A stretch of 64,000 nt of DNA from an uncultured bacterium (GTDB lineage Bacteria > Zixibacteria > MSB-5A5 > GN15 > FEB-12), in assembly GCA_965372795.1 (NCBI GenBank), contig CBDVDR010000002.1:224001-288000 (forward strand). Reading direction: 5' to 3'. How positions within the stretch are numbered: position 1 is the first letter of the stretch; every line of letters begins with the position of its first letter. Below the pieces are notes generated by a model. That model made no database searches. It worked only from the letters and a program-made list of their open reading frames with translations, and was not told the DNA's origin. Shown in pieces: positions 1 to 64,000 of the stretch. The translations under genes were made by a program, and so were the position numbers.

Positions 1-552
1 TTAAATGTCCTTTTCAATATGTTCGGGTTGTTTTTTTTCTAAATTTATTTCACTATTATTATTTTTAAAATATTCTTCAAATGAAGGCTGGGCGCTTAAA
101 TCAACTTTCGATTCGATTGTTTTTACTCTTTGAAGAATATCGCCGTTAAGTATATCAGTTAAGGAAGTTTCAGTCAGGTAATCACCGATATAACCGGCCA
201 GACCACTTAAAACATATTTCACGGTGCAGTCCTTGTCGTGAACACAGGTATCTAACTGTCCGGAAAATTTTTCGCAATGATCAGAATCTATTAGTGGACC
301 GCCCAGAGCAGTAATGACTTCCAATAAGTTAATCTGTTCCGGTTCTCTTGTAATACAAAAACCACCGCCTCTGCCACGAACGGCATTAACTAATTTTGCC
401 TTTCGTAAAATAGCTAATAATTTAGAGGCATAAGGGACAGACAGTCCTTCTTTTTTGGCAATATCAGATATTGACATTTGCCCCGTAGTGCCGACTTTGG
501 CAAGGGTTAACAAACATCTTAATCCATATTCTTCTAAGGCCGAAATTCTCAT
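1..552 (-). CDS. Rrf2-family (IscR/SufR-like) transcriptional regulator
   Basis: EYGLR N-terminus, wHTH with VRGRGGGF wing, three Cys (HC..TC..DC) as candidate Fe-S ligands; stop TAA at 1-3. Confidence 0.9.
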   Translation of the reverse strand: MRISALEEYGLRCLLTLAKVGTTGQMSISDIAKKEGLSVPYASKLLAILRKAKLVNAVRGRGGGFCITREPEQINLLEVITALGGPLIDSDHCEKFSGQLDTCVHDKDCTVKYVLSGLAGYIGDYLTETSLTDILNGDILQRVKTIESKVDLSAQPSFEEYFKNNNSEINLEKKQPEHIEKDI

Positions 553-584
553 AGTTTAAACCAGTCCATTTTAAAATTCATACC

Positions 585-614
585 AGAATAGTTAATCTTT
601 ACAAAAATGTAAAG
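585..614 (-). promoter_or_regulatory. sigma70-like promoter of rrf2 (TTTACA-17-TATTCT) overlapped by inverted repeat CTTTACA-N4-TGTAAAG (597-614)
   Basis: Read directly; 17-bp spacer, about 30 bp upstream of the ATG at 552. Confidence 0.5.
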
Positions 615-757
615 TATTATCTTTTAAAACTTTAAAATTAATTATTTGTTCCCAAATTGGAGATTTTATGGTACTTTCAAGATTAATAAAATACCTTTAT
701 TCTATTTGAGAAAATAGAGAGTATAAGCATAAGGGTCAGAGTGACAGCAACATAAGG

Positions 758-1324
758 TTGCGATTGGGAGATGAGATCGACTTAACAAATATTATAGCAT
801 TGGCTTTTGCCCTCGCTTTTGATGCTTTTGGAGTAGCAATAGCGGTTGGCATTCAACTTGGAAATTTGGATCGCTGGACAATATTTAGATTATCTTTTCA
901 TTTTGGTTTTTCTCAGTTTGGGATGCCGATTATCGGTTTTTATGCCGGTAGTACTGTTTTGGGCTTTTTAGGTCAATATGGCAATTGGGCGGCAGCCTTG
1001 ATATTGTTCATAATCGGGGTGCATTTAATCTGGGAACAGTTTAATCCCGAAGAAAGAAAATGGAAAGGTGATCCGACTCGTGGGGGATCATTATTATTTT
1101 TGATGTTTGCAACCTCAATTGATGCTCTTGCAGCCGGATTTTCACTTGCTTTGGTAGGCATTCAAATTTTGTATCCGACCTTGATAATCGGAGTTGTAGC
1201 TGCGGTTATGACAATATTGGGACTGATTTTTGGTAACAAAATGGGGTTAAAATTCAGTAAAATCGCCGGAATTATCGGCGGAGTTATTTTGATATTGATT
1301 TCATTTAAATCAGTTATCTTTTAA
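758..1324 (+). CDS. mntP: Manganese efflux pump MntP
   Basis: Two DUF204-type repeats (LAFDAFGVAI, ATSIDALAAG), six hydrophobic segments; start uncertain (TTG 758 or ATC 776). Confidence 0.85.
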   Translation: MRLGDEIDLTNIIALAFALAFDAFGVAIAVGIQLGNLDRWTIFRLSFHFGFSQFGMPIIGFYAGSTVLGFLGQYGNWAAALILFIIGVHLIWEQFNPEERKWKGDPTRGGSLLFLMFATSIDALAAGFSLALVGIQILYPTLIIGVVAAVMTILGLIFGNKMGLKFSKIAGIIGGVILILISFKSVIF

Positions 1325-1743
1325 AAATAAGTTGAGGTTATTTTTACAGGTTCCAGATCTGGATCAGAGGCGTGTAATAACCAATTGACTCCAATACGTT
1401 CCCAATCAGATTCGGTTGAGGCATCAATATAACGCTCCCATTCATAAATGCCTGATTGCTTTGCGATTTCTTGAAATTGGCGTTTAACGATAGGACTATT
1501 TAGTATGACAACCGAGCGAACCATGCCCCGCTCTTTATAAAGCCGTTGACCTTCATCAAATTTGTTTCTTGTCATGATTGAAATTGGTTTTATATTTCTC
1601 ATATCGACTAAGACAAAAAAGTCTTCAGAAGTATCCGGGAGAGTTAATTTTGACTCATTCAGCCACTCATTCATCTGGTCAATATTCACAACATCTTCAA
1701 ATATCAATTTGAAACCAAACTCTGTTTTTTCAATTTTTGTCAT
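1321..1743 (-). CDS. Hypothetical protein, STAS/SpoIIAA-like fold
   Basis: Alternating beta/alpha pattern with FVLVDMR strand; GGAGG RBS upstream. Confidence 0.5.
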   Translation of the reverse strand: MTKIEKTEFGFKLIFEDVVNIDQMNEWLNESKLTLPDTSEDFFVLVDMRNIKPISIMTRNKFDEGQRLYKERGMVRSVVILNSPIVKRQFQEIAKQSGIYEWERYIDASTESDWERIGVNWLLHASDPDLEPVKITSTYF

Positions 1744-1770
1744 AATTCGTTAATTAGTCCTCCATTATTT

Positions 1771-1797
1771 ATATCGGACAGTATGGTCTGGACTTTA
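1771..1797 (-). promoter_or_regulatory. sigma28 (FliA/SigD)-type promoter
   Basis: Minus strand TAAA-gtccagaccatactg(15)-TCCGATAT versus consensus TAAA-N15-GCCGATAA, just upstream of the RBS of 1321..1743. Confidence 0.6.
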
Positions 1798-1889
1798 ACC
1801 GGTTAATTGTTAACTATTTATAAGACAGATGCAGTCACAATGTAAATGGTTTTTTTGTGTGCAAAACCAGGTTAAAATGTAAAAATGAG

Positions 1890-1935
1890 TTGCCAGCGGA
1901 GAGGGGATAGGTTATTATTGTGAAATTATTCACAG
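1890..1935 (+). promoter_or_regulatory. sigma70 promoter (TTGCCA-17-TATTAT) followed by Rex-like operator TTGTGAA-ATTA-TTCACAG (1918-1935)
   Basis: 13/14 match to the Rex consensus TTGTGAA-N4-TTCACAA, overlapping the last base of the -10; upstream of a fermentation operon. Confidence 0.7.
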
Positions 1936-1985
1936 GAATTTGTGAAGTAAGAATTTATATATTTAAAAATAAGAGAGATTTTTTT

Positions 1986-3767
1986 ATGAAGGAATTATTA
2001 TCAGGAAATGAGGCAATCGCCCGAGGTGCCTTTGAGGCAGGGGTCAAACTTGCGGTTGCTTACCCGGGAACACCCTCGACAGAAATTTTAGAAACATTGG
2101 CGGCCAAATTCCCATCAATTTATTCTCAATGGTCTCCCAATGAAAAGGTTGCTTACGAAGTAGGAATCGGGGCGTCAGTCGGCGGTGCAAGAACCTTAGT
2201 AGCCATGAAACATGTGGGGCTGAACGTTGCCGCTGATCCGTTTATGACTCAGGCATATACCGGAGTTAATGGCGGATTTGTAATTGTAAATTGTGATGAT
2301 CCGGAAATGCATTCATCTCAAAATGAACAGGATAACAGATATTTCGCGAGATTTGCTCAGATTCCGGTATTGGAACCATCTGACAGCCAGGAAGCTAAAG
2401 AGATGATGATCAAGGCGTATGAAATTTCTGAAGAATTTGATGTGGCGGTAATGCTTCGTTTAACGACCAGAATATCTCACTCCAAAGGCATCGTGGAAAT
2501 TGGAGATCAAATTTCCTATACCGAGAGAAAATTTGCAAAGGACCCTTCGAAATATGTCATGATTCCGTCCAATGCCCGGAAAAGGCATGTGATTGTTAAT
2601 GAACGGGTAAAAAGACTTGAAGAGTATTGTGAGAATTCACCGTTTAATTTTGTTGAAAAAAACGGTTCGAAACTTGGAATAATTTCATCCGGAGTCGCCT
2701 ATCAATATGCCAAAGAGGTTGCCCCTGATTTTGATTATTTTAAAATCGGAATCGGGTATCCACTGCCTTTGAAAAAAATAAAAGAATTTATTGAGAGTCA
2801 TGATCAGGTTGTCGTGATAGAAGAGCTTGAACCTTTTTATGAAGATCAACTGAACGCCGCCGGCATGAATATTGAAGGTAAAAAATATTTTGGGAATCTG
2901 GGCGAAATGTCGCCGCATCGGGTTGCTGAAGGATTAAAAGAAGCCGGATTTATTAACGATGTTGCTCTGGCTGAGATTGCTCCTGAAAAAGATATGTTCC
3001 CCAGACCGCCGGTACTTTGTCCGGGATGTCCGCATCGCGGAGCCTTTATGGCTTTGAAAAAACTCGGAGTAACAGTTACCGGTGATATCGGCTGTTATAC
3101 ACTTGGTGTTTTAGAACCTTTGAATGCAATGGACACCTGCATTTGTATGGGAGCTTCAATCGGTACTGCTATTGGAATGGAAAAAGTACAGGGATCAGAA
3201 AAAGGAACCGTGGCGGTTATCGGTGATTCAACCTTTTTGCATTCGGGTATAACCGGACTTTTAGATGCCGTCTATAATAAAAGTAATGTTACGGTTATAA
3301 TTCTTGATAACAGTGCCACGGCAATGACCGGCGGACAAGAGCATCCGGCAACCGGATTTACATTGATGGGCGAAGAAGCCGGAAAAGTTGATCTCAAAGC
3401 GATCTGTCGAGCCGTTGGCGTAAAACGGATTGTTGATCTTGACCCTTATGATAATGCTGCAACGATGAAAGCTATCAAAGAAGAGATGGCAGCCAAGGAA
3501 ACTTCGGTAATTATCACTTCCCGTCCCTGTGTTCTGATGCCAAAGCGTATAATGGAAGAACCTTACGCAGTTGATATGGAACTTTGCAACGGTTGTTCGG
3601 CTTGTTTCAGAATATCCTGTCCGGCGATTTCAGCAGCTGCTGAACTTAACGAACATGGCAAACCAAAAGCTATTATTGATGAAACAGTTTGTACCGGTTG
3701 TACACTTTGTGCCCAGGTTTGTCCCACTGAAGCAATTCTACTTAAAAGCCAGTTTGTGAAAGGTTAA
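1986..3767 (+). CDS. iorA: Indolepyruvate:ferredoxin oxidoreductase alpha subunit
   Basis: LLSGNEAIARG, YPGTPSTEI, CPGCPH, GDIGC, TPP motif GDSTF, C-terminal 2x[4Fe-4S]; start moved to ATG 1986. Confidence 0.95.
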   Translation: MKELLSGNEAIARGAFEAGVKLAVAYPGTPSTEILETLAAKFPSIYSQWSPNEKVAYEVGIGASVGGARTLVAMKHVGLNVAADPFMTQAYTGVNGGFVIVNCDDPEMHSSQNEQDNRYFARFAQIPVLEPSDSQEAKEMMIKAYEISEEFDVAVMLRLTTRISHSKGIVEIGDQISYTERKFAKDPSKYVMIPSNARKRHVIVNERVKRLEEYCENSPFNFVEKNGSKLGIISSGVAYQYAKEVAPDFDYFKIGIGYPLPLKKIKEFIESHDQVVVIEELEPFYEDQLNAAGMNIEGKKYFGNLGEMSPHRVAEGLKEAGFINDVALAEIAPEKDMFPRPPVLCPGCPHRGAFMALKKLGVTVTGDIGCYTLGVLEPLNAMDTCICMGASIGTAIGMEKVQGSEKGTVAVIGDSTFLHSGITGLLDAVYNKSNVTVIILDNSATAMTGGQEHPATGFTLMGEEAGKVDLKAICRAVGVKRIVDLDPYDNAATMKAIKEEMAAKETSVIITSRPCVLMPKRIMEEPYAVDMELCNGCSACFRISCPAISAAAELNEHGKPKAIIDETVCTGCTLCAQVCPTEAILLKSQFVKG

Positions 3768-3776
3768 GGTAAAACA

Positions 3777-4379
3777 ATGAGTAAAAATAATTATAATATA
3801 TTGATTGTCGGTGTTGGCGGTCAGGGCGTTTTGCTGGCATCGGAGATTCTTTCTGAAGTTTCAATGAGGCATGGATTTGATGTAAAAAAATCTGAAGTCC
3901 ATGGCATGTCCCAACGCGGTGGCGTAGTATCCTCGCATGTTAAGATCGCATCCAAAGTTTATTCTCCGACTATTCAACATGGGCAGGCAGATATTCTGAT
4001 GTCGTTTGAACAGGCGGAAGGTTTGCGGGCTTTGGACTGGATGAAAAAAGACGGGTTGGCTGCAATTTCAACGACAACACTTATTCCGGCGATTGTGACC
4101 TCTTCAAAAAATTTAACCTACCCTGAAAATGCCATTGAGCTAATGAAAAAAAAATGCAACAATGTTGTTTCGGTTGAAGGTGATAAAATTGCCGGTGAAT
4201 TAGGCAATCCTCGTCTGGTAAATACAATTTTAATCGGGGTTATTTCGAACCACCTGCCGTTCCCACTGGAATTATGGGAAGAAGTGATTAAATCAAAAGT
4301 AAAAGCAAGATTTGTAGATATAAACCTGAAGGCTTTTGCCAGAGGCAGAGCAATCAAAATTGAAACAGTAACAGCTTAG
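3777..4379 (+). CDS. iorB: Indolepyruvate:ferredoxin oxidoreductase beta subunit
   Basis: GVGGQG, SEVHGMSQRGG; follows iorA. Confidence 0.95.
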   Translation: MSKNNYNILIVGVGGQGVLLASEILSEVSMRHGFDVKKSEVHGMSQRGGVVSSHVKIASKVYSPTIQHGQADILMSFEQAEGLRALDWMKKDGLAAISTTTLIPAIVTSSKNLTYPENAIELMKKKCNNVVSVEGDKIAGELGNPRLVNTILIGVISNHLPFPLELWEEVIKSKVKARFVDINLKAFARGRAIKIETVTA

Positions 4380-4386
4380 GTGCATT

Positions 4387-5454
4387 ATGGCGGACTATTT
4401 ATTAATAATAAATCCCGGTTCGACTTCGACCAAAGCAGCCCTGTTTGATGGCCAGAAAAAAATAGCTGAAGAATCTATTCGCCACGACCATACTGAATTA
4501 GGCAAGTTTGATAATGTTGCCGACCAGTTTGATTTTCGAATGGAAGCAATCAACAAATGGATCGAGTCACTTGATTTTGATTCAGCTCAGTTGAAAGCAG
4601 TCGTTGGCCGAGGGGCGCCGCTTAAACCGCTTGAAGGCGGTTCTTATTCGATCAGCGCTCAATTGCTTGATGATTTGAAAACAATGAAATATTCAAATCA
4701 TGCTTCTAATTTAGGATCAATTATTGCAAACCATCTTGGTGGAAAATATGATGTGCCGGCTTTGATTTCTGACCCGATTACCGTTGATAATTTTACCGAA
4801 GTTGCCCGAATCAGCGGAGTGCCGGAAATTCCCCGTAAATGCCGGGTTCATGCGCTGAATATAAAAGAAGTTTGTCGGCGGGAAGCATCCAGGATCAACA
4901 AGAAGCTTGATGAAGTAAATTATGTCGCGGTACACATGGGCGGTGGAATTTCTATCGCAGCCTTGAAGGGTGGACGGGTTGTTGATGTCAACGATGCTTT
5001 GTTAGGGATGGGTCCATTCTCACCGGATAGAGCCGGAGCGGTTCCGATCGGCGGATTGGTGGAACTTTGTTACAGCGGGAAATATTCTGAAAAAGAATTG
5101 ATAGCAAAACTTTCAAAACAATCAGGATTAGTTGCCTATATTGGTAAAGCTGATTTGATTGAGGTTGAAAAGATGATAGATGCCGGCGATGAAAAAGCAT
5201 TGCTTCATTTTAACGCTATGGCATATCAGATCGCTAAAGAAATCGGAGCCATGGCAACCGTTCTTAAGGGAAATTTTGAAGCGATTGTTTTAACCGGCGG
5301 AATGGCGAACTCAAAGCGTCTGACGGATGAAATTAAAAAATATGTTTCATGTCATGGGGATGTAATTGTTGTTCCCGGTGAATTTGAAATGGAAGCATTA
5401 GCTGCGGCGGGATGCAGATTTTTAAATGATGAAGAAAAATTAAAGGAATATTAA
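4387..5454 (+). CDS. buk: Butyrate (branched-chain carboxylate) kinase
   Basis: INPGSTSTK, HASNLG, HMGGGIS, GPFSPDRAG, LTGGMA. Confidence 0.95.
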   Translation: MADYLLIINPGSTSTKAALFDGQKKIAEESIRHDHTELGKFDNVADQFDFRMEAINKWIESLDFDSAQLKAVVGRGAPLKPLEGGSYSISAQLLDDLKTMKYSNHASNLGSIIANHLGGKYDVPALISDPITVDNFTEVARISGVPEIPRKCRVHALNIKEVCRREASRINKKLDEVNYVAVHMGGGISIAALKGGRVVDVNDALLGMGPFSPDRAGAVPIGGLVELCYSGKYSEKELIAKLSKQSGLVAYIGKADLIEVEKMIDAGDEKALLHFNAMAYQIAKEIGAMATVLKGNFEAIVLTGGMANSKRLTDEIKKYVSCHGDVIVVPGEFEMEALAAAGCRFLNDEEKLKEY

Positions 5455-5459
5455 ACAAT

Positions 5460-6410
5460 ATGACTTTGAAACCTATTACATCTTCTGATATGCTGATTGA
5501 ACAGGCAATTGCGGTTGCTAATGACGGTCGTAAAAAAACGGTCGTTGTTGCCGGTGCTGAGGATATTGATGTTGTTGATGCTTTGGTTCAATCGGAGTCG
5601 CTCGGTTTCCTTGATGGGATTTTAGTTGGTGACGCTAAAAAAATAGCGAGTCTTGCCAAAGAAAAAAATCTTGATCTGAGCCGAATGGAAATTATTGACG
5701 AAGTTGATGTCAATAAAGCCGCCCATAAAGCAATCTCGCTTGCCGCTGAAAAAAAAGCAGATGCGGTGATGAAAGGTTTTTTACCAACCTCGGCATTGTT
5801 AAAAGTTGTGCTCGATAAACAGTATGATCTAAGAGGGAAGAAGTCACTTTCACATTGTGCGGTATTGGATCTTCCCGGTTATCATAAATTGTTGAATCTG
5901 ACCGATGGCGGGATGATAGTTAAGCCCAATCAGGAACAAAAATATGAAATTCTTGAAAACGCTGTTTTGGTTTGCAAGGCGCTGAATCTTGAGCCGGTAA
6001 AAATAGCTTTGTCGGGAGCAACCAATAAAGTTACTGATAAAATTCCACATACAAAAACAGATGCTGAGTTTGTTATTCCAAAAGCAAAAGAAAATTTTCC
6101 TGATGTATTGGTCGAGGGTCCGCTTCCGTTTGATATGGCAACTTCAAAACAAGCCGCCGATCATCGGGCATTAGCTGATGGGGTGAGCGGGGATGCTGAT
6201 GTTTATCTGGTAGATTCAATTGAAGAATGCAATCTGATTGCAAAATCATTGATTCAATTTGCACAGGCTGTGTTTGCCGGAGTGATAGTTGGCGCAAAAG
6301 TGCCGGTTTCATTGGTTTCAAGAACCGATACTGCGAAAAATAAAAAAGCGTCACTGGCAATTGCCTGTTTGATGGCTGACTATTATGACCGCAACAAGGT
6401 GTGGGGATAA
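5460..6410 (+). CDS. ptb: Phosphate butyryltransferase family protein, paralogue 1
   Basis: MKG..TSALLK, TDGGM, GPLPFD, LVSRTD. Confidence 0.85.
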   Translation: MTLKPITSSDMLIEQAIAVANDGRKKTVVVAGAEDIDVVDALVQSESLGFLDGILVGDAKKIASLAKEKNLDLSRMEIIDEVDVNKAAHKAISLAAEKKADAVMKGFLPTSALLKVVLDKQYDLRGKKSLSHCAVLDLPGYHKLLNLTDGGMIVKPNQEQKYEILENAVLVCKALNLEPVKIALSGATNKVTDKIPHTKTDAEFVIPKAKENFPDVLVEGPLPFDMATSKQAADHRALADGVSGDADVYLVDSIEECNLIAKSLIQFAQAVFAGVIVGAKVPVSLVSRTDTAKNKKASLAIACLMADYYDRNKVWG

Positions 6411-6413
6411 GCT

Positions 6414-7352
6414 ATGAATAAAGATACCATTACAATTCCAGCGGTTCATTCATTCAAGCAGATCCGTGAAAGAGCGGTTGAAAAAGCTAAAGCAAAAAAA
6501 ACTCGGACAGTCTTAGTCGCTCCTCATGAGTCGGCGATGGTGTCATCTTTTGTGAAAGCGGCTAATGAAAATTTGATTGACCCGATAATTATCGGGGATG
6601 AAAACCTTTTTCGCAAAGAAGCCAAGAAAAATTCGATTGATTGTGCTGATTATAAATTTATCGATTTAAATGAACCGGATAAAGCGGTACAAGTTGCCGG
6701 GAAAATGGCAGTCGCCGGCGAGGTTGATCTGATCGTCAAAGGACGGATGTCAGCCGAAGAATTTCTCAAACATCTGTTTGAAAAACAGATCGGGTTTGTG
6801 AAAAGAGGAAAGACAGTTTCCCATATAGGACTATTCCAGCCGAAGCGTTATAAAAAATTACTGATGATTACCGATGGGGCGGTGAATGTTAAAAATGATT
6901 TAAAAACGCTGATTGCTATTACCCAAAATTCGATAAATTTTGCAAAATGTATTGGGATTGATATGCCGCGAATTGCTGTATTGGCTGCGGTTGAGGTTGT
7001 CTATCCTCAAATGGATTCAACTCTCAAGGGAGCGGTGTTGTCAAAGATGGCAGAACGCAACCAGATTAAGAATGCTTATATTGACGGACCGTTATCTTTT
7101 GATTGCGCTATGGATATGGAAGCGGCAATTGGAAAAGGAATTAAAAATTCTGAAGTTGCCGGTCAAGCAGATGTTATGATTGCTCCGGATATTGATACCG
7201 GCAACGGGATTTACAAAGCGATGAGTTTATACGGCGATGTTGAAATGGGAGGAATAGTTATCGGAGGGTTAGTACCGGTGACTTTGTCAGCCTTTATTGA
7301 TAATGAGACGACCCGTTACAATTCGATTCTGATGGGCATTTTAGCCAGCTAA
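6414..7352 (+). CDS. Phosphate butyryltransferase family protein, paralogue 2 (lacks SR motif)
   Basis: TDGAVN, LAAVE, DGPLSFD, PDIDTGNGIYK; C-terminal TLSAFID in place of LTSRxD. Confidence 0.8.
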   Translation: MNKDTITIPAVHSFKQIRERAVEKAKAKKTRTVLVAPHESAMVSSFVKAANENLIDPIIIGDENLFRKEAKKNSIDCADYKFIDLNEPDKAVQVAGKMAVAGEVDLIVKGRMSAEEFLKHLFEKQIGFVKRGKTVSHIGLFQPKRYKKLLMITDGAVNVKNDLKTLIAITQNSINFAKCIGIDMPRIAVLAAVEVVYPQMDSTLKGAVLSKMAERNQIKNAYIDGPLSFDCAMDMEAAIGKGIKNSEVAGQADVMIAPDIDTGNGIYKAMSLYGDVEMGGIVIGGLVPVTLSAFIDNETTRYNSILMGILAS

Positions 7353-7411
7353 ACTAATGCCGGTTGGTGACTTGTGGAATATGCTGGGTGTCGTCCGGTT
7401 TCATTCTTTTG

Positions 7412-7440
7412 TTGACTATTTCAATTAACTCATGTATTAT
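7412..7440 (+). promoter_or_regulatory. sigma70 promoter TTGACT-17-TATTAT
   Basis: Near-consensus hexamers with 17-bp spacer, 34 bp upstream of manC. Confidence 0.6.
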
Positions 7441-7474
7441 CATCAGATTAGGTAAAAATTGAAAGGATATTGTT

Positions 7475-8554
7475 TTGAATTATGGTGTGATCTTAGCAGG
7501 TGGTAAAGGTGAGCGGTTTTGGCCCTTATCTCGATCTGAACGCCCGAAACAGTTTCTCAAATTGACATCTGATAAAATGATGCTTGAAGAAACAATAGAT
7601 CGTGTTCTGCCGTTGATTCCTCTTGAAAATATCAGAATCGTAACTAATGAATCAATGAACGGCTTTATTCTTGAGAGTATGCCTGATATGAATCAAAATC
7701 ATATTATTTCTGAACCGATTGGCAAAAACACCTGTATTGCCATCGCACTGGCAGCGGCTCATCTACAGAAAAGTGATCCCGAGGCTGTGATGGTTGTGCT
7801 GTCGGCGGATCATCTGATTAGGCCGGCTGAAAAATTGTTAAGTATACTTGATGTTGCAACTGATATTGCTGTCTCAGAAGAAAAGCTAATCACTATCGGG
7901 ATTGTTCCGACTCGACCGGAAACGGCTTATGGATATATCAAAATGGGCGAACTGTATCGGCAAGAGGGAGGCCATGTTGTTTTTCAGGTAGAAGCCTTTA
8001 CAGAAAAACCAAAAGCTGCAATTGCCAGCCAGTATTATTATAGTCGAAATTATCTTTGGAACAGCGGGATGTTTGTCTGGTCGACTAAGTCTATTTTGAA
8101 TGCGGTAAAAGCACATCAACCGGAAATGTATGAACTTTTAGAAAAGTACACTAAATATATTGGCACACCCGATGAAGCCGACGCCCGTAATAATTTATAT
8201 GAGAATGTTGCCGGAGTCTCAATTGACGTTGCCGTACTTGAACAGGCAGACAATGTTCTGGCAATAAAAGGCGATATCGTTTGGGATGATGTGGGTGGCT
8301 GGAGAGCCCTGGAACGATACAAAGATCGTGATATGGAGAACAATGTTGTTCTGGGTGAAGCAACTCTGCTTGATACTTTTGAAACGACTGTTTACAACGA
8401 TGCTGAGGGTCTTGTTGCCTGTCTTGGTGTTTCAGATCTTGTTGTTGTCAGGTCTGATAATATAACTATGGTAGTGCATAAGACCAGAGTTGATGATATT
8501 AAAAAACTATTAGCTGAACTTGGCAAAGATGAAAAATCTAAAAAATATCTTTAG
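7475..8554 (+). CDS. manC: Mannose-1-phosphate guanylyltransferase (no PMI domain)
   Basis: ILAGGKGERFWPLSR..PKQF, PETAYGYI, FTEKP, WNSGMF, WDDVG; TTG start after AAAGGA. Confidence 0.93.
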   Translation: MNYGVILAGGKGERFWPLSRSERPKQFLKLTSDKMMLEETIDRVLPLIPLENIRIVTNESMNGFILESMPDMNQNHIISEPIGKNTCIAIALAAAHLQKSDPEAVMVVLSADHLIRPAEKLLSILDVATDIAVSEEKLITIGIVPTRPETAYGYIKMGELYRQEGGHVVFQVEAFTEKPKAAIASQYYYSRNYLWNSGMFVWSTKSILNAVKAHQPEMYELLEKYTKYIGTPDEADARNNLYENVAGVSIDVAVLEQADNVLAIKGDIVWDDVGGWRALERYKDRDMENNVVLGEATLLDTFETTVYNDAEGLVACLGVSDLVVVRSDNITMVVHKTRVDDIKKLLAELGKDEKSKKYL

Positions 8555-9152
8555 TCTTTATATCCTTTTAGCTTTTCTACTGGCTGGGTGTGGAGGAAAA
8601 GCCGTTCAGGATAATATAATCTCTGAACAACCACAAGAGACCAATACTTCCGATAGGGGTTTTAATCCGCTTGAGCTTTCTGGAGATACTGAGATTATTC
8701 CGGTTAAATTTCCTGCTAAAGGGGAAATCAGAGGTGCGACCGAGATTATTACTCCCGATTCTCTAAATGCGGACTTGACCTTGTCGGTAATAAATGATGT
8801 TCCCAATAATTTTGATACTATGAACAGCCAGGCTTTCCGGGTTCAGATTTTTACAAGTAAACTTTATGGTGACTCCCGAAAGGCGGTTAAGGTTGCGGAA
8901 GAAATCTTTGACCGACCGGTTTTTGTCGATTATGAGGTTCCATATTACAAAGTCCGGGTCGGCAATTTTGCTACTCGGGATGAGGCTGAAGAATATCAAT
9001 TACGAACCAAAGCTGCCGGATACAGTACCGCCTGGGTAGTGATGGTAAATATTGCGGTCAAAGAGACGGCACCTTTATACGATGAAGATTATCCCGAAGA
9101 ATTCGATGAAAGTACAATTATCTACGAAGGAATCGGTCCTGATGAAGACTGA
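8529..9152 (+). CDS. SPOR-domain lipoprotein
   Basis: Lipobox LAGC; FRVQI...YKVRVGNF.TR.EA SPOR signature; start moved to ATG 8529. Confidence 0.85.
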   Translation: MKNLKNIFSLYILLAFLLAGCGGKAVQDNIISEQPQETNTSDRGFNPLELSGDTEIIPVKFPAKGEIRGATEIITPDSLNADLTLSVINDVPNNFDTMNSQAFRVQIFTSKLYGDSRKAVKVAEEIFDRPVFVDYEVPYYKVRVGNFATRDEAEEYQLRTKAAGYSTAWVVMVNIAVKETAPLYDEDYPEEFDESTIIYEGIGPDED

Positions 9153-9774
9153 CAAAGTCAGAATCATTGAGGAAAATAATCCCGATCCAGCATTAATAAA
9201 TCAAACTGTCTCAATTTTAAAAAAAGGTGGCATAGTAGTCGCTCCTACTGAAACTCTCTATGGGCTTTTGACCCGTGCCGATGATATACAATCCGTTGAT
9301 CGCTTATATCAAGTCAAAAATCGCCCGAAAGAGATGCCGTGTGCTCTGTTTGTCAATTCATATAATGAAATTTGGGAATATGGAGCTAAAAATGATATGG
9401 CAGCTAAATTAGCTGTAAAATTTCTGCCGGGACCACTCACCCTGATCTTAAAATCGATAGTCAGTTTTCCTGATCAAATTGTAATTTCAGGTAAAATTGG
9501 AGTCAGATTTTCACCTTCAAAATTAATCGGAGATATTTTGGGAAAGCTGGATTTTCCATTAACGGCAACTTCGGCTAATTTGTCGGGGGGAGAAGAAAGT
9601 GACAGTATTGCTAAAATAATTGATACTTTTGGGGATAAAATTGATTTTTATCTCGACTCCGGGGTGAAAAAAGTATTACCTTCAACAGTCGTTGATTGTT
9701 CTTCAGATTTAGTGAAAATCTTAAGAGAAGGAGCAATCACTAATAAAGAAATTTATTCTATTTTGGGAATATGA
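9142..9774 (+). CDS. tsaC: L-threonylcarbamoyladenylate synthase (TsaC/YrdC)
   Basis: PTETLYGL, K.RP, PGPLT, TSANLSG, STVVD; start moved to ATG 9142. Confidence 0.92.
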   Translation: MKTDKVRIIEENNPDPALINQTVSILKKGGIVVAPTETLYGLLTRADDIQSVDRLYQVKNRPKEMPCALFVNSYNEIWEYGAKNDMAAKLAVKFLPGPLTLILKSIVSFPDQIVISGKIGVRFSPSKLIGDILGKLDFPLTATSANLSGGEESDSIAKIIDTFGDKIDFYLDSGVKKVLPSTVVDCSSDLVKILREGAITNKEIYSILGI

Positions 9775-10271
9775 GTAAAAAGTTTGTAATAATGTTTGTT
9801 TGTACCGGCAATACTTGCCGGTCACCGATGGCTGAGGCTGCCCTTACAGTTCTGCTAAACGGTAAACGTCCCGGAAAGGCTGAAGTTATTTCATCGGGTA
9901 CCTCAGCCGCATCTAATTTTCCGGCTACTATGTATGCCATAGAAGCATCAAAAATTTGGGAAGCCGACCTTTCAAAGCATCAATCCAAACCATTGACAAA
10001 AGATCTTATTGATAAATCTGATTTGATTTTTGCGATGACACCCTCGCACTATAGTGATATTATCGCCACAGATAAAAGAGCCGAACGGAAAACATACCTT
10101 TTTAAATTATTCCCCGATACCGGCAGAGATGGTGAAGGGGTGGCTGACCCGATTGGTCGCGAGCTAGAAAAATATAATGAAACATTTTTGGAAATTGGAG
10201 AATGTTTAGGCGAAATGCTTCCGGAGATTGTAAAAAGGATTGATGAAAAAAACGGTAACGACAATGACTAA
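9771..10271 (+). CDS. Low-molecular-weight protein phosphatase, YwlE-like (probable phosphoarginine)
   Basis: P-loop CTGNTCRS, DPIG general-acid loop; ATGA overlap with tsaC. Confidence 0.88.
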   Translation: MSKKFVIMFVCTGNTCRSPMAEAALTVLLNGKRPGKAEVISSGTSAASNFPATMYAIEASKIWEADLSKHQSKPLTKDLIDKSDLIFAMTPSHYSDIIATDKRAERKTYLFKLFPDTGRDGEGVADPIGRELEKYNETFLEIGECLGEMLPEIVKRIDEKNGNDND

Positions 10272-11088
10272 TGCTAACAAAATATTTGCCCTATTGCTTT
10301 GTCTGGTTGGCATAGTCCCGCTTTTCTTTTTTGTCTCAATTGAATTGGGAATCGCAGAAGCAAGTGTTGATAGTAGTTTTGAAAAAGCAGGGGAATTTGA
10401 TCCTTTTGTAGAAAATGTTTCTTTTGGTTTAAATGAAAAATTATCTTTCGATATAAATTATGGCTTTGTAAATGCCGGGACAGCGGTGATGGAAGTTGCC
10501 CGTATGATCGAATATAAAAACCGTCCCTGTTATCAAATTGTTACGACTGCTAAGTCGAACAGTTTTTTCTCTACTTTTTATAAAGTAGAAGACCGGGTTG
10601 AGTCGATTGTTGATGCTCTCGGGATATTCAGCTGGCGTTTTGAAAAGAATCTTCGCGAGGGAAGTTATCGCGCCGATAGAATTTATGAATTCGATCAACC
10701 TAAAAATATTGTTTTTTATAAAGAAGATACAATCGCGGTTCCGCCTTTGGTACAAGATGCGATTTCGGTCTTATATTTTATCAGGACTCAAAAGCTTGAA
10801 GTCGGGAAATCTATTTTTGTCGACAATTTTACGGATGGGAAACTTTACCCGCTGGAAGTGAAAATTATCAAAAAAGAACGAATCACAGTTACCGCAGGGA
10901 CTTTTGATTGTATTGTGGTTGAGCCATTAATGCAAAGTGTTGGTGTCTTTAAGCATCAAGGCAAGTTGAAAGTCTGGCTGACGGATGACCGTATTAAAAT
11001 GCCGGTTCAAATGAAATCAAAAGTATTGGTTGGCTCGATAACGGCTGAGCTGACGGATTACCAACTTGGTGAGATTGAAAGTTTCTAA
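10264..11088 (+). CDS. DUF3108-like exported protein
   Basis: N-terminal hydrophobic segment; E.L.F.I.YG..AG, V.AGTFDC, VWLTDD..K.PV pattern. Confidence 0.75.
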   Translation: MTNANKIFALLLCLVGIVPLFFFVSIELGIAEASVDSSFEKAGEFDPFVENVSFGLNEKLSFDINYGFVNAGTAVMEVARMIEYKNRPCYQIVTTAKSNSFFSTFYKVEDRVESIVDALGIFSWRFEKNLREGSYRADRIYEFDQPKNIVFYKEDTIAVPPLVQDAISVLYFIRTQKLEVGKSIFVDNFTDGKLYPLEVKIIKKERITVTAGTFDCIVVEPLMQSVGVFKHQGKLKVWLTDDRIKMPVQMKSKVLVGSITAELTDYQLGEIESF

Positions 11089-11089
11089 G

Positions 11090-12040
11090 ATGCCGCAGGG
11101 AAAAAAGAAATTCAAACCGGTTGATCTGAATAAAGTCAAGCGGTACTCCTATTCTAAGCGAACTAATAAAACAAATATCAAAGAATTCGGGAAACCTTTT
11201 AAAAGCGATGACTCTTTTTTTGAGTCGCTTCCAAATTTTTTAAAAGCAAAAGATTTTAACCGGTTTGTGAAACTTGTTCATTCAGCCCGAAAGAAAAATA
11301 AACCATTCCATCTTCTGATGGGTGCCCACATTATCAAAGTCGGCTTATCCCCAATCCTGATTGATTTATTGCATAGAGAGATAGTGACCGGATTTTCATT
11401 CAATTGTGCCGGAGTGATTCATGATCTTGAACTGGCTTTCTGGGGCGGAACTTCTGAGGATGTTCAAAAAGGATTAACCGACGGTTCATTCGGAATGGTG
11501 AAGGAGACGGCCGAACTGTTTGCAAATGTTGTCGATCTGGCTGATGACGAAAATATTGGGCTGGGTGAGGCCTGCGGGAAATATATAAATCTTCATAAAG
11601 CCAAAAACAGAGAGTTGTCTGTTTTTGCTGCTGCCGAAAAGATCGGCTGTCCGGTAACGGTTCATGTAGGTATCGGAACCGACATCGTGGCTCAGCACCC
11701 TGAATTTGATGCTTCCAAAACTGCGGCAGCCTCGCATCTTGATTTCAGAATTCTATCTGATATTTGTGTTGGTGTAAACAGCGGGGGAGTGTTGGCTAAT
11801 ATTGGATCGGCGGTTATTCTTCCGGAAGTATTTTTGAAGGCTTTGACAGTTGCAAGAAATATTACAAAGACCAAAAACAGGCTGACAACAGCCAATTTTG
11901 ATATGATCGTTCATTATCGCCCAATGGAAAATGTGGTCCTCAGACCTACCTTTGAAGCCGGTGAAGGCTTTAGCTTTGTCGGCCATCATGAGATTCTAAT
12001 ACCACTACTGGCGTGGGCATTAAAAGCAAAATTTGAATAG
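11090..12040 (+). CDS. Conserved hypothetical protein, deoxyhypusine-synthase-like fold
   Basis: MGAHIIKVG, GAGVIHD-like NCAGVIHD, PVTVHVGIGTD, GSAVILPE; start moved to ATG 11090. Confidence 0.55.
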   Translation: MPQGKKKFKPVDLNKVKRYSYSKRTNKTNIKEFGKPFKSDDSFFESLPNFLKAKDFNRFVKLVHSARKKNKPFHLLMGAHIIKVGLSPILIDLLHREIVTGFSFNCAGVIHDLELAFWGGTSEDVQKGLTDGSFGMVKETAELFANVVDLADDENIGLGEACGKYINLHKAKNRELSVFAAAEKIGCPVTVHVGIGTDIVAQHPEFDASKTAAASHLDFRILSDICVGVNSGGVLANIGSAVILPEVFLKALTVARNITKTKNRLTTANFDMIVHYRPMENVVLRPTFEAGEGFSFVGHHEILIPLLAWALKAKFE

Positions 12041-12057
12041 AAAGGTGCTTCCTTAGT

Positions 12058-13581
12058 ATGGCTAAGCTCATTGAATGCGTACCGAATTTTTCAGAAGGGC
12101 GTCGTCCCGAAGTTATTAAAGAAATCTGTGATGCAATTTCTTCAGTCGAAGGTGTTACTCTGCTTGCTCATGAGTTGGACCCAGATCATAATCGCGCTGT
12201 GGTAACATTTGTCTGTCACCCTAATCAGGTTGTTGAAGCCGCCTTCAGGGGATATGAAAAAGCGGCTGAACTTATTGATATGACTACTCATAAAGGCGAA
12301 CATCCGCGCATGGGTGCGGTTGACGTATGTCCGTTTATTCCATTGTCAGAAGTTTCAATCGAAGATGCGGTGGAGCTGGCTAATAAGCTGGGTAAAAGAG
12401 TCGGAGAAGAATTACAGATTCCGGTCTATCTTTATGAAGATGCTGCCACAACACCCAAAAGAAAAAATTTAGCGAAAGTTCGTAAAGGGGAATATGAGGG
12501 TATACGTGACTCAATTGAAACCGATCCATTGAGAAAGCCTGACTATGGTCCTTCTAAAATGAATTTGAAAACAGGCTCGACCTCTATTGGAGTAAGATTC
12601 CCGCTGGTAGCATTTAATGTTTATTTGGACACGAATAAAAAATGGATTGCTGATAAAATTGCGGATGCGATCAGATCACTTCGCGGCGGTTATCGGTTTG
12701 TCAAAGCGCTTGGTTTTGAAATCAAAGAACGCGATCAGGTTCAAATTTCGATGAATCTTGTGAATTATACCAAGACTCCGATATTTAGAGTTTTTGAAAC
12801 AATAAAATCCGAAGCTGCACGATATGGGGTCAATGTTGTTTCTTCAGAAATTATCGGTTTGACGCCGAATGATTCGATTTTGGATGTTGCTGATTTTTAT
12901 CTGCGTTTGGAAGGTTTTTCCAAAGACCAAATTCTCGAACAAAAACTACAGGATGCCGGTACCGGTTCAACCGTACAAGATGGTTTTTACGAAGAAGTGG
13001 CATCATCTTCTCCCGCTCCGGGTGGCGGTTCAGTTGCTGCCTCGGCCGGGGCAATCGGAGCAGCACTATCAGCGATGGTGTGTCGTTTGACCGTTGGTAA
13101 AAAGAAATATGCTTCTGTTAAAGAAGAATTAAGCGATATCAGAGATAAAACAGATATTTTGATGGTAGAACTCAAAGAGCTGATCGAAACTGACAAACTT
13201 GCTTTTGATAAAGTTATGGAAGCTTTCGCAATGCCTAAAAGTACTGATGAAGAAAATGAAGCTCGTGATAAAGCGGTTGAAGATGCCAACAAAGGCGCCG
13301 CAGAAGTGCCTCTTACGGTGATGAAGAAATCGCTTGAAGTTTTGATGCTGACTGAGGCTGTGGCGTCTAAAGGAAACGAAAACTCAATCACCGATGCCGG
13401 TGTATCAGGATTGATGGCTATGGCGGCAGTTGAAGGTGCTGATTATAATGTCAGGATTAATCTCACCTCGATAAATGATGTTGATTTTGTTGCTAACATG
13501 AAAAAAGATGCTGCCTCAATCGTAAAACAGGCAAAAGAGCAAACTGATAAAATTAAAGCATTGGTAGAACAGAAACTGTAA
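12058..13581 (+). CDS. ftcD: Bifunctional glutamate formiminotransferase / formiminotetrahydrofolate cyclodeaminase
   Basis: ECVPNFSEGR, DHNR, HKGEHPRMGAVDV; C-terminal SPAPGGGS cyclodeaminase domain. Confidence 0.95.
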   Translation: MAKLIECVPNFSEGRRPEVIKEICDAISSVEGVTLLAHELDPDHNRAVVTFVCHPNQVVEAAFRGYEKAAELIDMTTHKGEHPRMGAVDVCPFIPLSEVSIEDAVELANKLGKRVGEELQIPVYLYEDAATTPKRKNLAKVRKGEYEGIRDSIETDPLRKPDYGPSKMNLKTGSTSIGVRFPLVAFNVYLDTNKKWIADKIADAIRSLRGGYRFVKALGFEIKERDQVQISMNLVNYTKTPIFRVFETIKSEAARYGVNVVSSEIIGLTPNDSILDVADFYLRLEGFSKDQILEQKLQDAGTGSTVQDGFYEEVASSSPAPGGGSVAASAGAIGAALSAMVCRLTVGKKKYASVKEELSDIRDKTDILMVELKELIETDKLAFDKVMEAFAMPKSTDEENEARDKAVEDANKGAAEVPLTVMKKSLEVLMLTEAVASKGNENSITDAGVSGLMAMAAVEGADYNVRINLTSINDVDFVANMKKDAASIVKQAKEQTDKIKALVEQKL

Positions 13582-14409
13582 ATGCCCGGATATATTGATC
13601 TTCATATGCATACAAATTTCTCGGATGGGTTAAAAAGCCCGTCCGAGATTCTTAATTTGGTTCGAGAATCATCTTTAGAAGCTTTTTCTATTACAGATCA
13701 TGACTCAATTAATGGATACTTAGAGGCAAAAAAGCATATAAGGGATGACGATCCAAAGCTAATCTCCGGAATAGAATTTTCCGTTTCTTTTGAAAATGGC
13801 GATTTACATATGCTGGCTTATGGTTTTGATCCTGAGAATAAATCAATTCTTAACCGAATTGAAGAGTTCAAAGAGAGCCGGATCTTGCGGGCAAAGTTAA
13901 TGGTTGAAAAATTAAATGAACTTGGAGTGGATATTACATTTGAGATGATAGAGGAAATAGCAAACGGCGCCTCAATCGGACGACCACACGTGGCTGAGGC
14001 TATTTTTAAAAGTGGAGCTGTTGGAAGTTACGAAGCTTCATTTGCAAAATATATAGGAAACGGTAAACCGGGATATGTCCCAAAGAAAAATTTCACACCG
14101 GTTGAGGCTATCAATGTTATCCATGAAGCCGGGGGAATAGCAGTTTTGGCTCATCCCGTTATAGATAATAATGACAAACATATTGAAATGCTTGCAGGTT
14201 TAGGCATGGACGGTATAGAAATCTATCATCCGTACCATCGACAGCCTGATAAAGACAGATTGATAAATTTAGCCGACAGATTTCGATTGATTATTACCGG
14301 TGGTTCTGATTATCATGGTCGTGAAGAAAGATTTAGCTTTATCGGGTCTCAGAAAGTTCCGATTAATTGCCTTTTACCTATAGAACAAAAATTAAAAGAA
14401 AGAAGATAA
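13582..14409 (+). CDS. PHP-domain metal-dependent phosphoesterase (TrpH/YciV-like)
   Basis: DLHMHT..SDG, ITDHD, GRPH, AHP, GGSDYHG. Confidence 0.92.
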   Translation: MPGYIDLHMHTNFSDGLKSPSEILNLVRESSLEAFSITDHDSINGYLEAKKHIRDDDPKLISGIEFSVSFENGDLHMLAYGFDPENKSILNRIEEFKESRILRAKLMVEKLNELGVDITFEMIEEIANGASIGRPHVAEAIFKSGAVGSYEASFAKYIGNGKPGYVPKKNFTPVEAINVIHEAGGIAVLAHPVIDNNDKHIEMLAGLGMDGIEIYHPYHRQPDKDRLINLADRFRLIITGGSDYHGREERFSFIGSQKVPINCLLPIEQKLKERR

Positions 14410-14412
14410 TCT

Positions 14413-16755
14413 TTGAGAAGTTTATTAGCCCTATTAATAATTTTATTACTTTCAACTGTTGCTTATTCAGATACAAGTAAATTGACGGTTGAACAACAGA
14501 TTCAAATAGTAACCGACTATATGGCAATTTCCAATCAAAGCCATAAAATACCATCAGCATTCAGACTTGGATATGATGAACCGATTGAGTTTCATGAACC
14601 GGCCAAATGCGGTATGTCGGCAGCTATGGAATTTTCGATGAATCGTCATCTGATTAGTAAAGATGTTATGCAAAGCATGGGATTGTCGACTATGGCCAGA
14701 CCGGATTTACAAAGCAGTTTTGTAAGCCCCGAAGGATTATTTAAAATTCATTACGATGTGTCCGGCTCTGCGGCTGTCTATGAACCTGAAAAAGATTCAG
14801 ACAATGACGGAGTTCCTGATTATGTGGAGAGTGTTGCTGAAATTTTTGAATATGTCTATCACTATGTGATCGATACTCTTGGTTATCCGGTACCGCCAAC
14901 TGATGAAGATGTTGATGGCGACCCGACTTATGATGTTTTTATTGGTGATTTTGATGTCAGCGCTTATGGATATACTGCTTCAGATGATCCTGATATCCCG
15001 GTAACCAGTAATCACAGAATTTCCTCTTATATTGAAATTGACAACGATTATAAAAATATATCCCGGTACAAAGATCGCCCGCTTGATGCGGTTAAAGTTA
15101 CAGCGGCTCACGAATATTTTCATGCTATCCATTTTGGTCTTGATTATAAAGAGTTCGAATCTTATTACGTCCCCGCTAATCTAAATCGAAGATACTGGAT
15201 GGAAATGACTTCGACCTGGATGGAAGAAGAGATTTATGATGATGTAAATGACTATTATGCTTATATCCCTGTATTTTTTAATAATCCTCACTTATCAATT
15301 CAACAATTTAGCAGTTATAGCGATTTGCATCCTTATGGTGCAGTGGTTTTTCCAATCTTTCTGGTGGAAAAATTTGGTAAAGAAATGATAAGAGATATCT
15401 GGCTTGAATGCGGAGATATTCCCGGTCCGAATTTATTGCTTGCTCTTGACCATGCCTTAGACCCTTTGTATTTCGATGATACAACGGTGGCTCAGATGTC
15501 CACTGCTATTCCTCAGGTATTTTCTGAATTTGCCCTTTGGAATATGTTTACGGGTATCAGGGGAGATAAAGCACCGAATGGGATTGGTTATTCTGAACGA
15601 AATTTCTATCCTGAAATTCCCGATTTTGCTTTTGGTGTTTATAATCAATTTCCCCATTTGCAAAGCGCTTCAAAAAACGTTCATAACCCGGATCATTTAG
15701 CAGCGGCTTATCTTAAGTTTGATCAGCTTCAGGCATTCCAGGAAACATCTTACTGGGTTAATGCTGTCAATGATTCATTGGGGATCGTTGATACATCTTA
15801 CTGGAATTGTTCGGTTTATTTGTGTGAAGAGATTGATCCGGACTGTCTGATTTATGGACCAGAGTGTTGTATTGATTCAACTTGTTTTGATTCGGTCCAG
15901 ATATTTGATCTAAATGAAGGCTATGAATGGGTAACCATTGACACAAACTGGTGTGATACCTGTGAAATGATAAATCTATCCGGTCAAAACTATTTGTATG
16001 ATGATGGCGGCGAAATTCGTGATACAATGATAAGTAGCTATGATTTTGTAAAAACAGATTCCGCTTTGATCATTGATGCCGCTTTGGACAGAAATTTCAA
16101 TCGAACCTGGGGAGCTACATTTGTATATCAGTTAGCAAGTAACCGTGATTCTTTTGTTGTTTTTGACACATTATTGGTAGGGGAAGCCCAGCACTTCGAG
16201 ATACTCCATCCCCGAAATTTCAGATCAGTCACTTTGATATTATCGCCAGCCTCGGAATTGAGAGGCTTTTATCAGTATGCCACATCAGCACAGCAAAAAG
16301 TAATCGGGTTCTATGCAACCGGCGGTATGGTTGATTCACTCCGTGAATCATCAATTGATTATAATAATATTAGTGTTTCGGCTGAGGTCATGTATGCTTA
16401 TCCGAATCCGGCTGTGGCTGAACAGATGGGGAGTGAAGATCTTAAAATAAGATTTCAGATTCCGACTGATGAAACAAGTCAGTACCTTTATAGTCAGCCT
16501 TATTTAACGATGGATATTTATACTGTTGCCGGAGAATATATAAGATTTATTGATACTGTTGTTACGGTAATGACAACAGATATTTATAGTGAAAATGAAA
16601 GATCAGTACTTTACGAATCAAGTTGGGATATGAAAAATGCAAATGGTACTGATGTTGCCTCGGGTGTTTATTTAATTATTGCCCGATTATATTCTGGTGA
16701 AGAAGTCGGTAATCTTTTATTTGAAACTACAACAAAAGTAGCAATTATACGATGA
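14413..16755 (+). CDS. Secreted zinc metalloprotease (MXAN_6640-like) with C-terminal FlgD-Ig/T9SS-like domain
   Basis: Signal peptide; AAHEYFHAIH plus downstream W.E..S.WMEE; tail YPNP..IYTVAG..WD.KN..G..VASGVY..KVAIIR. Confidence 0.8.
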   Translation: MRSLLALLIILLLSTVAYSDTSKLTVEQQIQIVTDYMAISNQSHKIPSAFRLGYDEPIEFHEPAKCGMSAAMEFSMNRHLISKDVMQSMGLSTMARPDLQSSFVSPEGLFKIHYDVSGSAAVYEPEKDSDNDGVPDYVESVAEIFEYVYHYVIDTLGYPVPPTDEDVDGDPTYDVFIGDFDVSAYGYTASDDPDIPVTSNHRISSYIEIDNDYKNISRYKDRPLDAVKVTAAHEYFHAIHFGLDYKEFESYYVPANLNRRYWMEMTSTWMEEEIYDDVNDYYAYIPVFFNNPHLSIQQFSSYSDLHPYGAVVFPIFLVEKFGKEMIRDIWLECGDIPGPNLLLALDHALDPLYFDDTTVAQMSTAIPQVFSEFALWNMFTGIRGDKAPNGIGYSERNFYPEIPDFAFGVYNQFPHLQSASKNVHNPDHLAAAYLKFDQLQAFQETSYWVNAVNDSLGIVDTSYWNCSVYLCEEIDPDCLIYGPECCIDSTCFDSVQIFDLNEGYEWVTIDTNWCDTCEMINLSGQNYLYDDGGEIRDTMISSYDFVKTDSALIIDAALDRNFNRTWGATFVYQLASNRDSFVVFDTLLVGEAQHFEILHPRNFRSVTLILSPASELRGFYQYATSAQQKVIGFYATGGMVDSLRESSIDYNNISVSAEVMYAYPNPAVAEQMGSEDLKIRFQIPTDETSQYLYSQPYLTMDIYTVAGEYIRFIDTVVTVMTTDIYSENERSVLYESSWDMKNANGTDVASGVYLIIARLYSGEEVGNLLFETTTKVAIIR

Positions 16756-17282
16756 CACGATTAAGGCTGATTACAAGAATTGCCCTTTTTTCAGCCTTAA
16801 TTTATGTTTTTTCGTGGATGACAGCTTATTTCCCCAATTTCAACCTGATATTCTTTTTAGTTTTTGCCGCCGGATTTATGTGGGGCGTTTTGCCGGGTGT
16901 ATTAGTCGGGGCGGTTGGAATGGCATTATGGACATTTTTCAACCCTTACGGTCCGGCTCCTTTACCAATCATGTTTTCACAGATTCTTGGTGCCTCACTG
17001 GGTGGGATTATCGGCAGTTTCTTTCATCTGGTTAAATGGGATACCCTTGGTAAATTGGCTTTAAATGGGGCTCTGGTTATTGCGGCAATTCTTTGTACAG
17101 TGCTTTATTATCTTCCGGTAACTTTGGTCGATGCCTGGCTTTTTCAGCCATTTTGGCCGAGATTTTATTCCGGAATAGTCTGGGTTGGGATTTCAGTATT
17201 TAGTAATATTTTAATTTTCCCGTTGCTTTTTTCAGTAATTCGTAATTTATATTTTAAAGAATGTTCAAAGTTAACTACATAA
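16752..17282 (+). CDS. ECF transporter S-component-like membrane protein
   Basis: About 176 aa with about 6 TM segments; IALFSAL N-terminus, PNF, FNPYG. Confidence 0.7.
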   Translation: MTRLRLITRIALFSALIYVFSWMTAYFPNFNLIFFLVFAAGFMWGVLPGVLVGAVGMALWTFFNPYGPAPLPIMFSQILGASLGGIIGSFFHLVKWDTLGKLALNGALVIAAILCTVLYYLPVTLVDAWLFQPFWPRFYSGIVWVGISVFSNILIFPLLFSVIRNLYFKECSKLTT

Positions 17283-19294
17283 AATATTTAAGCCTGATTA
17301 TTTTTCTCTGTGGAATCTCAGTTTCTGCTGAAGAAAATCAGGACAGTAATAAAATCAGTTCCGAATCATCAATAAGCAGTATTGTTAAACCGGCTGATTC
17401 ACTTAAGATTGACTCCCTATCAGCAGATTCTTTATTAGCTGATTCGACCGTTGATCTATTTTCTGAAAAATTATCAAAATTCAAAGAATCACAAAAAGCT
17501 TTGCCGAAGTTCTCATTTTTTGACAGCTTGATAACCTACTTTGTAAGTGAGCGGTTTAACTATGCTGACAAGATTGATCAGGCTTTTTATCATGATGGCG
17601 GGGATTTTTTCCGCTACGATCCATCGTTTTTTGTAAAAGAGTATCAACCCACACCGATGCGAAAGACAGTACAGCCCTTTGGATTGACTGGAAACAGGAT
17701 TAACTATTTCCAAAATCAGTTTCAGTTAGCACCCTTTGAACATATGCCCGAGCCGGATGGAATGTATGATTTTAATGATTTCCCAACAGCTCTCAGTCAG
17801 GATGTTTATATACTGCCGGGAGCAATCGGTCAGGTTTTTGGAGGAAGAAGTTCTGTTTCAACAATTTTGACCCTTCCTAAGCGACCGATAAGTGACCTTG
17901 CCGAAACATCATTCAAAAGCGATCAGGGTTCATTCGGTTATTCTTACACACGGGGGAGTTATTCAAAGAGATTTGAGTCGGGGAAAGATATTGATCTTTC
18001 TATCGGTTATCGTGACGGAAACGGTTCTGATCTTGGCCGAGATGATGATGCTTATCATTATTTTGGCGACTTTACTTTTCCAATGACGGCAACCTCCTCA
18101 ATCCAGGCAATCGGACAATTGTATAACCGTGACGGGTCATTTGGTGTACAGCCTGATTTGGGTGGAACATCAATAGTTAGAGAACGGTTTGATAGAAATC
18201 TACGGGTTGCTTACTCCTCTCAAAATGAGATAGGAAACCATCGCAATGAAGTCGGCTATTTTCATTATCGTCAGGGTTCTTATACCAACGAGCCATATTA
18301 TACGCGATTCAATATAACCGGTCACGGGGGATATGCTCTTCATGAAAGAGGAGATTCTCTTGCGGTTTTGCAGGCAAAACTCGAAGCTGATTATCATATT
18401 TATGATCAAGGAGCGAGTGATATTGATCGGGCAGTTTTAACCGGATCGACAAATTATATGAAAAAAAATCAGAGTCATGTTCTCGCAACTTCAGCTTCGG
18501 TTCGCTATGGGAAACATATCGGTCTGCTGCCTTCAGTTTCGTTTACCTTCAGTAAAGATTTGAAGTCATCATATTTTTTAATGTCAGTCGGTTATGCAAC
18601 AAAAGAACCATCACTTCATCAGCTATTTAAACTATATCAATCCGATGCTATTTATATACCAACTGCCGGACTTTATGCCGATGGCGGCAACGGGTATCTT
18701 GAAAACGAAAAAGAATTGACAGCGACACTCTTTTATGAATTAGGTTCGCTTGCCAGCCGGGTTTCATTCTCAGCCACAGGCGGTAAAATATTTGATGGGA
18801 TAGACTGGTACAATTTTGACGAATTAACAATTGTGAATGGATCACCAGTTACTACGAAAGTATTTCAACCGGAAAATATAGATATTAATTTTCTGACATT
18901 GTCTTTAAAAGGGCAAACGTATTTTTCAAATTACTTTAAACTGCTTGGCGGTGGTTCATATCATTTGGTTGACTATAAAGATATTGAGAGAGAGTGGTAT
19001 GACCCTGAATTCCAGATTTTTGCAGGCGGGGAATTGCATTATTTCTGGGAAAGTAAGCTTATTGATTTCTTTGCCTATGGTGATCTGACCTATGTAGATA
19101 AGTATAACGGGTATACCGAACCCGATCTGGCAGGTGAAATGATTTTTAACGGTAAAATTTCAATGAAGTTAAAAGATTTCAGATTTAATTTTGTTACTAT
19201 GAATATATTATTCAATGATTTTAAAAATCAGGACGGTCTAAATATTTCCAGCAGATATACATATTACAGCATAATCTGGAACTTCCTGAATTGA
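17261..19294 (+). CDS. Outer-membrane beta-barrel protein (putative porin / TonB-dependent-receptor-like)
   Basis: Signal peptide; plug-like YILPGAIGQVFGG; amphipathic strands; aromatic C-terminus YYSIIWNFLN. Confidence 0.65.
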   Translation: MFKVNYIKYLSLIIFLCGISVSAEENQDSNKISSESSISSIVKPADSLKIDSLSADSLLADSTVDLFSEKLSKFKESQKALPKFSFFDSLITYFVSERFNYADKIDQAFYHDGGDFFRYDPSFFVKEYQPTPMRKTVQPFGLTGNRINYFQNQFQLAPFEHMPEPDGMYDFNDFPTALSQDVYILPGAIGQVFGGRSSVSTILTLPKRPISDLAETSFKSDQGSFGYSYTRGSYSKRFESGKDIDLSIGYRDGNGSDLGRDDDAYHYFGDFTFPMTATSSIQAIGQLYNRDGSFGVQPDLGGTSIVRERFDRNLRVAYSSQNEIGNHRNEVGYFHYRQGSYTNEPYYTRFNITGHGGYALHERGDSLAVLQAKLEADYHIYDQGASDIDRAVLTGSTNYMKKNQSHVLATSASVRYGKHIGLLPSVSFTFSKDLKSSYFLMSVGYATKEPSLHQLFKLYQSDAIYIPTAGLYADGGNGYLENEKELTATLFYELGSLASRVSFSATGGKIFDGIDWYNFDELTIVNGSPVTTKVFQPENIDINFLTLSLKGQTYFSNYFKLLGGGSYHLVDYKDIEREWYDPEFQIFAGGELHYFWESKLIDFFAYGDLTYVDKYNGYTEPDLAGEMIFNGKISMKLKDFRFNFVTMNILFNDFKNQDGLNISSRYTYYSIIWNFLN

Positions 19295-19343
19295 TGTAAT
19301 TGACGACCTTGACTTGTCTTGAATAAACCGTTTAATTCTCATT

Positions 19344-19904
19344 ATGCTAAATATCCAAATCACAAGAGATCAGGCATATCAATTAGTTGTTGAAAAAATC
19401 GGTGTGAATAATCTGCTGAAACATATTCTTGCGGTTGAAGCCGGGATGCGAAAGATGGCGGAGTTTTTGGGTGAGGATATTGAGTTTTGGGGACTGACCG
19501 GACTTCTCCACGATCTTGATTACAACGAAACTAAAGATGATGAAAAAAAGCATACCTATATAACTGCTGACTGGCTGGAACAATATAAATTGCCCGAGGA
19601 AATGATGTATGCGATTCATGCCCATCCGGGGCATGTGCCCTGTAAGAGTAAGCTTGACTGGGCGTTGTACAGCATTGATCCGACCACCGGATTTATTGTT
19701 GCCTGTGCTTTAATGCATCCCTCGAAAAAACTTGCCTCGATTGATGAAGCCTTTATGCTTCGCCGTTTTAATGAAAAACGGTTTGCTGCCGGAGCCAGTC
19801 GGGAGAATATGAGAGCCTGTTCCAACTTGGGCATGGAGCCGGGGGATTTTTTGATGCTTATTCGTGAAGGAATGATGAATATCACTGACCAGCTTGGTCT
19901 GTAA
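19344..19904 (+). CDS. HD/HDIG-domain phosphohydrolase
   Basis: KH..AV, GLLHDLD, H, HAH, D..TG motifs. Confidence 0.88.
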   Translation: MLNIQITRDQAYQLVVEKIGVNNLLKHILAVEAGMRKMAEFLGEDIEFWGLTGLLHDLDYNETKDDEKKHTYITADWLEQYKLPEEMMYAIHAHPGHVPCKSKLDWALYSIDPTTGFIVACALMHPSKKLASIDEAFMLRRFNEKRFAAGASRENMRACSNLGMEPGDFLMLIREGMMNITDQLGL

Positions 19905-19905
19905 C

Positions 19906-21231
19906 ATGAGTCAACCCAATTCAGTATTTCGAAAAGATGTAATTGGCTGGTCGTTATATGATTTTGCCAATACAATCTATTCGATGAATATTGTTTCATT
20001 GTACCTGAAACGATATATCGTGGAAGACCTTCAAAAAGATCATCTCTATTTTGACATTCCGTTTTCAATCTCAATGCTAATTGCGGCTTTACTATTGCCG
20101 GCGTTGGGAGCGATGTCGGATCATTCGACCAAGAAAAAAATATTTGTCTTTTTGTTTACAATAACATGTTGTATCGCTGTTGGTCTGTTAAACTTTATTC
20201 CGCCTTCAATGTTAATTATTACAATGATTCTGTTTGTAATTGCAAATTTTGCCTATGAAGCAGCCCAGCCATTCTATAATTCATTGCTTTACTCAGTCTC
20301 CGATGGTAAAGAAGCGAGATTTATAAGCGGGGTAGGGGTAGCGCTTGGTTATGTCGGTTCGGTAGTGGGGATGATTTTAGTGCTTCCGTTTGTAAGCGGA
20401 TCAATCTTTTCAATTGATGTTCCATTTTTGGATGGTGCCGGTAAGACAGCTTCTTTTATCCCGACGGCAATACTGTTCCTTCTGTTTTCAATCCCTTTGC
20501 TTTTGTGGGTTAAAGAAAAAAAGGTTAAGATTACAAAAAAAATTACAGTTCGTCAGGCTTATCGGGATGTCTGGGATGGTATCCGCCAGACAAAAAAATA
20601 TCCCGGAGTTTTGCGATTTCTGATTGCTGATTATTTTTTTGAGGATGCGGTCACTACGGTAATTTTGAATATCGGGGTTTATTGTGCCGTGGTAATCGGT
20701 TTTTCTGATAATGCGATAACATTATTTTTGATAATCTCAACGATCAGTGCGGTGATCGGATCATTTATTATTGGTAAGATTTCACAGCATTACTCATTAA
20801 AGAGGCTGCTGAATATAATTATCGTCGGCTGGGTGCTGAGTTTATGCCTGTTTATTTTCACAGAAAATGAATCTATTATTTGGATTTTAGGATCAGTTGT
20901 CGGGATTCTTCTCGGCGGACTCTGGACAACAACCCGTCCGATGCTGGCCGAGTTGGTTCCGCGCGAGGAACTGGGCAGGTTTTTTGGGCTGTTTTCACTT
21001 TCAGGTCGAGCGGCTGCCATAGTTGGACCGTTAGTTTGGACAACAATTTTATATTATTTTGATGCCCAGAGATTTATGGGGCAGGCAATGGTTGACATGT
21101 TCAATCTTTCTGAAGATACTTCAGAGAAACTTCCGTATAAACTTGGTATTCTCGTATTAGTGTTTATGATGTTAATAGGATTATATATATTCAGAAAAGT
21201 TCCCCACACCCAAAGGCAGCATAATGGCTAA
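19906..21231 (+). CDS. MFS transporter (UMF1/Atg22-like)
   Basis: W.LYDFAN, GAMSD..KK, FYNSLL, GRFFGL; about 12 TM segments; start moved to ATG 19906. Confidence 0.88.
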   Translation: MSQPNSVFRKDVIGWSLYDFANTIYSMNIVSLYLKRYIVEDLQKDHLYFDIPFSISMLIAALLLPALGAMSDHSTKKKIFVFLFTITCCIAVGLLNFIPPSMLIITMILFVIANFAYEAAQPFYNSLLYSVSDGKEARFISGVGVALGYVGSVVGMILVLPFVSGSIFSIDVPFLDGAGKTASFIPTAILFLLFSIPLLLWVKEKKVKITKKITVRQAYRDVWDGIRQTKKYPGVLRFLIADYFFEDAVTTVILNIGVYCAVVIGFSDNAITLFLIISTISAVIGSFIIGKISQHYSLKRLLNIIIVGWVLSLCLFIFTENESIIWILGSVVGILLGGLWTTTRPMLAELVPREELGRFFGLFSLSGRAAAIVGPLVWTTILYYFDAQRFMGQAMVDMFNLSEDTSEKLPYKLGILVLVFMMLIGLYIFRKVPHTQRQHNG

Positions 21232-22273
21232 GCAAAATGGTGATTTCTATCATTACGGGGGAGCAATACATATTCATACGACCGAATCCGATGGCACCAG
21301 GACAATAGAAGAAGTTGTAGAATTGGGACAGCAGGTAGGACTCGATTTTATGCTCTTTTCAGATCACATGACACTTTCGAATCAGGAGAATGGCAAAGAA
21401 GGATTCTACGATAAAACTCTGGTACTTGTCGGTTATGAACATAATGATCTCGATGATAAGCATCACTATTTACTTTTTAACTCACCCAAAGTTTATGATA
21501 GCACCATTGAGGTGGCTGAATTTGTAGCTGCCGGAGCAGAAGATAAGGCCATTGGTTTTATGGCTCACCCCGATGAAATCCGCACCCGGTTGTCGGAGTA
21601 TCCGCCTTATCCCTGGATTGACTGGGATGTGAAAGGGTATACCGGGATTGAACTCTGGAACCAGATGTCGGAATGGATTGAGAAGTTGAGAAAATATAAT
21701 AAATTGATTATGCTATTTTCTCCTCGAAGATCTATCGTGGCTCCGACTGAGCGAATTTTAAAAAAATGGGATGAAGTTAATATCGAACGCAAAGTTGCCG
21801 GAATTGCCGGTGTTGATGCTCATGCTTTCCCGATAAAAGCCGGTCCGATAACAGTTGAAATATTTCCCTACAAAGTTCATTTTAAAACTCTGCGAACCTA
21901 TATAATTCTTCCCGAGCCGATGTCAGATGATTTTAAAACTGCCCGGAAGCAGATTTATAACGCTTTTAGAAATTGTAATCTCTATTTTGCCAATGTTCGA
22001 GGTGGCGATGCTGAAAATTTTGAATTTTATGCTTTATCAAATTCTACTAAAGTATCTTCGGGCGGATCAATCAATATAGAAAGCGAAGTGACTCTGCAGG
22101 TAAAACTGCCTTCAAAGGCGACCATAAGAATAATACATAATGGGAAAAAAATAGTTGAGACTTATTCAAATATTCTGCAATATAAGACTTGTGAGTCTGG
22201 TATTTATAGAGTAGAAGCCTGGCAAGGCAAACGAGGCTGGATTTTTTCAAATCATATAAGGGTAGGAGTTTAA
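21224..22273 (+). CDS. PHP-domain metallohydrolase (CehA/McbA-like) with C-terminal beta domain
   Basis: HIHT.ESDG, SDH, AHP, GIELWN, GVDAH; tail YRVEA..WIFSN.I. Confidence 0.8.
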   Translation: MAKQNGDFYHYGGAIHIHTTESDGTRTIEEVVELGQQVGLDFMLFSDHMTLSNQENGKEGFYDKTLVLVGYEHNDLDDKHHYLLFNSPKVYDSTIEVAEFVAAGAEDKAIGFMAHPDEIRTRLSEYPPYPWIDWDVKGYTGIELWNQMSEWIEKLRKYNKLIMLFSPRRSIVAPTERILKKWDEVNIERKVAGIAGVDAHAFPIKAGPITVEIFPYKVHFKTLRTYIILPEPMSDDFKTARKQIYNAFRNCNLYFANVRGGDAENFEFYALSNSTKVSSGGSINIESEVTLQVKLPSKATIRIIHNGKKIVETYSNILQYKTCESGIYRVEAWQGKRGWIFSNHIRVGV

Positions 22274-22275
22274 AC

Positions 22276-22683
22276 TTGAGCAATAACAACTTTGAGATAA
22301 TCAACTTTTTTCCAAAAGCCCCATTGGAAGTTGCCCGTGAACATGTTAAGATAAGATTCAAATTTGTCGTGATTTCAAATTCTGACTCGATGAAACTTGT
22401 CTGGGGACCGCTTGAAGATTTTCCGTATCATGCGAACCTAATTGATAAATATTGTGAATTTAAGGAAGTGCCATCGAATTGGATCAAAAAACCTGATTTG
22501 GTTGAAATTATAGACAGTGATTACGAAATCAGAGGTGGTGGCTGGATGGAAGTCAATACCGAACTGAATGTTGTCATTTTATACAGCGAATCGACCGCTT
22601 ATGGGAAATTTAAATCAGAGGATATAGAATTCGATAAATTGTTAAATCAATATTTTATCGATTATAAAATCGAAGTTAACTGA
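22276..22683 (+). CDS. Janus/Ocnus (PHPT1, phosphohistidine phosphatase)-like protein
   Basis: FKFVVI, YHANLIDK, GGG, YSESTAYG, YFIDYKI collinear with human PHPT1 FKYVLI, YHADIYDK, GGG, YGYSMAYG, KYPDYEV; AGGAG RBS 7 nt before TTG. Confidence 0.7.
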   Translation: MSNNNFEIINFFPKAPLEVAREHVKIRFKFVVISNSDSMKLVWGPLEDFPYHANLIDKYCEFKEVPSNWIKKPDLVEIIDSDYEIRGGGWMEVNTELNVVILYSESTAYGKFKSEDIEFDKLLNQYFIDYKIEVN

Positions 22684-22829
22684 AGCACTTGTGACAAAAA
22701 TATCATTCTATTTTATTGAAAAAATTTACCTAATGCCATAAAGCTTTAGATTTAAATGGAATAGAGAGGAAGCTTTATTTGCCCAACTTTACATTTTAAG
22801 TCATTTCATATAGATTTAATCAAAAATGC

Positions 22830-22858
22830 TTGACATCAATCCGTATAATGGGTAACCT
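22830..22858 (+). promoter_or_regulatory. sigma70 promoter of nuo operon TTGACA-17-TAACCT
   Basis: Perfect -35, 17-bp spacer, 30 bp upstream of nuoA. Confidence 0.6.
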
Positions 22859-22888
22859 TGAGCAATTAATTTAATAAGGTTTCTGATT

Positions 22889-23245
22889 ATGTTTGAGACA
22901 TTGTTTCCAATAATCTTATTAGTTGTTTTTGCAACAGTTTTGGCTGGATTACTGGTCAGTTTTTCCGTATTTTTGGGTAAACGCACAAAACTGGGCAAAA
23001 AAGGCGAACCGTATGAATGCGGCGTCGAGCCGGTAGGTTCTACCAAAAGTCCGGTGCCGGTCAAATTTTATATGGTAGCCATCTTATTTATCCTTTTTGA
23101 TATCGAAGTTATATTCTTATATCCCTGGGCGGTTATTTCACGAAAACTTGGAATGTTTGGACTAATTGAAATGTTCGTCTTTGTGATTATTTTATTGGTT
23201 GGGTATTTTTATGTCCTTGGAAAAGGAGCTTTGAAATGGGATTAG
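22889..23245 (+). CDS. nuoA: NADH-quinone oxidoreductase subunit A
   Basis: PYECG, FILFDIE..FLYPW, KGALKW. Confidence 0.96.
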
Positions 23246-23739
23246 AAGAAAAAATTCCTGATTCAATAATATTGACCAGTCTTGATAAGATGGTAAACTG
23301 GGCGCGTAAACGCTCAATGTGGCCTCTTGGATTTGGACTTGCCTGTTGTGCGATTGAGATGATTTCTACTTTTGCATCTCATTATGATCTTTCTCGCTAT
23401 GGGATGGAAGTATTACGACCTTCTCCAAGACAGGCTGATTTGATGATTGTTGCCGGCCGAGTCTCTATGAAAATGGCTCCGGTAGTCAAAACGCTATATG
23501 AGCAGATGCCTAATCCAAAATGGGTTCTTTCGATGGGGTCCTGTGCATCCTGCGGCGGTGTTTTTAACAATTATGCAATTCTTCAGGGTGTTGATAGAAT
23601 TATTCCGGTAGATATGTATGTCCCCGGATGTCCGCCCAGACCTGAACAACTGATTGATGGCATTATGAAGATTCATGCCATGGTTGAAAAAGAATCTCTT
23701 AAAGATAAACGTGAAGAATGGGGACGTAAGGTCATTTAA
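23236..23739 (+). CDS. nuoB: NADH-quinone oxidoreductase subunit B
   Basis: [26 protein letters not shown]. Confidence 0.97.
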
Positions 23740-23782
23740 CCGTTCTCTGTTTTTTTGAATAAACAAAAGGTTTTATATAAAT

Positions 23783-24316
23783 TTGGACCAAGGTATTAAC
23801 ATAAAAGAAAAAATTCACGAACTTATTATATCCCGCTTTGCAGATGCTGTTCTCAAAGAGGATAATTTTCGCAATGAGGATTCTTATTATATAAAACCGG
23901 ATGCTCTCTTGGAAATTGTCCAGACTCTTTATGATAATGATGAGATTGATATTAAGTTTCTTAGTGATATAACTTCGCTTGACTGGCTTGGACATGAAAA
24001 AGAGAAAGACGGCAGATTCGAAGTTATTTATAATTTGTATTCACTTACTCATAAGTACCGGTTTTTCCTGAAAGTTCTGCTCCCATCTGATGATCCTCAT
24101 ATTGACACCTTGACTGATATTTATGCCGGCGCCAATTGGATGGAGAGAGAAGTTTTTGATTTAATGGGTATCAAGTTTGACGGTCATCCTGATTTGAAAA
24201 AGATTTTAACTGCCGATGAACTTGAAGGGCATCCGTTACGTAAAGATTTCCCGCTTACTTATGAAGTCCCCAGATTCAGCTGGAATAAAGACGATCCGCC
24301 AGAGGTGATAAAGTGA
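23783..24316 (+). CDS. nuoC: NADH-quinone oxidoreductase subunit C
   Basis: ANWMEREVFDLMGI.F.GHP, GHPLRKDFP. Confidence 0.96.
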   Translation: MDQGINIKEKIHELIISRFADAVLKEDNFRNEDSYYIKPDALLEIVQTLYDNDEIDIKFLSDITSLDWLGHEKEKDGRFEVIYNLYSLTHKYRFFLKVLLPSDDPHIDTLTDIYAGANWMEREVFDLMGIKFDGHPDLKKILTADELEGHPLRKDFPLTYEVPRFSWNKDDPPEVIK

Positions 24317-25485
24317 TGGATAGAAAAGAAGTCACTTTAAACATGGGACCTCAGCACCCGTCAACTCACGGTGTGCTGCGAGTAGTCCTTACACTTGACG
24401 GTGAGAAAGTTGTCAGAGCTGAGCCGGTTGTCGGATATCTGCATACCGGTATTGAGAAAACAATGGAAAGCAAGCTATACTACCATGCTTTACCATGTAC
24501 TGACCGGATGGATTATTTAGCTCCGATGTCCAATAATTTAGGCTTCTGTCTGGCTGTTGAAAAACTGATGGATATTGAAGTGCCTGAAAAAGTGAAATGG
24601 GCACGAGTGATTTTAGCTGAACTGACAAGAATTAAATCACATCTGGTTTGGTTGGGAACTCACGCCCTTGATCTCGGGGCAATGTCAATGCTTCTTTATA
24701 CTTTCCGTGAACGGGAATCAATCGTTGATGTTTACGAAGCCTGTGGCGGTCAGAGGATGATGACCAGTTATATTAGAATTGGCGGGCTGGCACATGAACT
24801 TCCGGTTGATTTTGATAAAAAAGTAAAACAGGTATTGAAACAGATTCCTGAAGGCTTGGCTGATTACGAAAAACTGTTAACAGGTAATGAGATTTTTATT
24901 CAACGTACTAAAAATGTTGCAATAATTTCCAAAGAAGACGCTATAAATTATTCGCTTACCGGTCCGATGCTTCGAGGCAGCGGTGTGAATTATGATCTTA
25001 GAAAAGCCAACCCTTATAGCGGTTATGAAAATTTTGATTTTGATGTCCCGCTTGGAAAAAACGGCGACGCCTGGGATCGTTATAAAATTCGTCTTGAAGA
25101 GATTCGTCAATCTTTACGGATTATTAAACAAGGCTTGGACGGCATGCCGGATGGTCCTTATCGGGCTCATGTTCCGGGTGTGGTTCTTCCGCCTAAAGAA
25201 GATATTCTATATAAAATGGAATCAATGATTTTCCATTTTAAAATTATTACTGAAGGATTCAAACCTCCGGTTGGTTCGGTATATATGCCAATCGAATCGC
25301 CCAAAGGGGAGCTTGGATTCCAAATATCGTCAGATGGCACTAATAAACCACATCGGGTAAGAGTTCGTCCGCCAAGTTTTATCAATTTGGCATCACTGGC
25401 CAAATTAGTTGAAGGACGGATGTTCTCGGATGTTGTTTGTGCTATTGGAACCGTTGATATTGTATTAGGAGAAGTTGACCGATGA
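24313..25485 (+). CDS. nuoD: NADH-quinone oxidoreductase subunit D
   Basis: NMGPQHPSTHGVLR, GYLH, ESPKGE, GEVDR; start GTG 24313 or ATG 24316. Confidence 0.97.
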   Translation: MMDRKEVTLNMGPQHPSTHGVLRVVLTLDGEKVVRAEPVVGYLHTGIEKTMESKLYYHALPCTDRMDYLAPMSNNLGFCLAVEKLMDIEVPEKVKWARVILAELTRIKSHLVWLGTHALDLGAMSMLLYTFRERESIVDVYEACGGQRMMTSYIRIGGLAHELPVDFDKKVKQVLKQIPEGLADYEKLLTGNEIFIQRTKNVAIISKEDAINYSLTGPMLRGSGVNYDLRKANPYSGYENFDFDVPLGKNGDAWDRYKIRLEEIRQSLRIIKQGLDGMPDGPYRAHVPGVVLPPKEDILYKMESMIFHFKIITEGFKPPVGSVYMPIESPKGELGFQISSDGTNKPHRVRVRPPSFINLASLAKLVEGRMFSDVVCAIGTVDIVLGEVDR

Positions 25486-25958
25486 TTCTGAATGAAGAAT
25501 CAATAAAACGAATAAAAGAAAAAGCCGCTCGCTATCCGACTAAAAAGTCAGCGATATTACCGGCTATTACGATTGCCTATCGTCAGATTGGGCATCTTGA
25601 TGATGAGATATATATTGAGTTGAGTAAAGTTATTGATGTTCCGGCGGTTGATATTGCCGAAGCAGCAACTTTTTATACAATGTTCCCCAAAAAACCAACC
25701 GGTAAATATCTTTTGCAGGTTTGCAATAATATTTCATGTGCCTTAGTTGGGTCGGATTCATTAGTCGGCTATCTTGAAGATAAACTAAATATTAAAAAAG
25801 GTGAGACTACCGAAGACGGACTGTTTACTTTAATAACGGTTGAATGTCTCGGTTCATGTGCAACCGCACCGATGGTACAGGTTAATCATGATTTTGAAGA
25901 AAATCTTAACCGTGAAAAACTTGATAAAGTAATTGATGATTTGAGGGCTAAAGCCTGA
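25482..25958 (+). CDS. nuoE: NADH-quinone oxidoreductase subunit E
   Basis: ATFYTMF, VCNNISC, ECLGSC..AP. Confidence 0.95.
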   Translation: MILNEESIKRIKEKAARYPTKKSAILPAITIAYRQIGHLDDEIYIELSKVIDVPAVDIAEAATFYTMFPKKPTGKYLLQVCNNISCALVGSDSLVGYLEDKLNIKKGETTEDGLFTLITVECLGSCATAPMVQVNHDFEENLNREKLDKVIDDLRAKA

Positions 25959-27292
25959 TGTTTTATTCACCGGTTAAAACAAACGCTGCTGAAGTAGCTA
26001 AGAGTGATAGACTGCATCTGTTCAAGTTTGTAGAAGATCCTAAACAGCCGGACATAGAAACCTTCATCGAGCACGGCGGCTATAAAGCCTGGGGAAAAGT
26101 GCTAAAAGAAATGAATCCCCAGCAGGTTATTGATGAAGTTAAAAATTCCGGACTGCGAGGGAGAGGCGGAGCCGGATTTCCAACCGGAATGAAATGGAAT
26201 TTTGTCCCCAAAGACTCTACCAAACCGAGATACTTGTGTTGCAATGCCGATGAATCTGAACCGGGAACCTGCAAAGACAGAGTTTTAATGGAACGCGACC
26301 CTCATGCGGTTATCGAGGGCATGGCTATCGCATCCTATGCTATCGGCTGTCATCTAATGTTTATTTATATTCGCGGTGAATTTAATCATTGCCGGGAACA
26401 GATGGAAAAAGCAATGGAAGAAGCGTATGCAAAGGGAATTCTTGGTAAAAATATTTATGGAACCGGATATGATCTTGAAATGATCGTTCATACCGGGGGC
26501 GGGGCATATATTTGCGGTGAAGAAACTTCTATGCTGAATTCAATAGAAGGACACCGGGGAATGTCACGTATTCGTCCGCCATTTCCGGCGGTTGAAGGAC
26601 TTTATGCCTGTCCGACAATTGTAAATAATGTCGAATCTTTAGTATCATGTTCCCATATTATAAACCGTGGAGCAGAGTGGTATAAAACTCTCGGAACCGA
26701 AAAATCATCCGGTTCAAAATTGTTTTCACTTTCAGGACACGTTAAACAACCCGGTAACTTTGAAGTTGAGCTTGGTTTTTCATTAAAGAAATTGATAATG
26801 GATCCTGAGTATGGCGGCGGTATTCTGGGTGATAAAAAATTAAAAGGTGTTATCCCGGGTGGCGCATCAACACCGTTTCTGACTCCTGAAACATATGATG
26901 TCAATCTTGACTATGAAGCCCTGACAGAAGTTGATTCGATGCTTGGTTCGGGAGCAATTATTGTTTTCCACGAGGACACTTGCATTGTCTGGATTATCCA
27001 ACGCCTGATACATTTTTTCCGCCACGAATCATGCGGGAAATGCACCCCTTGTCGTGAGGGAACAGGCTGGCTTGAAAGTATGATTAATCGCATTGAAGCC
27101 GGACAGGGAAAACCGGGTGATATTGAAAAGATAGATGATATTTGTGGTAATATTCTTGGTCGTACTGTCTGTCCTTTAGGAGATGCGGCGGTAATGCCGA
27201 TTCAGTCAACGATCAGATTATTCCGGGATGAATGGCAGTATCATATTGATCATGGTAAATGTAAAGTTAAAACGGAATTTCCGTTTAGTTAA
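25958..27292 (+). CDS. nuoF: NADH-quinone oxidoreductase subunit F
   Basis: SGLRGRGGAGFPTG, NADESEPGT, YICGEET, ESCGKCTPCREG. Confidence 0.96.
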   Translation: MFYSPVKTNAAEVAKSDRLHLFKFVEDPKQPDIETFIEHGGYKAWGKVLKEMNPQQVIDEVKNSGLRGRGGAGFPTGMKWNFVPKDSTKPRYLCCNADESEPGTCKDRVLMERDPHAVIEGMAIASYAIGCHLMFIYIRGEFNHCREQMEKAMEEAYAKGILGKNIYGTGYDLEMIVHTGGGAYICGEETSMLNSIEGHRGMSRIRPPFPAVEGLYACPTIVNNVESLVSCSHIINRGAEWYKTLGTEKSSGSKLFSLSGHVKQPGNFEVELGFSLKKLIMDPEYGGGILGDKKLKGVIPGGASTPFLTPETYDVNLDYEALTEVDSMLGSGAIIVFHEDTCIVWIIQRLIHFFRHESCGKCTPCREGTGWLESMINRIEAGQGKPGDIEKIDDICGNILGRTVCPLGDAAVMPIQSTIRLFRDEWQYHIDHGKCKVKTEFPFS

Positions 27293-27298
27293 AAATAT

Positions 27299-29860
27299 AT
27301 GACTCAGGAAGCAAAAGAAAAGAAAGAGATTTCGGTGCCTACGGTAACATTGACAATTAATGGCAGAGAGATAACAGTCCCCAAAGGTACTACTGTTCTT
27401 GAAGCCTCACTTCAAAACGGGATTCATATCCCAACTTTTTGCTGGCATCCAAAGTTAAAGTCAGTCGGTTCCTGCCGGATGTGTTATGTTGAGATTGAAA
27501 AGATGCGTAATCTTATGGTCTCTTGCGCTACCGAAGCAACCAACGGCATGATTGTCCATACTGAGTCTGAAAAAGTTCTCCAGGGACGCAAAGCTGTAAT
27601 CGAATTTATCCTTGCCAACCATCCTCTTGATTGTCCGACCTGTGACAAAGGCGGGGAGTGTGATCTTCAGAACCAAACTTTTGAACATGGCTACGATGAT
27701 TCCCGTTTTGATTTTAGAAAACACCGTTTTGTAGATGAAAAAACAAATTCAACTTTTGATGATCTTAAAATCGGTCCTGAACTAGTTCTGAACCGCAATC
27801 GCTGTATCCTTTGTTATAAATGCGTCCGCGCCAATAAAGAGGCTTTCAACGAATATGATTTGGGTGCGTATGAACGCGGGAATATTACTGAAATCCATGC
27901 GGCTCCGGGACAAGCGGTCGATAATCCGTTCTCCGGTAATCTTGCTGAGATTTGTCCGGTTGGGGCTTTAACAAATTCGGATTGGCGTTATAAAATCAGA
28001 GTCTGGTTAACCCAGACCGTTGATGGTATTTGTAATTTCTCAAGTTCTGGCACGAACTTAAAGTATTATAAAGAAGGCCATCAGAATAAAATCTTTAGAG
28101 TCATGTCAAATCCCAAAGATGCTATTGATGACGGTTGGATTAACGATATTACCCGGTATGGATACCAAATTGTAAATTCTGCTGATCGCTTGAAAAAGCC
28201 TTTGATTAAAAAAGAAGGCAAACAGGTTGAAGTATCCTGGGATGAAGCGATTGAAGTTATTTATAAACGATTAACAGAAATTAAAGATAAGATGGGTTCG
28301 GTCTGTATTGGGGGACTAGCCTCTCCGAATCTTGATAACGCTTCTTTATATTCATTTAATAAGTTCTTCCGTAAAGTTCTCAATTCCAATAATGTTGATT
28401 TCAGAACTCACTACCGCATGTTGCCGGCAGATGAAAATTCGATCTTCTCAAGTTTAAGTTCACAAAACTTTTCAATTGCAGATATTGATGATTCTGATGT
28501 TATCGTAACCTTTGGATCTGATCTGATTCGTGAACATCAAAATGAGTATTTAAGAATTATCAAAGCAAAACAGTTTGGCAATGCTCGGGTTTATTCGATA
28601 AATCCTTATGCGATGAAATCGGCTGATGTTGCCAATTTAGAATTGATCTATAAACCGGGGTTTGATGAACAGGTAATAAACGGTATCTGTCTTTCAGCAA
28701 TTGAAGACAATCTGGTTGATTCATCAAAAGCCTCTGAGTTAAAAAATAATATTACGCCTAATAATTTAAATGAAATTTCTGAACTCTGCGGAGTGTCGGT
28801 GAATGATTTTAAAATAATTGCCAAGGCTCTTTCAGAAGGAATGAAAATTACTTTTATAATCGGTGAACTGATCGTTCGTTCTCGGGAGCGGGAAGCTATT
28901 TCTACGGCAGTATCTAATTTAAATTATCTGTTTGATTTGAATAATAAAGGACAGGTTGCGGTTCTGGCTCGCTATGCCAATACTAAAGGTGCTGAAAAAT
29001 TAGGTTTGTTGCCTCATCCTCATGCTGCTATCAAAAAAGAACTGGAATCTTCATTTGATTGTTATCCTCAATGTGAGGCTCATAACACTGACAGCATGCT
29101 GGCTTTGATGAAAAAGGAAGAGATTAGCGGTCTTGTTATTATGGGTTCAAATCCAATGATGTTATATCCTGACCGTGAATTTGTCAAAGAAGGATTAGGG
29201 AAACTTGATTTCCTTGTCGTGTGTGATCTGTTTGATTCTGAAACAACCGAGCTTGCTGATGTGGTTCTTCCGCTTTCAAGTTGGGCAGAGTATGAAGGCG
29301 ACTATGTGAATCTTGAAGGAAAAGTACAGACTTCAGGCAAAGCTATCAAACCGATTGGTGATGCAAAACCCGGTTATGATATTATAAAAATGATGGCTGA
29401 TAAATATGAAACATCAATTTTTGATTCTGATGATGATATGCAGACAGAAATAGATCAATTGTTGAAAATTGACAGCTTCATGAAATTACCTCAGGGGATA
29501 AGTGAAGTCAAAGTTGCTGAAGAAAAAATTGACGAAGGTTTTGATATTCCACTTTTTGTGAATGATGATCCACATCATAGCGGCCACTGGACTGAAAAAT
29601 CACCTTCTTTAATGAATTTTGCGGGCGAGGCGTATCTGGAACTTGCTCCTGAAATGGCAGAAAAATATAATCTGAACGAGGGCGACCCCGTCAGAGTTGA
29701 ATCACCGGTAAGTAAAATTATTGTACCGGTCAAAATTTCAGAACATCTTGAAAATGATGTTGTCCTGTTACCAAGGAATTTCTCATCAACTCATGTAACT
29801 TCATTGATGATGAGAAAAAAACGAGTCGACCGAGTAAAGCTTAGCCGGGTGGATGATTAA
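27299..29860 (+). CDS. nuoG: NADH-quinone oxidoreductase subunit G
   Basis: GSCRMC, NHPLDCPTCDKGGECDLQ, RCILCYKC, CPVGAL; molybdopterin-oxidoreductase-like C-terminal part. Confidence 0.95.
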   Translation: MTQEAKEKKEISVPTVTLTINGREITVPKGTTVLEASLQNGIHIPTFCWHPKLKSVGSCRMCYVEIEKMRNLMVSCATEATNGMIVHTESEKVLQGRKAVIEFILANHPLDCPTCDKGGECDLQNQTFEHGYDDSRFDFRKHRFVDEKTNSTFDDLKIGPELVLNRNRCILCYKCVRANKEAFNEYDLGAYERGNITEIHAAPGQAVDNPFSGNLAEICPVGALTNSDWRYKIRVWLTQTVDGICNFSSSGTNLKYYKEGHQNKIFRVMSNPKDAIDDGWINDITRYGYQIVNSADRLKKPLIKKEGKQVEVSWDEAIEVIYKRLTEIKDKMGSVCIGGLASPNLDNASLYSFNKFFRKVLNSNNVDFRTHYRMLPADENSIFSSLSSQNFSIADIDDSDVIVTFGSDLIREHQNEYLRIIKAKQFGNARVYSINPYAMKSADVANLELIYKPGFDEQVINGICLSAIEDNLVDSSKASELKNNITPNNLNEISELCGVSVNDFKIIAKALSEGMKITFIIGELIVRSREREAISTAVSNLNYLFDLNNKGQVAVLARYANTKGAEKLGLLPHPHAAIKKELESSFDCYPQCEAHNTDSMLALMKKEEISGLVIMGSNPMMLYPDREFVKEGLGKLDFLVVCDLFDSETTELADVVLPLSSWAEYEGDYVNLEGKVQTSGKAIKPIGDAKPGYDIIKMMADKYETSIFDSDDDMQTEIDQLLKIDSFMKLPQGISEVKVAEEKIDEGFDIPLFVNDDPHHSGHWTEKSPSLMNFAGEAYLELAPEMAEKYNLNEGDPVRVESPVSKIIVPVKISEHLENDVVLLPRNFSSTHVTSLMMRKKRVDRVKLSRVDD

Positions 29861-29863
29861 GTT

Positions 29864-30865
29864 ATGTTAGAGATGATGGTCATAGCCTTTATAAAGGTAG
29901 CCTTAGTCGTTGTTGCAGTTCTCACTGGTTGTGCTTATTCGACCTGGCTCGAAAGAAAAGTTCTGGCGCGTCTTCAGCATCGGATGGGACCAACTTATGC
30001 CGGACCTTATGGGTTGATGCAGCCGATAGCGGATGGTTTAAAGTTAATCTTTAAAGAAGATATCGTTCCGAACAATGCCGAGAGAGTAACTTTTGCTCTG
30101 GCGCCGATGATATCATTTATTCCAGCTTTGCTGACTTTTGCAGTTGTTCCGTTTGGCGCTGATACTGTTATCTTTGGCCATGAAGTCAAAATGGTGCTGT
30201 CTGATTTGAATATTGGTGTTCTCTTTGTCTTTGCAGTAACATCACTCGGTATTTACGGTATCGTTCTGGCCGGCTGGTCATCCGGTTCAAAATATTCCTT
30301 AATGGGCGGATTGCGATCATCAGCACAAATGATTTCTTATGAAGTCAGCTACGGATTATCAATTATTGGAATTATCTTAATAGCAAATACATTGTCGTTA
30401 CGTGAACTTGTCGACATGCAGGCCTCGGATTCGATCTGGTTTTTCAGTAACTGGTTTATCTGGAAACAACCCTTAGGATTTTTACTTTACCTGGTCTGTG
30501 CTGTTGCCGAAACCAACCGCGCCCCATTTGATCTGCCCGAGGCAGAGTCGGAACTGGTCGCCGGTTATCACACCGAATATTCATCAATGCGATTCAGTAT
30601 GTTCTTTATCAGTGAATATGCAAATATGATTGCTGTCGCAGCGGTTGGCGTAACTCTGTTCTTCGGTGGTTGGCATGGTCCGTATCTGCCGTCGATACTC
30701 TGGTTTGTAATTAAGGTTTTCTGTTGTATGTTCTTCTTTATATGGTTAAGAGCAACGTTCCCTCGTTTGCGCTATGACCAGCTAATGAATTTTGGATGGA
30801 AAGTTTTGTTCCCGCTTGCCCTGCTGAACACCATGGTGACAGCTGCCTGGGTAATGTGGGAATAG
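29864..30865 (+). CDS. nuoH: NADH-quinone oxidoreductase subunit H
   Basis: ERKV..R.GP, QPIADGLK, AETNRAPFDLPEAESELV, PRLRYDQ. Confidence 0.97.
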   Translation: MLEMMVIAFIKVALVVVAVLTGCAYSTWLERKVLARLQHRMGPTYAGPYGLMQPIADGLKLIFKEDIVPNNAERVTFALAPMISFIPALLTFAVVPFGADTVIFGHEVKMVLSDLNIGVLFVFAVTSLGIYGIVLAGWSSGSKYSLMGGLRSSAQMISYEVSYGLSIIGIILIANTLSLRELVDMQASDSIWFFSNWFIWKQPLGFLLYLVCAVAETNRAPFDLPEAESELVAGYHTEYSSMRFSMFFISEYANMIAVAAVGVTLFFGGWHGPYLPSILWFVIKVFCCMFFFIWLRATFPRLRYDQLMNFGWKVLFPLALLNTMVTAAWVMWE

Positions 30866-30887
30866 GATAAAGTGAGGCAGTAAGAGA

Positions 30888-31391
30888 ATGAAAGAAGTAA
30901 TTAAAGCAATTGGCAATGTTTTTATAAATATGCCGATTGGTATGGCAACAACTTTTAAGCATATGTTTAAAAAGCCAATTACTCTTGATTACCCAAAGAA
31001 GAAAAAACCGATGTCTCCCCGGTATCGCGGTCGTCATTATCTCGAGCGTTATGATGATGGTTCCGAGCGGTGTGTCTGTTGTGGTTTATGTGCCTCTGCC
31101 TGTCCGGCTGATGCGATTTATATGGAGCCGGAGGAGAATGAAAAAGGGGAGAGAAAAGCTAAGATTTATGAAATAAATCTTCTGCGTTGTATCTACTGTG
31201 GATTATGTGAAGAAGCCTGTCCTGAAGAAGCAATCTTTCTGGGTCAGGATTATGAATTTGCTGATTCCACACGCGATGCTTTTATTTGGAAAAAAGAACA
31301 AATGCTGGTTAAGCATCCAAGAAAAGAAAATCCTCTTAAAAAAATATATCGTCGTATAAGAAAAGTTTATGGAGTCCCGGATAGAAACTAA
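30888..31391 (+). CDS. nuoI: NADH-quinone oxidoreductase subunit I
   Basis: RYRGRH, CVCCGLCASACP, CIYCGLCEEACP. Confidence 0.96.
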   Translation: MKEVIKAIGNVFINMPIGMATTFKHMFKKPITLDYPKKKKPMSPRYRGRHYLERYDDGSERCVCCGLCASACPADAIYMEPEENEKGERKAKIYEINLLRCIYCGLCEEACPEEAIFLGQDYEFADSTRDAFIWKKEQMLVKHPRKENPLKKIYRRIRKVYGVPDRN

Positions 31392-31972
31392 TGAATTTAG
31401 ATATTATTATATTTGTGATCTCTGCTGTTGTAGCTGTCTTTGGAGCTACAATGATGATCTTTCAGCGTAACCCGATAGCATCGGTTTTATACCTGATTGT
31501 ATCCTTAGTTGCCCAAGCGGTTTTATATGTACAGCTCGGCGCCCTGTTTATGGGGGCGATGCTGATTATTGTATATGCCGGTGCAATTATGGTTTTATTC
31601 TTGTTTGTAATAATGATGCTGAATCTCAGGGGTGGGGAAGACCTCGGAGAATCATCACCGCCAATTAGTAGATTTACTAAATATGTTGTTTCATTACTAA
31701 TCTTTTTTGAGATGGTATTTATTATTCGAAATGGTTTTTTATCAAATGCTTTTGCACCCGGAATGATGCAGGAAGCGACAACCGATTTTGGAACAGTGGA
31801 ACCAATCGCAACATTATTATTTACACGATATCTATATCCGTTTGAATTAACCTCAATTCTGTTACTGGCTGCTATTGTCGGCGCCGTTGTGCTGGCCAAG
31901 CGCGAATCTGCCGAGGAGCTTCAAACGAGTATTGATGAACAGACCGAAGTTAATAAAGAGGAACAAAAATAA
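31391..31972 (+). CDS. nuoJ: NADH-quinone oxidoreductase subunit J
   Basis: VYAGAIMVLFLFVIMM, PFE..S.LLL.A.VGA. Confidence 0.95.
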   Translation: MNLDIIIFVISAVVAVFGATMMIFQRNPIASVLYLIVSLVAQAVLYVQLGALFMGAMLIIVYAGAIMVLFLFVIMMLNLRGGEDLGESSPPISRFTKYVVSLLIFFEMVFIIRNGFLSNAFAPGMMQEATTDFGTVEPIATLLFTRYLYPFELTSILLLAAIVGAVVLAKRESAEELQTSIDEQTEVNKEEQK

Positions 31973-31974
31973 TT

Positions 31975-32277
31975 ATGGTTCCTATCTCTGCATATTTAAT
32001 TGTGGCAGTTGCCTTGTTTGGAATTGGTGCTCTGGGTGTATTGATTTCAAGAAACATCATTATCATGATGATGTCGGTCGAGTTGATGCTCAATGCTGCT
32101 AATCTGGTTTTAATCGCATTTTCAAAAGTTATGAATATTATGGATGGTCATGCCATCGTGTTTTTGGTTTTAACAGTTGCCGCTGCTGAGGCTGCGGTTG
32201 GTTTGGCGATGGTTATTCTGTTGTTCAGAAATCGGGATACTATAAATATTGACCGCTTCAATATATTGAAATGGTAA
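31975..32277 (+). CDS. nuoK: NADH-quinone oxidoreductase subunit K
   Basis: SVELMLNA, VAAAEAAVGLA. Confidence 0.96.
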   Translation: MVPISAYLIVAVALFGIGALGVLISRNIIIMMMSVELMLNAANLVLIAFSKVMNIMDGHAIVFLVLTVAAAEAAVGLAMVILLFRNRDTINIDRFNILKW

Positions 32278-32290
32278 GGTGAAAATAAAT

Positions 32291-34228
32291 ATGGCTGATT
32301 ACTTGTATTTAATACCTCTTTTTCCGCTGATCGGATTTATGATCAACGGACTGTTACTTGGGAAAATCCCACGTACTTTAAGCGGTATAATTGCATCAGG
32401 ATCTGTCGGGCTATCATTTATTGTTGCCTTGATGTTGTTTTTTGATTTAAAAGCTCTTCCAACTGATTCAAGAGTTATTGAACAGGTTTTATTTACCTGG
32501 ATAAATTCCGGTACGTTCCATGTCAGTTTCGGATTCCTTTTGGATCCGCTTTCTTCAATCATGATATTAGTTGTCACCGGTGTTGGATTTTTAATTCATG
32601 TTTATTCAATCGGCTATATGGCTCATGAGCCGGGGTATGGTCGATATTTTACATATTTGAATTTGTTTACCTTTTCCATGCTGATTCTGGTGCTGGCTGA
32701 TAATTTCCTGCTCCTTTTTGTAGGGTGGGAAGGGGTTGGACTTTGTTCTTATCTCTTAATCGGCTTTTGGTTCGAGAAAAAATCAGCCTCAGATGCCGGT
32801 AAAAAAGCTTTCATTGTTAACCGTATTGGTGATTTCGGGTTTTTGCTGGGAATGTTTTTGATTTTCTGGAATGTGGGCACACTCAATTTCAGAGAAGTTG
32901 TCGAACTTTCACCAACAATATTTACAGTCGGCAGCGGTTTGATTACAGGAATTTGTCTGCTTCTATTTTTAGGTGCGACCGGTAAATCGGCACAAATACC
33001 TTTGTTTGTCTGGCTGCCGGATGCTATGGAAGGACCGACACCCGTATCAGCATTAATTCATGCGGCAACGATGGTAACAGCCGGTGTTTATATGATTGTC
33101 AGAACCAATGTCCTGTTTATAATGGCTCCCGATGCTATGATGACGGTTGCAATCATTGGTGCTACCACAGCCATATTTGCGGCAACAATCGGGTTAGCGC
33201 AAAATGATATTAAACGAGTTTTGGCTTACTCAACTGTTAGCCAATTAGGATATATGTTCCTTGCCTGTGGTGTCGCCGCATTCTCTGCCGGTATTTTTCA
33301 TCTGATGACTCATGCCTTCTTTAAAGCGTTATTATTCCTCGGATCCGGCTCGGTTATTCATGCTATGTCGGATGAGCAGGATATGCGTAAAATGGGCGGA
33401 TTAAAAAAATATATTCCGGTTACATATTGGACCTTTATAATTGCCACGCTGGCAATATCAGGAATTCCCGGTCTGTCAGGATTTTTCTCAAAGGATGAAA
33501 TTCTCTGGAAATCATTCTCATCTCAATACGGTCACCCGATCTTCTGGGTGCTCGGATTTATTACTGCCGGATTAACTGCTTTCTATATGTTCCGACTGGT
33601 CTATATGACTTTCCACGGGAAAGAACGAATGGATGATACAACTCGTAAAAATATCCATGAATCTCCCAAAACAATGACAGTCCCATTGATTGTCCTGGCA
33701 GTCTTATCAGTTATTGGTGGCTGGGTAGGCATCCCGCATATCTTTGGAGTGACAAATTATTTTGAACACTGGTTGGAACCGGTAGTAGCTTCCAGTTCTC
33801 AAATCGCTGCGACACAAGCTTTGTTAGCCTCGTCAGCAGATACCACAACGGAATGGGGACTAATGGCGGCATCGGTGGCTTTGGTTTTAGCAGCAATATT
33901 TATGGCAAGGCTTTTCTACAGCAAAAAACCGGAACTGGCTACAGCTTTCCAATCCAAACTTACAGGTGTACATAAAGTATTGTTGAATAAATATTATGTT
34001 GATGAGCTCTATGGGGCAGTAATAATACGACCAATTGTTTATTTCTCGCTGTTTTTATGGAAAGTATTCGATGTTGTAATCATTGATGGTTTCTTAAATG
34101 GAATGGCTACGCTTTATAACGATGTCTCAGAAACTTTTAGACAGGGACAAACCGGAAGATTGAGAAGTTATGCTACTCTGTTTGCTTTTGGAGTTGTTAT
34201 TCTGGTCGCAATCTTTTTGATGGATTAA
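32291..34228 (+). CDS. nuoL: NADH-quinone oxidoreductase subunit L
   Basis: GWEGVGLCSYLLIGFW, KSAQ.PL.VWLPDAMEGPTPVSALIHAATMV; start ATG 32291 (ORF track GTG 32279). Confidence 0.97.
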   Translation: MADYLYLIPLFPLIGFMINGLLLGKIPRTLSGIIASGSVGLSFIVALMLFFDLKALPTDSRVIEQVLFTWINSGTFHVSFGFLLDPLSSIMILVVTGVGFLIHVYSIGYMAHEPGYGRYFTYLNLFTFSMLILVLADNFLLLFVGWEGVGLCSYLLIGFWFEKKSASDAGKKAFIVNRIGDFGFLLGMFLIFWNVGTLNFREVVELSPTIFTVGSGLITGICLLLFLGATGKSAQIPLFVWLPDAMEGPTPVSALIHAATMVTAGVYMIVRTNVLFIMAPDAMMTVAIIGATTAIFAATIGLAQNDIKRVLAYSTVSQLGYMFLACGVAAFSAGIFHLMTHAFFKALLFLGSGSVIHAMSDEQDMRKMGGLKKYIPVTYWTFIIATLAISGIPGLSGFFSKDEILWKSFSSQYGHPIFWVLGFITAGLTAFYMFRLVYMTFHGKERMDDTTRKNIHESPKTMTVPLIVLAVLSVIGGWVGIPHIFGVTNYFEHWLEPVVASSSQIAATQALLASSADTTTEWGLMAASVALVLAAIFMARLFYSKKPELATAFQSKLTGVHKVLLNKYYVDELYGAVIIRPIVYFSLFLWKVFDVVIIDGFLNGMATLYNDVSETFRQGQTGRLRSYATLFAFGVVILVAIFLMD

Positions 34229-34231
34229 GTA

Positions 34232-35812
34232 ATGGAATCACAGATACTGACATTAGTGACATTTTTCCCGCTCCTTGGGTGCCTTCTTTTATTACTGGTA
34301 CCTAACGAACGGCATGATACAATTAAATCGGTTAGTCTCATAATTGCATTTATTACAATGCTATTTTCATTCATGTTATATGTCATGTTTGAACCGCTTG
34401 CTAATGGGATGCAGTTTGAAGTAAATATTCCCTGGATAACAACATTCGGAATTAATTATCATATGGGGATTGATGGAATCTCCTTACTGTTGATAGTCCT
34501 GACTTCAATTCTAACGGTGTTGTGTATCCTTGCTTCCTGGAATTCAATCACATCCGGTGTTAAGGGTTACTATATTTCAATGCTTCTTTTAACAACCGGG
34601 ATGATCGGTGTTTTTTGTACTTTGGATCTGTTCCTGTTCTATATCTTCTGGGAAGTGATGCTGATCCCGATGTATTTCATTATTGGAATCTGGGGTGGTG
34701 TCAGAAGAATTTATGCTGCAATAAAATTTGTTTTGTTCACCATGTTTGGATCGCTACTGATGCTTGTGGCGATTATATATGTTCTATTTGAATACCAAAA
34801 ATATGCCGGTGCCTATACATTTGACATGCTAAAAATTATTGAGATGCCTATCGGCTCTCAGGCTCAAATGTGGTTGTTCGGAGCTTTTGCCTTAGCCTTC
34901 GCAATCAAAGTTCCACTATTCCCATTCCATACCTGGCTTCCGGATGCTCACGTTCAGGCTCCAACTGCAGGTTCGGTAATTCTTGCCGGGGTTCTGCTTA
35001 AGATGGGTACTTATGGATTTATCCGAATCTGTATGCCAATGTTCCCGGAAGCGACAATGGTCTATCTGCCATATATCAGTGTCCTTTCTGTAATAGCAAT
35101 AATTTACGGGGCTTTGGTCGCCATGGTTCAGAAGGATGTTAAATCGTTAGTTGCCTTCTCATCGGTTTCACATATGGGCTTTGTGATGCTTGGTCTGTTT
35201 GCCTTAAACTTACAGGGACTTCAAGGTTCAGTTTTGCAGATGATTAACCACGGTGTTTCAACGGGTGCCTTATTCTTATTGGTTGGCATGATCTATGAGC
35301 GTAGGCATACGCGGATGATTGATGAGTTTGGCGGACTTGCTAAAGTTATGCCGGTATTCTCAACGATTTTCCTGATTGTCACCTTGTCATCCATCGGACT
35401 GCCGTTAACCAACGGTTTTGTCGGTGAGTTTTTGATTTTACTGGGTGTCTTTAAATCAAATATGGTTTATGCTATTATAGCAACGAGCGGTGTTATTTTA
35501 TCAGCTTGTTATATGCTTTGGATGTATCAGCGGGTTATTTTTGGAAAGATTACCAATAAAGCCAATGAAGTATTAAAAGATCTCAATTGGCGTGAAAAAA
35601 TTATTATGATTCCGTTGTTAATCTTAATTTTTTGGATCGGCGTTTATCCAAAACCGCTTTTGGATCGGATTGAACCGGCAGTTAAAAATGTGTTACAACA
35701 AATGGGATCAGCACGTACTGTAGATGTAAAAGATACCTTAGAATATAAAGATAGATATTCCACCCGGGCAGAAGTTATACAATTGACTTATAGTGAAAGA
35801 GGTGTGAATTAA
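34232..35812 (+). CDS. nuoM: NADH-quinone oxidoreductase subunit M
   Basis: FWE.MLIP, KVPLFPFHTWLPDAH.QAPT, LLKMG.YG. Confidence 0.97.
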   Translation: MESQILTLVTFFPLLGCLLLLLVPNERHDTIKSVSLIIAFITMLFSFMLYVMFEPLANGMQFEVNIPWITTFGINYHMGIDGISLLLIVLTSILTVLCILASWNSITSGVKGYYISMLLLTTGMIGVFCTLDLFLFYIFWEVMLIPMYFIIGIWGGVRRIYAAIKFVLFTMFGSLLMLVAIIYVLFEYQKYAGAYTFDMLKIIEMPIGSQAQMWLFGAFALAFAIKVPLFPFHTWLPDAHVQAPTAGSVILAGVLLKMGTYGFIRICMPMFPEATMVYLPYISVLSVIAIIYGALVAMVQKDVKSLVAFSSVSHMGFVMLGLFALNLQGLQGSVLQMINHGVSTGALFLLVGMIYERRHTRMIDEFGGLAKVMPVFSTIFLIVTLSSIGLPLTNGFVGEFLILLGVFKSNMVYAIIATSGVILSACYMLWMYQRVIFGKITNKANEVLKDLNWREKIIMIPLLILIFWIGVYPKPLLDRIEPAVKNVLQQMGSARTVDVKDTLEYKDRYSTRAEVIQLTYSERGVN

Positions 35813-36033
35813 TGTCCACTGTAACTATTTATACAAAAGAAGGCTGCCCATATTGTGCGGCAGCGAAGAAGCACTACAATGATAGTGGTATCGATTTTAA
35901 AGAAATTGATGTCCATAAAACAGATGGTGCTCAGGAAGATTTATTAAAGTTGACCGGAGGAGAGAGAATCGTCCCGGTTATTGTGGAAAAGGACGAAGTC
36001 AAATTAGGCTTCGGTGGTGGTTGAGGCTTTTAA
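35812..36033 (+). CDS. Glutaredoxin-like selenoprotein (Uxx-star type), 73 aa ending GFGGG-U-GF
   Basis: YTKEGCPYC and VP motif; in-frame TGA 36022-36024 then GGC TTT TAA; downstream SECIS-like hairpin; ATG overlaps nuoM stop (TAATG). Confidence 0.8.
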
Positions 36034-36038
36034 CCTAA

Positions 36039-36055
36039 GTGCAACGGGTTTGCAT
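36039..36055 (+). promoter_or_regulatory. Bacterial SECIS-like hairpin G-TGCAA-CGGGT-TTGCA-T
   Basis: 5-bp perfect stem (36040-36044 with 36050-36054) plus a G-U pair, G-rich loop, 15 nt downstream of the TGA. Confidence 0.65.
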
Positions 36056-36069
36056 ATGATGGATTTTTT

Positions 36070-37518
36070 ATGATAGATTTTACTTCAGCATCAATTGATT
36101 TTTCTTTGATAGGACCAGAGATTTCCCTGTTGGTAGCGGCTTTTATTATTTTGCTGATCGGTGTCAATGACCGCCTGGCAAAGTATTCCTCTACTATCGG
36201 ACTTATCGGCTTAGCGGTTGCTATTTATCTTGGAATAAATCAATGGGGGCATCAACAATCAGGATTCTTTGGAATGGTTACCTGCGATAATTTTGGGGTT
36301 GCTTTCAAAGTCATTCTGGCTTCCACCTCAATGCTGGTTGTGTTACTGGCTACTGACTACCTTAAAATCAAAGGGATCAATCGTCCCGAGTTTTATGCTC
36401 TGTTGAATATTTCCACAATGGGAATGATGGTCATGGCTAACTCGACCGACCTGATCGTTATGTTCCTCGGCTTGGAAATAATGTCTGTTCCGCTTTATGT
36501 TATGGCGGCATTCTCAAGAAGATCACTCGAATCAAACGAAGCAGGCATAAAATATTTGATCATGGGAGCGTTTGCTTCTGCCTTTTTATTGCTGGGAATA
36601 GCCTTTCTTTTTGGGGCATCGGGAACGACCGATTTACGAAGAATTGTAACCGATTACCACTATATTTTAGCAAATTATAAACTCTATTTTTATGCCGGAG
36701 TCTCTTTGGTTTTGGTCGGCTTTGGTTTTAAAATCGGTGTGGTTCCGTTCCATAGCTGGATTCCTGATGTATATCAAGGCGCCCCGACTCCGATAACAGC
36801 ATTCTTTTCTGTGGTTCCCAAAGCTGCGGCGTTTGCAGTTATGTTAAGAATTTTCAGTTTCGGATTTGCCTTCCTGGATATTTTAACCCCGGTCTTCTGG
36901 GGTTTAGCAGTTATCACAATGGTTGTAGGTAACGTTCTTGCCTTAAGGCAGAGCAATATAAAAAGGATGCTGGCTTATTCATCAATTGCTCATGCCGGTT
37001 ATGTCCTGGTAGCGTTCACCGTAGGTGGCACTGAATCTGTTTCGGCAGCGATGTTCTATGTGGTTGGCTATTCGATGTTCAACCTTGGAGCCTTTGCAAT
37101 TGTTACCCTAATGGAGACAAGGATCGGCTGTAAAGCTGATTTTAGTGAACTGGTTGGATTCGGCAAAAGTAATCCTTATCTTGCTGTTATCCTTGCTTTG
37201 TTTATGTTTGCTCTGTCAGGTTTTCCGCCGACAGTCGGATTCATTGGTAAATTCTATATATTTTCTGCTGCTATTAAACAAGGATTCATCCTCTTATCAG
37301 TTATCGGTGTCATGAATTCTTTTATATCTGTTTATTATTATCTCAGGGTAATCAAGGTCAGCTTCTTTGAAGATGGTGAATCGTCACTTAAGCCGGTGAC
37401 TGTCTCTGCGTCGATGATGGTGGTTTTGGTTGTTACTATTGTTGGAACTTTGGGGCTCGGCTTATTCCCACAGCGTTTAATTGAAATATCAAAAACTGCA
37501 TTATTTGCTTTTATATAA
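36070..37518 (+). CDS. nuoN: NADH-quinone oxidoreductase subunit N
   Basis: GLE.MS.PLY, EAGIKY, FKIGVVPFH.W.PDVYQGAP, KRMLAYSSIAHAGY. Confidence 0.97.
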   Translation: MIDFTSASIDFSLIGPEISLLVAAFIILLIGVNDRLAKYSSTIGLIGLAVAIYLGINQWGHQQSGFFGMVTCDNFGVAFKVILASTSMLVVLLATDYLKIKGINRPEFYALLNISTMGMMVMANSTDLIVMFLGLEIMSVPLYVMAAFSRRSLESNEAGIKYLIMGAFASAFLLLGIAFLFGASGTTDLRRIVTDYHYILANYKLYFYAGVSLVLVGFGFKIGVVPFHSWIPDVYQGAPTPITAFFSVVPKAAAFAVMLRIFSFGFAFLDILTPVFWGLAVITMVVGNVLALRQSNIKRMLAYSSIAHAGYVLVAFTVGGTESVSAAMFYVVGYSMFNLGAFAIVTLMETRIGCKADFSELVGFGKSNPYLAVILALFMFALSGFPPTVGFIGKFYIFSAAIKQGFILLSVIGVMNSFISVYYYLRVIKVSFFEDGESSLKPVTVSASMMVVLVVTIVGTLGLGLFPQRLIEISKTALFAFI

Positions 37519-37523
37519 AAATT

Positions 37524-40256
37524 CTAATTAACATACCAGAAAGAACAGGGCTCATCACCATTGTTAAACATATACTCGACAAAAAAGGTGATATCGGAAA
37601 TGTCAATAAATTCAGAACAGTTGACATCGCCGGATTGATAAGGATCAGGTACCGGACCGTTATCAAAAAGATAAGTTACCAATGATGTCAGATCAGATAT
37701 TCCAATCTCTTCATCATCATTGAGATCACCCGATTGTACCCACATACCAAGCGTACTGGTGAACTTAATAGAACTTTCATCACTGACGATATGTTCAGGT
37801 ATGTCACCATTGTCAAAATAACTATATGCTTCGCAATCTATAGCTGATAGTCCAATAAGTACCGATTGTTCAAGACTGCTGCTACCTATGTTTTGATATT
37901 GAAAAAGAATCCCTTTGTCTTTTGTTAATATTATTTCAAAATTCAGGGTCGAATCACCGTACTGATTGAAATTAGTAGGGCGATACCATTCAATAACCAT
38001 TGTATCCGATTTTTTCCAAATATAAAGTCCCGCATCGGCTACTAAATTTGTATCAAAAACAAGATCGCTCCAATACGCTGAAATAAATGAATTAAACGGC
38101 GCACCGGGAAGATCAAAGTTCCCGTAGTAGCCATTTGAATTGACATTTGCGTCTGTAAACGATATTCCGCCGTTGACACCGATGTAAACCTGTGTAAAAA
38201 TTTGTCCATAGAATTCAAAATCAAAAGATGTTGTAATCGGACCGGCCGAGCCATCATCCAGGGGATTTCCGCCGGATGAATTATAAAAGGTACTAAAGGG
38301 GATTTTAAATCCGTTATCTTTAGCAGACATCCAATTATAAGTTGGACCATCCGGTTCTGTTGATAATACTCCTCGATAAGTAGTATCGTAGCAGGGGACT
38401 TGTAAAAAAGTTAAAACTGAAAATTCAGAATCCAGATTTCCAACCTGCCCCCAGGCAATATCTATCGAGCCTTTGTAAGACTCAATACGGTCACCTAAAA
38501 CAGAAGCGTCAAGGGTAACTTCGATTAGAAACGAATCAGCTTGATTGACAATTCCTGAGGTTGGGAACACTGTCAACCAATCAGGGGATACCGCTTTGTC
38601 AATTGAATCAAGGGCAGTGATAGCAAAATCATAAGGTAAAGAATTGGACCGGTTTTTTATCCAAAGATCAAATACGGCAGAATTGCCTTCATCTAACACG
38701 GTATCGATTACTAATATATCAGTATAAATTGAAGGAGGAGGAACAGCAGCCGGAATAGCAGCCAGTAAATTTGGTCGCGGTCCAATATGCTTGGAGACAT
38801 CTCCAAGCTGAGCTGTTCCGGTTGCCACAAGATAATCTCTGATTAAATCAGAAGTAAGCGGGACACCATAAGCCGCCTTGTAGTAGCCCTGTAAACAAGC
38901 GGCAGTACCGGTAATAATCGGCGAGGCAGAAGAAGTTCCGCCAAAACTGTTGGTATAATATTGATTTTCATCACCACCACCGTCAAAAAGAGCACCATAG
39001 CCAGTGGTGTAAACTCCCGAGCCATAACCCTGAAGATTTACCCGTTCACCATAATTTGAAAAACCATGTTTTTGTAAATTTGACGATGAAGCTGCCGGGT
39101 ATCCGGCACCTACGATAATTGCATGTGAGTTGCGATAGGTGGTATCGAACAGATCACCATAGAGGGCGGGGTCATCATAATTTTCACCGCCATTGCCACC
39201 TGCTTCAATTACAACAATACCGTGTGCCCAGGCATAAAGAATCGCATCATAATTTGCCTGCCAGTATTCCATGCAGACATATCCAAGCTGATCACTTCTG
39301 GTTTGGAAATTATAATGAGGTCCCGGGGCATGAAGCTCGATTAAAATTAAATCACCCTGAACCAAATTTTCTGTAGCTGTAATAAGGGCTTCAGAAGTAG
39401 CCATAGTCCCGATAGAAATCATCCCTATATCTGAGCCGGGACAAATTCCAGTGACGCCATAGCCATTATCTCCGGCAATCATTACTCCAATAACTGCAGT
39501 CCCATGATTGCGCCAACTGGGATCGTTAATCATCGTTCCTGCAATCAATCCGTTGGCTGCTTTGTCAAGGTCTTCATGAGTCGTCTGCCAACCACCTTCA
39601 ATATCTATAATTTTAACGCCTGTGCCGTCGCCTCCCGGTAAAGTATTGGCATAATCAGCATCAACTCCAGCCGGAGCGGCTTCACGATAATCCTGATTTG
39701 GTTGATAATCCGGGGTCGTGGGTGAAATATCATCAGCCAGCTCTGGCATCGGTTCAAAATAAGCAATTTCAACGTACTCAAGAGCGTTCAAATCATTAAT
39801 CAAATTTTCCGCTTCCAAAGCATTTGAAATTTCAATTTTATAATAGCTATTTAAATCAGCCAGTTGCTGGCGGCTTCGTGCTTCAAGAACTTCTTTCTTA
39901 CGATCCAGTTTTTCTTCGGAGAAACCGGTAAAGAGTCTTCTGAAACTTGAATTATAATGGAATCTCAATTTCTCATCAGCCTGATTTACATTAAAACCTG
40001 CTTTTGAGATTAATTTATCAGCTCGTTTTCGAACCTTGTAATCATCTTTGAATTTAACAATAACTCCGGAAATATTTGTCCCGGAAGGTACGATAGTTTT
40101 GTTTGGTTTAATTGCAGCTTGTCGCGGTTTGAGAACTTTTCCATTTTTGATCAGATCTGTTTTTTTAGCAGAATCAACAGTGAGGGGTAAGATAAAAAGA
40201 ACAGTAAAAATGCCAATAAGAGTAAAAATTTTCCAATTTTTAAGACGAGGCGTCAT
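37524..40256 (-). CDS. Secreted S8 (subtilisin-like) serine peptidase with propeptide, NIDO-like region and C-terminal twin dockerin-like repeats
   Basis: Triad IIDIE / HGTAV / GTSSASP, oxyanion GGNG; GDLNDD..IGISDLT.LV.YLF and GDVNCS..IDISDIT.FV.YMF; start moved to ATG 40256 after GGAGG. Confidence 0.9.
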   Translation of the reverse strand: MTPRLKNWKIFTLIGIFTVLFILPLTVDSAKKTDLIKNGKVLKPRQAAIKPNKTIVPSGTNISGVIVKFKDDYKVRKRADKLISKAGFNVNQADEKLRFHYNSSFRRLFTGFSEEKLDRKKEVLEARSRQQLADLNSYYKIEISNALEAENLINDLNALEYVEIAYFEPMPELADDISPTTPDYQPNQDYREAAPAGVDADYANTLPGGDGTGVKIIDIEGGWQTTHEDLDKAANGLIAGTMINDPSWRNHGTAVIGVMIAGDNGYGVTGICPGSDIGMISIGTMATSEALITATENLVQGDLILIELHAPGPHYNFQTRSDQLGYVCMEYWQANYDAILYAWAHGIVVIEAGGNGGENYDDPALYGDLFDTTYRNSHAIIVGAGYPAASSSNLQKHGFSNYGERVNLQGYGSGVYTTGYGALFDGGGDENQYYTNSFGGTSSASPIITGTAACLQGYYKAAYGVPLTSDLIRDYLVATGTAQLGDVSKHIGPRPNLLAAIPAAVPPPSIYTDILVIDTVLDEGNSAVFDLWIKNRSNSLPYDFAITALDSIDKAVSPDWLTVFPTSGIVNQADSFLIEVTLDASVLGDRIESYKGSIDIAWGQVGNLDSEFSVLTFLQVPCYDTTYRGVLSTEPDGPTYNWMSAKDNGFKIPFSTFYNSSGGNPLDDGSAGPITTSFDFEFYGQIFTQVYIGVNGGISFTDANVNSNGYYGNFDLPGAPFNSFISAYWSDLVFDTNLVADAGLYIWKKSDTMVIEWYRPTNFNQYGDSTLNFEIILTKDKGILFQYQNIGSSSLEQSVLIGLSAIDCEAYSYFDNGDIPEHIVSDESSIKFTSTLGMWVQSGDLNDDEEIGISDLTSLVTYLFDNGPVPDPYQSGDVNCSEFIDISDITFFVEYMFNNGDEPCSFWYVN

Positions 40257-40330
40257 TATTCCTCCATGCTTGTTTACGTCTAATTTTCTAACAGCAGTAA
40301 ATGATTGGATCAAATAGTTCGTACGATCCC

Positions 40331-40358
40331 AATATAGCTACAATCTCATGTTTGTCAA
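40331..40358 (-). promoter_or_regulatory. sigma70 promoter TTGACA-16-TATATT
   Basis: Read on the minus strand upstream of the S8 peptidase. Confidence 0.45.
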
Positions 40359-40403
40359 TTAGTTACTATTATGACTATCGGCAAGATGAGTAGAGGAATG
40401 TAC

Positions 40404-41804
40404 TTAAATTTTAGATAAGCGGTTTTTACCATTAATCTTAGGAATTTTTAATGGATATTTACCTGAAAAACAACTGGTACAAAACGATGTATTTGGCAGC
40501 GATGGCATTGAAACCATTCCTTCAATCGAGAGATAACGGAGAGAATCCACTTTTAAATATTTCTCAATCTTTTCAACTGAAGTATTTGCAGCAATCAACT
40601 CTTCCCGAGTCGGCATATCTACTCCAAAGAAACAGGGCGAGATAATCGGTGGTGATGATATTCTGAAATGAATCTCTTTAGCACCTGCTTCCCGAATTAA
40701 TTTAACCAGTTTTTTGGCTGTTGTTCCACGGACAATGGAGTCATCAACTACAATAACTCGGCGACCTTCAAGGACACCTTTTACGGGATTAAATTTAACT
40801 TTTACATCTAAATCCCTGATTTTTTGATTAGGGTCGATAAAGGTTCTGCCCACATAATGATTGCGGATTAAGCCGATTTCAAATCGGATACCCGACTCTT
40901 CAGAATAACCCAAAGTGGCAGTATTGGCTGAATCTGGAATACCGATTACAATATCAGCATCGACCGGATGTTCTTTGGCAAGTAATCGACCAAGGCGACG
41001 ACGCACTTTATCGACATTCTCACCAAACACTTTTGAGTCTGGTCTGGCAAAATAAATATATTCGAAAATACAAGACTGGAGTTTCGTTTTTTTCATTGGA
41101 AAATATGATTTCAGCCCCTTATCAGAGATTTCTAAAACTTCACCGGGTTCTACATCTCTAACATACTTTGCACCGATAATATCAAAGGCACAAGTCTCTG
41201 AAGCTACAATCCAGGAATTTCTAAATTTACCAAGTGCAAGAGGTCGGAAGCCATAGGAATCACGAGCTGCTATAATTGAATTGTCAGTTAGAAATAGAAA
41301 AGAGAAGGCACCCTTTAAGTTTGAGAGAGTTGAGCAAATCTGTTCAATTCTATTCTTCCTTCGCGATTGGGCAATAAGGTGGAGGACTATCTCGGTATCG
41401 GAAGTAGTTTGAAATATAGCGCCTTTTGCATCAAGTTTGATTCTTAATTCGTGTGAATTAGTCAGGTTTCCATTATGACAGATGGCCAATGGTTTTGAGC
41501 GATTTGTTATAATGAAGGGCTGAATATTTATAAGCGAAGATGCTCCGGTGGTGCTGTAGCGAGTATGGCCGATGGAGTTTCTTCCGGTTAATTTTTTTAT
41601 CTTTTGGGGGTCGGAAAAAACCTGAGGGACTTCACCCATTCCTTTATGTAGTTTAAATAAACCATTGTCGGATGTAACGATACCGGCGGATTCATGTCCT
41701 CGATGTTGGAGTGAGTATAGTCCAAAATAAGTTAATTCAGCTGCTTTGGTGTGATTGAAAATTCCAACAACGCCACATTCATCATTGATAATTGGCTCTA
41801 ACAT
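40404..41804 (-). CDS. purF: Amidophosphoribosyltransferase
   Basis: Propeptide then ECGVVG, LQHRG, GHTRYST, VVDDSIVRGTT, Fe-S Cys (CTSCF). Confidence 0.97.
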   Translation of the reverse strand: MLEPIINDECGVVGIFNHTKAAELTYFGLYSLQHRGHESAGIVTSDNGLFKLHKGMGEVPQVFSDPQKIKKLTGRNSIGHTRYSTTGASSLINIQPFIITNRSKPLAICHNGNLTNSHELRIKLDAKGAIFQTTSDTEIVLHLIAQSRRKNRIEQICSTLSNLKGAFSFLFLTDNSIIAARDSYGFRPLALGKFRNSWIVASETCAFDIIGAKYVRDVEPGEVLEISDKGLKSYFPMKKTKLQSCIFEYIYFARPDSKVFGENVDKVRRRLGRLLAKEHPVDADIVIGIPDSANTATLGYSEESGIRFEIGLIRNHYVGRTFIDPNQKIRDLDVKVKFNPVKGVLEGRRVIVVDDSIVRGTTAKKLVKLIREAGAKEIHFRISSPPIISPCFFGVDMPTREELIAANTSVEKIEKYLKVDSLRYLSIEGMVSMPSLPNTSFCTSCFSGKYPLKIPKINGKNRLSKI

Positions 41805-41841
41805 TGTTCTAAGTCGCCTCCTTGTATCTTAGAAAAAACTC

Positions 41842-41870
41842 AATCTATGCCTCTTGGTGTTAAATGTCAA
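41842..41870 (-). promoter_or_regulatory. sigma70 promoter of purF TTGACA-17-TAGATT
   Basis: Perfect -35 with 17-bp spacer. Confidence 0.6.
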
Positions 41871-41939
41871 TTGCTTTATGAATGGCTTTTTTGCAAAATA
41901 ATATGCAGAGAGTTGCATTAACAGTTATTTGAAAAATGT

Positions 41940-42058
41940 TGTTCAAAAAATGAACAGAGAAAAGACTGGAATAAAGCCTGTTTATTCGCTATTTTAGGGA
42001 TGCATCTCAAAATTTACTGCAGAAGAATGGATTCTTCCCAAAGGGCATTGCATTTGCT
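41940..42058 (+). promoter_or_regulatory. Candidate sigma54 promoter (GGGCAT-N5-TTGCT, 42043-42058) with upstream inverted repeat TGTTCA-N5-TGAACA (41940-41956)
   Basis: GG-N10-GC spacing correct; palindrome about 90-100 bp upstream. Confidence 0.4.
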
Positions 42059-42071
42059 CAAAGAGAGATTG

Positions 42072-42848
42072 ATGAGTACTGAAAACCAAAAATTTAACCG
42101 CTTTGAAATATTGAGCCATCTTGCCATTGATGGGGCTCAAGGCAAGGATATCAAAGAGATTGCCGATATGGCTCTTGCCTGGGCATCTGACTATGTGGGA
42201 TTAACTGCTGCCTCATTATATCTCTGGGATGATAAATCCGAAGTTACAATGTCAGTCGAATTTTCAAATTCTGATTCTTCAAGGAAATATCTCAATGAGC
42301 TTGAAGAAGACTTGTTTCGGAAGCTTCGAAAAGAGGTTTCTCTGTCTTCAGCGTATATGAGTTTTGATGGGGATCCGGAATATCATTCTTTTACTCTTCC
42401 TTTAAAATATGGAAATAAAAAATTTGGAGCCATTATTGGTTTGCAGGAAGGTAAACGAACTTTATTAATTGAGGAACTTTTTCTGGAGTCGATGACTGCA
42501 ATTATCGGTTTAAGTTACGCTATTCAAGTCGTTGATGCAAAGGCTGATACGCATAAGTCGGAAATTAACAGAGAGAGAACTCAGGCAATTATAGAGACGG
42601 CAATTACTATCAATCATGAGATCAATAATCCATTAACTGCGATTCTTGGAAATATTCAACTGCTTTTAATGGATGAAGATAAGCTTTCTAAAGAGCTAAA
42701 AGGGAAACTTGAGATTGTCGAAGAATCGGCTCTTAAAATAAAAGATGTTGTTCAGAAGTTATTAAAGCTTACCAGCCCCAGATCAGTAGAGTATGCTAAC
42801 GGCACAAATATGATTGATCTTAATGGTGATGAAGACAGCGATAAGTAG
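42072..42848 (+). CDS. GAF-like plus HisKA (DHp) protein lacking a HATPase domain
   Basis: H-box INHEINNPLTAILG near the C-terminus; ORF ends about 70 aa later with no N/G1/F/G2 boxes; start uncertain. Confidence 0.75.
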   Translation: MSTENQKFNRFEILSHLAIDGAQGKDIKEIADMALAWASDYVGLTAASLYLWDDKSEVTMSVEFSNSDSSRKYLNELEEDLFRKLRKEVSLSSAYMSFDGDPEYHSFTLPLKYGNKKFGAIIGLQEGKRTLLIEELFLESMTAIIGLSYAIQVVDAKADTHKSEINRERTQAIIETAITINHEINNPLTAILGNIQLLLMDEDKLSKELKGKLEIVEESALKIKDVVQKLLKLTSPRSVEYANGTNMIDLNGDEDSDK

Positions 42849-42852
42849 CTGT

Positions 42853-43629
42853 TTATTGATTCAAATACAACCAATCCAATAGAATTTTCATTGCATCGGT
42901 ACTGTTATTTATTATCGTCGTACCGTGATCTTTGCCGTCGAAAATTTCTAATCCGATTCTTTTCTTGTCTAAAGAACTTAACTTTCGAGATGATTCAGCT
43001 GAATAGCTGTCATCTTCTGCTGAGAAAATAAGAACTTTTCCCGTAAATTCAGCCAATGATTTTTGAGGAATCAATCCTCGATAATTTTCACCGGGGGAGA
43101 GCATGACAACTTTTTTAGTTCCGGGGATTATCGCACCCGCCATAACTGAAGAGTTGGCTCCAATCGAGGCGTCGATTATTATAATATTGGCTTGGTCAAT
43201 ATTGTAAGTAGTGTCTGATAGAAAATTGGTGACGACCTCTTTAATATCATCAGGGATTAGTACGAAATCATCTTCGCTCATATTTTTAAAACTAAAGGTT
43301 TTATCTCCGGCTTTTGTTGATTTTCCATGTCCTCTCAAATCAAGGGAGAGGATATATGGCACAGGTTTATTTTCCAATTTATTCCGTTTATAAAGGGCAT
43401 TCACAAATGGATCATAGCTTTCGTGGGTATGTCCCATCATTGGCAATAGAACATATAAGGGGGCTTTTAAATTTTTGGAATCCGATGACACCCAGCCGAA
43501 AATCTCAAGACCATCGGGAAGTTTATAACTAATTTCTTCGGTTTGATATTGTTCGATTATCGAGGCATTTACAATAAGAATTCCTATCAATAACAGAAAT
43601 ATTATAAATACAGATACAACTTTGTACAT
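42853..43629 (-). CDS. Exported alpha/beta hydrolase
   Basis: Signal/TM segment, DLRGHG, nucleophile elbow DASIG, LSPG, acid DD, HGT. Confidence 0.85.
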   Translation of the reverse strand: MYKVVSVFIIFLLLIGILIVNASIIEQYQTEEISYKLPDGLEIFGWVSSDSKNLKAPLYVLLPMMGHTHESYDPFVNALYKRNKLENKPVPYILSLDLRGHGKSTKAGDKTFSFKNMSEDDFVLIPDDIKEVVTNFLSDTTYNIDQANIIIIDASIGANSSVMAGAIIPGTKKVVMLSPGENYRGLIPQKSLAEFTGKVLIFSAEDDSYSAESSRKLSSLDKKRIGLEIFDGKDHGTTIINNSTDAMKILLDWLYLNQ

Positions 43630-43722
43630 CTAACCAAACCCTCAAAGTTACAAGATTCAACCGAAGAATACTTTAGGTTAAAAGCGTAATCAACAAAAAC
43701 AGGGTAGAGAACATGTAGAAAT

Positions 43723-43753
43723 AAAAAAAAGCAGTCACACTGTGACTGCTTTT
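43723..43753 (-). terminator. Rho-independent terminator
   Basis: AAAAGCAGTCACA-C-TGTGACTGCTTTT perfect hairpin with 8 U on the minus strand, 20 bp after the stop at 43773. Confidence 0.85.
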
Positions 43754-43772
43754 GACAATTTTGGAATTAAAA

Positions 43773-44498
43773 TTAGATATATTTGTTTTGAAATTGAATC
43801 AGGAGTTTGCTGAGGGTCTTAGCGTGTTCTTTATATAGAGCCATCTCCTCATTGTCGCAGCATTCTTTCATTAAAAGAGCAGTCTCTTTTATAGCCTTAA
43901 ATTCAATAATGAGGGCATCTTTCTGTTCTTTCAGTTCATCAGGAATCGATGCTTCGTTCAGGAACTTGACTTTTGCTGCCAAAGTTTCAGTAGAACCAAT
44001 AATGCCATCTTTGTTATCAATCGGAAGATGTGATTCAAGAATCAGATTCAGGGTTATCACAATTCCGCTTATTTCCGGATAATGAACCGGCAGGACCGAG
44101 GAGGCGGTCATTTCGAAAGCATCATGAAGGTCCGGCATTAGTTTATAGGCTAATTCCCGGTCATTATTTTTGCAAGCCAGCGCAAATTGCTCAACCAGAA
44201 CTTTGAATTGTTTCCTTAGTTCAAGGAATGTTTTCGTTCTTGTCTCGGTTTTTAAATCAGGTTTCATTTCGGCGATGCCGATAAATTTTTTGGCAAACAA
44301 AGGTCCGGCGGCAAGCAAGGCTTCAAAATCTTTATTGGGCCAGGCCTTGTGCCAGACGGGAGCCATTATTTCATGAAATTCACCAAAGGCGTTATGTCCT
44401 TTTTTTGCAGCGATATCAGCCGGACAGCCACTTTCCTGGGCAAAGATACTCCCTGCCAATAAAGATGCGATAATCAATAGAATCACGATCTTTTTCAT
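43773..44498 (-). CDS. Exported helical hypothetical protein with internal duplication
   Basis: Signal peptide (IFA|Q); FHEIMAPVWH...LHDAFE; two repeats of about 100 aa. Confidence 0.7.
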   Translation of the reverse strand: MKKIVILLIIASLLAGSIFAQESGCPADIAAKKGHNAFGEFHEIMAPVWHKAWPNKDFEALLAAGPLFAKKFIGIAEMKPDLKTETRTKTFLELRKQFKVLVEQFALACKNNDRELAYKLMPDLHDAFEMTASSVLPVHYPEISGIVITLNLILESHLPIDNKDGIIGSTETLAAKVKFLNEASIPDELKEQKDALIIEFKAIKETALLMKECCDNEEMALYKEHAKTLSKLLIQFQNKYI

Positions 44499-44528
44499 TT
44501 TTCCCTCTCTTGTATCGAATGAATATAA

Positions 44529-45677
44529 TTAGATTACATTTGTTTCATCAACAAGAACACCCTCAGCAAACCGATTGGGTGATAAAGCCGAGATGTCTAT
44601 CGTAGGCTTTTGGCCACTTATAATCTCAGCTGTAATCAATCCGGCTGCCGGAGCCTGCATAAATCCATGTCCTGAAAAACCAACCACATGAAACATACCT
44701 TTAATGACCGGTTCCCAGCCTATTATAGCATGATGGTCAGGGGTTGTTTCATAGAGTCCTGCCCATTGATTCGCGATTTCCGCAGTTTCAAGGAGAGGCA
44801 TTCTATCAAGAGCTTTTTCAAGAATTGCATCGGTATAGTCAGGATCAATTGAAATATCGAATGATGGTTGAACTGTTTTATCAGCCCATCCAAGCAACAT
44901 ACCTTTTGATTCTTTATGGAAATAAAGTCCCGATTTGACATCCACCACCATCGGGAAATCCGGTTTTACAAAATCCAGTTCTCCGGTAGTAACGATTTGT
45001 CTGCGGATCGGATCAACTTTGAGATCTGCGCCAACCATTTTGCCTATTAATCCAGCTTGAGGTCCGGCACAATTGACAACCAGCTTGGTCGCTATAGTTC
45101 CCTTTGATGTTTGAACTTCAGTGATCGTCTCACCATTAGTGGCAATGCCGGTTACTTCAGTATCATATTCAATATCAGCGCCATTTTTTCTGGCTGCTTT
45201 TTCGTATCCGCTAAGAAATTCATAAGGATCGCCTAAACCATCATCAGGGCAGAAGGTCGCTAATTTTATATTATCAAGGCTTATATGGGGTGCGTATTGA
45301 GCAATTTCGTCTACTGAGAGAAGTTTTACATTTAAACCAAGTGATTTTTGCAGCTCGTATGAATTTTTGAAAGCATCAATATGCTTTTCATCTTCCAGAA
45401 TGAACATATAACCAACCTGATCAAAAAGAGCCTTGAAACCGGTATCTTCTTCAAATTTACAGAATAATTTTTCAGATAACATCGACAATTCAATATTCAC
45501 CCGGCTGGTAAACTGGGCTCTGATTCCTCCGGCAGCTTTGGCTGTGGCACCGCTTCCGGGGACAGGTTCTTTTTCAATTAAGGTCACATGACCCAAATTC
45601 TGCTTGGAAAGGTAGAAGGCTGCTGCCATGCCGATAATGCCGCCGCCAATTATAACAATATCTGCTTGTGAACGCAT
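44529..45677 (-). CDS. FAD-dependent amino-acid oxidoreductase (DAO family; sarcosine oxidase beta / proline dehydrogenase beta-like)
   Basis: IIGGGIIG, GATAKAAGGIR, WAGLYETTPD, GFSGHGF. Confidence 0.9.
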   Translation of the reverse strand: MRSQADIVIIGGGIIGMAAAFYLSKQNLGHVTLIEKEPVPGSGATAKAAGGIRAQFTSRVNIELSMLSEKLFCKFEEDTGFKALFDQVGYMFILEDEKHIDAFKNSYELQKSLGLNVKLLSVDEIAQYAPHISLDNIKLATFCPDDGLGDPYEFLSGYEKAARKNGADIEYDTEVTGIATNGETITEVQTSKGTIATKLVVNCAGPQAGLIGKMVGADLKVDPIRRQIVTTGELDFVKPDFPMVVDVKSGLYFHKESKGMLLGWADKTVQPSFDISIDPDYTDAILEKALDRMPLLETAEIANQWAGLYETTPDHHAIIGWEPVIKGMFHVVGFSGHGFMQAPAAGLITAEIISGQKPTIDISALSPNRFAEGVLVDETNVI

Positions 45678-45701
45678 AAACTCCTCTTAAACATCCAATT
45701 A

Positions 45702-45749
45702 AAATGAATTATTTCACAAAAAGTTAAGGAAAAGTCTGGGAAAAATCAA
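45702..45749 (-). promoter_or_regulatory. sigma70 promoter TTGATT-17-TAACTT followed by Rex-like site TTGTGAA-ATAA-TTCATTT (45702-45719)
   Basis: 11/14 match to the Rex consensus, placed just downstream of the -10 as at iorA. Confidence 0.5.
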
Positions 45750-45866
45750 GATGATTCATTAAATTCGAGTCCCGAAGTTTTACCGAAGAATATACAGGTT
45801 TTTAGATATTTGAAGGAAAAGTTTAATCTTGAATGAAAGATTAAAAACGAATAGTATTACAGAATA

Positions 45867-47618
45867 ATGAATTATAAACTAATTAATAAATTATATAAGA
45901 AATTCAGTTTATCGGGTTCAAATGTCCTGATTATTCTGGCAATAATTGTCGGCTTAGCTACGGCGTTTGGGGCAATGGGATTTATAGCCTTAATTAGTTA
46001 TTTCAATGATCTCTTCTTCGGATTAACAGATCAACTTCTTACAGATTCAATCGGTGATAGAGGATTCAAATACTGGCTCCCGCTTATTCCGATGCTGGGT
46101 GGTTTAATAGTCGGTCCGATTATTTATAAATTTGCATCTGAAGCAAAAGGGCATGGGGTTCCGGAAGTCATGAACTCAGTCGCCCGAATGGGGGGGATAA
46201 TTCGTCCCAGAGTTGCTGTTGTAAAAACGGTTGCATCTGCAATCTGTATCGGGTCAGGAGGGTCGGCAGGACGCGAGGGACCAATTGTTCAAATTGGCTC
46301 GGCTATCGGATCAACCATCGGGCAGATGTTTCGCATGTCCAGTGATCGGGTAAAAATACTGGTTGGATGCGGAGCTGCTGCCGGAATTGCATCGGTCTTT
46401 AATGCACCTATTGCCGGCGTTATTTTTTCCTTAGAAATTATTTTAGGCGATTTTGCGATTAAAACATTCTCGCCTGTAATCTTATCCTCAGTTGTTGCAT
46501 CGGTTGTAACAAGAACTTTCATGGGTGACCATCCGGCATTTTCGGTCCCGGAATACTCTTTGATCTCGGCCTGGGAAATTCCATTATATGTCGCTATGGG
46601 AGGAATGTTGGGTGGTTTAGGCGTAACCTTTACCAGAACATTGGAGTTTTTCGAAGACGTTTTTGAAAAAATTAAAATGCACCCGATGTTGAAACCGGCC
46701 TTAGGCGGTTTACTAATGGGTAGCATTGCAATTTTTTACCCTCAGATTTTAGCTGATGGATACGAAACCATCAAACTAACTCTGTATGGCAGTATTACAA
46801 TAGGGTTGCTCTTATTGCTTATCGTTCTGAAAATGATTGCAACTTCGCTAACTTTGGGGTCAGGTAATTCCGGCGGTATTTTTGCGCCATCATTGTTTAT
46901 GGGAGCGGTTGCCGGAGGAGCTTATGGATTTGTAGTGAACTATTTATTTCCGGAAGTCACCGCCACGCCGGGAGCCTATGCTTTGGTTGGCATGGCTGGC
47001 ATGGTTGCCGCAACGACCCATGCCCCGATTACAGCTCTTTTAATTATATTTGAGATGACTTCTGATTATCGAATTATTTTGCCTTTGATGGTTACAGTTG
47101 TTTTTGCTGCCTTAGCTGCCGGGAAGCTGTTCAAGCATTCTATATATACCGTAAAACTGGCCAGGCGAGGGATTGATATTAAAGGCGGTAAAGATCTGAA
47201 TGTTTTAAGGTCGCATAAAGTATTAGAAATAATGGATCGCAGTTTTGAAACGATCCCGGCTGCGATGCCTTTGGCAAAGATACTACACACCATTGAGCAT
47301 ACTAAGGAAACTTATTTTGTCGTTGTTAACAAACAGGGCATGATGAAGGGCGTTCTATCATTTCAGGATATTCGATCACTTTTAAGCCAGCATACTCTTG
47401 ATTATCTGGTGATTGCCCAGGATGTTGTAAAAGAGGAAACGGTTTCTGTAACAGGCGATAATACTTTAGAAGATGCCTATCAACTTTTCGGCTTAAGGGA
47501 TTTAAAACTTCTGCCTGTGGTTGAGCATGAAAATTCTTCCAAAATTATAGGGGTTATCCGGCGGGACGATTTGATGAATTATTATAATCGACGGCTATTG
47601 GATACTTTGCATCATTAA
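45867..47618 (+). CDS. ClC-family chloride channel/antiporter with two CBS domains
   Basis: GHGVPE, GREGP, FNAPIAG, GGIFAP, SIY; C-terminal CBS pair. Confidence 0.93.
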   Translation: MNYKLINKLYKKFSLSGSNVLIILAIIVGLATAFGAMGFIALISYFNDLFFGLTDQLLTDSIGDRGFKYWLPLIPMLGGLIVGPIIYKFASEAKGHGVPEVMNSVARMGGIIRPRVAVVKTVASAICIGSGGSAGREGPIVQIGSAIGSTIGQMFRMSSDRVKILVGCGAAAGIASVFNAPIAGVIFSLEIILGDFAIKTFSPVILSSVVASVVTRTFMGDHPAFSVPEYSLISAWEIPLYVAMGGMLGGLGVTFTRTLEFFEDVFEKIKMHPMLKPALGGLLMGSIAIFYPQILADGYETIKLTLYGSITIGLLLLLIVLKMIATSLTLGSGNSGGIFAPSLFMGAVAGGAYGFVVNYLFPEVTATPGAYALVGMAGMVAATTHAPITALLIIFEMTSDYRIILPLMVTVVFAALAAGKLFKHSIYTVKLARRGIDIKGGKDLNVLRSHKVLEIMDRSFETIPAAMPLAKILHTIEHTKETYFVVVNKQGMMKGVLSFQDIRSLLSQHTLDYLVIAQDVVKEETVSVTGDNTLEDAYQLFGLRDLKLLPVVEHENSSKIIGVIRRDDLMNYYNRRLLDTLHH

Positions 47619-47619
47619 T

Positions 47620-49467
47620 TTATTTCTGAACAATTATATCTTCACTTGCTCGTGGTTGAAATCTTGGCAGTTTAATTTTAAAACAAGTGCCTTGCCCCAA
47701 GGTTGTGTCGACTGAAATATTACCATGATGTTGTGATGCTATTTTTTTGGCATTAAAAAGACCAAGACCATTTCCTTTTTTCTTAGTAGAAAAATGAAGC
47801 AGGTATATTTTGTGGAGCAGCTCTTCTGAAATTCCGACACCATTATCACAAATTTCAATAATAATTTCTTCAGTTTTAGAATCAACATCAGAGTAAATAG
47901 TAATCTGTTGATTATAACTTTGCTGATTTGCATCATTAGAAATTGCTTTTTCCTGAACGGCATCAGCAGCATTTTCTAAAAGGATAATTAGCAATTGTTT
48001 GATTTGGGAAACATCCATCTCAAGATTAGGTATATCCTGATTGATGTCTATCGTAAAATGTATTTGTTTAAAACGACTCTGGTTTTTTAATGAAAACAGA
48101 GTGTCCTCAATAAGACGTTTTACATCAAAACTAATAAATTCAGTTTCTGGCTGAGAAAGATCAGCCAGGGAACTTACATACATCTGTAATTTTAAGAGAC
48201 TGTCATTCACAGCCCGGGTATTGAATTTAGCCTTTTCAAATTCTTCATTATCAATATGTCGGGATAAGAGTGACATATTATTTGAAAGGACCGTCAGGAA
48301 ATTATTTAATTTATGACCCATGCTATTTGTCAGATCAGATCTTTCAGCCAGCTTCTCAGACAATATGACATACTTCTCGGTGATCGTTTTTTCGGTGACA
48401 TCCTCTATGAAAATTATCAAGCCTTTGCCATATTCCGTAAAATCAATCACCGGCGTTAATTTTAGAGAAAGGACTTTTTCCATATAACCGGTATCATGGA
48501 AATATCTTGGCTCTTCAAAAGTTTCATAACTTGTAAGGCTTGAAGTTATCATGTATTGCCATTGAGTTTTTTCCTTCTCAGGGAATATCTCAAATAGATT
48601 ATTGATGTTTTTATTTTTTATGTTCTCAAAATTTATATCGAGAATTTCCATTGCCGATCGGTTGATGTCGATTATATCTGCTTTGTTATCAATAACAATT
48701 AAACCGATTGGTGCTTTTTCAAAAACTGTTTTGAAGGGAGAGGAGTCAGAGAGCTTGCCCTTTGAGATTTTTTCTGATTTGAAAAGAGAAATTACGAATT
48801 GAATTAAATTATTTAGAAGCGAATTTACAATTTGGGATTGTTCGACAGAACTTAGTTTTGTTTCATAATAAATTACATATCTATGATTATTAAGATCAAG
48901 AGGAATAAAGAAATGATAAATGAATTTTTCAGTAAGTATTACGTCATCGTCTATAATAGAAGTATCTACTTCCGATTGAGTATGTGTTATCTCTGTTTTT
49001 TTCTCAAAGACTTTTTTGCATAAAGCTTTCACAGTATGGGGCAAACTAGCCGTAGCGGTTCCTTCAGGGTAGTTATATAATGCCTGTAACGAGGGTTCAT
49101 TGTTTGACATTAGGGTAAAGGCTGCGCATTTATCGGCATCAATTAATGAAGCACTTTGATTTACAACAAATCCGATTAAACTTTCAATGCTTATTTTCTG
49201 GGATGATTTTATTAGCAGATCAATGATGAGTTTTTGTAAAGAATTAGAAATTGTATAATTTTCAGGATAGTTCTGAAGTTTCTCAGCTTCACTATAACAA
49301 TTATCTGAAAATATATTTAACTCGTTTAGATCGCTAATATTATTTGAATTATGATCATTGGTGGTTGAATTATTTTGGGAAAGGTTTGCGTCAAAGGGTG
49401 AATAATCAGTCCCTGTTTTATTTGAATTTGAAAGCAAGAATACTCCTTTAATAAAGCCAATATACAA
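47620..49467 (-). CDS. Cytoplasmic GAF-like/PAS sensor histidine kinase
   Basis: PAS (APIGLIVID..INR), H-box GHKLNN, ENAADA, DNGVG, FSTK..GNGLGL; start uncertain. Confidence 0.85.
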   Translation of the reverse strand: MYIGFIKGVFLLSNSNKTGTDYSPFDANLSQNNSTTNDHNSNNISDLNELNIFSDNCYSEAEKLQNYPENYTISNSLQKLIIDLLIKSSQKISIESLIGFVVNQSASLIDADKCAAFTLMSNNEPSLQALYNYPEGTATASLPHTVKALCKKVFEKKTEITHTQSEVDTSIIDDDVILTEKFIYHFFIPLDLNNHRYVIYYETKLSSVEQSQIVNSLLNNLIQFVISLFKSEKISKGKLSDSSPFKTVFEKAPIGLIVIDNKADIIDINRSAMEILDINFENIKNKNINNLFEIFPEKEKTQWQYMITSSLTSYETFEEPRYFHDTGYMEKVLSLKLTPVIDFTEYGKGLIIFIEDVTEKTITEKYVILSEKLAERSDLTNSMGHKLNNFLTVLSNNMSLLSRHIDNEEFEKAKFNTRAVNDSLLKLQMYVSSLADLSQPETEFISFDVKRLIEDTLFSLKNQSRFKQIHFTIDINQDIPNLEMDVSQIKQLLIILLENAADAVQEKAISNDANQQSYNQQITIYSDVDSKTEEIIIEICDNGVGISEELLHKIYLLHFSTKKKGNGLGLFNAKKIASQHHGNISVDTTLGQGTCFKIKLPRFQPRASEDIIVQK

Positions 49468-49536
49468 GATATAGCACTACCTTTCATATATCGGAAGAAG
49501 TAGCTAAAAGATAACTAACTAAGTGAAAACAGACAA

Positions 49537-50181
49537 TTAATCTTGAGGTTCAGTGAAAGAACTGTCCAAATCCGTCATTCTGAAAGGACGACTTTTTATC
49601 TGGTACTCGGTTCGGCCATAGCTGGAAAATTCCAGAAACCTGTTGAAAAGGTATTTTAATGCAGAATTATTTTCTGTCGGTTTATTTGAGGCATTACCTA
49701 CCAATACAGCACTAAGGCAGTCTATGTCTACTTCAAGTTCATACCGGTTTTCGGGATCAATTATTTTCTCAGGCAGGATATAAATATAAATTGAATCGTT
49801 CAAATAACGATGTAATTGAGCTGGTGAAATAACGGTTCTTTCAGTTGAATTTTCAGCATCGCTTGTGATTATAACGAAATTCTGAGTTAAGATTCGGTAT
49901 TTGATATCTACAAAAAAATCTGTCTTTGCAATATTCTCTGTCCCGAATAATTTTTTTGGGCGATTTAGATTTACGTGTAGAAAAATTGAGAAGTCGATTC
50001 CGTCCTTGAGATTTTCAAGGATATTACTGTTTATAAAAGATGCGAGGTCTATCCACACAGCCAGGCTGTCATTAATCTTAGCCAGGTCATAGTCGATATC
50101 AACATTTTCCCGGGCAGTAACTGTTTGTCCGGGAAAAGATAATAGTAGGGAAAATATAAATATAGAAAATTTAATTTTCAT
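49537..50181 (-). CDS. DUF4390-like exported protein
   Basis: Signal peptide; LKDGI.F.I.L...L.R and I.Y..LT..F pattern; near an NtrY/NtrX-like pair. Confidence 0.6.
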   Translation of the reverse strand: MKIKFSIFIFSLLLSFPGQTVTARENVDIDYDLAKINDSLAVWIDLASFINSNILENLKDGIDFSIFLHVNLNRPKKLFGTENIAKTDFFVDIKYRILTQNFVIITSDAENSTERTVISPAQLHRYLNDSIYIYILPEKIIDPENRYELEVDIDCLSAVLVGNASNKPTENNSALKYLFNRFLEFSSYGRTEYQIKSRPFRMTDLDSSFTEPQD

Positions 50182-50186
50182 TTGTG

Positions 50187-51947
50187 TTAAAAGTTATGAG
50201 TTAACCTCACTAAAACTTTTGGGTCATCATTCGGATCGCTGTCGAGCCGTTTTGCAAGAGTGATTTTAAAATCATCGCCGATATAAAAACCGACACCCAA
50301 ATTATTTCTGATTTCCTGGGCATCAGAAAGAGATTCATCATTGGCTATCTTGCCGATATCCCAGAAAATAGAAGTTGCAATATCTATACGGGGGAATTCT
50401 ACCCGATACTCAGCATTTCCCATCCAGAATTCAGTTCCCATAAACTCTTTATGATGAAAACCGCGTAAAGTTCCTAAACCTCCAAGATAAAACCGTTTGT
50501 ACATCGGTAAATATCCTTCACTGGAACCATAGGCTCCCGAAAGAATCAACATTGCCCGCCGATTGATCTTTTGGAATCTGGTTAATGATACCGAATATCT
50601 TTTATAGTCAAAATCGGAATTTAAATCAGGGTGCGACCATTCATATTTTGATTTCAGATGCCAGGCGGAGTTATCAAAAATAAAATCATCATTGGTCGTT
50701 TTATAATCGAGTTTGAAGGACAAGGTTGCAATATCGGTTGTATCGATTTCAGCAATCGAATTTAAACGAAAAGTTTCTTCGACTGAATGAAAGTTCTTAT
50801 CAAAGTTTTTGCTTCTGCCAAACACCGCCCACAATCCCCGGGTACTTTCAATAAAATTTGTTTTTTCTATACGATAACGTGATTCAAGGGTAAGATTGCC
50901 AAATGGTTTTACCCGGAGATACGCCGTACCGCCTTCGCCTTCATAATAATCTTTAAAATCTTCTGCAGCAAAGATTGCAAAGGCAGTATTCTCATCATCC
51001 TGTAAAAGATGATCATCTTCAGAAGCCAACCTGCGATAAAGTTCTCCGCCAACGGCGATTGGGAGAGATGTTGAAAGCACCTGTTCAAATCCAAAGAAAT
51101 ATCTCCAGCGATCAGATGCAAAACCATAACCGCCTTTTGCCCACAAAGAGGGGAGAGTCGAGTCGACATCGTTATACTTTAGCGATGAATAAATTGCTAA
51201 ACCATCAACTTTGTTATAGGTCATATCGAATCCGGTAGATATATCATTATCCCGGCGTTGAAACCGGTGGGTTCTGCGCGATTTTTGTTTTTTACCTGAG
51301 TAGACACCACCGTAAAGGGAAGCATCATTAGCAACATCTATGCGACTCTTGATAGTTGAAACATCACCGCGAACCACAGCATCGGAACCGATATAAATTT
51401 CACCCAAGAGAGAAATGACTTCTTTGTTTACTTCACCGTAAACTTCAATATCACCGGTAATTGAAAGGACAAACCCGCGAATAAACTCATCCTCTTCAAC
51501 TACCAAAGGTCCGTCAAATTGGAATAAATTTCCTCTTCTGAAGCGGGAAGAATTATTGCCGGATGATTTAGTTTTATAAAACATGATTGAAAAGGCATCT
51601 GTTTCACCGTCGATATAAATATCAGAAATATCTCTATAAGCAATTTCATCCGATCCTATGGCGATGTGGTTTTTATGAAAAGTTAGATTATCACCAATTT
51701 TCAGATAATCATCAGTTCTTTTTAACTCACCTTTAGGGATATATGATTCGTTTTCAGTTTCCCCTAAAAAAGTAGTTACAATTATTTCCTCGTCATCAAT
51801 CTGAATTTCAAAAAGAACGTCCTGTTTTTTTTGCCTTTTAAAATCTTTGTATTCAATGGCATTAACAAATCCGCCGCAAAACAGAAGAGCAATAAATGTT
51901 ATAATCAGTTTACTCATAATACTCCATATTTTTTGATGCTTACTCAT
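50187..51947 (-). CDS. Omp85/BamA-TamA-family outer-membrane protein with bactofilin-like beta-helix N-terminal region
   Basis: YNKVDGL barrel start, LGGLGTLRGF lid motif, NAEYR, FWDIG, terminal Phe; GDIEVYGEV..GDV repeats. Confidence 0.75.
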   Translation of the reverse strand: MSKHQKIWSIMSKLIITFIALLFCGGFVNAIEYKDFKRQKKQDVLFEIQIDDEEIIVTTFLGETENESYIPKGELKRTDDYLKIGDNLTFHKNHIAIGSDEIAYRDISDIYIDGETDAFSIMFYKTKSSGNNSSRFRRGNLFQFDGPLVVEEDEFIRGFVLSITGDIEVYGEVNKEVISLLGEIYIGSDAVVRGDVSTIKSRIDVANDASLYGGVYSGKKQKSRRTHRFQRRDNDISTGFDMTYNKVDGLAIYSSLKYNDVDSTLPSLWAKGGYGFASDRWRYFFGFEQVLSTSLPIAVGGELYRRLASEDDHLLQDDENTAFAIFAAEDFKDYYEGEGGTAYLRVKPFGNLTLESRYRIEKTNFIESTRGLWAVFGRSKNFDKNFHSVEETFRLNSIAEIDTTDIATLSFKLDYKTTNDDFIFDNSAWHLKSKYEWSHPDLNSDFDYKRYSVSLTRFQKINRRAMLILSGAYGSSEGYLPMYKRFYLGGLGTLRGFHHKEFMGTEFWMGNAEYRVEFPRIDIATSIFWDIGKIANDESLSDAQEIRNNLGVGFYIGDDFKITLAKRLDSDPNDDPKVLVRLTHNF

Positions 51948-51977
51948 GTTAAACCTCCACTTTTTATTTTACTATAT

Positions 51978-51994
51978 AACAAAAGCTGTGCCAA
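51978..51994 (-). promoter_or_regulatory. sigma54 promoter TTGGCAC-AGCTT-TTGTT
   Basis: Perfect -24 TGGCAC, -12 TTGT (consensus TTGC), 30 bp upstream of the ATG at 51947 and directly downstream of a bEBP gene. Confidence 0.65.
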
Positions 51995-52045
51995 CTAAGT
52001 AAGCTCGTAAATAGTAACAAGTTAAGTATGCGTCAAGTTTGTAAC

Positions 52046-52062
52046 TGTGTTGCTTATACACA
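52046..52062. promoter_or_regulatory. Candidate enhancer (bEBP site) TGTGT-N7-ACACA
   Basis: Perfect inverted repeat 55-70 bp upstream of the sigma54 -24 box. Confidence 0.5.
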
Positions 52063-52073
52063 CCCATGAACGA

Positions 52074-53420
52074 TTAATGTTCATCTTTTTTGATTCCTAA
52101 TTCTTTGATCTTACGTGATAAATTGGCTCGGTCAATCTTAAGCACCACAGCAGTTTTGGAAATATTCCCATCACATTCATTTAAAGTTATTTGAATAATC
52201 TGCTTTTCAAATTGAGACATTTTATCACTGAGTGATTTGTTCTCCATTGAACCTGACTCTACAATATCTTCTGATAAAATAGAACGAATTTGATTAATAC
52301 TCACAGTTTTGCCATTGAGTATAATTGTCAGTCTTTCGATTATATTTTTCAATTGGCGAATGTTGCCGGGATAGTCAAGAGTTGTTAAATAGGCAAGAGC
52401 ATCGGGTGTTAATTTTGTGTTTGAAGCCGGATCGTATCTTTTTAAAAATGATCCTGCCAACAGAGGCACATCATCAAGACGGTTGCGAAGGGGGGGAACC
52501 TCAATCGATAGTACCGATATCCGGTAATAAAGGTCTTCCCGGAAAGTGGATTCTCTAATCATTTGGCTTAAGTTTCGATTGGTAGCACATAAAATTCGAA
52601 CATCAGTTTTTACTGTGGACTCAGACCCCAGCGGTTCAACTTCTCCGGTCTCAAGCACCCTTAAAAGTTTCGCCTGACATTCAAATGGTAAATCACCGAT
52701 CTCATCAAGGAAAAGAGTTCCGCCATCTGCCATAACAAATTTACCCGGATAATCTTTGATCGCACCGGTATAGGCTCCTTTTCTATGACCGAAAAGTTCC
52801 GATTCAAAAAGGGTTGGAGGAATCCCCGGACAATTTACTTTTACAAATGGTTTCCCGCGCCGTTTACTTTCAAGGTATAATCTTGTTGCCACCAGCTCTT
52901 TGCCGGTTCCGTTTTCACCCTCTATTAAAACCGTCGAATCAGTCGGCGCCGACTGCCGGATCGTTTTTATCAGTTGCTTTACAGCTTTGCTTTGGCCAAT
53001 AATTTGTGAGTTTTCATCAATATCAGAGAGCGACAAATTTTGCTGATGATTAGCATTGACCAGCATCATCGCAACTTTGACCGATGAAATCAATTTTTCA
53101 GGAGGTACCGGTTTTTCAAGATAATCAATAGCTCCCAGACTGACAGCTTCTAAAGCGGTGGAGATATCTGATTGCCCTGAGATCACTAAGACCAGGGGAG
53201 CTTGCGATTCATTCTCAAGCTGTTTCAAAAAATCAATCCCGGATTCACCCGGCAAATTCAAATCAAGTAAAACCAAATCAAAATCAGTCTGACTATTTTT
53301 CAGCAATGCCGCATCTATCGTATCGGCAATATCGCATTTATAACCCTGATCAGTTAACAGTGAGGAAAATGCCAGCGTAATGTTTTTTTCATCATCAACT
53401 ATTAGGATTCTATTAGGCAT
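52074..53420 (-). CDS. sigma54-dependent response regulator (NtrC/NtrX family)
   Basis: REC (VDDE, LLD, EKP), GENGTGKE, ESELFGH, GAYTGA, FLDEIG, FREDLYYR, Fis-type HTH. Confidence 0.95.
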   Translation of the reverse strand: MPNRILIVDDEKNITLAFSSLLTDQGYKCDIADTIDAALLKNSQTDFDLVLLDLNLPGESGIDFLKQLENESQAPLVLVISGQSDISTALEAVSLGAIDYLEKPVPPEKLISSVKVAMMLVNANHQQNLSLSDIDENSQIIGQSKAVKQLIKTIRQSAPTDSTVLIEGENGTGKELVATRLYLESKRRGKPFVKVNCPGIPPTLFESELFGHRKGAYTGAIKDYPGKFVMADGGTLFLDEIGDLPFECQAKLLRVLETGEVEPLGSESTVKTDVRILCATNRNLSQMIRESTFREDLYYRISVLSIEVPPLRNRLDDVPLLAGSFLKRYDPASNTKLTPDALAYLTTLDYPGNIRQLKNIIERLTIILNGKTVSINQIRSILSEDIVESGSMENKSLSDKMSQFEKQIIQITLNECDGNISKTAVVLKIDRANLSRKIKELGIKKDEH

Positions 53421-53423
53421 GAT

Positions 53424-54845
53424 TTAGTTTTGCGGTAAAATTATTGTTACCGTTGTTCCTTTATCAACTTGTGAAGAAATTTTCACCTGACCGTTTAATT
53501 CATTTACTACTTTTTCAACCATCGCCAGACCCAGTCCGGTTCCTTCTTTACGGGTAGTAAAATATGGCATCCGGGCTGTTTTTAGTGTGTCCGATGACAT
53601 CCCGCAACCCTGATCGGAAACATCAATTCTGATTTCGTCTGTTGACTGTCTCAGAGAAATCTCTATTTTATTCCCCGGCGAAGTAGCTTCAATAGCATTC
53701 TTTAACAAATTGTGAATGACCTCGCGAAAATAAGTTATATCAATATCAGCGTCTACATTGCTCTCTGGAAGGTTTAACAAAAACTGATATTCGGACAATT
53801 GTTCTTTATATAAATCTGATAATGATTTAATCAATTCGTTTAGATTGGTTTTTTCAAGTTTGGGCGGGGGAAGCTTCGCCAGTTGCGAAAATCTATCTGC
53901 AAGTTCCTTTAGATGTTTTATCTCTTCAGAAGCCGCAGTTAAGGAATCTTTATATAATTCGTAATTACCTTTATCCTTTAAAGATTTTTCAATTTGGTAC
54001 AAAGATATTATAATCGGCTGCAAAGGATTTTTAAGTTCGTGTGCAAAACGTCTTGCAATATTCCGCCAGGCGGCAACTCGTTCGGTTTGAGAAAGGCGAA
54101 TCGTCGTTGACTCAAGTTTGGAAGCCATGGTATTAAAAGAATCAATCAATGATTGAATTTCTCCCGATGATGATGATTCGACCCGATGGTCAAAATCACC
54201 ATCAGCAATTCGTGATGAGGCCACACTCAGGGCGTTGATCGGTTCGGAGAGATTTGAGGCAATCTTTTTTGAGAAGAAATAGGCCAGCACCAGAGTTGAG
54301 CTGATTAGGAAAATAAATATTACAGCAATAAATGTTATATAGGTAACCTTTAGCTGTGAATTGGATTTTGTAATTGATCGATTAATCTGAAAGGAATTCT
54401 GAAGATCAATAAACCTTTGGTCGTGAACATAACCGCCCCAGATTTTTGCTGAATCACTTTTAATTACCGCATATTGAATAATGACCGAATCAAAATTAAA
54501 AAACCCACCTTCAACATCATTAGATTTTAAAATCAGGTTTTTAATTTTGGAAGTTTTGATTGACGGGTGAATTTTTAAGATGTCAATTGAATCGTTCTTT
54601 TGAATTATGCAAAAATCAAGATTCGTCAGGGAATGGTCTTCATATGTCAGCTTCGTTTGAATTTGATCAAATATAAATTGATTATAATATTCAGTTACGT
54701 CTTCAACCGGAAAATCTGTTTTATCGCTGATAATTTCGCTGGTTTCTAAAATCAGGTAATATCCTGCTATGGCAAGCAGCACTGATGGAATCAAAGAAAA
54801 TAATAGAAATAACTTAAAAAGCTTTTTCCCGAATAATGAAATCAT
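53424..54845 (-). CDS. Membrane sensor histidine kinase with HAMP (NtrY-like)
   Basis: 2 TM, HAMP, AAWRNIARRFAHELKNPL, NLLKNA, DQGCG, GTGLGL. Confidence 0.93.
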   Translation of the reverse strand: MISLFGKKLFKLFLLFSLIPSVLLAIAGYYLILETSEIISDKTDFPVEDVTEYYNQFIFDQIQTKLTYEDHSLTNLDFCIIQKNDSIDILKIHPSIKTSKIKNLILKSNDVEGGFFNFDSVIIQYAVIKSDSAKIWGGYVHDQRFIDLQNSFQINRSITKSNSQLKVTYITFIAVIFIFLISSTLVLAYFFSKKIASNLSEPINALSVASSRIADGDFDHRVESSSSGEIQSLIDSFNTMASKLESTTIRLSQTERVAAWRNIARRFAHELKNPLQPIIISLYQIEKSLKDKGNYELYKDSLTAASEEIKHLKELADRFSQLAKLPPPKLEKTNLNELIKSLSDLYKEQLSEYQFLLNLPESNVDADIDITYFREVIHNLLKNAIEATSPGNKIEISLRQSTDEIRIDVSDQGCGMSSDTLKTARMPYFTTRKEGTGLGLAMVEKVVNELNGQVKISSQVDKGTTVTIILPQN

Positions 54846-55414
54846 TATTTACCACGGTATAAACGATTATAATCACTCATAGCATGAATATGCGACTCAA
54901 AAGCAATTTTGTCCGGTAGATCATCAAGATGAAAATATTTTACCTCAAGAGCATCATCACAAGCTTTTAGCTCTCCGCCAATTCTATTGGCAAGATATAA
55001 AATCAACAAAGCGTTCACGCGGGGATCATCATTTCCAGAATATATTTCAAATAGGGAAGTAATCTCAATATCAAGATTTGTCTCTTCCTTTAATTCACGA
55101 ACGCAGGTTTCAGTTGGATGTTCATGCCATTCCATAAACCCTGCCGGAATACACCACCAGTTAATTTTTGGAGGATGGGCTCTTTTCACAAGCAGGATTT
55201 TATGATCCTCAACAATAATTGCTCCCGCAGCAGGAACCGGATTTTGATAAAAAATAAAATCACAGCCATCGGCTCCACATGCCATTCGGTTGACCCCATC
55301 ATGAAATATTTCATTGAGATCATTGCCGCACCGCGGGCAAATTTTATAGCCGCAATGATTATCTTTCCGTTTGAATAGTGTATCAGCGTCGAAATTATTA
55401 AAATTTTCAGTCAT
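54845..55414 (-). CDS. NUDIX hydrolase with N-terminal zinc ribbon
   Basis: CPRCG..C...C, YQNP, Nudix box PAGFME..E....CVRELKEETNL. Confidence 0.92.
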   Translation of the reverse strand: MTENFNNFDADTLFKRKDNHCGYKICPRCGNDLNEIFHDGVNRMACGADGCDFIFYQNPVPAAGAIIVEDHKILLVKRAHPPKINWWCIPAGFMEWHEHPTETCVRELKEETNLDIEITSLFEIYSGNDDPRVNALLILYLANRIGGELKACDDALEVKYFHLDDLPDKIAFESHIHAMSDYNRLYRGK

Positions 55415-55415
55415 T

Positions 55416-57665
55416 CTAACCTATGCCATTATTCATTTTAAGGGCTATTATTGTAGTATCATCTCGGGGTGGATCGGTCGGGTCATAGGCTCTGACATCA
55501 GAGAGAATATTATCAACCAGTTCTCCCGGGGGAAGATTACGGTTTTGATTAAGAAATTTATGAATCCGCTCTTCGGTATATTCTTCTTCAGCCTCGTTCA
55601 TAGCTTCGGAGAGTCCGTCAGTGAAGAGGAAAAGTAAATCATCTGAGTTCAATACAATCTTGTCTGACTCATATTCCATCCCGGGCAGAGCGCCTATAAT
55701 TGCGCCGCCGGTTTTCAGCAGTTCTATAGATCCATCAGACCTGACCAGCACCGGGTAATTATGACCGGCATTGGAATAATGGAACTCATTCGTCTTGGTG
55801 TTGATCTCACCATAAAAGAGAGTGACATATTTTTCCGATGAAGTCGAATTGACCATTTGCTGGTTAACATTTTTAAGCATCGTTACAATTGAATTTCCAT
55901 TATTTATTTCACTGCGGATAATTGCCTGAATCAAGGCTATCATCAAAGCAGCGGGCATGCCTTTGCCGGAAGCATCAGCGATCAAGACTCCAATTCGATC
56001 TTCGGAAATATGTATGAAATCATAAAAATCTCCCCCGATGGTACGAGATGGAGTCGAGTGAACTGATATTTTAGAACAATCCAATGTGGGCGGGGAAGAG
56101 GGAATTAAATCAAGCTGAATCTGTCTCGCCATTGAAACTTCTTCTTGAAGACGGATTCTCTCAAGAGAGTCACTGTATAATCGGGCATTTGTTAACGCCG
56201 ATACCATCTGATTCGAAAGAACCCCCAGTAAATTCATGTCTTCTGAGGAATATCTGTAACCGGTTAACTTATTAGTTAAGGCCAGGAAACCAAGAAGATG
56301 TTTCGAGTCTTTCATTGGCAGGATTAAGCGAATGTTTTTCTCTTGAAGAATTTCTGCCAATTCTGAACCATCACTATAAATAGACAGGGTTGAATAGTCT
56401 GTTGGCTTGTCGAGTAAATTGATTCCCCTTAACATCAGATCGTCACGTTTAATAACTTTTCTTCTGGTTATGTCTTCTGATGGTAAAACGGCATACTCAT
56501 TTACTTCATCATCAAACAACACAAAATAAACTCGCTCAACCAAAAGAGATACTTTCAGAGTCTCTTCAATCGTTTGCTGGAGCTGTTTGGAATTAAACTG
56601 TGAGATTACTTGGCGAGAGAACCGTTCCAAAACATTTCTATGATCGGTTCGAGCCCTGATAAATAGAGATTTTATGAAATTATCGATCCAGTTATTGATT
56701 GGTTGAAATAGAAGAAGAATAAATATAATAAAAGCATAGCTTATTAATTCTGCCTGATTTCCAAATAGGGGCGTTAAAAACTTTTTAGATTGAACTACTA
56801 ATAATATATAAGTGCCAACCAGTATTGCAGAAGTAATTGTATATACAAAAGATTGTCTGAAAACCAAGCGTACATCGAGGAACTGGTGTCTGATAGTTGC
56901 AAAGATAAAAAATCCCGATCCGATGAACATGGCAAGAATCATCAAAATTTCTGCATACTCGTTTGGAATTCGGTAAGAAATTACATTTCTGCCAAGTTGT
57001 GCAATTATAAATAATCCCAGACCAATTCTTGTTCCCCAAAGAACAACTTTGGTCTGTGATAATAAGCGCGGATTGGTGATACATGTTTTCCCTGATTCAA
57101 GAAAGTATATCCCAACAGATACATAAAACAGATTTAAAATGCCAAAGATTTTCAAATGATATGAATGAACCGTACTTATCAATAAAAACAGCCACGAAAA
57201 TAGTTTTGAGATTGGTTTCAAAATAAGAGCTGAAAAGTTTTCGTTATCAGGCTGGACACTCAATGAAGTTAAAAAATTAGTTAGCTGATCGAAGGTTAAC
57301 ATTAATAATAAATGAAGGACTGCCGGAATAAAAACCAAATAGAGTAAGCGGGGATGTTTGAATTGTTTGAAACGGTCAACCGGATAAATCCAGGAAAATA
57401 CCAGCAGGAAGGGGAAGAAAAATTCCCATAGATAAAAGAGATTGTACATGGCAGTATTTTCAAAATTGCTCATGACAACTGAAGATTGATCCAAGACCGT
57501 ACCCAATGCCATAAATATTGGACCAATACCGGCAAAACAAAGCATAGCTCCGGTAATTCGATTCAAACGACTTGAAAAATTATCTCTGGTCAGGGTAATG
57601 GCCAGAAATATCATGAAGCCGCCGGACAAAAAGTATAGTATTGTTTTTATCAATTCAAAATTCAT
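55416..57665 (-). CDS. Membrane-bound RsbU/SpoIIE-type PP2C phosphatase (multi-TM, GAF, SpoIIE)
   Basis: GGDFYD, IADASGKG.PAAL, NAGH, FTDGLSEA, DDTT; about 9 TM segments at the N-terminus. Confidence 0.92.
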   Translation of the reverse strand: MNFELIKTILYFLSGGFMIFLAITLTRDNFSSRLNRITGAMLCFAGIGPIFMALGTVLDQSSVVMSNFENTAMYNLFYLWEFFFPFLLVFSWIYPVDRFKQFKHPRLLYLVFIPAVLHLLLMLTFDQLTNFLTSLSVQPDNENFSALILKPISKLFSWLFLLISTVHSYHLKIFGILNLFYVSVGIYFLESGKTCITNPRLLSQTKVVLWGTRIGLGLFIIAQLGRNVISYRIPNEYAEILMILAMFIGSGFFIFATIRHQFLDVRLVFRQSFVYTITSAILVGTYILLVVQSKKFLTPLFGNQAELISYAFIIFILLLFQPINNWIDNFIKSLFIRARTDHRNVLERFSRQVISQFNSKQLQQTIEETLKVSLLVERVYFVLFDDEVNEYAVLPSEDITRRKVIKRDDLMLRGINLLDKPTDYSTLSIYSDGSELAEILQEKNIRLILPMKDSKHLLGFLALTNKLTGYRYSSEDMNLLGVLSNQMVSALTNARLYSDSLERIRLQEEVSMARQIQLDLIPSSPPTLDCSKISVHSTPSRTIGGDFYDFIHISEDRIGVLIADASGKGMPAALMIALIQAIIRSEINNGNSIVTMLKNVNQQMVNSTSSEKYVTLFYGEINTKTNEFHYSNAGHNYPVLVRSDGSIELLKTGGAIIGALPGMEYESDKIVLNSDDLLFLFTDGLSEAMNEAEEEYTEERIHKFLNQNRNLPPGELVDNILSDVRAYDPTDPPRDDTTIIALKMNNGIG

Positions 57666-57690
57666 TGATCAAACCAGAAAGGGTGATTGT

Positions 57691-58110
57691 TTAGATAGCT
57701 TTTTGGATAGTTATTATTGTTCCATCGTCAGTTGAATTAAATTCAACTTCATCCATAAGCGATTTAACGATGAAGATACCTCTGCCGACCTCTTTCAAAA
57801 GATTTTCATCAGCAATAGGGTCTTCAATATTTTCAGGATTAAATCCTTTTCCGTTATCTCTAACCGAGATTTTGACATAACCGGATTTATTTCCGATTTC
57901 TACCAGAACATTACTTTCGATGTCGGATTTATTTCCATGACGCATGGCATTGTTAACCAACTCTGACACAGATATTGCAATATCTGCAATTACTGATTCA
58001 TCTGCGCCATAGCCTCGTAGAATGCCTTCAATGAAAACATCGACGTCATTTAAATACTCCGGATCAGAAGGTACTGAAATTGTATTGCCTGAAATAACAG
58101 GTTTTTTCAT
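57691..58110 (-). CDS. RsbW/SpoIIAB-type anti-sigma factor Ser/Thr kinase
   Basis: SELVNNAMRHG, D.GKGF, GRGIFIV..LMD. Confidence 0.92.
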   Translation of the reverse strand: MKKPVISGNTISVPSDPEYLNDVDVFIEGILRGYGADESVIADIAISVSELVNNAMRHGNKSDIESNVLVEIGNKSGYVKISVRDNGKGFNPENIEDPIADENLLKEVGRGIFIVKSLMDEVEFNSTDDGTIITIQKAI

Positions 58111-58124
58111 TCTTAGCTGCTCCT

Positions 58125-58153
58125 AAAAAACAGGCAGGCTTTTTAGTCCTGCC
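58125..58153 (-). terminator. Intra-operon terminator-like hairpin between the STAS gene and the RsbW-like gene
   Basis: Minus strand GGCAGG(A)CT-AAAA-AGCCTGCC followed by TGTTTTTT. Confidence 0.55.
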
Positions 58154-58181
58154 GAATTATGTAATTATCAAAGTTACTATT

Positions 58182-58517
58182 TTAAAAAGATTTTATGGCA
58201 TTTTCTATCGTATCATGAGTTTCAAAAACCTTATTAAGTTTCGTAATTGTCAAAAGTGATTGGATTTTATCTGTTACGTTGGCTAATTTCAATTCACCTG
58301 AATTATTTTTCAAGGTTGTATAACTTGAAATAAGAATACCAAGTCCGGTAGAGTTCATCCATTCCACTTTTCCCAAATCGATAATAATTTTAGTCATATC
58401 TCTTTCGATATATTCATGAAGTTTATCATGAAGTAGGGTGGCATCAGGTCCGCCCATTATCTTGCCTTTTGGCTCAAGAATGACAATTCCATCCTGTTCC
58501 CGGTCGGTTAATCTCAT
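58182..58517 (-). CDS. RsbV/SpoIIAA-type anti-anti-sigma factor (STAS)
   Basis: IIDLGKVEWMNSTGLG with phospho-acceptor Ser; LL.ITKL..VF. Confidence 0.92.
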   Translation of the reverse strand: MRLTDREQDGIVILEPKGKIMGGPDATLLHDKLHEYIERDMTKIIIDLGKVEWMNSTGLGILISSYTTLKNNSGELKLANVTDKIQSLLTITKLNKVFETHDTIENAIKSF

Positions 58518-58683
58518 ATTTTGTTAAACCTCCACAAGGTTGTGATATTAGTTATTACGTCTATTATACATAACTGTTCCCGAGTAAATTTGGATCACTA
58601 TTAAGTTAATAAAATAACTCAATAGAATTCAATATTTAATACGACTTATTTACCTAAGTTGTTAATTAGCTTAATATTGGGAT

Positions 58684-58710
58684 AAGTGTCAAGTTTTTTC
58701 CTTGACACTT
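58684..58710. repeat. Perfect 10-bp inverted repeat AAGTGTCAAG-N7-CTTGACACTT
   Basis: Intergenic; each arm contains a TTGACA pointing outward. Confidence 0.7.
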
Positions 58711-58748
58711 TAGGCTCTAAAATTGAATGGATTTATTTGTCTGATTTA

Positions 58749-59186
58749 TTAAATTGCAATCTTGTTGGTCTTGCCATCGATTGGTTTATACTGTAAGGCT
58801 TTTGTCGGACAGAAATGAGCACAAACCGGATCACCCCCACAAAGGTCACATTTGACCACTTGTTCATTTTGATCATCAATAATTGAGCAGCCAAACGGAC
58901 AAGCCGCCACGCAAGCCATGCAATTAACACACATTTCTCTGTTTAATTCGATTGCGCCTGTAACTGGATTCCGCTTAAGGGCATTTACCAAACATGATTT
59001 CACACAGGCAGCATCATCGCATTGCAAGCAGGTTACTGGCACCCATAATTCTTTGTGACCGGTTTCAAGCGGATAGATACGGCTTTTGCCGGGTTTGCCG
59101 TTTTCTGAGTGAGTAAAGGCACAGGCTAATTCACAAGTTCGGCAACCGGTGCAAACATCAGGATTTATTATAAAACTGGCTTTCAT
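58749..59186 (-). CDS. 4x[4Fe-4S] electron-transfer subunit (CooF/HydN/AorA-like)
   Basis: CTGCRTCELAC, CLQC..AACVKSC, CVNCMACVAACP, KCDLCGGDP.C..FCP; start moved to ATG 59186. Confidence 0.9.
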   Translation of the reverse strand: MKASFIINPDVCTGCRTCELACAFTHSENGKPGKSRIYPLETGHKELWVPVTCLQCDDAACVKSCLVNALKRNPVTGAIELNREMCVNCMACVAACPFGCSIIDDQNEQVVKCDLCGGDPVCAHFCPTKALQYKPIDGKTNKIAI

Positions 59187-59959
59187 GATCTTGCCTCTCT
59201 TGTCCATACGGCTATTTTCCCCATATCTTTTGCTGTCTGTTTTCGGTGACAGTCATCACAAACTTCAAAATATTCAGCCGGAATATCTCTGTTTTTTGCC
59301 AGATAGTCGGCAAATTCTTTGGTAATCGTTTTCTTCCCGCAGGTTTTACAAACAATTAGTTCGAATTTCTTATTCCAAATAATTCGAGAATCACCTTTGT
59401 CTTCAAATTCAATAAAATTTGTCGGGCAATTTAAAGCACAGCTCAAACATCCGGTGCAATCAGGAGGAGCCTCATTAAGGGGAGGGGCAACCGTTTTCCC
59501 ATGACCACGACCAACCAGTGAGATAGCATGAAAGCCCATTTGATCACATATTCGTGTACAAATTCCACATAAAGTACAATTATCACCATCGGGAATAGTT
59601 TCGAAACTTGTTTCTGTAACGCCGTACTCTTCAGCCAGTTCTTTGATCTCAGGCGAATTCGGATGACGGGCAACGTACAGATCGAGAATCGTCTTGCGCA
59701 TCTGATTGACTTTAGGCGTATGAGTGCTGACAATTAAATCAGCTTCAACGGGGTAGAGGCATGAAGTTACATGTTTTGTCCAGCCATCCCAGTCTTTTTT
59801 TGTGATCTCGACCATGCAAAGACGGCAGGCTCCGTATGGTTCCACAGCGTCATGCTGACAAAGAGCAGGAACATCAATGCCTTCTCTTCTGAGAACCTTG
59901 AGAAGCATCTCGCCTTCTTCGGCGTGAAAAATCTTACCATTTATAGTTATTCGAACCAT
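59183..59959 (-). CDS. HydA/NuoG N-terminal-like Fe-S subunit (BfuA-like), no catalytic domain
   Basis: [2Fe-2S] PALC, GACRLC, TSC; two [4Fe-4S] CTLCGIC, CTGCLSC; extra CKTC..CDDC; no H-cluster motifs. Confidence 0.85.
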   Translation of the reverse strand: MVRITINGKIFHAEEGEMLLKVLRREGIDVPALCQHDAVEPYGACRLCMVEITKKDWDGWTKHVTSCLYPVEADLIVSTHTPKVNQMRKTILDLYVARHPNSPEIKELAEEYGVTETSFETIPDGDNCTLCGICTRICDQMGFHAISLVGRGHGKTVAPPLNEAPPDCTGCLSCALNCPTNFIEFEDKGDSRIIWNKKFELIVCKTCGKKTITKEFADYLAKNRDIPAEYFEVCDDCHRKQTAKDMGKIAVWTREARS

Positions 59960-59968
59960 TCAAAACTC

Positions 59969-61822
59969 CTAATTAATTTCGATCGCATCAAAGTTGCAAA
60001 CCGCAAAACAAGCTCCGCATTGAGTACATAAATTCTGATCTATGACATGCAGTTCTTTTTTATTACCGGTAATCGCATCAACAGCACAGACCGGTTTACA
60101 AGCGGTACAGCCATTACAATTATCCAAGATTTCATAAGTTACCAAATCCCGACAAACACCAGCCGGGCATTTTTTATCTTTTATATGAGTAAGATATTCA
60201 TCTTTGAAATAGCGAAGAGTACTCATAATAGGGTTCGGACCGGATTTACCTAAGCCACACAATGATCCAAGAATTATATTTTCAGAGAGTTGTTCAATTT
60301 TATCCAAATCTTCAACTTCGCCGCGACCTTCACAAATTTTGGTCGTTAATTTCAACAGTTGGAACAAACCTTCACGACAGGGAACACATTTACCGCATGA
60401 TTCCGAAACTAAAAATTCCAGAAAATATTTAGCGACATCAACCATACAGGTACGGTCGTCAAGTACAATCATGCCACCGGAACCCATCATTGAGCCGGCA
60501 TCGGTCAATGTATCAAAATCTACCGGTAAATCTAATTTGTCAGCCGGAAGACAGCCACCCGATGGTCCACCGGTTTGCACCGCTTTGAACGGACGACCAT
60601 CTATTATGCCGCCACCTATATCATAAATTATTTCACGCAAAGTGATACCCATTGGAACTTCAATCAAACCGGTATTTCTAACTTTCCCTACTAATGAAAA
60701 TACTTTTGTGCCGCTGCTTTTAGGAGTACCTATTTTTTTATACCAGTCAGCCCCTTTGTCAATTATTATGGGGACATTAACCAAAGTTTCAACATTATTC
60801 AAAACAGTTGGTTGGTCATAAAGACCTTTGACTACTGATCTGACATATTTAGCTCTTGGTTCACCTATTTCACCGGCAACCGATTTCATCAGAGCCGAAG
60901 ATTCACCACAAACAAAAGCTCCGGCGCCTCGGGCAATCTTGATTGAAAATGAAAAAGCAGTTTTTAAGATATTGTCGCCTAACAAGCCAAATTTCTCACA
61001 ATCAATTATGGCTTTTTCAAGGTGGGTTACTGCCAGAGGGTATTCCTCTCTTACATAAATATAACCTTGTTTGGCACCGATAGCATAAGCAGCAATCATC
61101 ATACCTTCTAAAACAGCATGCGGATCACCTTCCATAATACTCCGGTCCATGAATGCCCCGGGATCGCCTTCGTCACCATTACAAATCACATAATGTGATT
61201 CAGCTTCAATATCTTTACAAATTTTCCATTTTCTGCCGGCCGAGAAACCACCGCCGCCTCTTCCACGCAATCCGGAATCGGTGATCTCTTTAACAACTTC
61301 GTCCTGAGACATTTTGGTGAGAGCTTTAGTCAGTCCTTTATAGCCACCGACGGCTATATATTCTTCAATGCTATGAGCAGATATTTTACCGAGATTTTTC
61401 AATGCGATACGTTTTTGATGTTTGAAAAAAGAAATGTCGTTGTAGTTGGCTATTTTTTCATTGTTAACCGGATTGGTGAAAAGTAATTTTTCAATGATTT
61501 CATCTTTTTTGATCGATTTTTCAATGATTTCTTCAATATCTTTAGTTTTTACTTTAGAATAAAAAGTTCCTTCCGGTTCAATAACAACCAGTGGACCTTG
61601 CTCGCAGAAACCATGGCAACCGGTTTCTTTAAGAGCTTCAACAGTAAATCCTTTAATCTTATGCTTTTTCAAGTTATCCCGGAAACTATCAACCAGATTT
61701 AACGCACCATTGGCAATGCATCCGGTACCACAACACACCATAATTTTTTTGGGAAATTGGTCTTGTTGGGTGAGATACTCTTTCCGCCTTTTATTCAATT
61801 CTTTAGGATTAGCAATATACAT
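59969..61822 (-). CDS. HydB/BfuB-like NAD(P)H-binding flavin Fe-S subunit
   Basis: N-terminal thioredoxin-like [2Fe-2S] (CCGTGC, GCHGFC), GLRGRGG, DEGDPGAFMDR, GGPSGG, ESCGKC.PCREG, H..KKCPAGVC, C-terminal 2x[4Fe-4S]. Confidence 0.92.
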   Translation of the reverse strand: MYIANPKELNKRRKEYLTQQDQFPKKIMVCCGTGCIANGALNLVDSFRDNLKKHKIKGFTVEALKETGCHGFCEQGPLVVIEPEGTFYSKVKTKDIEEIIEKSIKKDEIIEKLLFTNPVNNEKIANYNDISFFKHQKRIALKNLGKISAHSIEEYIAVGGYKGLTKALTKMSQDEVVKEITDSGLRGRGGGGFSAGRKWKICKDIEAESHYVICNGDEGDPGAFMDRSIMEGDPHAVLEGMMIAAYAIGAKQGYIYVREEYPLAVTHLEKAIIDCEKFGLLGDNILKTAFSFSIKIARGAGAFVCGESSALMKSVAGEIGEPRAKYVRSVVKGLYDQPTVLNNVETLVNVPIIIDKGADWYKKIGTPKSSGTKVFSLVGKVRNTGLIEVPMGITLREIIYDIGGGIIDGRPFKAVQTGGPSGGCLPADKLDLPVDFDTLTDAGSMMGSGGMIVLDDRTCMVDVAKYFLEFLVSESCGKCVPCREGLFQLLKLTTKICEGRGEVEDLDKIEQLSENIILGSLCGLGKSGPNPIMSTLRYFKDEYLTHIKDKKCPAGVCRDLVTYEILDNCNGCTACKPVCAVDAITGNKKELHVIDQNLCTQCGACFAVCNFDAIEIN

Positions 61823-61823
61823 A

Positions 61824-62279
61824 CTATTTAGCCCTTAATAGTTTCTTAACATTACTGACTTTAACCGACCCATGATATTTTTCATTGGTCATAACCACCG
61901 GCGCCATAGCGCAAGCTCCTACACAGGCAACCACTTCGATTGTATATTTTTTATCTTCGCTTGTTTCACCTGCTTTTATCTTGAGGGTAGATTCTAATTG
62001 ATCCTGAATAAGTTTAGCTCCTCGAATATGACAGGCGGTGCCGATACAGATTTTAATAACTGTCTCGCCACGTTCGTTTAAACTGAAAGAATTATAAAAA
62101 GTGGAGATTGAAAAAACTTTACTCAATGGAATATCGAGTACTTTTGATGTTTCCGTTAGAGCTTCACAGGGGAGATACTGATATTCTTTTTGAATATCCT
62201 GAAGAATCGCAATTAAAGATTCCTGTGATTTGGGATAACGGTCAAAAATTTCAGGGAGTTTACTGAAATCGTGGTTCAT
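61824..62279 (-). CDS. HydC/BfuC (NuoE-like) [2Fe-2S] subunit
   Basis: STFYNSF, CIGTACH, CVGACAMAP. Confidence 0.92.
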   Translation of the reverse strand: MNHDFSKLPEIFDRYPKSQESLIAILQDIQKEYQYLPCEALTETSKVLDIPLSKVFSISTFYNSFSLNERGETVIKICIGTACHIRGAKLIQDQLESTLKIKAGETSEDKKYTIEVVACVGACAMAPVVMTNEKYHGSVKVSNVKKLLRAK

Positions 62280-62842
62280 ACTTTTTCCTTCTGAGCCAAT
62301 GCCTTCTGAGCAAATTTATATCCATCTTTAAAAACAGTAAGGTTCATTTTTAAGAATTCTTCTTTATTCCCTAATTTTTCTTTAATCGTTTTAATCATTG
62401 TCTCCTGCTTAACAATTTTATATGCAAAAGTAAACGCACCCAGAACGGCAAGGTTCGAAGCTTTGGGGTTGCCCTCTTTTAAAGCCATCTCATTTGCAGG
62501 AATCACGATTTGAGTGATGTCATCCCGTTCTGACTTAACATTGATAAGCGAACCATTTATAATCAAAGTTCCACCCGGTTTTACTTTTGATTCAAATTTA
62601 TCAAACGAAGGACGATTAAAAACACATATACACTGCGGATTATTAATAATCGGCGATCCGATTAATGCATCAGAAATTACAACCGTACAATAAGCGGTAC
62701 CGCCACGCATCTCAGGACCATAAGACGGAATCCAGGCAACCTGTTTACCTTCTTTAATTCCGGCGTAGGCGAGAAGCTGTCCGGCTGTCATTATCCCTTG
62801 TCCGCCGAATCCGGCGAATGTTACCTCAAGCTGACTCACCAT
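62276..62842 (-). CDS. 2-oxoacid:ferredoxin oxidoreductase gamma subunit
   Basis: AGFGGQG, PSYGPEMRGG; start moved to ATG 62842 after GGAGG. Confidence 0.93.
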   Translation of the reverse strand: MVSQLEVTFAGFGGQGIMTAGQLLAYAGIKEGKQVAWIPSYGPEMRGGTAYCTVVISDALIGSPIINNPQCICVFNRPSFDKFESKVKPGGTLIINGSLINVKSERDDITQIVIPANEMALKEGNPKASNLAVLGAFTFAYKIVKQETMIKTIKEKLGNKEEFLKMNLTVFKDGYKFAQKALAQKEKV

Positions 62843-63602
62843 TGACCTCCGTATCATCCGGTTTTTTAAATAATTTTAGCGGGAAGAATTTTAAGAGATT
62901 CTTCTCAAGCCACGCTGTTGATTCGTTGGGCGATAAGCCCCAGTTGGTCGGGCAAGTCGAAATAACTTCTACTAATGAAAAACAGCGACCTTCCTGCTGG
63001 TAAGTAAAAGCTCTTTTGATTGCTTTTTTTGCTTTAATAATATGTTGCGGGTCATGGACTGAAACTCTTTCAATGTAAGCATCAGTGCCTAAGGTGGCCA
63101 GCATCTCAGACATCCGTAATGGTTGTCCGGTTGAAACCGAATCACGCCCGGTTGGACAGGTTGTTGTTATCTGTCCGGGAAGGGTTGTCGGTGATTGCTG
63201 TCCGCCGGTCATGCCGTAAATCGCATTATTAACAAAAATTGTTGTAAATTTTTCACCCCGGTTGGCAGCATGAATTATTTCACTGGTGCCTATTGAAGCT
63301 AAATCACCGTCACCCTGATAAGTAAACACAGTCATGTCCGGGTTTAACCGTTTAAATCCGGTTGCCAGAGCAGGGGCGCGTCCATGAGGGGCTTCTAAGA
63401 AATCGCAGTTAAAATAATTATAAGCCAGAACCGAACATCCAACCGGTGCAACTCCGACTGTATTCTCACGGACGCCTAATTCATCAAGTGTCTCAGCCAC
63501 CATGCGATGAATTGTTCCATGAGTACATCCGGGGCAATAGTGAGTGACGTTTTCAGTCATCGACTCCGGTCGGGCAAAAATTGTATCTGTGTTATTTGCC
63601 AT
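62826..63602 (-). CDS. 2-oxoacid:ferredoxin oxidoreductase beta (TPP) subunit, Vor-like
   Basis: HYCPGCTHG, PVGC, HGRA, YQGDGD, YGMTGGQ, CPTNW. Confidence 0.93.
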   Translation of the reverse strand: MANNTDTIFARPESMTENVTHYCPGCTHGTIHRMVAETLDELGVRENTVGVAPVGCSVLAYNYFNCDFLEAPHGRAPALATGFKRLNPDMTVFTYQGDGDLASIGTSEIIHAANRGEKFTTIFVNNAIYGMTGGQQSPTTLPGQITTTCPTGRDSVSTGQPLRMSEMLATLGTDAYIERVSVHDPQHIIKAKKAIKRAFTYQQEGRCFSLVEVISTCPTNWGLSPNESTAWLEKNLLKFFPLKLFKKPDDTEVNGESA

Positions 63603-63610
63603 AAATTGCC

Positions 63611-64000
63611 TCAGTTTTTCTTTCCGGTTTTTTTGGATGATTTATTATTTTTAACAAGCTTGTATATTTGTTCCTTAACTTCTTCAGGTGCCGGAACGAT
63701 TCCACCGGTACGGCCAAAGAAGGAATGAGGTTTGGTATCTTTGTTCGTCAACTCAACATCTTCAAACATCTGAGCCGTACTCATCTCAATTGTCAAGATT
63801 GCTTTAATGTTACTTTTCTTAATCTCTTTGATCAAACCCTTCTCAGGATATGGGAACAAAGTAACCGGACGGAAGAGACCGACCGAAATGCCTTCATCGT
63901 TTAATTCATCAATCGCAGTTTGGCAGATTCGTGCCATTGTCCCGTAAGCAATGATTAAAACTTTATTTTTAGGAGATATATTATACAATTCTTGGCGACA
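63611..64000 (-). CDS. 2-oxoacid:ferredoxin oxidoreductase alpha subunit, C-terminal fragment (runs off the window)
   Basis: IAYGTMARI, LFRPVTLFPYP, IEMS..QM.EDV, GRTGG; frame open to the window edge. Confidence 0.88.
   Translation of the reverse strand, partial: CRQELYNISPKNKVLIIAYGTMARICQTAIDELNDEGISVGLFRPVTLFPYPEKGLIKEIKKSNIKAILTIEMSTAQMFEDVELTNKDTKPHSFFGRTGGIVPAPEEVKEQIYKLVKNNKSSKKTGKKN

Follow-up and report, generated by a model that had tools for sequence, protein, structure and literature searches.

A short reading frame lodged between nuoM and nuoN in the complex I operon of an uncultured bacterium raises two questions, namely whether the TGA at its end is a stop or a codon for selenocysteine (Sec), and what a glutaredoxin-like protein would do within a respiratory operon. 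We addressed these in a window of 64,000 nucleotides, the whole stretch of DNA that was analysed, and through comparison with related genomes. Considering the comparative sequence evidence as a whole, we regard it as highly probable that the gene, hereafter grx, encodes a 73-residue selenoprotein of the Uxx-star family, which forms a fifteenth gene in the nuoA-N operon and acts as a redox accessory.

The locus and the family of its product

The features of the locus are collected in the table below. Every subunit from NuoA to NuoN in the window operon matched its NCBIfam model at a score above or near the curated cut-off. Gene callers end grx at codon 70; with the TGA read through, the product has 73 residues, with a CPYC motif at residues 12-15 and the C-terminus GFGGGUGF. 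The nuoM TAA (35810-35812) and the grx ATG (35812-35814) overlap by 1 nt (TAATG), and the core of a hairpin, TGCAA-CGGGT-TTGCA at 36040-36054, begins 15 nt past the TGA, with a further pair, G36039-U36055, extending the stem to 6 bp. The hairpin sits within the 36-nt spacer ahead of nuoN, at a UGA-to-loop distance of 20 nt. The initial annotation had described the overlap, the tail and the position of the hairpin, and each of these sequence details held. A scan for promoters and terminators detected no promoter-like or terminator-like site at the borders of grx. The hairpin was also considered as a terminator and rejected, as it is not terminator-like and the nearby T-run lies 9 nt off and is missing in relatives.

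Table. Features of the complex I locus, in window coordinates
Feature	Position	Strand	Evidence
Complex I operon nuoA-B-C-D-E-F-G-H-I-J-K-L-M-[grx]-N, all 14 subunits	22889..37518	+	NCBIfam and ORF map
nuoM, 526 aa	34232..35812	+	TIGR01972, 641 bits
Predicted Uxx-star grx(Sec) gene, 73 codons + TAA	35812..36033	+	NF041212, 118.6 bits; PF00462, 53.3 bits
CPYC redox motif, Cys12-Pro-Tyr-Cys15	35845..35856	+	Invariant in 28/28 and 36/36 aligned relatives (two alignments)
In-frame TGA, predicted Sec, residue 71	36022..36024	+	First stop always TGA in relatives
GGC TTT TAA, predicted Gly72, Phe73 and true stop	36025..36033	+	Codon conservation in relatives
Putative bacterial SECIS-type hairpin with loop CGGGU on a 6-bp stem, one of whose pairs is G-U	36039..36055	+	Folding, covariation, bSECIS rules
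nuoN, 482 aa	36070..37518	+	TIGR01770, 436 bits

The proposed membership of the product in the Uxx-star family was borne out by the profile NF041212, which it matched at 118.6 bits (cut-off 66) across all 70 profile positions when the TGA is translated; the 70-residue form scores 110.5 bits, such that read-through both raises the score and completes the profile. Three sub-models were used alongside this profile (NF041114, NF041211 and NF047338). That of family 1 (cut-off 72) gave 77.1 with Cys replacing Sec and 71.3 once the tail was removed; the product fails those of families 2 and 3. The family 1 entry in the table of a review of the family lists a UxxT motif and two Sec residues (PMC13188914), whereas the window protein has CPYC and a single Sec. 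With Uxx-star proteins at large it shares the glutaredoxin fold, the N-terminal CxxC, the glycine-rich tail, a Sec as the third-last residue and, just beyond the stop, a SECIS element; it differs from the others in the placement of its gene within a nuo operon. The accessible part of Zhang & Gladyshev 2008 describes 'Grx-like' selenoproteins with UxxC motifs only.

An AF2 model of the product (pLDDT 87.5) aligned in Foldseek with glutaredoxin and NrdH structures at a TMq of about 0.8 and an rmsd of 1.1-2.1 Å. Profile comparison recovered the cis-Pro 'VP' strand and the 'VGF' strand end, and none of the profile alignments extends beyond position 68 of the 73 in the product. Taking fold and motifs together with gene content, we infer a minimal glutaredoxin fold of the form beta-alpha-beta-alpha-beta-beta, with the C-terminal helix absent. 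Small redoxins of the NrdH/YruB type and those of the Grx3 type (PDB 1h75, 4hs1, 7c10, 4tr0, 1fov) have the same fold and a CPYC-like site; in contrast to these, the window protein is cut short after the last strand, and a GGG-Sec-Gly-Phe tail replaces the C-terminal helix. A further parallel is offered by the animal thioredoxin reductases, which carry a C-terminal Gly-Cys-Sec-Gly arm and a flavin domain. There too a near-terminal Sec lies in a glycine-rich, presumably mobile tail beside a dithiol center; the window protein, however, lacks the tail Cys and the flavin domain, has only 73 residues and is associated with a bacterial SECIS-type element.

Recoding of the TGA

The comparison set comprised 104 distinct nuo-linked sites and 29 other distinct sites, and the first stop is TGA in all 104 and all 29. 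Exactly two sense codons separate this TGA from the final stop in 104/104 nuo-linked sites, as the initial annotation had anticipated for homologues of a true selenoprotein, and the final stop itself varies (TAA 62, TAG 20, TGA 22). The first of the two codons specifies Gly in 101 of the 104 sites through all four of its codons (GGA 54, GGC 21, GGT 17, GGG 9), and the second Phe in 73, Ile in 19, Tyr in 7, Val in 4 and Trp in 1. The TGA is likewise kept in all 80 loci of a species-wide contig scan. The 11 matches of other than 70 residues that were examined, from 120 listed, contain no case of Cys at the Sec position.

The hairpin of the window, viewed in isolation, is modest. Its fold z-scores (+0.39, +0.12, -0.11) are around zero and hence single-sequence folding is uninformative on its own; with -3.9 kcal/mol for the perfect stem, and -6.0 when 49 nt are folded, the hairpin ranks among the weakest of the compared set. 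The published bSECIS consensus calls for a loop of 3-9 nt, an upper stem of 4-16 bp, a UGA-to-loop distance of 16-37 nt, a G within the first two loop positions and a minimum free energy no higher than -7.5 kcal/mol (PMC13188914, Fig. 2 legend). With a 5-nt loop, a 6-bp stem and a distance of 20 nt, the window hairpin conforms in loop, stem, G and spacing, and does not reach the energy value. The same four rules describe 104/104 nuo-linked sites and also 845/1330 control TGA sites; when the energy value is added, 78/104 nuo-linked sites remain, as against 70/1330 of the controls. An Rfam search recovered no family at the hairpin site, its sole match being a chance-level hit to Alpha_RBS inside nuoN (E = 0.8).

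The relatives are more telling. A hairpin of 5-7 bp with a G-G/U in its loop follows the TGA in 104/104 of them, thus confirming the conserved G-containing loop that had been proposed, and its stem covaries: RNAalifold found compensatory changes in 7/7 pairs, 92% of the alignment cells are paired as against 24-55% in slid controls, and there are 43 double-change cells, with none of 500 shuffles matching the paired share, the double changes or the covariation score. Loop sequences across relatives include GGUC (43), CGUGN (18) and AGUU (12). This covariation supports the predicted hairpin structure despite its weak energy in the window. Thus, it is the comparative pattern, i.e. TGA followed by two codons and a covarying hairpin, that carries the signal beyond chance, a single hairpin not being enough.

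The host genome, which is 98.65% complete, encodes the machinery that Sec decoding needs, as the initial annotation had asked of it: neighboring genes for selB (323.6 bits) and selA (513.6 bits), selD (389.3 bits), which itself carries one in-frame TGA, and tRNA-Sec (68.9 bits). All four lie above their cut-offs and the genome therefore qualifies as Sec-decoding; across the phylum, selA occurs in 147/151 genomes. An ordinary stop at the TGA, leaving a 70-residue glutaredoxin ending in GGG and a hairpin that serves mRNA stability, processing or coupling to nuoN, would accord with the weak window hairpin and with the 70-residue form found in most public records, but is extremely improbable in the face of a first stop that is never TAA or TAG in 133/133 distinct sites, all three stop codons being used at the next stop, of two post-TGA codons kept at the protein level through synonymous changes, of the gain in family score and profile coverage upon read-through, of a loop that retains G-G/U at bSECIS spacing, and of a complete Sec machinery. 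In our assessment the gene product is a selenoprotein of an already known family, the Uxx-star glutaredoxin-like proteins, as predicted from these sequence comparisons.

Distribution, synteny and loss

Of the 151 genomes sampled from the Zixibacteria-type phylum, 106 carry the Uxx-star gene, as do 56 of the 61 genomes of the order of the window. Within the order, the layout nuoM-grx-nuoN is seen in 30/30 and 26/26 loci of two sets, and five other families add 20/20 loci; the synteny proposed for relatives hence extends phylum-wide, to 76/76 of the examined loci that score above the family cut-off. The grx start lies at -4 nt relative to the nuoM stop in 26 of the 104 nuo-linked sites and at -1 nt in 17, these being the commonest spacings in relatives. 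In a quick protein tree of only 73 columns, 85/92 nuo-linked rows fall in one clade (SH-aLRT 81).

Against this background, the gene has been lost repeatedly. Five genomes within the carrying clade show deletions or a frameshift of grx, with remnants recognizable in four, and in some other families of the phylum nuoM directly abuts nuoN. That complex I can function without grx is shown by this recurrent loss. As several lineages dropped grx and kept the operon, its product is better seen as an accessory helper than as a core subunit.

Most public records carry the 70-residue form under the names 'glutaredoxin family protein' or 'glutaredoxin 3', and to this extent the description of the gene as a hidden selenoprotein is apt; it does not extend to the family itself, for which NCBI has a curated model and whose name, 'Uxx-star family glutaredoxin-like (seleno)protein', has already been given to at least one relative. 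As the records stop at the TGA, hundreds of them are without the selenocysteine, which is probably the business end of the protein. Haft & Tolstoy 2025 (mSystems) and Haft & Gwadz 2023 aside, we found no published description of a Uxx-star gene in a nuo operon, in line with the earlier remark that no nuo operon of this layout had been described. While the family is already known, its home inside a respiratory operon thus appears undescribed.

Proposed mechanism and role

Established bacterial Sec decoding suggests how the locus might be expressed; a look-up of public sequencing runs, RNA runs included, listed none that contain window positions 34800-37200. Ribosomes finishing nuoM would re-initiate on grx; SelB carrying Sec-tRNA(Sec) would bind the hairpin, which lies 15-20 nt past the UGA as SelB-dependent insertion requires, and insert Sec at UGA71; and termination on grx would then unfold the hairpin just ahead of the nuoN start. 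In the product, the CPYC dithiol and the tail Sec may act as a joint thiol/selenol redox pair, possibly via a Cys-Sec selenenylsulfide. Fold, motifs and gene content suggest that this pair would more likely be recycled by thioredoxin reductase, found in the host genome at 354 bits, than by glutathione: searches with two models, TIGR01380 for gshB and TIGR01434 for gshA, had no match in the 98.65% complete genome, which makes dependence on thioredoxin reductase probable. A classical glutathione-dependent glutaredoxin is a poor fit, given that the protein ends after the last strand, ahead of where a C-terminal helix with the glutathione-binding motif would lie, and that these two models matched neither gshA nor gshB.

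Synteny suggests that complex I may be the client, through protection, repair or regulation of its cysteines, or through local peroxide- or quinone-linked redox chemistry. The maintenance of thiols or Fe-S centers, or the redox relay, that the initial annotation put forward would likewise be suggested by gene position. In its strongest form, this proposal would make the Sec-glutaredoxin a dedicated partner of complex I, bound or transient, that uses selenium for redox protection or regulation and is produced in stoichiometric amounts with NuoM and NuoN; we offer this only tentatively. Such a partner would guard the thiols of complex I or the local peroxide and quinone chemistry, and its gene would have entered the Zixibacteria-type phylum at an early stage and been dropped repeatedly wherever it was dispensable. 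Mitochondrial Grx2 acts on complex I thiols, and NDUFA2 is a thioredoxin-fold subunit of complex I; hence, glutaredoxins or thioredoxin-fold proteins are likewise tied to complex I, functionally or physically, in mitochondria. Both, however, lie outside any complex I operon and are not selenoproteins, the likeness to the window protein being one known from fold alone. No Cys of either NuoM or NuoN follows the presence or absence of grx in an alignment of low power with only three gene-less rows, and NuoM Cys267 is invariant in rows with and without it. A complex prediction for NuoM with the 70-residue form, devoid of the Sec tail, returned a score of 0.00, 'no answer', and is neutral on binding.

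The selenoprotein could instead belong to complex I as a stably bound accessory subunit, a small thioredoxin-fold protein that docks on the enzyme and is synthesized in concert with NuoM and NuoN. In most relatives the grx start either overlaps the nuoM stop or lies directly against it, and every examined locus places grx between the genes for two membrane-arm subunits. There are precedents in NDUFA2 of mitochondrial complex I and in CupA of cyanobacterial NDH-1, the latter a soluble protein encoded beside the antiporter-like subunits that it binds. Nevertheless, at least five independent deletions, together with whole families in which nuoM abuts nuoN, retain an otherwise orthologous operon, and no residue pattern in NuoM or NuoN follows the presence of grx; we therefore hold a stably bound subunit to be unlikely. 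A subunit of this kind and a redox role are compatible with each other.

Other phyla offer different contexts. At six loci in Thermoleophilia and other Actinomycetota, the homologue directly follows a heavy-metal P-type ATPase with HMA and E1-E2 domains, only an HMA-domain ORF stands beside it at a seventh, and a rhodanese is found beside or opposite it at three; in Pyrinomonadaceae it adjoins a small 2Fe-2S-type protein. These neighbors would suit a handler of metals or chalcogens, in which Sec and Cys ligate a metal or the protein carries selenium or sulfur, and for which the strongly expressed nuo operon would be no more than a convenient transcription unit or a means of delivering cofactors during assembly. 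They fit the metal-ligand idea put forward for Uxx-star proteins in a review (PMC13188914) as well as they fit a redox role. Yet, as the nuo-linked proteins mostly form a cluster of their own, contexts from other clades may not carry over to them. Moreover, the proline of the glutaredoxin CPYC site disfavors Fe-S cluster binding, and we consider a metal or chalcogen handler decidedly unlikely.

Returning to the redox accessory, its significance lies in that one branch of the Uxx-star family is fixed phylum-wide in a well-understood energy operon, which offers a concrete candidate client for its function. The lineages that have the operon without grx are natural controls for comparisons of physiology or habitat. 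With its putative SECIS element wholly within a spacer of 30-40 nt that also serves the nuoN start, the locus is a compact case of Sec decoding combined with translational coupling. Should the Sec-glutaredoxin prove to be a dedicated partner of complex I, the link between a selenoprotein and this respiratory enzyme would be the first of its kind.

A recoded glutaredoxin-like gene in the complex I operon

We observed that the nuo operon of the window has, between nuoM and nuoN, a 73-codon glutaredoxin-like ORF with an in-frame TGA, here termed grx. The overlapping start, the 70-codon ORF, the codons following the TGA and the hairpin beyond them, as described in the initial annotation, match the window base for base (see the table). 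Readthrough of the TGA as selenocysteine (Sec, U) yields a 73-residue product with a CPYC motif at residues 12-15 and the C-terminus GFGGG-U-G-F. A glutaredoxin domain is detected in this product with Pfam, and the NCBIfam profile NF041212 of the Uxx-star glutaredoxin-like (seleno)protein family matches it with 118.6 bits (cut-off 66), up from 110.5 bits before readthrough, which completes the profile. Judged by these profile matches, the product is a member of this curated family. The AlphaFold2 model, based on an alignment of 28 relatives (pLDDT 87.5), displays a beta-alpha-beta-alpha-beta-beta core with a less confident tail, and its Foldseek matches are Grx3, clostridial Grx and NrdH structures (TMq ~0.8). 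The profile alignments against solved glutaredoxins end by position 68, near the 'VGF' motif closing the last strand; hence, the usual C-terminal helix is predicted to be missing. Thus, whereas solved glutaredoxins have a C-terminal helix, the grx product has a Gly-rich Sec tail in its place.

Elsewhere in this region, NuoG is long and retains the full molybdopterin-oxidoreductase-like C-terminal part, which matches the formate dehydrogenase alpha model with 254.7 bits. The large ORF facing nuoN in convergent orientation has no assignment beyond a weak resemblance to subtilases/mycosins over residues 354-497 (36 bits).

Features of the nuo locus in the window, and loci from the compared genomes
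Feature	Position or locus	Strand	Remark
nuoA-N operon	22889-37518		complete; grx is the fifteenth member, between M and N
nuoG	27299-29860	+	853 aa
nuoM stop (TAA)	35810-35812		shares a base with the next ATG (TAATG)
grx start (ATG)	35812	+	overlaps the nuoM stop
In-frame TGA of grx	36022-36024	+	after 70 codons; then GGC TTT TAA
Hairpin	36039-36055		G-TGCAA/CGGGT/TTGCA-T
nuoN start	36070
929-aa ORF	37524-40313	-	convergent with the nuoN end
selD match, window's genome	G000:C4:204174-205094 (L011)		one in-frame TGA
nuoN matches with a stop	G093:C14:35571-37034; G139:C46:624-2081; G106:C7:52147-53583		one in-frame TAG or TAA
Relic grx junctions	L206, L207, L166, L167, L168		genomes G138, G142, G010, G029, G058
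HMA-linked Uxx-star loci	L096, L098, L101, L103, L112; also L106, L099

Selenocysteine recoding and the downstream hairpin

The initial annotation read the TGA as Sec and called for sel genes elsewhere in the genome; selA, selB, selD and the tRNA-Sec are all present in this 98.65% complete assembly, with contig C19 carrying selA next to selB and, ~11 kb from them, the tRNA-Sec. The selD gene is itself probably a selenoprotein gene, since its match contains one in-frame TGA. TGA is the first stop at every one of 104 distinct nuo-linked sites, and likewise at all 29 compared from other contexts. As anticipated for homologues, the nuo-linked sites have exactly two codons after the TGA (104/104), of which the first encodes Gly in 101 (GGA 54, GGC 21, GGT 17, GGG 9) and the second Phe, Ile, Tyr, Val or Trp, followed by a variable closing stop (TAA 62, TAG 20, TGA 22). 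Such a pattern is predicted by protein-level selection beyond the TGA and not by an ordinary stop. The window gene is a real selenoprotein gene. Cys was not found at the Sec position in the best 80 loci of a species-wide contig scan, nor in 11 proteins of lengths other than 70 aa that were examined from among the 120 matches listed of a 442-match protein search. A 73-aa close relative from a 546-bp public contig (P0040) ends in GFGGGSCF rather than GFGGG-U-GF, the sole such ending among the sequences examined; this may be a sequencing error, or else a natural variant whose reactive residue is a Cys shifted one position along.

The hairpin is unremarkable singly but strong in comparison. Alone, its fold z-scores are ~0 and its energy of -3.9 kcal/mol falls short of the -7.5 kcal/mol demanded by the bacterial model for SECIS, the Sec-directing mRNA hairpin, as quoted in a figure legend of a 2026 review (PMC13188914, Fig. 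2); the scan flagged no terminator-like signal at the site, and no Rfam family matches there. With RNAalifold, seven pairs emerge from an unforced MAFFT alignment of 29 relatives, and all of them carry compensatory changes (7/7). A six-pair helix is paired in 92% of cells, versus 24-55% with the partner slid by 1-3 columns, and has double changes in 43 cells; none of 500 shuffles reached its double-change count, percentage paired or covariation score. All 104 sites show the SECIS geometry (loop of 3-9 nt on a stem of 4 bp or longer, with G in the first two loop positions and a spacing of 16-28 nt), and 78 of them also reach -7.5 kcal/mol or lower, versus 70 of 1330 control TGA sites from the same loci. 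The loops are mainly GGUC (43), AGUU (12) and CGUGN (18). The covariation and the G-containing loop at every site thus bear out the conserved hairpin 3' of the TGA.

Distribution and repeated loss in the phylum

The close NuoM and Grx relatives bear the public label Zixibacteria. A match above the family cut-off is present in 56 of 61 genomes of the window's order, and the proposed synteny recurs as nuoM-grx(TGA)-nuoN in all 56 order loci (30/30, one of these cut by a contig end, and 26/26) and in 20/20 loci from five further families. Across the phylum sample, the gene occurs in 106 of 151 genomes, an orthologous NuoN in 135 and selA in 147; therefore, absence of the gene does not equate to loss of the Sec trait. 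There is no space for the gene in ten genomes (seven families: f6, f9, f10, f12, f14, f15, f16), where nuoM abuts or overlaps nuoN. Within the carrying clade, five genomes without a match above the cut-off have decayed traces at the nuoM-nuoN junction: one is a near full-length, frameshifted copy, and four are deletion relics of 60-137 nt. Three of the latter are short remnants of 79-137 nt in which the hairpin survives along with either the opening 'xVxIYT' or the closing 'GFG..-TGA-G-x-stop', and the fifth relic keeps a GC hairpin alone. These ends may persist through carrying coupling signals for nuoN. At least three changes are required to explain the plain layout on the NuoN tree, at least two of them forced by well-supported branches, and the five relics are five separate events; as this is a quick-method tree with only a midpoint root, on which the direction of change hangs, the simplest reading, with direction unfixed, is that the gene was inserted long ago and then lost repeatedly.

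Five genomes (G010, G023, G029, G036, G058) have a second, divergent NuoM/NuoN pair on another contig (NuoN 37-42% identical to that of the window), which means that the group has another complex-I-like operon; no second NuoN was found in the window's own genome at E <= 1e-100. Assembly errors, gene splitting or pseudogenization could each account for the stop that interrupts the nuoN match in three genomes.

Relatives in other contexts and the proposed role

Among the best 80 contig matches, 29 are Uxx-star genes without nuo neighbors, from Thermoleophilia and other Actinomycetota, Syntrophomonadaceae, Chloroflexota, Eremiobacterota, Acidobacteriota and others. At six loci of Thermoleophilia and other actinobacteria, the gene lies directly 3' of a heavy-metal (HMA domain) P-type ATPase gene on the same strand, with only an HMA-domain ORF at a seventh; at three of these loci a rhodanese gene lies just past it on the opposite strand. 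This is a different conserved neighborhood for the family. At four loci of Pyrinomonadaceae/Acidobacteriota (L127-L130), the gene adjoins one for a small 2Fe-2S-type (Fer2_4) protein, and three of them also have a neighboring gene for a Ser/Thr kinase with TPR repeats; these loci represent a divergent branch ending in ...RG-U-T-[VI]-x-x-(x), where Sec is followed by 4-5 residues, not two. A quick tree from only 73 columns has a clade (SH-aLRT 81) that takes in 85 of the 92 nuo-linked rows, an arrangement compatible with a single origin of the nuo-linked genes.

Beyond the directly observed operon membership, start overlap, recoding signature, SECIS and Sec machinery, we propose, by the established bacterial mechanism, that SelB with Sec-tRNA would bind the hairpin and decode UGA71. 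As only two codons follow the UGA, the SECIS lies wholly within the 36-nt spacer before the nuoN start (median 37 nt in relatives). The fold and motifs suggest that the tail Sec would work with the CPYC dithiol as one redox unit. Its reductant is likely to be thioredoxin reductase (354 bits in the window's genome) rather than glutathione, because gshA and gshB were not found in this 98.65% complete genome. From the synteny, the client would be complex I. The main functional rival is metal or chalcogen handling, which the above review suggests for the family (PMC13188914) and which the ATPase-linked relatives fit.

The family itself is not new: NCBIfam provides curated models for it, and the review lists it with credit to Zhang & Gladyshev 2008 and Haft & Tolstoy 2025 (PMC13188914). 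In NCBI records its name is borne by at least one close relative, and most have a truncated 'glutaredoxin' annotation. The initial annotation knew of no nuo operon with this layout, and our full-text literature search likewise found no description of the gene within one, a claim provisional because two Haft papers and their supplements lie outside its coverage. The conserved genomic setting within the nuo operon provisionally appears unreported. The repeated loss of grx points to a helper rather than a core subunit of complex I, and the evolutionary history of this loss is informative.
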